A stretch of DNA of 18,554 nt. It comes from Candidatus Margulisiibacteriota bacterium (GTDB lineage: Bacteria > Margulisbacteria > WOR-1 > O2-12-FULL-45-9). Every line of letters starts with the position of its first letter. The first letter of the stretch is position 1. The notes beneath the pieces are model-generated. The model had not been told where the DNA came from and did no database searches. It saw nothing but the letters and a program-made list of their open reading frames with translations. Position numbers and translations under genes: made by a program. The stretch is taken from positions 1 to 18,554 of the forward strand of contig JAYEOW010000010.1 in NCBI GenBank assembly GCA_034723395.1. The letters run 5' to 3'. This document shows, piece after piece, positions 1 to 18,554 of the stretch.

Positions 1-60
1 ACCAAACTTATCAGTCAAAACGTAGAAGCGGTACCCGAAGATCAAAAACCAAGGAGGTGA
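1..60 (+). CDS. Probable 3' end of a gene entering from the left edge (…TKLISQNVEAVPEDQKPRR*), product unknown
   Basis: Frame 1 is open from base 1 to TGA at 58-60 and converges on the hairpin at 136-164. Too short to identify; frame 3 is also open to 77. Confidence 0.35.
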   Translation, partial: TKLISQNVEAVPEDQKPRR

Positions 61-107
61 TTTCGGTTAGGTCTTAGTTGATTTAACGATAACCATTTCG
101 GTTAGGT
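60..107. repeat. 13-bp exact direct repeat ATTTCGGTTAGGT x2 (60-72, 95-107)
   Basis: Read directly; 35-bp period, intergenic. Confidence 0.8.
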
Positions 108-135
108 TTTTATATGATTTGACACGCAGGTTTAT

Positions 136-164
136 AAAAAAAGGCGGCCGTGTCGGCCGCCTTT
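136..164 (-). terminator. Intrinsic terminator of the 190-1371 lipoprotein gene (possibly bidirectional)
   Basis: GGCGGCCG (143-150) / TGT loop / CGGCCGCC (154-161); A7 at 136-142 gives a U-tract on the minus strand, TTT at 162-164 on plus. Confidence 0.85.
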
Positions 165-189
165 CAGGATTTGAAAAATACTATCGTGT

Positions 190-1371
190 TTATTTGCCAA
201 TCAAGATAAGCCCATTATCGCCGACCACGATCACCCCGGCATGACTGGTATCGATTGCAGTTGAAGGAGACCATATCCCGTTCAGGGAATAAGGCACTCC
301 CTGCAGGATAATATTGCCCGAAGAAGTGCTTGGCCACATCCCGAAGATGACCCCCTGCGAGTCAGCCGCTGAACACCCTGCGACAGTCACATATCTTTCC
401 CCAGCTGCCCATGATTCTCCCTCGTGCACATCTTGAAAATTAACAGCCCCGGAGTAATCCTTAATGTTCCAGTTTGAACCATCGTAATATCTTAATTTGC
501 CGGAATCGCCGACCGCAACTCTGTAAATGCTGCCGGAATAGACCCAGGCTGCTACGGCATTGAAGCCGGTTACATTATCGCCTGCTTCCGTAAAGGTAAA
601 TCCATCATCTGCGTGATATAGTTTTCCGTTTGTGCCGACATTTTCGCTGGTTGGATTTCCGGTAGAAGCAAAATCTTTAGTGTAAATCGAGGGAGCTTCA
701 ACCGTTATGTACCCTATTGCACCCCAGGAACTGCCGTTATCGCTAGACTCCCTCACTAGCCCCGAACCACAGAAAAAGTATATACTATCGGGAGCAGGCA
801 AAAATACATCCAGCATTGAATCAGCGTCGGTCGTCGCCTGCCCCGAGTTCCAAGTGCCGCCGCCATCCGTACTCTGATAATACGATGCCCCAGCGCCCTT
901 ACCAATAATAACTATATTATTACCTGAAATTTCCTCGCTGGCAACCTTGTTCAAATCCGGATTCCCGGAAATAAAACTAACATCCCAATTAGTCGGGTTT
1001 GCGGTAAAATTCCTGTCAGTTAGGCCGGCACTTTCTACTGTAACCAGCATATTGGGAATTGACCATCCATCCTTGGAAGCAATCAATGTGTAAGTCCCGG
1101 GAGACAGCCCGCTTACCTCATATGTCCCGGTATTTGCGTCTGCGCTGGCAGTGGCAATTACCGTGGGTGAAGCAGTTACTGAAACATCTACTCCTCCCTT
1201 TATTCCATCAGATGTCGTGGCAAAATTCACCGTGCCTGAGATCGAAAGTGAAGGTATAGTGGTCGTGGTTGTGCTCGTATCTGTCGATTGCCCGCATCCA
1301 ACCACAAACCCCAATGAACCAAGCCCGATCACCAAACTGATTATAAGTAACTCCTTTGCCCAATTTCTCAT
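190..1371 (-). CDS. Surface lipoprotein: Thr-rich linker, carboxypeptidase-regulatory-like beta-sandwich, then BNR/Asp-box (YCF48-like) beta-propeller region
   Basis: Signal peptide with lipobox VVGC; STDTSTTTTT linker; GTYEVSGLSPGTYTLIASKDGW motif; Asp-boxes STDGGGTW and SSDNGSSW; AVGDSG and VVGDNG repeats; AAAGGAGA Shine-Dalgarno upstream. Confidence 0.75.
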   Translation of the reverse strand: MRNWAKELLIISLVIGLGSLGFVVGCGQSTDTSTTTTTIPSLSISGTVNFATTSDGIKGGVDVSVTASPTVIATASADANTGTYEVSGLSPGTYTLIASKDGWSIPNMLVTVESAGLTDRNFTANPTNWDVSFISGNPDLNKVASEEISGNNIVIIGKGAGASYYQSTDGGGTWNSGQATTDADSMLDVFLPAPDSIYFFCGSGLVRESSDNGSSWGAIGYITVEAPSIYTKDFASTGNPTSENVGTNGKLYHADDGFTFTEAGDNVTGFNAVAAWVYSGSIYRVAVGDSGKLRYYDGSNWNIKDYSGAVNFQDVHEGESWAAGERYVTVAGCSAADSQGVIFGMWPSTSSGNIILQGVPYSLNGIWSPSTAIDTSHAGVIVVGDNGLILIGK

Positions 1372-1404
1372 CTTTTATCTCCTTTCACCTTAGATTTTTC
1401 CTTA

Positions 1405-1432
1405 ATTTTACCCCTCCCAAAAAAAATGTCAA
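1405..1432 (-). promoter_or_regulatory. Sigma70-type promoter of the lipoprotein gene
   Basis: Minus strand TTGACA (1432-1427), 16-bp spacer, TAAAAT (1410-1405). Confidence 0.7.
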
Positions 1433-1447
1433 GGGCGGAATGGTTCC

Positions 1448-2418
1448 TCAGCAAAAAGTGTGCCAAATCAAGCCCCCCAGGTAAGCAATAGGGATAAAAG
1501 CGATCATCATTTTCCTGATGTAGGTCTGAACATTCCTGAAACCAAAGCTCATGCGCTTGATCATTTTGATCTTGTTGTGAGCGCCTTCGGTAAAAGCATT
1601 GGTAGTCTTATGGTTAAAATAATTGAGGATGTATTTTCTCCAGCGCTTAATGGTTCTTCCCCACTGATTAATCGCCGCATCGTCACTGCATTCCATGTTT
1701 ATGATTATCCTGGAAATAAGGATGGCTGCTTCTTCCCGGCTTTTGCTTTTGTAAAAAGACCTTAAATTCTCTTTTCGCCAATAAAATTCTTTTAATCCCG
1801 GATACTTGTTAAGCAAAAAATCCAGTTGTTGTCTATTTTTTTCATCAAGCCGTTCCCTCCCCATTAAAAACCACCAGCGTTTTCCTATCCGCTTCCTCCG
1901 TTGCATTCCCTGCTCCAGCCGACGACATTCGTCCAACCGGCGGTTGGCATCCTGGATAATATGAAAATGGTCGGCTACAATATCAGCCAGGGGAAGTTCC
2001 TGGCTAACCACAGACAAGAACAGCTCTCTCAAGTCAATGCAAACTTCTTTGATCTTAGGCTTGACGTTTTTCGGTATTGCCCTCAACCATTCCCGGAGGC
2101 TTTTTTGTTGATCACTGGGAAGAATGCTTTTCAACTCTTCAGCCCTGGCCACCGCTCAGTAAAAGGCTTGCCGCAACGCGAACACTGCCAACGGCTCTTA
2201 CGTCCTTTGAGATAGACGATCTTTTCTCCCCACAAATGGTGTTTAACAGACCTGATCTTTCCTGCCTGGTGACAATAACTCGCTTTCTTCCCACATCGGG
2301 GACAGCGTCGGTATTTTTTCTTTAGCTCGATCTCAACTTCAATGGCATTTGGTTGGGAATTAACTGAGCGGATCCAAAAAGCTTGCAGATGGAATATTTT
2401 TGATATATCATTTTTCAT
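1448..2418 (-). pseudogene. ISL3 transposase pseudogene (two frames: 2131-2418 and 1448-2152)
   Basis: N-part has the CPRCG…CSRCG zinc finger. C-part has VCIDL, ADHFH and TNAFTEGAHNKIKMIKRMSFGFRN. Combined about 325 aa; the HTH and first catalytic 'GIDE'-type motif are absent. Stop lies inside the IR. Confidence 0.88.
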
Positions 2419-2468
2419 GTGGTAGGTCCCTTTCTTTTTTGCTTAAGATAGGTTAAAACCTACCACAT
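2417..2468 (-). promoter_or_regulatory. 11-bp inverted repeat covering the transposase start region
   Basis: ATGTGGTAGGT (2417-2427) / ACCTACCACAT (2458-2468); one arm overlaps the start codon (2416-2418) and the SD-ATG spacer. Confidence 0.6.
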
Positions 2469-2496
2469 TTCTATTTATTTATTGGCACACTTTTTG

Positions 2497-3096
2497 CTAT
2501 AGACCCGTGTTCTTAATCCCCGAAGCCAAATAGAGATCTTTACTGTCAATTATCCTAATATTAATAAAGCCCGCCTCTTTAAACAAAACATACATTTTCT
2601 CTTCATCAGGAATTCGATCATTTTTAACCACATTTCCGACCTCTTTATGCAAAGCGTTTATCTCTTCCCGGCTGGCAGAATGAGCAACAGTAAAGACCCC
2701 CTTGGGCCTTAGAACTTTAAATATCTCAAACAAGGCTTTTGGCTTATCCTGAAAATGAGGAAAGGCGTTAAAACAGACAACTTTATCAAAGCGCTTCTCT
2801 TTAAAAGGAAGAAAATGCACGTCCCCTTCCACATAATCAAAGGAATCTGCAAATTTTTCCCTTGCTCTGGCAAGCATTTTTGGAGAGATATCAAGCGCGG
2901 TCACTCTTCCTTGTTTGCCAACCATTTTTTTTAAATTCGGCAGAATGACCCCGGTACCGCAACCGATATCCAGGACCATCTCCCCTGTCCGGATATCTGC
3001 CATTTTTAAAATATAGTCTATCTTGCTGGTATCAGTTACAGTTATGTTTTCATCCCAGTTCTCCGCATGCTTATCAAAGAATTCGCGTCGGCTCAT
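2497..3096 (-). CDS. Class I SAM-dependent methyltransferase (UbiE/Methyltransf_11-like), 199 aa
   Basis: VLDIGCGTG motif I, ALDISPKML, GDVHFLPF, FDKVVC. Start reassigned to MSRREFF (ATG 3096), which forms an ATGA overlap with the permease stop. Stop codon is supplied by the IS IR. Confidence 0.88.
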   Translation of the reverse strand: MSRREFFDKHAENWDENITVTDTSKIDYILKMADIRTGEMVLDIGCGTGVILPNLKKMVGKQGRVTALDISPKMLARAREKFADSFDYVEGDVHFLPFKEKRFDKVVCFNAFPHFQDKPKALFEIFKVLRPKGVFTVAHSASREEINALHKEVGNVVKNDRIPDEEKMYVLFKEAGFINIRIIDSKDLYLASGIKNTGL

Positions 3097-3908
3097 ATTT
3101 TTTTCGCCTTCCTCTTGGGGGAAAAGATCAGGCACAGCCCGAATATTGCCGAAGAAGCAATGATGATCACCGCTCCGGTTGGGACATTTAAAATATATGA
3201 AAATAAAAGCCCGATCAAACAGGAGGTAATCGCAAAAGCTGCAGAGAGCAGAAACATCCGCCTGAGATTATAAGTGAGCTGGTAAGCAGCAGAGGGTGGA
3301 TTGACCACCAGGCTAAAGATTAGAAGGCCCCCTATAGTATTCAAGTTTAAAGTTACAACCGCTCCAGTTAAAAACAACAGCAAATAAAAGATGGTTTTTT
3401 CAGGGATACCAACCGCGCGGGCAATTTCCCTATGAAAAAGAACCGCTTGGATTTCTTTAAAAAATAAAAGTAAAAATAAAAAGATTATAAAAGTGACAGC
3501 CATAAGCAGATACACATCTAATCTTGATATCAGCAAAATATTGCCCCAGATAAATTTCAGGGCTTCAGTCTTGGGACCCGGGATCAATCCCATGCCTAGA
3601 AAAGCAAATCCCAACATCAGGGAAAAAATTATCCCGATGGAGATATTGGCGTCCATTTCCGCCTTTTCCGCCATGGGACCAATCAGGCCAGAAGACACCA
3701 AACAAAAAAACAACGCCATTAATATAGGATTAACCCCTAAAAGAAGGCCAAAGATAGCCCCGGCAAAGGCGGCATGGGACATGGCAACCCCGACAAAGGG
3801 GATGCGCATCATAATTATCCATACCCCCACGACACCGCAGCTCGCTCCCCCGAGCACGGAAGCCAGAATGGCATGCTGCATAAATCTATATTGTAATATT
3901 TCAAGCAT
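3093..3908 (-). CDS. Metal ABC transporter permease (ZnuB/ABC-3 family)
   Basis: Highly hydrophobic; AMSHAAFAG, FIWGNILLIS, GGLLIFSLVVNPPSAA and VPTGAVII motifs typical of ABC-3 permeases. Confidence 0.92.
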   Translation of the reverse strand: MLEILQYRFMQHAILASVLGGASCGVVGVWIIMMRIPFVGVAMSHAAFAGAIFGLLLGVNPILMALFFCLVSSGLIGPMAEKAEMDANISIGIIFSLMLGFAFLGMGLIPGPKTEALKFIWGNILLISRLDVYLLMAVTFIIFLFLLLFFKEIQAVLFHREIARAVGIPEKTIFYLLLFLTGAVVTLNLNTIGGLLIFSLVVNPPSAAYQLTYNLRRMFLLSAAFAITSCLIGLLFSYILNVPTGAVIIIASSAIFGLCLIFSPKRKAKKI

Positions 3909-4620
3909 AGGTTAGCTGTTCAACTGGTTTTATGAGACAAGCATAAAGTTTTGAAAGGAGTTCAATCGACAAAGCTTGTTCTATCTTTCCGGTAAATACG
4001 ATCTTCCCCTCTTTTATTAAACATCCATTGCTGCAGGTTGACGGGATATGTCCAAGAATATGAGTTACAAAAATCACGGTTATCTTTCTTTCTCCATAAA
4101 CCTTATCAATCAATTCGATTATTTCCTTCTGGGCCTTTAAATCTAAACTTCCGGTGGGTTCATCCAGAAGCAGTATTTTTGGTTCCTGAGCCAGAGCCCT
4201 GGCAATAGAAACCTTCTGCTGTTCGCCGCCCGAAAGATGGCCTATCGGTCGGTCAGCCAGCTTCTCAATTCCGCAAAGTTTAATTGCGTTTTCAGCAATC
4301 ACCTTATCTCCAGAACCGGGGCTACGCAGTAATCCGATCTTCCCCACCCTTCCTATCATGACCACTTCTCTTACCGAAATCGGAGAACGGGGATCAATAT
4401 TTAAGGCCTGAGGAACAAATCCGATTTCTTTCCGCTCATAAGTATTAACCGAACCTTTGAGAATTTTACCCAGCCCGTTTATAGCCGTGAGCAGGGTAGT
4501 TTTCCCCGCCCCGTTCGGGCCAATAACTGCCAGATGCGTTCCTTCTTCAATTGTTAAATTGACATTATTGAGCGCGATATTTTCCCGATAAGAGACTGTT
4601 ACGTTCTGAAGTTTGATCAT
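3901..4620 (-). CDS. Metal ABC transporter ATP-binding protein (ZnuC/MntB-like)
   Basis: Walker A GPNGAGKTT, IGFVPQ, signature LSGGE, Walker B LLLDEP, H-loop VTH; overlaps both neighbours. Confidence 0.95.
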   Translation of the reverse strand: MIKLQNVTVSYRENIALNNVNLTIEEGTHLAVIGPNGAGKTTLLTAINGLGKILKGSVNTYERKEIGFVPQALNIDPRSPISVREVVMIGRVGKIGLLRSPGSGDKVIAENAIKLCGIEKLADRPIGHLSGGEQQKVSIARALAQEPKILLLDEPTGSLDLKAQKEIIELIDKVYGERKITVIFVTHILGHIPSTCSNGCLIKEGKIVFTGKIEQALSIELLSKLYACLIKPVEQLTYA

Positions 4621-5402
4621 CTTAGTGCCTTGATTATTTTTTCCACGTTTTGGTTTAGAGACAAAATATAAGAACCCTGCGGGAAGTTAGTGAGCATCAC
4701 CTGTTTGACTCCTATTTCCTGCGCGATTTGCTTACCGGCAACCGGCCCACTCTGGAGATTATCCACTACCAATTCTACTTTTTCATTTTTACCTATGTTT
4801 ATCAGCTTGATCATTTCTGAAGGGGTCAAATCCTCCGGTCTTCCATAAGCAGCTGCCACTTTAATCCCCAGCCATTTTATAAACGGCGCCTGCATTTTGG
4901 AAACAAGAGCTTTAACATTTTTGAACCTTTTAATCCGCGATTCAGCAAACTTGATGCTCGTTATATATTTTGATGAATTTTCCCTATATCCCTTGCAGTT
5001 ATCCTCATCTAATGCACAAAGAATCCCGGTAATTTTTCGAGTAGCCTGAATCTGTAAATCTGGAATCATCCAGTTTCCTTTAACGTTAACCGTCTTTGTT
5101 AAAAGTCGCTCATTTTCTACCGCGCTTAATAGTTTGCTCATCCACCCCTCCCAACCGTGGCTCAGCAAAAGCTTGGCATCAGAAGCAGCCGCAATATCGC
5201 CCGGTTTTACATCAAAATGTCCCGGACACATTCCGGAAGGAACAATGGCAACCACATCTATCCGATCCTTCCCCACCTCCTTAACAATGGATCCTATCAA
5301 AGATGTGGTCACTACAATCCTTACCCTCTCGGGGGGTGCTTTGGCGCACCCCGCCGAAAAGAATAAGCAAACAACTAATATCTTTAAAACAAGTTGCTTC
5401 AT
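4617..5402 (-). CDS. ZnuA/TroA-fold metal ABC substrate-binding lipoprotein with non-canonical ligand set
   Basis: Lipobox SAGC; IVVTTSLIGSIVKEVG…IVPSGMCPGHFD; layout of cluster A-I SBPs; translationally coupled to the ATPase. Confidence 0.85.
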   Translation of the reverse strand: MKQLVLKILVVCLFFSAGCAKAPPERVRIVVTTSLIGSIVKEVGKDRIDVVAIVPSGMCPGHFDVKPGDIAAASDAKLLLSHGWEGWMSKLLSAVENERLLTKTVNVKGNWMIPDLQIQATRKITGILCALDEDNCKGYRENSSKYITSIKFAESRIKRFKNVKALVSKMQAPFIKWLGIKVAAAYGRPEDLTPSEMIKLINIGKNEKVELVVDNLQSGPVAGKQIAQEIGVKQVMLTNFPQGSYILSLNQNVEKIIKALR

Positions 5403-5407
5403 TGGTC

Positions 5408-7225
5408 TTAGAATTTATAATTCAATCCCGCTGTAATCGTCCTTCCAGGCATAGTATAGGTTCCGGCTGAACCGCCAGGAAGATCTGCATAGACAACATA
5501 ATCTGTATTAAGCATATTATCCATCGCAATAAAACCAAACACTCCCGGCACAGCTTCAAAGTTCACCTTGCTGTTGAACACCAAAAAGGGAGTGATCGGG
5601 GACTGCTTATCATCCGCCGCATAGTAATCTCCGACATACTGCGCATTACCCGACAAAGAAAGCTTTCTGTCTCCGACCCTGGCGGAAATATCGATCTTTT
5701 TGCCGGGACGGCCGGTGGTTTTTGATCCCGGATCCAACGTGCTGTATGAAAGCCGGCCGGAAAACCATTCGCGGGGATTAGCCTTCAAGCTTATCTCCGT
5801 ACCTTTAAAAAAGAAAGAGCCGGTATTCTGGAAGCTAAACATCGGCGGAGGTGTAGCGTTACGCACCAGTTCAATCAAATTCTCTCCCTTCATGTTAAAG
5901 GTAACCAATTCAAAGTCCACTCCGGGTAAAAGCGTCTGGACAATGCCCAGCTCGTAATTATCAACAGTCTCGGCCTTGAGGTTGGGATTCCTCGAAGGGA
6001 AAAGATACAATTCGTTAATTTGCGGCGCCCGGAAACCACGGTTAGCCGCTGCCCTTAAGGTTGTATCGGTGGGTAAATGATAAACCACGCCCAGCTGAGG
6101 GCACAGCAAACTTCCCGCAACCTGATCATTATTATATCTGGCGCCAAAAGCCACAATCAGCCTTTCAAGAAATCTCTGCTCATCATGGAAAAAGATAGCG
6201 CTTTCCGCTTTTTCATAATTTCCGGGATAGGTCGCGCCGCTAATTGCTTCTCCTCCCTGCTGTCTGTATTCCGCGCCCAGCGTTAATTCGTTTCCGGGCA
6301 GCAAGCCGGCAGTTCCGTGCAGCATCAAACCATTGGTAAAATCAGATGATTTCCAACCGTCAGAAAACTCATGATTGCCAAAGTTTCGATAAATCTTAAA
6401 CTTATTACTCCATCCCCTCCATTGGCCGTCAAAATTAAGATCAATTGCTCCTCTTTTATAATCGTTCCATGAAGTTGACGCTGGAGTTGGAGGATCGGTG
6501 GATCGCAGGGGTTCATACTTTTTACCATCAAAGTATTTGATGGTAAAAACAGATGCCAGGCTATCTGAAATTGCATAGCCAAAGCGTCCGGTGTAATTCC
6601 CGCCATTGAAGGACGAGTTTGGCAGATAGCCATCGGTTGCCTGTTTGTCTGCGGTTATAAAATAGTCAAGTTTTCCTCTTATCCCTCCTACGTGAACCTG
6701 GTAATGGGAAGTATTGTAAGTACCCGAAGAAGCAAGGACGTTTCCCTCGAAATCCTTTTGGGCTTTTCTGGTTATGATGTTGATTACTCCACCCAAGGCA
6801 TCCGAACCATAGAGAACAGAATTTGGGCCACGCACAACCTCAATTCGTTCAACATTATCCAAAGGCAGGGAATGGGTAATGGTGCAGCCGAAGATCCCCA
6901 TTTTTACCGGGCGACCGTCGATTAGAATCATCACTTTCCTGCCCCGCTCACCCAAGCCTCTAATATCCACATCCGCCCTTCCAAAAACCCCAGTTTTATT
7001 GACAAAGACACCGGGCAAACTATTTAAGATATCGGGGCACGACTTGGCATTCGAGGCCTCGATATCCTCCCGGGTAATAATACTTACAGTTGCGGAAACA
7101 TCTTTTATCTCTTTCTCTGTTTTTGTAGCGGTTATAACAATTTTTTCTAATCCATATCTTTCCGCAAAACACACATTAAAAGTAATTGCTACAATAAATA
7201 AGGCTAAACTCAACTTCTTTAACAT
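5408..7225 (-). CDS. TonB-dependent outer-membrane receptor (BtuB/CirA-like), probably for nickel or a metal chelate
   Basis: Signal peptide, TonB box EKIVITAT, plug motifs DIRGLG/ILIDG/VERIEVVRGPNSVLYGSDALGGVINIIT, C-terminal PGRTITAGLNYKF. Confidence 0.95.
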   Translation of the reverse strand: MLKKLSLALFIVAITFNVCFAERYGLEKIVITATKTEKEIKDVSATVSIITREDIEASNAKSCPDILNSLPGVFVNKTGVFGRADVDIRGLGERGRKVMILIDGRPVKMGIFGCTITHSLPLDNVERIEVVRGPNSVLYGSDALGGVINIITRKAQKDFEGNVLASSGTYNTSHYQVHVGGIRGKLDYFITADKQATDGYLPNSSFNGGNYTGRFGYAISDSLASVFTIKYFDGKKYEPLRSTDPPTPASTSWNDYKRGAIDLNFDGQWRGWSNKFKIYRNFGNHEFSDGWKSSDFTNGLMLHGTAGLLPGNELTLGAEYRQQGGEAISGATYPGNYEKAESAIFFHDEQRFLERLIVAFGARYNNDQVAGSLLCPQLGVVYHLPTDTTLRAAANRGFRAPQINELYLFPSRNPNLKAETVDNYELGIVQTLLPGVDFELVTFNMKGENLIELVRNATPPPMFSFQNTGSFFFKGTEISLKANPREWFSGRLSYSTLDPGSKTTGRPGKKIDISARVGDRKLSLSGNAQYVGDYYAADDKQSPITPFLVFNSKVNFEAVPGVFGFIAMDNMLNTDYVVYADLPGGSAGTYTMPGRTITAGLNYKF

Positions 7226-7254
7226 TTCCCTTGCTCCCTTCTAACTTAAATTAC

Positions 7255-7264
7255 TCGTAACACC
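7255..7264 (-). promoter_or_regulatory. NikR-like half site upstream of the TonB-dependent receptor
   Basis: TCGTAACACC, identical to 8748-8757 and 9/10 identical to 9215-9224; no clear partner half site at 13-bp spacing. Confidence 0.45.
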
Positions 7265-7292
7265 GTGTAGGTCGGATTTTTAGCCCGATCGA

Positions 7293-7886
7293 TCACCACC
7301 CCCCTTTTAACTCAAAAACAAGAGGAATCGTGATTTTTATCCGCGATTCCCCAAATTCTTCCGGAATCGGAGGAAATGGAGATGCTCTTCCTATAGTAGC
7401 GAGCGCCTCATTATCCAGAATTTGATAATCAGAAGAATTAACCAATCTGATGTCCTGAACTTTCCCGTTTGATAAAATAACAAATTCAATTTCAGAATTT
7501 CCCTCAAAGTCTCTTTCCCTTGCCAGCTTGGGATACTTTTTAGCCACCTCGATCCTTTTCCTGATCTCAGCAAAATATTGATTTCTTAGTTTTCCTTTAT
7601 TGTTTTTATTTTTTCCAGAACGCCCCAAAAGATTATCACTAGCCAAATATTGGTTCGGAACCTGTCCTGACAGCTCGGAAACGTTACTGACTTTTTGAGC
7701 CTTAACCACAGAATCCCTCTTTTCTGCTTGCTCTTTTCCTACAATAATACTGCCCATACTTATCGACATATGGTTTGACCCATCTTCGATTAAAAAATTG
7801 CGAAAAACAGGAAAGATCGGCAGGACCAATACCCCATGTATAGAGACTGAAAGCATAAAAGCCGTAAAAAATGTCTTATTCCGCAT
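7293..7886 (-). CDS. tonB: Energy transducer TonB, 197 aa
   Basis: N-terminal TM with SVSIH (SxxxH); TonB_C motif YPKLARERDFEG…SSDYQILDNEAL…FPPIP. Start reassigned to MRNKTFF (ATG 7886), overlapping the exbD stop. Confidence 0.88.
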   Translation of the reverse strand: MRNKTFFTAFMLSVSIHGVLVLPIFPVFRNFLIEDGSNHMSISMGSIIVGKEQAEKRDSVVKAQKVSNVSELSGQVPNQYLASDNLLGRSGKNKNNKGKLRNQYFAEIRKRIEVAKKYPKLARERDFEGNSEIEFVILSNGKVQDIRLVNSSDYQILDNEALATIGRASPFPPIPEEFGESRIKITIPLVFELKGGW

Positions 7887-8289
7887 TGGAATTTTTCCGC
7901 TGCGGGCCGTCAAACATAGTCGCAATTGACAGTTTTCCCACATTGCAGGCTTTGGCAATATCCATTATTTTCGTTACGATCCCTAATCGAACGTCTTTAT
8001 CAGCCTTGATAACAACGGGCTTCTTAATTGAAGAAAGCGCGTTTTTTAAATCGGATAATTTGAGCCTTTTACCTTTCATATAAATATCTTCTTGGGGAGT
8101 TACATAAATAGTAATATTCTTATCGTCCAGATTTGAAGAAAAAACAGCCTTGGGAAGATCGATCTCAAATCCATTCTGCTCGATAAATGAAGAAGTGAGC
8201 AAAAAAAAGATTAAAAGCAGGAATACGCAATCAATCAAAGGAGCGATGTCTAAATATGTGTTTATTTTCGATCGTCCTCTAAGCCTCAA
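7876..8289 (-). CDS. exbD: ExbD/TolR family biopolymer transport protein
   Basis: DIAPLIDCVFLLLIFFLLTS TM with conserved Asp; IDLPKA; VVIKADKDV. Confidence 0.92.
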   Translation of the reverse strand: MRLRGRSKINTYLDIAPLIDCVFLLLIFFLLTSSFIEQNGFEIDLPKAVFSSNLDDKNITIYVTPQEDIYMKGKRLKLSDLKNALSSIKKPVVIKADKDVRLGIVTKIMDIAKACNVGKLSIATMFDGPQRKNSNAE

Positions 8290-8716
8290 ACTCTTTCTCC
8301 TTTTCTAAAATTAAAGCATAATCATCAACCCTACGATTAAAATAGTGATACATCACAAAAGAAGGAATGGCCACTACAAGCCCGAAAGCCGTAGTAAGCA
8401 ACGCTTCCCATATCCCGCCGGCAAGCACGGAGGCATTCACCCGGCCTGCAAGTTCCTCAATCCTCATAAAGGCGCGAATCATACCGGTTACAGTTCCAAG
8501 CAGACCCAGAAGAGGGGCAACATGCGCAACGATCCCTAAAATATCTATGTTTTTTTCCAAATCTTGGACGACTAATGGACCAATGGCGCTGTTTTTCATA
8601 AGTTTTCCAACTTTCCAGAACTTAAAAAAACGTTCTATGATAACAGTCAGAGAAACCACCGAACAAGCAAGGATTAGCCCCATTATCCAGCCACCTTTAA
8701 CCATTAAATTCAGCAT
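8279..8716 (-). CDS. exbB: MotA/TolQ/ExbB proton channel protein (unusually short, 145 aa)
   Basis: GGWIM TM1…IIER; APLLGLLGTVTGMIRAF; GGIWEALLTTAFGLVVAIPS; AAGGAGG Shine-Dalgarno. Confidence 0.9.
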   Translation of the reverse strand: MLNLMVKGGWIMGLILACSVVSLTVIIERFFKFWKVGKLMKNSAIGPLVVQDLEKNIDILGIVAHVAPLLGLLGTVTGMIRAFMRIEELAGRVNASVLAGGIWEALLTTAFGLVVAIPSFVMYHYFNRRVDDYALILEKEKEFEA

Positions 8717-8729
8717 CTCGCCCTCCTTA

Positions 8730-8756
8730 GTAGCAATAATCTAATATTCGTAACAC
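8730..8756 (-). promoter_or_regulatory. Candidate NikR operator upstream of exbB
   Basis: Plus strand GTAGCAA-N13-GTAACAC; same right half and 13-bp spacing as the site upstream of nikR. Confidence 0.55.
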
Positions 8757-8774
8757 CATAAGGCAAAAAAAATA

Positions 8775-9191
8775 TTACACTATTTCTTTACCCGTAGCTG
8801 TCACCACCAGTTTCCCGTGTTTTACACCCTTAGTGCTGATCAGCCTGTTGCCGATATCTTTTACATTTTGGGCCTTTCCCTTTACCACTAAAATTTCCAA
8901 ACAATTATGGTGGTCCATGTGGATGTGCGTGCTGGAAATGATATTTTTATAAAAATCATGCTGCATATCTGTCAGCTTGTCAGCCAGCGCGCGGGTGTGG
9001 TGGTTATAGACGATCGTTACCGTCCCGACGACTTCTTTATCTTCCGCAATAGACTGTTCCACGATGTTGTCACGCATAAGGTCGCGGATGGCTTCGGAGC
9101 GGCTGGTGTAACCTCTCTGTAGAGATATCTTATCAAACTTCTCAAGTAAATCTTCTGGCGCTGATATTCCGAATCTTTCGATATTGCTCAT
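8775..9191 (-). CDS. nikR: Nickel-responsive transcriptional regulator NikR
   Basis: RHH N-terminus RFGIS…[22 protein letters not shown]; Ni-site motif QH…HIH…NCLE; GVKHGKL. Confidence 0.96.
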
Positions 9192-9196
9192 GATTA

Positions 9197-9223
9197 GTGC
9201 TACCCTTTTTATAATTGTAACAC
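9197..9223 (-). promoter_or_regulatory. NikR operator (autoregulatory), imperfect dyad GTGCTAC-N13-GTAACAC
   Basis: 6/7 inverted symmetry over 27 bp; overlaps the -10 box and leader of nikR. Confidence 0.75.
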
Positions 9224-9241
9224 CACTAAATATCCTGTCAA
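9214..9241 (-). promoter_or_regulatory. Sigma70-type promoter of the nikR operon
   Basis: TTGACA (9241-9236), 16-bp spacer, extended -10 TGtTACAAT (TACAAT 9219-9214). Confidence 0.75.
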
Positions 9242-9275
9242 GCCTTTTGGGATAAAGAGTAAGCCGGATGAGATA

Positions 9276-9620
9276 CTAAATTCTCTTATACCTAGCCAAC
9301 TCTTCCTCGCTCATCCCAAAATAGTGGCCGATCTCGTGCTGGAGAACATTTACGATCAGATCAGGGATTTTTTTATCGGGGAAACGGTCAAACGCCTTTT
9401 TATAGATAATAATTTTATCGGGAAGGACATTTTGGTAGGCAGGTCCGCGGCGCGACCAGGGGACCCCTCGATACTGCCCCAGGATCATATGTTTTTGACT
9501 ATCAAAAGGGAGCTGATCAGGCTCGACTTCGATCGTAATATTTTCAAGTTTCTCCCTAAACTTATCAGGGATCTCTTCTAGTGCTTTTTCCACCTGTTTT
9601 TCGAAGTCGGCAAACTGCAT
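9276..9620 (-). CDS. Minimal zincin-like metallopeptidase family protein
   Basis: LGQYRGVP, LPDKIIIY and HEIGHYFGMSE (HExxH) motifs. Confidence 0.88.
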   Translation of the reverse strand: MQFADFEKQVEKALEEIPDKFREKLENITIEVEPDQLPFDSQKHMILGQYRGVPWSRRGPAYQNVLPDKIIIYKKAFDRFPDKKIPDLIVNVLQHEIGHYFGMSEEELARYKRI

Positions 9621-9684
9621 TTATTTATTATACACCAAAAGAACCTCCCCTTGACCCATTAACAAACTAGTGAGAAAATGGCCC

Positions 9685-9819
9685 ATGCATAAAAAGACCA
9701 CACAAAAGATTTGGGTCCTGCTGATCCTGGCAGCTATTATCTTCTTTGCTGTTTTCATGGTACTAACCGTGCCAGAAGTGAATACCGTCGAAGAAGTCGA
9801 GCAGGTTGAAGGCTTCTAA
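9685..9819 (+). CDS. Small single-pass membrane protein, 44 aa (MHKKTTQKIWVLLILAAIIFFAVFMVLTVPEVNTVEEVEQVEGF); not in the ORF track
   Basis: ATG 9685 to TAA 9819; basic N-terminus, ~20-aa hydrophobic segment, acidic tail; fills the gap 11 bp before the co-oriented chagasin gene; TTGACC-N17-GAAAAT upstream. Confidence 0.7.
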   Translation: MHKKTTQKIWVLLILAAIIFFAVFMVLTVPEVNTVEEVEQVEGF

Positions 9820-9830
9820 GGCATAAAACC

Positions 9831-10217
9831 GTGGAAAAATATATTTGCTATGCATTATTGGCAATTCTTGCTATTGGGCTGCTTATACTGAACGGCTGCG
9901 ATAAGAAGTTTACAGAAAAGCAAAACGGGAAAGAGGTTGCGCTTAAAGCCGGCACGAACTTCTCGATTTATCTGGAAGGGAATCCAACGACCGGATACAA
10001 CTGGCAGGTAAAAGATTACGACCGTAAGATCATTGAACAGGTAGGGAAGGAAAAATATTCCTCAGAAGGCGACAAGATCGGCACCGGCGGGCATTTCACC
10101 TTTAACTTCAAGGCCCTCTTGCCCGGAAAAACAAAACTGGAACTTGCTTATCTCCGTCCGTGGGAAGAGAACGTTCCACCGATTGAAACCTTTGAGGTCA
10201 TACTGCGTATTAAGTAA
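9831..10217 (+). CDS. Chagasin/ICP (I42 family) cysteine protease inhibitor lipoprotein
   Basis: Lipobox LNGC; NPTTGY, IGTGG and YLRPWE, the three conserved chagasin loops. Confidence 0.92.
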   Translation: MEKYICYALLAILAIGLLILNGCDKKFTEKQNGKEVALKAGTNFSIYLEGNPTTGYNWQVKDYDRKIIEQVGKEKYSSEGDKIGTGGHFTFNFKALLPGKTKLELAYLRPWEENVPPIETFEVILRIK

Positions 10218-10219
10218 AA

Positions 10220-10486
10220 CTAAATCTTGTTCCGATTAAAGATCCCTACTCCAAGATCCATTAGAACCGCAAGAACAAGGATAAATATTTGTGTGAATTC
10301 CCACCTGCCGCCGAACCAACGCTGTACCGCACTGTACCAAAGCATAGTGTGCGGCATAAAGAAAAACCCTAATAGCGGCACATACCAAGTCGCAAAAACC
10401 GCATTAAACCATCCTGAAAAAAACCACAAGCACAAAATAAGCAGGCGCGGAAGAACTAGGGATATTATTATTAAAATTCCAACCAT
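10220..10486 (-). CDS. Small integral membrane protein of unknown function
   Basis: Three hydrophobic segments; LPRL, PLLGFFFMPHT motifs; promoter directly upstream. Confidence 0.75.
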   Translation of the reverse strand: MVGILIIISLVLPRLLILCLWFFSGWFNAVFATWYVPLLGFFFMPHTMLWYSAVQRWFGGRWEFTQIFILVLAVLMDLGVGIFNRNKI

Positions 10487-10492
10487 GGTTGA

Positions 10493-10521
10493 ATTTTACA
10501 TATCTATTTTTCATTCGTCAA
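10493..10521 (-). promoter_or_regulatory. Promoter giving a probable leaderless transcript for 10220-10486
   Basis: TTGACG (10521-10516), N17, TAAAAT (10498-10493), 6 nt, then ATG; no Shine-Dalgarno. Confidence 0.65.
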
Positions 10522-10936
10522 CCACAAATCCGATCCCCTTTTCGTGCCTTTCTGATCCGGCTCCATTAACTTCCGGATCGCATCAAAGACCACTTTTATC
10601 TCCCTATCGTGCCCTTCTACCTTTTGTTCGAGTTCTTTCAGCTTACGGAAACACTTCTTTATGTGTAGCAAGGACCTGCTTGAGCTTCACAAATGCCCTC
10701 ATTATGGCGATATTCACTCTAATGGCCCTCTCACTCTTTAGGACCGAAGATAACATAGCTACCCCCTGCTCGGTAAATACATGGGGCATATATTTTGAGT
10801 GCTTCCCCTTCTCTAAGATTCCAAATTGGAATCTTAGAGTTTGATGCTCCTCTTTGGTTAATTGAAACATAAAATCCGACGGGAATCGGCCGGTATTCCT
10901 TCTCACAGCTTTATTTAGATTGTAGGTTCTAACCCC
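10511..10936 (-). pseudogene. ORF6N (KilA-N-like) DNA-binding protein pseudogene
   Basis: [27 protein letters not shown]…[15 protein letters not shown]. The 5' end and start are missing. After a frameshift near 10648 it continues [29 protein letters not shown]; a second shift reaches the family-typical …GIGF tail ending TGA at 10513-10511. Confidence 0.85.
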
Positions 10937-11058
10937 GACAGATCGTCGTTTTTTTAACCGTTACTTCCCCTCTTGACTCAGTTGGTGGGTGCTCTTTAGC
11001 CCCCTGTTATAATTGGACTGGCTGAGAAGAGAGGATTTTGGCAAAGGGGGATTACAAA

Positions 11059-11228
11059 ATGGCACGTAGAAAATGGACCGCAGAGGAAAAGATGCCGGTA
11101 GTAAGGGCGATGCTCCAAAAGGATCGTCCGGTAACGCAGATCTGCAAATCGTACGGTATCAGTGACGCACAGGCGTATAAATGGCGTTGGAAACCACGGG
11201 GTTATCAAAAAGCAGTTATTATTACAAG
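11059..11228 (+). mobile_element. IS3-family transposase remnant (orfA N-terminus joined to an orfB N-terminal scrap)
   Basis: MARRKWTAEEK…VTQICKSYGISDAQAYKWR HTH from ATG 11059 (AAAGGGGG SD); in the -1 frame from 11181, ALETTGLSKSSYYYK resembles the orfB 'GxSRSxYY' motif; no DDE domain follows. Confidence 0.7.
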
Positions 11229-11333
11229 GACAAGGCTATGGAAAATTCTACGCCTCCAAAGTTGGCAATGGTAAAATTTTTGCGAAAGTTGGAAAATTAG
11301 TAAAAATGGTCGCAATTATTGTTATTAAATAAA

Positions 11334-11528
11334 CTACCGGTTCTTATCCCACTGAAAACCGGCCAAATAGAGAATCTCAAGGAGGCCCAAGGTGTTTATA
11401 ACTAAGATCGCGATAAACCATCCCCACTGGTTGTTCCTGCTCGCCTTCCAAAGTGCGATCCCTTTCCATATGATTGACCAGATAATCGCAACAACGATCA
11501 AAAGATTCATTGACAGCTCTTGTGACAC
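11334..11528 (-). CDS. DUF5652-like small membrane protein
   Basis: WKGIALWKASRNNQWGWF…NTLGLLEILY motif; GTG start with AAGGAGG SD. Confidence 0.75.
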   Translation of the reverse strand: MSQELSMNLLIVVAIIWSIIWKGIALWKASRNNQWGWFIAILVINTLGLLEILYLAGFQWDKNR

Positions 11529-11550
11529 AACTGCTCCCTCCTTTTGGGTT

Positions 11551-11805
11551 TTATCCGTATTGCTTTTTTAAATATATCAAATATAACGTAAGAGCAAAGG
11601 TAATCGAATTAGCTGCGATTATTGGATGAGATTGCAGATAAAGGCCATAAATTGTCCAGAGGGCTACCCCAAATGCTAACAAAATACACATCGCGATCGA
11701 AATATCCTTGGTATGCCTGGAATTATGTGCTTTGACCACCTGCGGAAAAAAAGCCGCCGTCGTTAAGCATGCCGCAATTGTACCGATAATAAATATATGA
11801 TCCAT
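11551..11805 (-). CDS. SemiSWEET (PQ-loop/MtN3) transporter
   Basis: 84 aa, 3 TMs; LTTAAFFPQVVK, TKDIS, GVALWTIYG, PIIAAN. Confidence 0.92.
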   Translation of the reverse strand: MDHIFIIGTIAACLTTAAFFPQVVKAHNSRHTKDISIAMCILLAFGVALWTIYGLYLQSHPIIAANSITFALTLYLIYLKKQYG

Positions 11806-11834
11806 TAGTTTATTCCTAGAATTCTATCACTCGA

Positions 11835-11853
11835 TCTCGAGCTTGTCGAGAGA
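11835..11853. repeat. Short REP-like palindrome TCTCGAGCTTGTCGAGAGA
   Basis: Stem TCTCGA/TCGAGA with GCTTG loop in the divergent intergenic region; single copy here, so repeat status is inferred. Confidence 0.35.
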
Positions 11854-11891
11854 CCGGGGCAAGCGCCCCCTTCGATTCGCTTCTCCCTTTG

Positions 11892-11900
11892 TGCTATAAT
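11892..11900 (+). promoter_or_regulatory. Extended -10 promoter, probable leaderless transcript for the Omp85 gene
   Basis: TGcTATAAT followed by 7 nt and ATG 11908; no Shine-Dalgarno. Confidence 0.7.
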
Positions 11901-11907
11901 TTTCAGC

Positions 11908-12969
11908 ATGAAAAATAAACTCCTGGTCCCCATCTCCCTTGCATGCCTCCTCCTGTTCCCTTCATTTGCCAAAGCCGGCTCCGTCGGCGGCATGCCTTAT
12001 GCCATATATAATTCAACCTACGGCATCGGATACGGGATCATCGGGCGCTTAAAAGATCAGCTCGGGAAGAATGAATCCCTGACCCTGGCTTCCACCTGGA
12101 CAGAGAACGGCGGCAACACCAACCATTTTACCTTCTCGTTTCCGGACAGGGATTTTCGCCGCGGGGAGGCCCATGAACTGGCCGTCGACCTTGAAGGGGT
12201 GGTCGGGACATATATCTCGGAAAGATACTACGGCCTGGGGAACGCTACACCGGGCACAAATTATACGACCTTCAACAACCAGCACAACCGGGTCAGACTG
12301 TTTTTTTCCCGCGCTTACCGGAAAAATATTTCGCTCGCAACGGGATTGATCCTGGGAAGCAACGCTTTCTCTGAAATTAACCAGGGGACCAATCCGATCA
12401 CCCGTGATACCCGGGATAATTGCCGCCAATATTACGCCGGCAGCATCGGCCTGACCATAGATAACCGCAATAACAAAAGCGACCCGCGAAGCGGAGATCT
12501 GGTCCTGGCAGACTTCGCTTTCGGCATCAACGCAGCCGGCAGCCCGGCCAAATACTCTAAACTGGTCGTCGACCTGCGGCGCTACGACACCCCTATAGAC
12601 AAGGACCAGGTACTGGCCAGCCGTGTAATGCTGGCCCAGATGGCCGGCGATGTCATTCCCTTATACGAATACGTTTCGCTCGGCGGGCGCGATACGCTGC
12701 GTGGCTACAGCATAAACCGTTTTCGCGACAAAAGCACTGCCATGGTCAACCTCGAATACCGTTTCCCCATTTTTTGGGTATTCAGCGGAGCTGTTTTTTA
12801 TGAAGCGGGCAAGGTCGCCCCTATATTTACCGAGTTGGGATTGAACAGCTGGGCTTCCGATTTCGGCGCGGGCCTGCGCGTTAATTTTGGCAATGTTATC
12901 GTGCGCGGTGATATTGGCCGCGGGACCGAGGGGATTAACGCTTACTTCTTTTACGATCAGGCATTTTGA
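11908..12969 (+). CDS. Omp85 (BamA/TamA) superfamily barrel-only outer-membrane protein
   Basis: Signal peptide (AKA cleavage); DNRNNKSDPRSG, LGGRDTLRGY (VRGF/Y-like), NLEYRFP, DFGAGLR, terminal QAF; no room for POTRA domains. Confidence 0.88.
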   Translation: MKNKLLVPISLACLLLFPSFAKAGSVGGMPYAIYNSTYGIGYGIIGRLKDQLGKNESLTLASTWTENGGNTNHFTFSFPDRDFRRGEAHELAVDLEGVVGTYISERYYGLGNATPGTNYTTFNNQHNRVRLFFSRAYRKNISLATGLILGSNAFSEINQGTNPITRDTRDNCRQYYAGSIGLTIDNRNNKSDPRSGDLVLADFAFGINAAGSPAKYSKLVVDLRRYDTPIDKDQVLASRVMLAQMAGDVIPLYEYVSLGGRDTLRGYSINRFRDKSTAMVNLEYRFPIFWVFSGAVFYEAGKVAPIFTELGLNSWASDFGAGLRVNFGNVIVRGDIGRGTEGINAYFFYDQAF

Positions 12970-13198
12970 CCGCTGCCTTAAACTTCGTCCACGGCTGACT
13001 CGGCCGGTCTTTAAGATAGCCTTCTAGATATCCGTGCTGAAAACCGCGCTCGTAGGGCTCTCCCTCAATATGAACATAGACCCAGCCATTTTTTTCAAAA
13101 CGATACCCTTTACCATAAGTCTTTTTATCTGCAGAAGATACCGGCAACACAAAAAAAACAAGTAAGATTAACACAATAATATATTTTATTTTTTCCAT
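12935..13198 (-). pseudogene. Internally deleted secreted Ntn-hydrolase (phospholipase B-like / peptidase C45-like)
   Basis: Signal peptide plus GYRFEKNGWVYVHIEGEPYERGFQHGYL (family N-terminus) joined directly to EGYLKDRPSQPWTKF (resembles the family C-terminus); 87 aa with no catalytic core. Confidence 0.6.
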
Positions 13199-13202
13199 AA
13201 GA

Positions 13203-13700
13203 TTACTCCCCGGCTTTTTTATTTTCTAAATAATTATGTGCGCCCAGAAGAGTTAACATTAATATCGGCAGAAAAAGATCGCCAAACCAGAGGAGTACGC
13301 CGGCATTGTTTGGCGCATAATTCTGATAAATGATCATCTGCCGGATATGCCCGATCCCCGCGCCGATCCCAAAAACCGTTCCATAAATAACCGTCGCCGT
13401 CCAAAAATTACCGCGCAGCCATAGGCACAACACTCCCAAAACTCCTAATCCTAGATTGGCGATCGCGATCTCATATTGAAATGGGCTGGTCTGCCATCCA
13501 ATGCTTGCCGCGACCTCTGCCGAACGGAAGGCGTGCCCACAAAATGCAAATAGCCCTCCTAAACCAACGTTAATAAGTAAAATATACAATAAAAATATCC
13601 CGATAATATTTTTAAGCGCCATCGGTTTTTTTGAAAAAAGAATATTGGTCCCGGCAGCAACCAGCGCAAAAGAAAACAGTACGATTACAAACATTGACAT
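13203..13700 (-). CDS. DUF6790-like integral membrane protein
   Basis: Multiple TMs; GH…VAASIGW, SPFQYEIAIANL, GHIRQM…NYAPNNAG motifs; AAAGGGGGG SD. Confidence 0.7.
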   Translation of the reverse strand: MSMFVIVLFSFALVAAGTNILFSKKPMALKNIIGIFLLYILLINVGLGGLFAFCGHAFRSAEVAASIGWQTSPFQYEIAIANLGLGVLGVLCLWLRGNFWTATVIYGTVFGIGAGIGHIRQMIIYQNYAPNNAGVLLWFGDLFLPILMLTLLGAHNYLENKKAGE

Positions 13701-13724
13701 CCCCCCTTTGAATTATCCGGGAAA

Positions 13725-13780
13725 ATTGTACACCGCAGACGGCAAGGCAGCAAGGATATTACTTTTTGCCCATATGGGCA
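13725..13780 (-). promoter_or_regulatory. Promoter of 13203-13700 with an upstream perfect 14-bp palindrome
   Basis: TTGCTG (13753-13748)-N17-TACAAT (13730-13725); TGCCCATATGGGCA at 13767-13780. Confidence 0.5.
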
Positions 13781-13793
13781 TTTTTATATGAAC

Positions 13794-13835
13794 AAAAAAT
13801 AGGGTCACAAGCTTTAACAAACCCGCGACCCTATT
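13794..13835 (-). terminator. Long-stem intrinsic terminator downstream of the Lys-rich micropeptide
   Basis: Minus strand AATAGGGTCGCGGGTTT-GTTA-AAGCTTGTGACCCTATT (17-bp stem with G:U pairs) running into a U-tract. Confidence 0.75.
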
Positions 13836-13840
13836 GGAAC

Positions 13841-13863
13841 AAAAAAACGACGCTTATCGTCAT
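13841..13863 (-). terminator. Short terminator-like hairpin overlapping the micropeptide stop codon
   Basis: Minus strand ATGACG-ATAAG-CGTCGT followed by a U-tract. Confidence 0.5.
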
Positions 13864-13940
13864 TTTTTCTTCTTAGCCTTTTTAGCTTTTTTCTTCTTTA
13901 CAACTTTCTTTTTAGCTTTCTTTTTTTTCTTTACTGCCAT
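13860..13940 (-). CDS. 26-aa lysine-rich micropeptide MAVKKKKKAKKKVVKKKKAKKAKKKK (histone H1-tail-like); not in the ORF track
   Basis: ATG 13940 to TGA 13860; perfect SD AGGAGGTGA (13957-13949) 8 nt upstream; own promoter and two terminators; mixed AAA/AAG codons hold frame throughout. Confidence 0.85.
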   Translation of the reverse strand: MAVKKKKKAKKKVVKKKKAKKAKKKK

Positions 13941-13975
13941 CTTCGGTTTCACCTCCTTTTCCACTAACTGATATT

Positions 13976-14003
13976 ATTTTAACACTTTGATTTATTTTTA
14001 CAA
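13976..14003 (-). promoter_or_regulatory. Promoter of the Lys-rich micropeptide
   Basis: TTGTAA (14003-13998), N16, extended -10 TGtTAAAAT (TAAAAT 13981-13976), AT-rich upstream. Confidence 0.65.
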
Positions 14004-14011
14004 TAATAATT

Positions 14012-14455
14012 TTATTTTTTCTTGAGCTTGAGGCGCGCTCTCTCTAATACCCGCATGTGCGATTCTTCATCCCGGGAAAGAGTTTTATAAAACTCTTTCT
14101 CTTCCTGGCCGGCCGCCCCCTCCGCCTCCCTTGTGTAAAAGGTGATCGCGTGCTTTTCATCTTCGATCGCGCTATTGATTACCTCTATGTCGCTCAGGTC
14201 GGGATCTTCAAAATTTATTTCACTTAAAATAGAGGCCTTCTCCAAAATCCCGCTATAATCCAACGATGCCTTCATTTTTTTTAATCGCTGTTCGATCGCT
14301 TTCATATGTTTTTTCTCTTCCCCCAAAATCTTCTTGATCATCTTCTTTCCGTCCGGGTTCAAACTCCGATTCGCCATCCGCGCATAGAAATTTACCGCCT
14401 CTTTCTCCGCCTTAAGCGCTATTAATAACGGCCTGCTCCTTTTTTGCTCATTCAT
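14012..14455 (-). CDS. Ferritin-like / rubrerythrin-family di-iron protein without rubredoxin domain
   Basis: Two repeats of E…FY…EExxH/DExxH (AEKEAVNFY…EEKKH; DEKHAITFY…DEESH); GGAGG SD. Confidence 0.85.
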   Translation of the reverse strand: MNEQKRSRPLLIALKAEKEAVNFYARMANRSLNPDGKKMIKKILGEEKKHMKAIEQRLKKMKASLDYSGILEKASILSEINFEDPDLSDIEVINSAIEDEKHAITFYTREAEGAAGQEEKEFYKTLSRDEESHMRVLERARLKLKKK

Positions 14456-14471
14456 ATCAATCCCTCCTTCA

Positions 14472-16205
14472 CTATAATACCAAATTTAACAAACTTCCGA
14501 CAGTGATTGCGGTAATGACCATAATCAAAGCCGCCTTCAACATATCTTTCCATCCCAATTCCCGGAGTAATACGCTAAAAGTGGCGACACAAGGGAAAAA
14601 CATCGCCAGCACGACACAGGCCACAACCAATTGGTTAACGCTTAGGCCTAACGGCACCAGCATTCCGATAGCTACATCCTTTCTTAAGAATCCGATAACG
14701 ATCGCGGTCACCGCTTCCTTGGGCAGGCCCAACAGACCGGTAATTACCGGCGCCGTAATATTTGCTATAAAATCAAAAATACCCAAAAAATAAAGAAGAT
14801 TAACAACAAATACTCCTGCCAGAACAATGGGGAGAGCCTCTTTTAAAAACCCTTTAACGCGCCACCACAATTTTATTGATAAGATCCTAAGCGGAGGATA
14901 ACGGTAAGGGGGAATCTCAAGTAATAGCTCCGGACTGAATCCCGGCAAGATTTTATTTAAAACAAATCCGAGCAGCAGCCAGCTAAGCATCAATGTCCCG
15001 TAGACAATCGCCACCGGTCTACCGCCATAATCCCCCAGGATTCCAATGATCATCGCCTGTAGCGCCGCACAAGGAATTCCGATCGAAATCAGGGTTGATG
15101 CAATAAAACGCTCCCGCTTACTCTCTAATATTCTTGTAGCCAGTATCCCGGGGACATTGCATCCAAAACTAAGCAGGGTTGGAACGATCGCAAATCCGTG
15201 CAGGCCGACGCGGTGCATTAAGTTGTCCAGCAGGACTGCCAAACGCGGAAGATAGCCGGAATCTTCGAGTATTCCCAGAACCAGATAAAAAGCCAGGACA
15301 TATGGAAGGACCGCCCCTATAGGAACAAAAAGCCCGGTGGTTAAAACACCAAAAGATTGGAAATAATCTATCTCTCCGCCAATTAGTTTCCCGATCAGGA
15401 TATCATGCAGCAGGCCGGACGAGCCAAGCCATACGCCTAATTTCATCATTAACGGCGTATAGAAATTATTAAACATCGGCTCAGAAACATAACCGATCAG
15501 GCCTTCGCCGATAAACCGGATAACTTTAAAAGAGAGATAGGCTACCAGAGCTGCTACCGGCAACCCGGTCCTGGCATGGATAGTCAGGTCCTGGAACCGC
15601 TCCAATAATGTGTGGCGCCGGGGCTCGATCCGCTGCACTTCAAAAATTAGTTTTCCGATATCTTCCCAGCGCTCAAGCTTTGAATGTTTCCGGACCTCAG
15701 GTGTCCGCGCCTTGTAGATCTCAGCAATCAGACCGGCAAAGCCCTCCCCCGTCACCGCAACTGTCGGGATAACCGGGATCCCCAGCCATTTTGCAAGCTT
15801 TTCGATATCAATATGGATCCCCTTATGCTTTGTATCGTCCCACATGTTAAGGGCCAAAATAACCGGGACATTTTTTTCCATAAGCTCCAAAGTCAAATTA
15901 AGGTTCCTTTCCAAATTAGTGGCATCGATAATATTTATTATGATATCGCCCTGGAAAGACACTTCCTTGGTCGCCTCTTTGAACATTTCACAGGCGACAT
16001 CTTCTGCTTTACAGGTAGGCTCCAAAGTATAAGTCCCGGGAACATCGATAACTTCCACCTTTTCTTCGCCGATAAGCATATAGCCTTTAGTAAATTCAAC
16101 CGTAGTCCCCGGATAATTTGAAGTTACAACGTGCACTCCGGTCAACCTTGAAAAGAACGCGCTCTTTCCAACATTTGGGTTGCCCATTAAGAGGACTTTT
16201 CTCAT
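14472..16205 (-). CDS. feoB: Ferrous iron transporter FeoB, 577 aa
   Basis: G1 GNPNVGKS, NYPGTTVE, DVPGTY, NMWD; LEDSGYLPR, FGCNVPG and FFPCVAT gate motifs. Start MRKVLL (ATG 16205) forms an ATGA overlap with feoA. Confidence 0.96.
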   Translation of the reverse strand: MRKVLLMGNPNVGKSAFFSRLTGVHVVTSNYPGTTVEFTKGYMLIGEEKVEVIDVPGTYTLEPTCKAEDVACEMFKEATKEVSFQGDIIINIIDATNLERNLNLTLELMEKNVPVILALNMWDDTKHKGIHIDIEKLAKWLGIPVIPTVAVTGEGFAGLIAEIYKARTPEVRKHSKLERWEDIGKLIFEVQRIEPRRHTLLERFQDLTIHARTGLPVAALVAYLSFKVIRFIGEGLIGYVSEPMFNNFYTPLMMKLGVWLGSSGLLHDILIGKLIGGEIDYFQSFGVLTTGLFVPIGAVLPYVLAFYLVLGILEDSGYLPRLAVLLDNLMHRVGLHGFAIVPTLLSFGCNVPGILATRILESKRERFIASTLISIGIPCAALQAMIIGILGDYGGRPVAIVYGTLMLSWLLLGFVLNKILPGFSPELLLEIPPYRYPPLRILSIKLWWRVKGFLKEALPIVLAGVFVVNLLYFLGIFDFIANITAPVITGLLGLPKEAVTAIVIGFLRKDVAIGMLVPLGLSVNQLVVACVVLAMFFPCVATFSVLLRELGWKDMLKAALIMVITAITVGSLLNLVL

Positions 16206-16447
16206 TTCTTGACCTCCACTATGATTTTCGCCGCCATCCCATGCCCGATCCCAATCTGTGTCCCTCCCACCTGCGCGGTTACCGGCCCCCAAAGAAAGGC
16301 CCCGCTTTTTTTGGTTATCTGCATTCCCACCCTCAAGCCTAACGCTTGTAAACGCCTAAAAAGCCCTGAACCGCCTAATATCTCCCTGACAATCCCACTC
16401 TCACCCGTTTTCATATTATTTAAAGGAACCTTTTTATCTGCGCACAT
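16202..16447 (-). CDS. feoA: Ferrous iron transport protein FeoA, 81 aa
   Basis: RRLQALGLRVG, GPVT, IGIGHGMAAKIIVE; start reassigned to MCADKK (ATG 16447), right after the fur stop. Confidence 0.92.
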   Translation of the reverse strand: MCADKKVPLNNMKTGESGIVREILGGSGLFRRLQALGLRVGMQITKKSGAFLWGPVTAQVGGTQIGIGHGMAAKIIVEVKK

Positions 16448-16448
16448 T

Positions 16449-16877
16449 TCACTTCCCCTTTCCTTGGCATTTACCGCATATACTAAATATTTGCATCTGA
16501 TGTTGTTTACTATCGAAATTATATTTTTTACAAATCTTCTCCTGCCGTCTCTCCAGGTCCGAATCAAAAAACTCGATCACTTTACCGCATTTTCGGCAAA
16601 TAAAATGGTCATGATGTTTCCGATCAAGCACTTGCTCAAAGCGCTTCCTTTTGCCGGTAAAATTCATCTCAGCAGCTATCTTAGCATTTTTCAGAAGTTT
16701 AATCGTCCGGTAAACAGTGGTATGACCTATGCTTGGATATTTTTTTCTTAGCGTATAGTAAAGCTCATCCACACAAATATGCCCTTTCTTTGCCAAGAAC
16801 ATCTGCGCGATCGCAGTCCGCTGCCTGGTCAGCTTTAGGCTCTTCTGTTCTAAGTATTTTTTAAAATAATCGAGCAT
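16449..16877 (-). CDS. fur: Fur-family transcriptional repressor
   Basis: KLTRQR, TTVYRTIKLL, HHDHFICRKCG, C-terminal CGKC; heads the feoAB operon. Confidence 0.93.
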   Translation of the reverse strand: MLDYFKKYLEQKSLKLTRQRTAIAQMFLAKKGHICVDELYYTLRKKYPSIGHTTVYRTIKLLKNAKIAAEMNFTGKRKRFEQVLDRKHHDHFICRKCGKVIEFFDSDLERRQEKICKKYNFDSKQHQMQIFSICGKCQGKGK

Positions 16878-16905
16878 TTACAGCAACCCCCTCGATAAAC
16901 ACATT

Positions 16906-16936
16906 CTAAATGAAAATGAAATTCAATTTCATTTAG
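16906..16936. promoter_or_regulatory. Fur box (31-bp near-perfect palindrome)
   Basis: CTAAATGAAAATGAA-A-TTCAATTTCATTTAG; core 16912-16930 matches 14/19 of GATAATGATAATCATTATC; lies just downstream of the -10. Confidence 0.85.
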
Positions 16937-16937
16937 G

Positions 16938-16967
16938 ATAATACAACATTACTACTAATCAAGTCAA
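16938..16967 (-). promoter_or_regulatory. Promoter of the fur-feoAB operon
   Basis: TTGACT (16967-16962), N18, TATTAT (16943-16938). Confidence 0.6.
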
Positions 16968-17010
16968 CGGGGGGGGTAATTTATTTCTTAACTAGGGGCT
17001 ATTGCAGCTT

Positions 17011-17053
17011 GAGAGCGCTCTCCAATGCTGTCCATGATTTGAAGAGCGCCCTC
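17011..17053 (-). other. 15-bp RNA stem-loop in the 3' UTR of the NrdD-domain gene
   Basis: Minus strand GAGGGCGCTCTTCAA / 13-nt loop / TTGGAGAGCGCTCTC, fully paired with two G:U pairs; no U-tract. Confidence 0.65.
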
Positions 17054-17074
17054 TGCTCACATTAAAACGCATTA

Positions 17075-17371
17075 TTAAAAGACCAGTGTCCGATGTCGAT
17101 CCGCCAGCTCTCCCCTCTTCCCTTTATTCCATCCGGAAACCCTGGAGAAGTAGCCGGTAACCCTGGTGATATGCTCTACATTCCGGCCTCCTACTAAAAC
17201 CTTCTCCAATTTTTCAACAGTTAGGGAGGCTAAAGCCTTAGGCTCGATCTTTACCTTCTCCTTTTCGCCATCAAAGATCGAGTGCCGCAGATAGAGATTC
17301 CCATCGTCATCCTGCGCCCATTCAATATCCGGATTGCTTTCTAAAAAGGCATTTAATTCGTCGAGCGTCAT
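17075..17371 (-). CDS. Stand-alone class III ribonucleotide reductase (NrdD)-type glycyl-radical domain protein, 98 aa
   Basis: VEHITRVTGYFSRVSGWNKGKRGELADR matches the NrdD C-terminal RVxGY…WNxGK..E..DR motif. Own start MTLDEL (ATG 17371) with GGAGGTGA SD at 17383-17376. Confidence 0.85.
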   Translation of the reverse strand: MTLDELNAFLESNPDIEWAQDDDGNLYLRHSIFDGEKEKVKIEPKALASLTVEKLEKVLVGGRNVEHITRVTGYFSRVSGWNKGKRGELADRHRTLVF

Positions 17372-17381
17372 TTGTTCACCT

Positions 17382-17414
17382 CCCTCCTTCGCCCTCCGGG
17401 CTACGGAGGGCAAG
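17382..17414. repeat. REP-like GC-rich hairpin CCCTCCTTCGCCCTCCGGGCTACGGAGGGCAAG
   Basis: Stem GCCCTCCG (17391-17398)/CGGAGGGC (17404-17411) with GGCTA loop, plus a second CCCTCC copy at 17382-17387; intergenic. Confidence 0.55.
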
Positions 17415-17421
17415 CCATTAC

Positions 17422-17647
17422 TTATCTGTAGTGAAGTGCTAAGTCGGAAATATAGGTTTTATGGAGCATTTCGTGCATCTTGCTCTGGACCATGCTAAAA
17501 CACTTTCTGGCTTTGCACTTGCCGCTAAAAAGGCAGCTCCTTTTATTAAAGATACAATCACTGATCACGAGCGGCCCCTCGATCGCTTCGATCACTTCTG
17601 CCAGGTTAATCTTTTTTGGATCGATCGCCAAGCGCAGGCCTCCCCCC
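17422..17647 (-). pseudogene. Rrf2-family (IscR/NsrR-like) regulator, 5' half missing
   Basis: GGGLRLAIDPKKINLAEVIEAIEG followed by C-x6-C-x5-C and TYISDL; no winged HTH upstream (frame closes at 17697-17695) and no credible start. Confidence 0.8.
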
Positions 17648-18227
17648 AGCAATCGATGCCATGCAGGAAATGCTGGATGAAGAAGGCTTCTCCTTTAAAA
17701 CCAAAACAGAGATCAGCTCATTCATCGGCTACGGAGAACGGCCATTTATCGCCGGATCGATTGGATCAGAAGATGAGGATGATATCGCCCGGGGAAAAAA
17801 CAGCTACTATCGGATCTACGGGGAAAAGCTTCAAAAAATTAAACCATACCCCCATGTAAAAGAAATTTTAAAGTTGTTTAAAAATAAAAAAAAGATCATT
17901 ATTTCGAATAAAAAAGATATTTTTATTAAAATGATCTTGAAAAATCTTAAGTTAAACTCACTATTTGCCGAGGTATTAGGCGAAGACAGCATTGAGAACC
18001 ATAAACCCGACCCAACTTCGATCAACACACTACTGAAAAAATACAAAATAAATCCGCAAAGGGCACTTATCGTCGGAGATATGACCGTAGATATTGAAAC
18101 CGGTAAAAATGCCGGTACCCTGACCTGCGGGGTCGCTTATGGATTTCATGGCCGGGAAAAACTAATGAAAGCTAAACCGGATTTTCTGGTAGATGATCTA
18201 TCAGAGCTTAAGCAGTATATTTCTTAA
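17642..18227 (+). pseudogene. HAD-superfamily phosphatase (phosphoglycolate phosphatase-like), 5' end with DxD motif missing
   Basis: Cap region SFIGYG, motif II ISNK, III KPDP, IV VGDMTVDIETG, GVAYGF; no DxDGT motif, and the frame closes upstream at TAA 17607-17609. Confidence 0.8.
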
Positions 18228-18525
18228 CCGCTTCTTCAAATGCCGGTTCCGGCCGAAATCCTACCAAACGATCTACTTCCTGGCCATCCTTAAAAACAAT
18301 AACGCATGGAATACCGGTTACTCCCAGCTCTCCCGCTTTCTGCATATTGCTGGTCGTGTTGACCTTAACGAATGTAATATCTGGATATTTTTTAGACATT
18401 TTATCAAAGACCGGCGCCATCATTACGCACGGTCCGCACCAGGGGGCCCAGAAATCAACGAATACCACCCCCTGATTCTGTTCTACTTCCTTTACAAAAT
18501 CCGCATCAGTTATCTCTTTAGCCAT
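18208..18525 (-). CDS. trxA: Thioredoxin
   Basis: VDFWAPWCGPC, GVTGIP, FKDGQEVDRLVG; GAGGGGG SD. Confidence 0.95.
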   Translation of the reverse strand: MAKEITDADFVKEVEQNQGVVFVDFWAPWCGPCVMMAPVFDKMSKKYPDITFVKVNTTSNMQKAGELGVTGIPCVIVFKDGQEVDRLVGFRPEPAFEEAVKKYTA

Positions 18526-18554
18526 AATTACCCCCTCTTTTCCAAAGTTATTTT

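What the first reader, a model, noticed from the sequence alone, without database searches (positions are those of the whole stretch)
2497..9241. Complete NikR-headed uptake system built from a TonB receptor, a ZnuABC-type transporter and a methyltransferase
Seen: nine co-oriented, mostly overlapping genes from nikR to a SAM methyltransferase, with repeated operator-like boxes. Knowledge: NikR usually controls NikABCDE (peptide-type ABC), NikMNQO (ECF) or NiCoT/HupE permeases, while ZnuA/TroA-type ABC systems are usually Zur/Fur/MntR-controlled Zn/Mn/Fe importers. Inference: an under-described nickel (or Ni-chelate / Ni-tetrapyrrole) import route with its own dedicated TonB motor.
Basis: partly seen in the sequence, partly recalled or inferred. 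Interest (0 to 1): 0.7.

Follow-up and report, generated by a model that had tools for sequence, protein, structure and literature searches.

The report
Nickel-regulated uptake operon of new type
A nickel-sensing repressor gene heads nine genes that encode an outer-membrane receptor with its own energy motor, a zinc-transporter-like importer with a rebuilt binding site and a methyltransferase, most likely an undescribed and widespread way for bacteria to take up nickel.

Summary
Nine intact, co-oriented, tightly packed minus-strand genes run from nikR (9191) to a SAM methyltransferase (2497). A near-consensus promoter overlaps a NikR palindrome. The other two "boxes" are half-sites.

The nickel reading is supported by comparative evidence only; there is no experiment.
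- The binding protein has the ZnuA/TroA fold but lacks the canonical metal ligands. It carries an invariant Cys-Pro-Gly-His motif instead.
- Among 167 unique homologous loci (not a random sample), 45 of the 56 with an adjacent receptor carry nikR and/or a NikR operator.
- In 31 of 39 NikR-bearing genomes of the same phylum, nikR sits beside a CbiM/NikM gene. This genome alone (1 of 146) has the new module. It has no CbiM, NiCoT or HupE match, yet keeps a [NiFe] hydrogenase and a LarA-like enzyme.
- No relative in its order (0 of 30) has any ExbB, so the motor probably arrived with the module.
- The methyltransferase family also accompanies FecCD-type and membrane-fused importers that have NikR boxes.

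Caveat: receptor-less homologues in Chloroflexota sit behind Fur-family genes.

Earlier notes from this scan, on other DNA, described NikR-linked receptor, ECF-type importer and methyltransferase operons. This looks like a sister system.

The parts
9214..9241 (-). sigma-70-type promoter, TTGACA-16 nt-TACAAT with TG extension
   Evidence: Best promoter-like site in 2300-9750 (11 of 12 positions); it overlaps the NikR palindrome. The total number of promoter-like sites in the region is no more than in shuffles.
9197..9223 (.). NikR operator, palindrome GTGTTAC-N13-GTAGCAC, ending 5 nt before the nikR ATG
   Evidence: One mismatch to the published GTGTTAC-N13/14-GTAACAC consensus (PMC545781 Table 4). 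Weight-matrix score 28.0 bits; the only strong site in the genome.
8775..9191 (-). nikR, 138 aa, ribbon-helix-helix plus NikR_C domains
   Evidence: PF08753 113 bits and PF01402. NF003381 206.6 bits, over its cut-off. 156.8 bits to the solved chain 2bj1, with the H...HxH.....C motif conserved. 70.8% identical to the NikR of a same-family relative.
8750..8757 (-). half-site GGTGTTAC in the nikR-exbB spacer
   Evidence: The 33-nt window 8727-8759 scores only 9.1 bits.
8279..8716 (-). exbB, 145 aa
   Evidence: PF01618 98 bits. The only MotA/ExbB/TolQ-family match in the genome.
7876..8289 (-). exbD, 137 aa, TTG start after GGAG
   Evidence: PF02472 98.9 bits; sequence read.
7293..7886 (-). tonB, about 197 aa from ATG 7886 (longest ORF starts at TTG 7958)
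   Evidence: PF03544 67 bits. The translation shows an N-terminal membrane helix with S-x-x-x-H. The choice of start codon is inferred.
7257..7264 (-). half-site GGTGTTAC in the tonB-receptor spacer
   Evidence: No recognisable second half.
5408..7225 (-). TonB-dependent outer-membrane receptor, 605 aa
   Evidence: Plug 96 bits and barrel 106 bits. No NCBIfam model reaches its cut-off. In 51 orthologues, M109, C114 (plug) and H285 are 98-100% conserved.
4617..5402 (-). periplasmic binding lipoprotein of the ZnuA/TroA fold with the CPGH motif, 261 aa
   Evidence: PF01297 96 bits. Model pLDDT 94.8; TM 0.78 to YfeA, at most 23% identity. Invariant G57-D64 (GMCPGHFD), N215, Q217, N239. Lipobox FSAG|C read from the translation.
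3901..4620 (-). ABC ATPase, 239 aa
   Evidence: PF00005 109.6 bits. The AztA/MntA-type models score best but stay below their cut-offs.
3093..3908 (-). ABC-3 family permease, 271 aa
   Evidence: PF00950 189 bits. The only such match found by phmmer in the genome.
2497..3096 (-). class I SAM methyltransferase, 199 aa from the ATG that overlaps the permease stop (the GTG at 3135 gives 212 aa)
   Evidence: Methyltransf_25/11/31 domains. No NCBIfam cut-off reached. Family invariants are the SAM motif plus P113-H114, H139 and H150. The 199-aa form is held letter for letter in the Atlas.

Best explanation
This is a NikR-repressed nickel acquisition operon.

Proposed mechanism:
1. When nickel is scarce, apo-NikR leaves the palindrome over the -10 element, and the nine genes are transcribed from the nikR promoter. 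This is inferred from the tight packing.
2. The receptor captures nickel at the cell surface, probably as a small chelate.
3. ExbB-ExbD-TonB, which came with the module, powers passage through the outer membrane.
4. The lipoprotein binding protein takes the cargo in the periplasm. Its site is built around an invariant Cys-Pro-Gly-His motif with Asn and Gln residues, not the usual His/His/Glu/Asp ion site.
5. It hands the cargo to the ABC-3 permease and ATPase.
6. The methyltransferase then acts on the cytoplasmic side, on the cargo's organic ligand or in nickel hand-over.
7. Nickel-loaded NikR shuts the operon off, including its own gene.

Shown: gene content, motifs, promoter and operator sequences, conservation and phylogenetic distribution. 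Inferred: the metal, co-transcription, the form of the cargo and the methyltransferase's role.
For: 1. Regulator.
- The NikR passes NCBIfam's equivalog cut-off.
- It keeps the H...HxH.....C motif shared with solved NikRs.
- Its operator matches the consensus defined on nikMNQO operons (PMC545781), and it overlaps the best promoter in the region.

2. Conservation.
- In 80 loci of binding-protein homologues (897,016 nt), 37 sites lie within 2 mismatches of the consensus and 27 within 1. By my arithmetic about 0.3 are expected for at most 1 mismatch.
- Nearly all sit just upstream of the receptor or of nikR, including in loci that have no nikR gene.
- Over 167 unique loci, 45 of 56 receptor-type loci have nikR or a box. 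The figure is 42 of 49 where at least 2.8 kb of upstream sequence is available.

3. Natural replacement.
- In the window's phylum, 42 of 146 genomes match NikR_C at E <= 0.001. Two of these are weak, leaving G000 and 39 others with strong matches.
- 63 of 146 have CbiM.
- In 31 of the 39 other strong-NikR genomes, the two genes lie within about 1.2 kb of each other (coordinates, compared by eye).
- The closest NikR (70.8% identical) heads a nikR-CbiM-PDGLE operon with the same type of operator.
- The window's genome alone has the CPGH binding protein (1 of 146), and it has no CbiM.

4. Demand without another recognised supply.
- A [NiFe]-hydrogenase cluster with HycI, HypA and a HypC-domain gene is present, as is a LarA-like gene.
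- There is no match to NicO, HupE/UreJ or CbiM. The genome is 97% complete.

5. Motor.
- This is the only ExbB in the genome.
- None was found in 0 of 15 plus 0 of 15 genomes of the same order, while each of those relatives has one receptor and this genome has two.

6. Binding site.
- The canonical ligand positions of MntA (5hx7) align with G61, a deletion, a variable residue and S218.
- CP[GAS][HQN] is kept in all 115 homologues that cover the position, and 130 of 146 library representatives have CPGH exactly.

7. The methyltransferase family recurs with other importer types.
- FecCD/Peripla_BP_2 importers in L274 and L275. L275 has a GTATTAC-N13-GTAATAC palindrome upstream.
- A polytopic membrane domain fused to the methyltransferase, behind a receptor and a perfect NikR box, in L273.
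Against: - No transport, binding or expression data exist.
- Receptor-less homologues with the same motifs follow Fur-family genes in Chloroflexota (12 loci), or have no recognisable regulator in Bacillota. Only 4 of 62 such loci show nikR or a box. The Fur-type proteins reach no NCBIfam cut-off. The family's metal therefore need not be nickel everywhere.
- This is the only ZnuA-family protein in the genome, and no ZIP transporter was found. The zinc supply is unaccounted for and could also depend on this system.
- All characterised cluster A-I/ABC-3 systems carry bare Zn, Mn or Fe ions (names of the solved relatives).
- Only one full operator is present. Control of exbB and of the receptor by the half-sites is unproven.
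- Two peptide/nickel-type binding proteins (PF00496) exist elsewhere in the genome and were not examined further.
Confidence: 0.72

Rival explanations
1. It is an ordinary zinc (or manganese/iron) importer of the ZnuABC/TroABC kind, as databases annotate it. On this reading the NikR homologue responds to that metal, as was once suggested for a methanogen.
For: - Sources name the homologues 'zinc transport system substrate-binding protein' or 'metal ABC transporter'.
- The fold and Pfam family are ZnuA.
- The genome has no other ZnuA and no ZIP.
- Kaster et al. 2011 noted a NikR homologue beside a putative ZnuABC in Methanothermobacter and proposed that it senses zinc (PMC3087415, passages).
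- Chloroflexota homologues follow Fur-family genes.
Against: - The four canonical Zn/Mn ligand positions are not conserved.
- The NikR is 70.8% identical to a relative's NikR that heads a CbiM operon, and it keeps the nickel-site motif.
- The operator is the one defined on nickel transporter operons.
- No model for ZnuA, AztC or MntC reaches its cut-off.
Confidence: 0.08
2. It imports cobalt, or nickel and cobalt (or other thiophilic metals) without discrimination. NikR control would then reflect only one of the cargoes.
For: - Known nickel importers such as NiuBDE also carry cobalt (PMC5140060, passages).
- The invariant Cys, His and Met residues of receptor and binding protein would suit several soft metals.
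- Regulators vary across the family.
Against: - No B12 riboswitch in the window or in 12 related loci.
- The module takes the place of the nikR-linked CbiM/NikM gene of relatives.
- Cobalt demand in this genome was not examined.
Confidence: 0.1
3. The cargo is bare Ni2+, and the methyltransferase is not part of transport. It would be a nickel-requiring or nickel-regulated client enzyme that merely travels with nickel importers.
For: - Cluster A-I systems are ion transporters.
- The methyltransferase has three invariant histidines that could bind a metal.
- Many receptor-type loci lack it (22 of 56 have it), and 15 loci carry an FmdE-domain gene instead.
Against: - It keeps an intact SAM-binding motif.
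- It is translationally coupled to the permease here.
- It recurs with three unrelated importer classes, and in L273 it is fused to a membrane domain of the importer. That places it at the point where cargo arrives.
Confidence: 0.3

Closest known systems
FrpB4 with ExbB/ExbD/TonB of Helicobacter pylori (NikR-repressed TonB-dependent nickel uptake); NikH of H. mustelae
   Same: An outer-membrane receptor energised by ExbB-ExbD-TonB and repressed by NikR, with a nickel chelate suspected as cargo (PMC5140060, introduction passages).
   Different: Orthology was not tested, because no FrpB4 sequence was at hand. There the inner-membrane step is NixA or NiuBDE, encoded elsewhere. Here receptor, motor, ABC importer and regulator form one operon, and the ABC importer belongs to another class.
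ZnuABC / MntABC / TroABC / YfeABCD (cluster A-I binding proteins with ABC-3 permeases), and the ZnuD-ZnuABC pairing for zinc
   Same: - Fold: TM 0.75-0.79 to YfeA, ZnuA, PsaA and TroA.
- PF01297, PF00950 and the ATPase family.
- The logic of a receptor plus an ABC importer under one metal sensor (ZnuD paper seen in the search listing only, PMC2895646).
   Different: - The canonical His/His/Glu-or-His/Asp site is absent, replaced by CPGH plus N215 and Q217.
- At most 23% identity.
- Controlled by NikR, not Zur or MntR.
- Has a methyltransferase partner.
NikMNQO / Nik(MN)QO ECF nickel importers under NikR
   Same: The same regulator and operator type (PMC545781). In relatives of this organism, nikR heads a CbiM-type operon. 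The two systems appear interchangeable.
   Different: An unrelated transporter architecture. No CbiM was found in this genome.
NiuBDE / CeuE-FecDE (FecCD-type nickel ABC importer binding Ni-(L-His)2)
   Same: An ABC importer for a nickel chelate. A FecCD/Peripla_BP_2 operon with the same methyltransferase family and a NikR-like palindrome occurs in L275.
   Different: The window's importer is ABC-3/ZnuA-type, not FecCD/class III.
NikR homologue MTH603 beside putative ZnuABC MTH604-606 in Methanothermobacter
   Same: The adjacency of nikR and a ZnuABC-type cluster was noted in print (PMC3087415).
   Different: It was read there as a zinc system with a zinc-sensing NikR. Whether that binding protein has the CPGH motif could not be checked here.
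NikR-linked receptor + ECF-type importer + methyltransferase operons noted earlier in this scan
   Same: Receptor, inner-membrane importer and methyltransferase under NikR. L273 here shows a membrane domain fused to a methyltransferase of the same family, behind a receptor and a perfect NikR box.
   Different: The importer class differs.

Membership tests
NikR (nickel-responsive ribbon-helix-helix repressor) | N-terminal ribbon-helix-helix domain plus C-terminal NikR_C domain | tested here: met
   PF01402 30.5 bits and PF08753 113.1 bits. NF003381 206.6 bits against a cut-off of 105.
NikR (nickel-responsive ribbon-helix-helix repressor) | High-affinity nickel-site residues (His, His-x-His, Cys). 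Their roles are recalled from the E. coli structure papers, not taken from a call. | tested here: met
   The motif QH...(S/T)H(I/V)HMD.HNC aligns without gaps with the solved chains 2bj1 and 2ca9.
NikR (nickel-responsive ribbon-helix-helix repressor) | Palindromic operator of 27-28 bp at a regulated promoter | tested here: met
   GTGTTAC-N13-GTAGCAC at 9197-9223, over the -10 element. Consensus from PMC545781.
NikR (nickel-responsive ribbon-helix-helix repressor) | Nickel-dependent DNA binding | not testable with these tools
   Needs EMSA or footprinting.
Cluster A-I metal ABC importer (ZnuABC/MntABC/TroABC) | Two-lobed binding protein with a rigid linking helix; PF01297 | tested here: met
   PF01297 96 bits. 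Model pLDDT 94.8. Foldseek TM 0.78 to 7me2; all top hits are cluster A-I proteins.
Cluster A-I metal ABC importer (ZnuABC/MntABC/TroABC) | Four conserved metal ligands (His, His, His/Glu, Asp). Ligand identities are recalled; positions are taken from the 5hx7 alignment. | tested here: not met
   The positions align with G61, an 8-residue deletion, a variable residue before Q195, and S218. The family's invariant residues are elsewhere.
Cluster A-I metal ABC importer (ZnuABC/MntABC/TroABC) | ABC-3 permease and cognate ATPase | tested here: met
   PF00950 189 bits and PF00005 110 bits.
Cluster A-I metal ABC importer (ZnuABC/MntABC/TroABC) | Curated equivalog models (ZnuA/B/C, AztA/B/C, MntA/C, SloB/C) | tested here: not met
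   All scores are far below their cut-offs, for example AztC 42 against 350 and ZnuB 65 against 284.
TonB-dependent transport system | Receptor with plug and 22-strand barrel domains, plus ExbB, ExbD and a TonB with a C-terminal domain | tested here: met
   PF07715, PF00593, PF01618, PF02472 and PF03544 are all over their cut-offs.
TonB-dependent transport system | Substrate-specific receptor family (B12, haem, siderophore models) | tested here: not met
   The best score is TonB-B12 at 188 bits against a cut-off of 599.7; none passes.
Known nickel importers (NikABCDE, NikMNQO, NiCoT, HupE/UreJ, NiuBDE) | Presence of their signature families in the cluster | tested here: not met
   The cluster has none. 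The genome has no CbiM, NicO or HupE/UreJ match. Two PF00496 proteins lie elsewhere.
Arsenite/UbiE-type class I methyltransferases | SAM-binding motif | tested here: met
   LDxGxGxG and the acidic residue D69 are invariant in 34 sequences.
Arsenite/UbiE-type class I methyltransferases | Family cut-offs; conserved cysteines of ArsM (recalled) | tested here: not met
   ArsM-type models score 70-77 bits against cut-offs of 263-575; UbiE 73 against 158; DVU_1556 family 68 against 155. No invariant Cys; C121 is 81% conserved.

The most novel reading that the evidence does not exclude
The methyltransferase is the release step of a nickel-chelate (nickelophore) pathway. Ni(II) cannot be freed by reduction as Fe(III) can. 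The enzyme would therefore sit at the cytoplasmic face of the importer and methylate a donor group of the imported chelator, so that it lets go of the metal. The same enzyme family would serve three unrelated importer classes (ZnuABC-like, FecCD-type and a membrane-fused ECF-like type), all under NikR. That points to a widespread, still unidentified nickelophore among anaerobic bacteria and archaea.
Probability: 0.25. Interest if true: 0.85.

Novelty: new variant of a known kind. Interest (0 to 1): 0.72.

Why it matters
- It would add a fifth class to the catalogue of nickel importers. The catalogue as summarised in PMC5140060 is peptide-type ABC, ECF, NiCoT-type permeases and FecCD-type ABC.
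- It would be the first nickel specificity, and the first non-canonical binding site, in the well-studied ZnuA/TroA family.
- The profile finds 524 clusters at 50% identity with E <= 1e-30. Sources currently label these proteins zinc or generic metal transporters, so nickel budgets inferred from metagenomes of anaerobic sediments, brines and bioreactors would be wrong for many candidate phyla.
- The module is portable and self-powered. In this genome it seems to have replaced the ECF system and to have brought a TonB motor into a lineage where none was found.
- The recurring methyltransferase offers a concrete handle on whether bacteria use and process nickelophores.

Tried and rejected
- Rodionov et al. 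2006 (J Bacteriol 188:317), the paper most likely to have catalogued NikR-regulated receptors, is not held. I could not check whether it lists this arrangement.
- Literature searches for NikR with TonB-dependent/ABC-3, ZnuA, cluster A-I or methyltransferase found no description, apart from the Methanothermobacter remark. A term search in the 2024 Chem Rev review returned nothing (only half of that text is held).
- Riboswitch control: no Rfam hit in the window. In 12 related loci the only hit was a tRNA.
- Zur control: the genome has a single Fur-family gene, next to feoB. It was not assignable to a subtype.
- Methyltransferase function: the PDB sequence search and the protein Atlas gave only generic class I methyltransferases.
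- Spatial clustering of the invariant residues in the binding cleft could not be measured, because model coordinates are not exposed. The argument rests on the sequence alignment with 5hx7.
- Synteny around nikR between this genome and two relatives: none beyond nikR itself. An in-place swap is therefore not shown.
- A shared operator in the Planctomycetota-type loci: none found.
- Expression: no RNA holder listed.
- The repeat finder was called with a minus-strand region and returned an error. It was not repeated; the weight-matrix scan replaced it.
- Whether the Methanothermobacter binding protein is of the CPGH type could not be checked, because I had no route to that genome.

Full report
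**Anatomy.**

The window is contig C10 of a 1.68 Mb genome in 55 contigs, 97% complete. Positions 9241 to 2497 hold nine intact minus-strand genes:
- nikR, exbB, exbD and tonB
- a 605-aa TonB-dependent receptor
- a 261-aa ZnuA-family binding protein
- an ABC ATPase and an ABC-3 permease
- a class I SAM methyltransferase

Five junctions overlap by 4 to 11 nt, once tonB is started at ATG 7886 and the methyltransferase at ATG 3096. The three gaps are 58, 67 and 5 nt. The binding protein has a lipoprotein signal, and the receptor has a signal peptide followed by a TonB-box-like stretch (read from the translations). Downstream lie the two pieces of a broken ISL3 transposase gene (2418-1448). The window holds no riboswitch and no tRNA gene.

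**Regulatory sites.**

The best promoter-like site of the region is TTGACA-16-TACAAT at 9241-9214. It overlaps a palindrome, GTGTTAC-N13-GTAGCAC (9223-9197). This differs at one position from the NikR consensus GTGTTAC-N13/14-GTAACAC, which Rodionov et al. derived from nikMNQO operons of delta-proteobacteria (PMC545781, Table 4 and the nickel section; passages read).

I built a weight matrix from 26 sites of related loci. The nikR site scores 28.0 bits, inside the training range of 20.8-40.1. It is the only strong site in the genome; the next best scores 10.6.

The same 7-mer recurs on the coding strand in the nikR-exbB and tonB-receptor spacers. Those two copies are half-sites, scoring 9.1 bits and unranked.

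**The regulator is a genuine NikR.**

It passes the NCBIfam equivalog cut-off. It is closest to the solved chain 2bj1 at 156.8 bits. It aligns without gaps through the His...His-x-His.....Cys stretch shared with 2bj1 and 2ca9. That these residues are the nickel ligands is recalled knowledge, not a tool result.

**The binding protein is not an ordinary ZnuA.**

The AlphaFold model (pLDDT 94.8) matches cluster A-I proteins: YfeA, ZnuA, PsaA, MntC, AztC and TroA, with TM 0.72-0.79 and at most 23% identity.

In the alignment with MntA (5hx7), the canonical ligand positions fall on G61, an 8-residue deletion, a variable residue and S218. What is invariant in 35 homologues is G57-M-C-P-G-H-F-D64, P114, N215, Q217 and N239-F240.

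All 115 homologues from three phylogenetically broad sets share CPGH(F/Y)D, GNWMxP, DNLQSG and (S/T)NFP where the position is covered. In the 1.84-billion-protein library, the profile finds 524 representatives at E <= 1e-30. Of 146 new top hits, 130 have CPGH exactly, and most of the remaining 16 show CP[GAS][HQN]. The cysteine is thus the most constant residue.

The receptor family likewise keeps M109 and C114 in the plug and H285 (51 sequences). Sources call these binding proteins zinc or generic metal transporters.

**Neighbourhood survey.**

- Set 1: the best 80 of 292 relatives of the window's binding protein. They come from WOR-3, Stahlbacteria, Elusimicrobiota, Latescibacterota, Verrucomicrobiota, Lentisphaerota, Planctomycetota and others. 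The receptor lies directly upstream in 53 of 75 assessable loci. nikR is adjacent in 23 of 48, and the methyltransferase is adjacent in 24 of 59. NikR boxes within 2 mismatches number 37 in 897 kb. Of these, 27 are within 1 mismatch and 10 are perfect, against roughly 0.3 expected for at most 1 mismatch by my arithmetic for uniform base composition. Nearly all sit just before the receptor or nikR, including in loci with no nikR gene nearby.
- Set 2: 35 relatives of a Desulfofundulus protein, from Bacillota and Chloroflexota. These have no receptor except two divergent ones, no nikR and no box. A Fur-family gene lies directly upstream in the Chloroflexota loci, and the methyltransferase is present in most. 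No riboswitch was found in 12 of them. The Fur-type proteins reach no NCBIfam cut-off.
It is dominated by Planctomycetota. There a 345-aa protein of no known family and a protein with a prepilin-type N-terminal methylation motif replace the receptor. nikR is divergent in several loci. One Bathyarchaeia locus has the importer with the methyltransferase.

Pooled and de-duplicated, there are 167 loci.

| Type | Loci | nikR gene | NikR box | Either | Fur-family gene | Methyltransferase |
|---|---|---|---|---|---|---|
| Receptor | 56 | 23 | 35 | 45 (42 of 49 with at least 2.8 kb upstream) | 0 | 22 |
| Prepilin-like | 49 | 8 | 3 | 11 | 0 | 3 |
| Bare | 62 | 2 | 3 | 4 | 12 | 39 |

These sets are not random samples.

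**A natural replacement.**

The window's phylum holds 146 genomes. The counts there are:
- The CPGH binding protein occurs only in this genome.
- NikR_C is matched in 42 genomes, two of them weakly, which leaves G000 and 39 others with strong matches.
- CbiM occurs in 63 genomes but not in this one.
- The [NiFe]-hydrogenase large subunit occurs in 62, including this one.

I compared the coordinates listed by eye. In 31 of the 39 other genomes with a strong NikR, nikR lies within about 1.2 kb of a CbiM gene. The 8 misses are G124, G102, G125, G120, G123, G058, G137 and G068.

The window's NikR is 70.8% and 59.9% identical to those of two same-family relatives. It is at most 55.8% identical to the NikRs that accompany CPGH clusters in other phyla. 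In the closest relative, nikR is followed by CbiM and a PDGLE-domain gene and preceded by GTGCTAC-N13-GTAGCAC.

So the regulator looks resident while the cargo genes differ: an ECF-type nickel importer in the relatives, this module here. There is no synteny beyond nikR, so an in-place swap is not shown.

This genome keeps a group-3-like [NiFe] hydrogenase cluster with HycI, HypA and a HypC-domain gene, and a LarA-like gene. It has no match to NicO, HupE/UreJ or CODH/Prismane.

**The motor.**

The exbB here is the only MotA/ExbB/TolQ-family gene in the genome. None was found in the 15 + 15 other genomes of the same order, although 80 of 146 genomes of the phylum have one. Each of those relatives has exactly one receptor where any was found (27 of 31 genomes), and this genome has two.

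The second receptor, on contig C41, sits beside a short TonB_C protein that my first phmmer screen had missed. The module thus seems to have brought ExbB-ExbD-TonB into a lineage without one. Among the 80 set-1 loci, only L054 also carries exbB and exbD inside the cluster.

**The methyltransferase.**

In 34 to 54 aligned members, the SAM motif, an FPH motif and two further histidines are invariant, and no cysteine is. True members score above about 130 bits against the profile, while other methyltransferases in the same genomes score 80 bits or less.

In a sample of 301 genomes of the phylum of L054, 12 have a member. Their contexts are as follows:
- the receptor-type and prepilin-type CPGH operons, three of them headed by nikR
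- two FecCD-ATPase-Peripla_BP_2-methyltransferase operons (L274, L275), one with a GTATTAC-N13-GTAATAC palindrome about 135 nt upstream
- a receptor-methyltransferase pair (L279)
- a perfect NikR box, then a receptor, then a protein whose roughly 165-aa polytopic membrane domain is fused to the methyltransferase, then another hydrophobic ORF (L273)

Earlier notes of this scan describe receptor, ECF-type importer and methyltransferase operons under NikR on other DNA. L273 fits that description. I could not see their sequences.

An enzyme that follows nickel-regulated importers of unrelated classes, and is sometimes fused to one, most simply acts on what is imported. That argues for an organic nickel chelate rather than a bare ion. 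This remains an inference.

**What is known.**

The nickel importers listed in the papers I read are NikABCDE, NikZYXWV, CntABCDF, NiuBDE, NiCoT/NixA, Nik/CbiMNQO, HupE/UreJ, UreH, and the receptors FrpB4, FecA3, NikH and a few predicted ones. The sources are:
- PMC5140060, passages
- PMC2667541, passages
- PMC11247825, passages

None is of the ZnuA/ABC-3 class. The only printed mention I found of nikR beside a ZnuABC-type cluster is for Methanothermobacter, where the authors suggested a zinc-sensing NikR (PMC3087415). The 2006 survey by Rodionov et al. is not held and may bear on priority.

**Verdict.**

The best explanation is a NikR-repressed nickel (probably nickel-chelate) uptake operon built on a re-tooled ZnuABC-type importer, with its own receptor and motor and a methyltransferase of unknown role (confidence 0.72).

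The main reservation is that receptor-less homologues with the same motifs sit under Fur-family or unknown control. This genome also shows no other recognised zinc importer, so a broader or different metal range is not excluded.

Noticed in passing
window 1448-2418 (-): An ISL3-family transposase gene split into a 95-aa zinc-ribbon piece and a 234-aa DDE piece. About 90 residues of the family profile are missing between them. It lies directly downstream of the methyltransferase and may mark the edge of the acquired module.
   Followed up: partly
G000 contig C41, locus L240 1529-3927 (-): A second TonB-dependent receptor with a short TonB_C protein beside it. Relatives of the order have exactly one such receptor each, but no ExbB/TolQ-family gene was found in any of 30 genomes. 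How that receptor is energised in them is unexplained.
   Followed up: partly
L079 7326-7982, L070 2058-3092 and about 49 loci: In Planctomycetota and some Verrucomicrobiota, the receptor is replaced by two co-oriented genes. One encodes a 345-aa protein with no Pfam family. The other encodes a roughly 220-aa protein with a prepilin-type N-terminal methylation motif. They lie directly upstream of the CPGH binding protein, sometimes with nikR divergent or heading the operon.
   Followed up: partly
L013 10312-10776 and 14 further loci: A small FmdE-domain (PF02663) gene follows the permease in 15 of 167 loci, where other loci carry the methyltransferase. It may be a cytoplasmic metal-handling partner.
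   Followed up: no
L275 1711-5387; L274 3589-7138: FecCD permease, ATPase, Peripla_BP_2 binding protein and a methyltransferase of the same family form an operon. L275 has a perfect GTATTAC-N13-GTAATAC palindrome about 135 nt upstream. In L274 the FecCD gene is split and lies beside IS200-like and DDE transposase genes.
   Followed up: partly
L273 2444-6049: A perfect NikR box (N14 spacing), then a divergent receptor, then a 374-aa protein. The first roughly 165 residues of that protein are a polytopic membrane domain and the rest is the methyltransferase. Another hydrophobic ORF follows, and then the contig ends.
   Followed up: partly
window 14012-16877 (-): Rubrerythrin, feoB (606 aa) and the genome's only Fur-family gene lie together. 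This is an iron-uptake locus 5 kb from the nickel operon.
   Followed up: no
window 9276-10217: A zincin-like metallopeptidase gene (PF06262) lies immediately upstream of the nikR promoter on the same strand. A chagasin-family peptidase inhibitor gene (PF09394) lies on the other strand. Neither is found near nikR in two relatives.
   Followed up: partly
window 17075-17652 (-): A 112-aa ORF matches only the C-terminal end of the anaerobic ribonucleotide reductase NrdD. Next to it is a 76-aa ORF matching the C-terminal half of an Rrf2 regulator. Both look like fragments or small stand-alone forms.
   Followed up: no
L105, L108-L113, L115, L116, L119, L120: In Chloroflexota/Dehalococcoidia, a Fur-family gene directly precedes the CPGH importer and methyltransferase. 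By NCBIfam scores it is nearer to Fur and PerR than to Zur, but it stays below every cut-off. Whether it is a nickel-sensing (Nur-like) form is open.
   Followed up: partly
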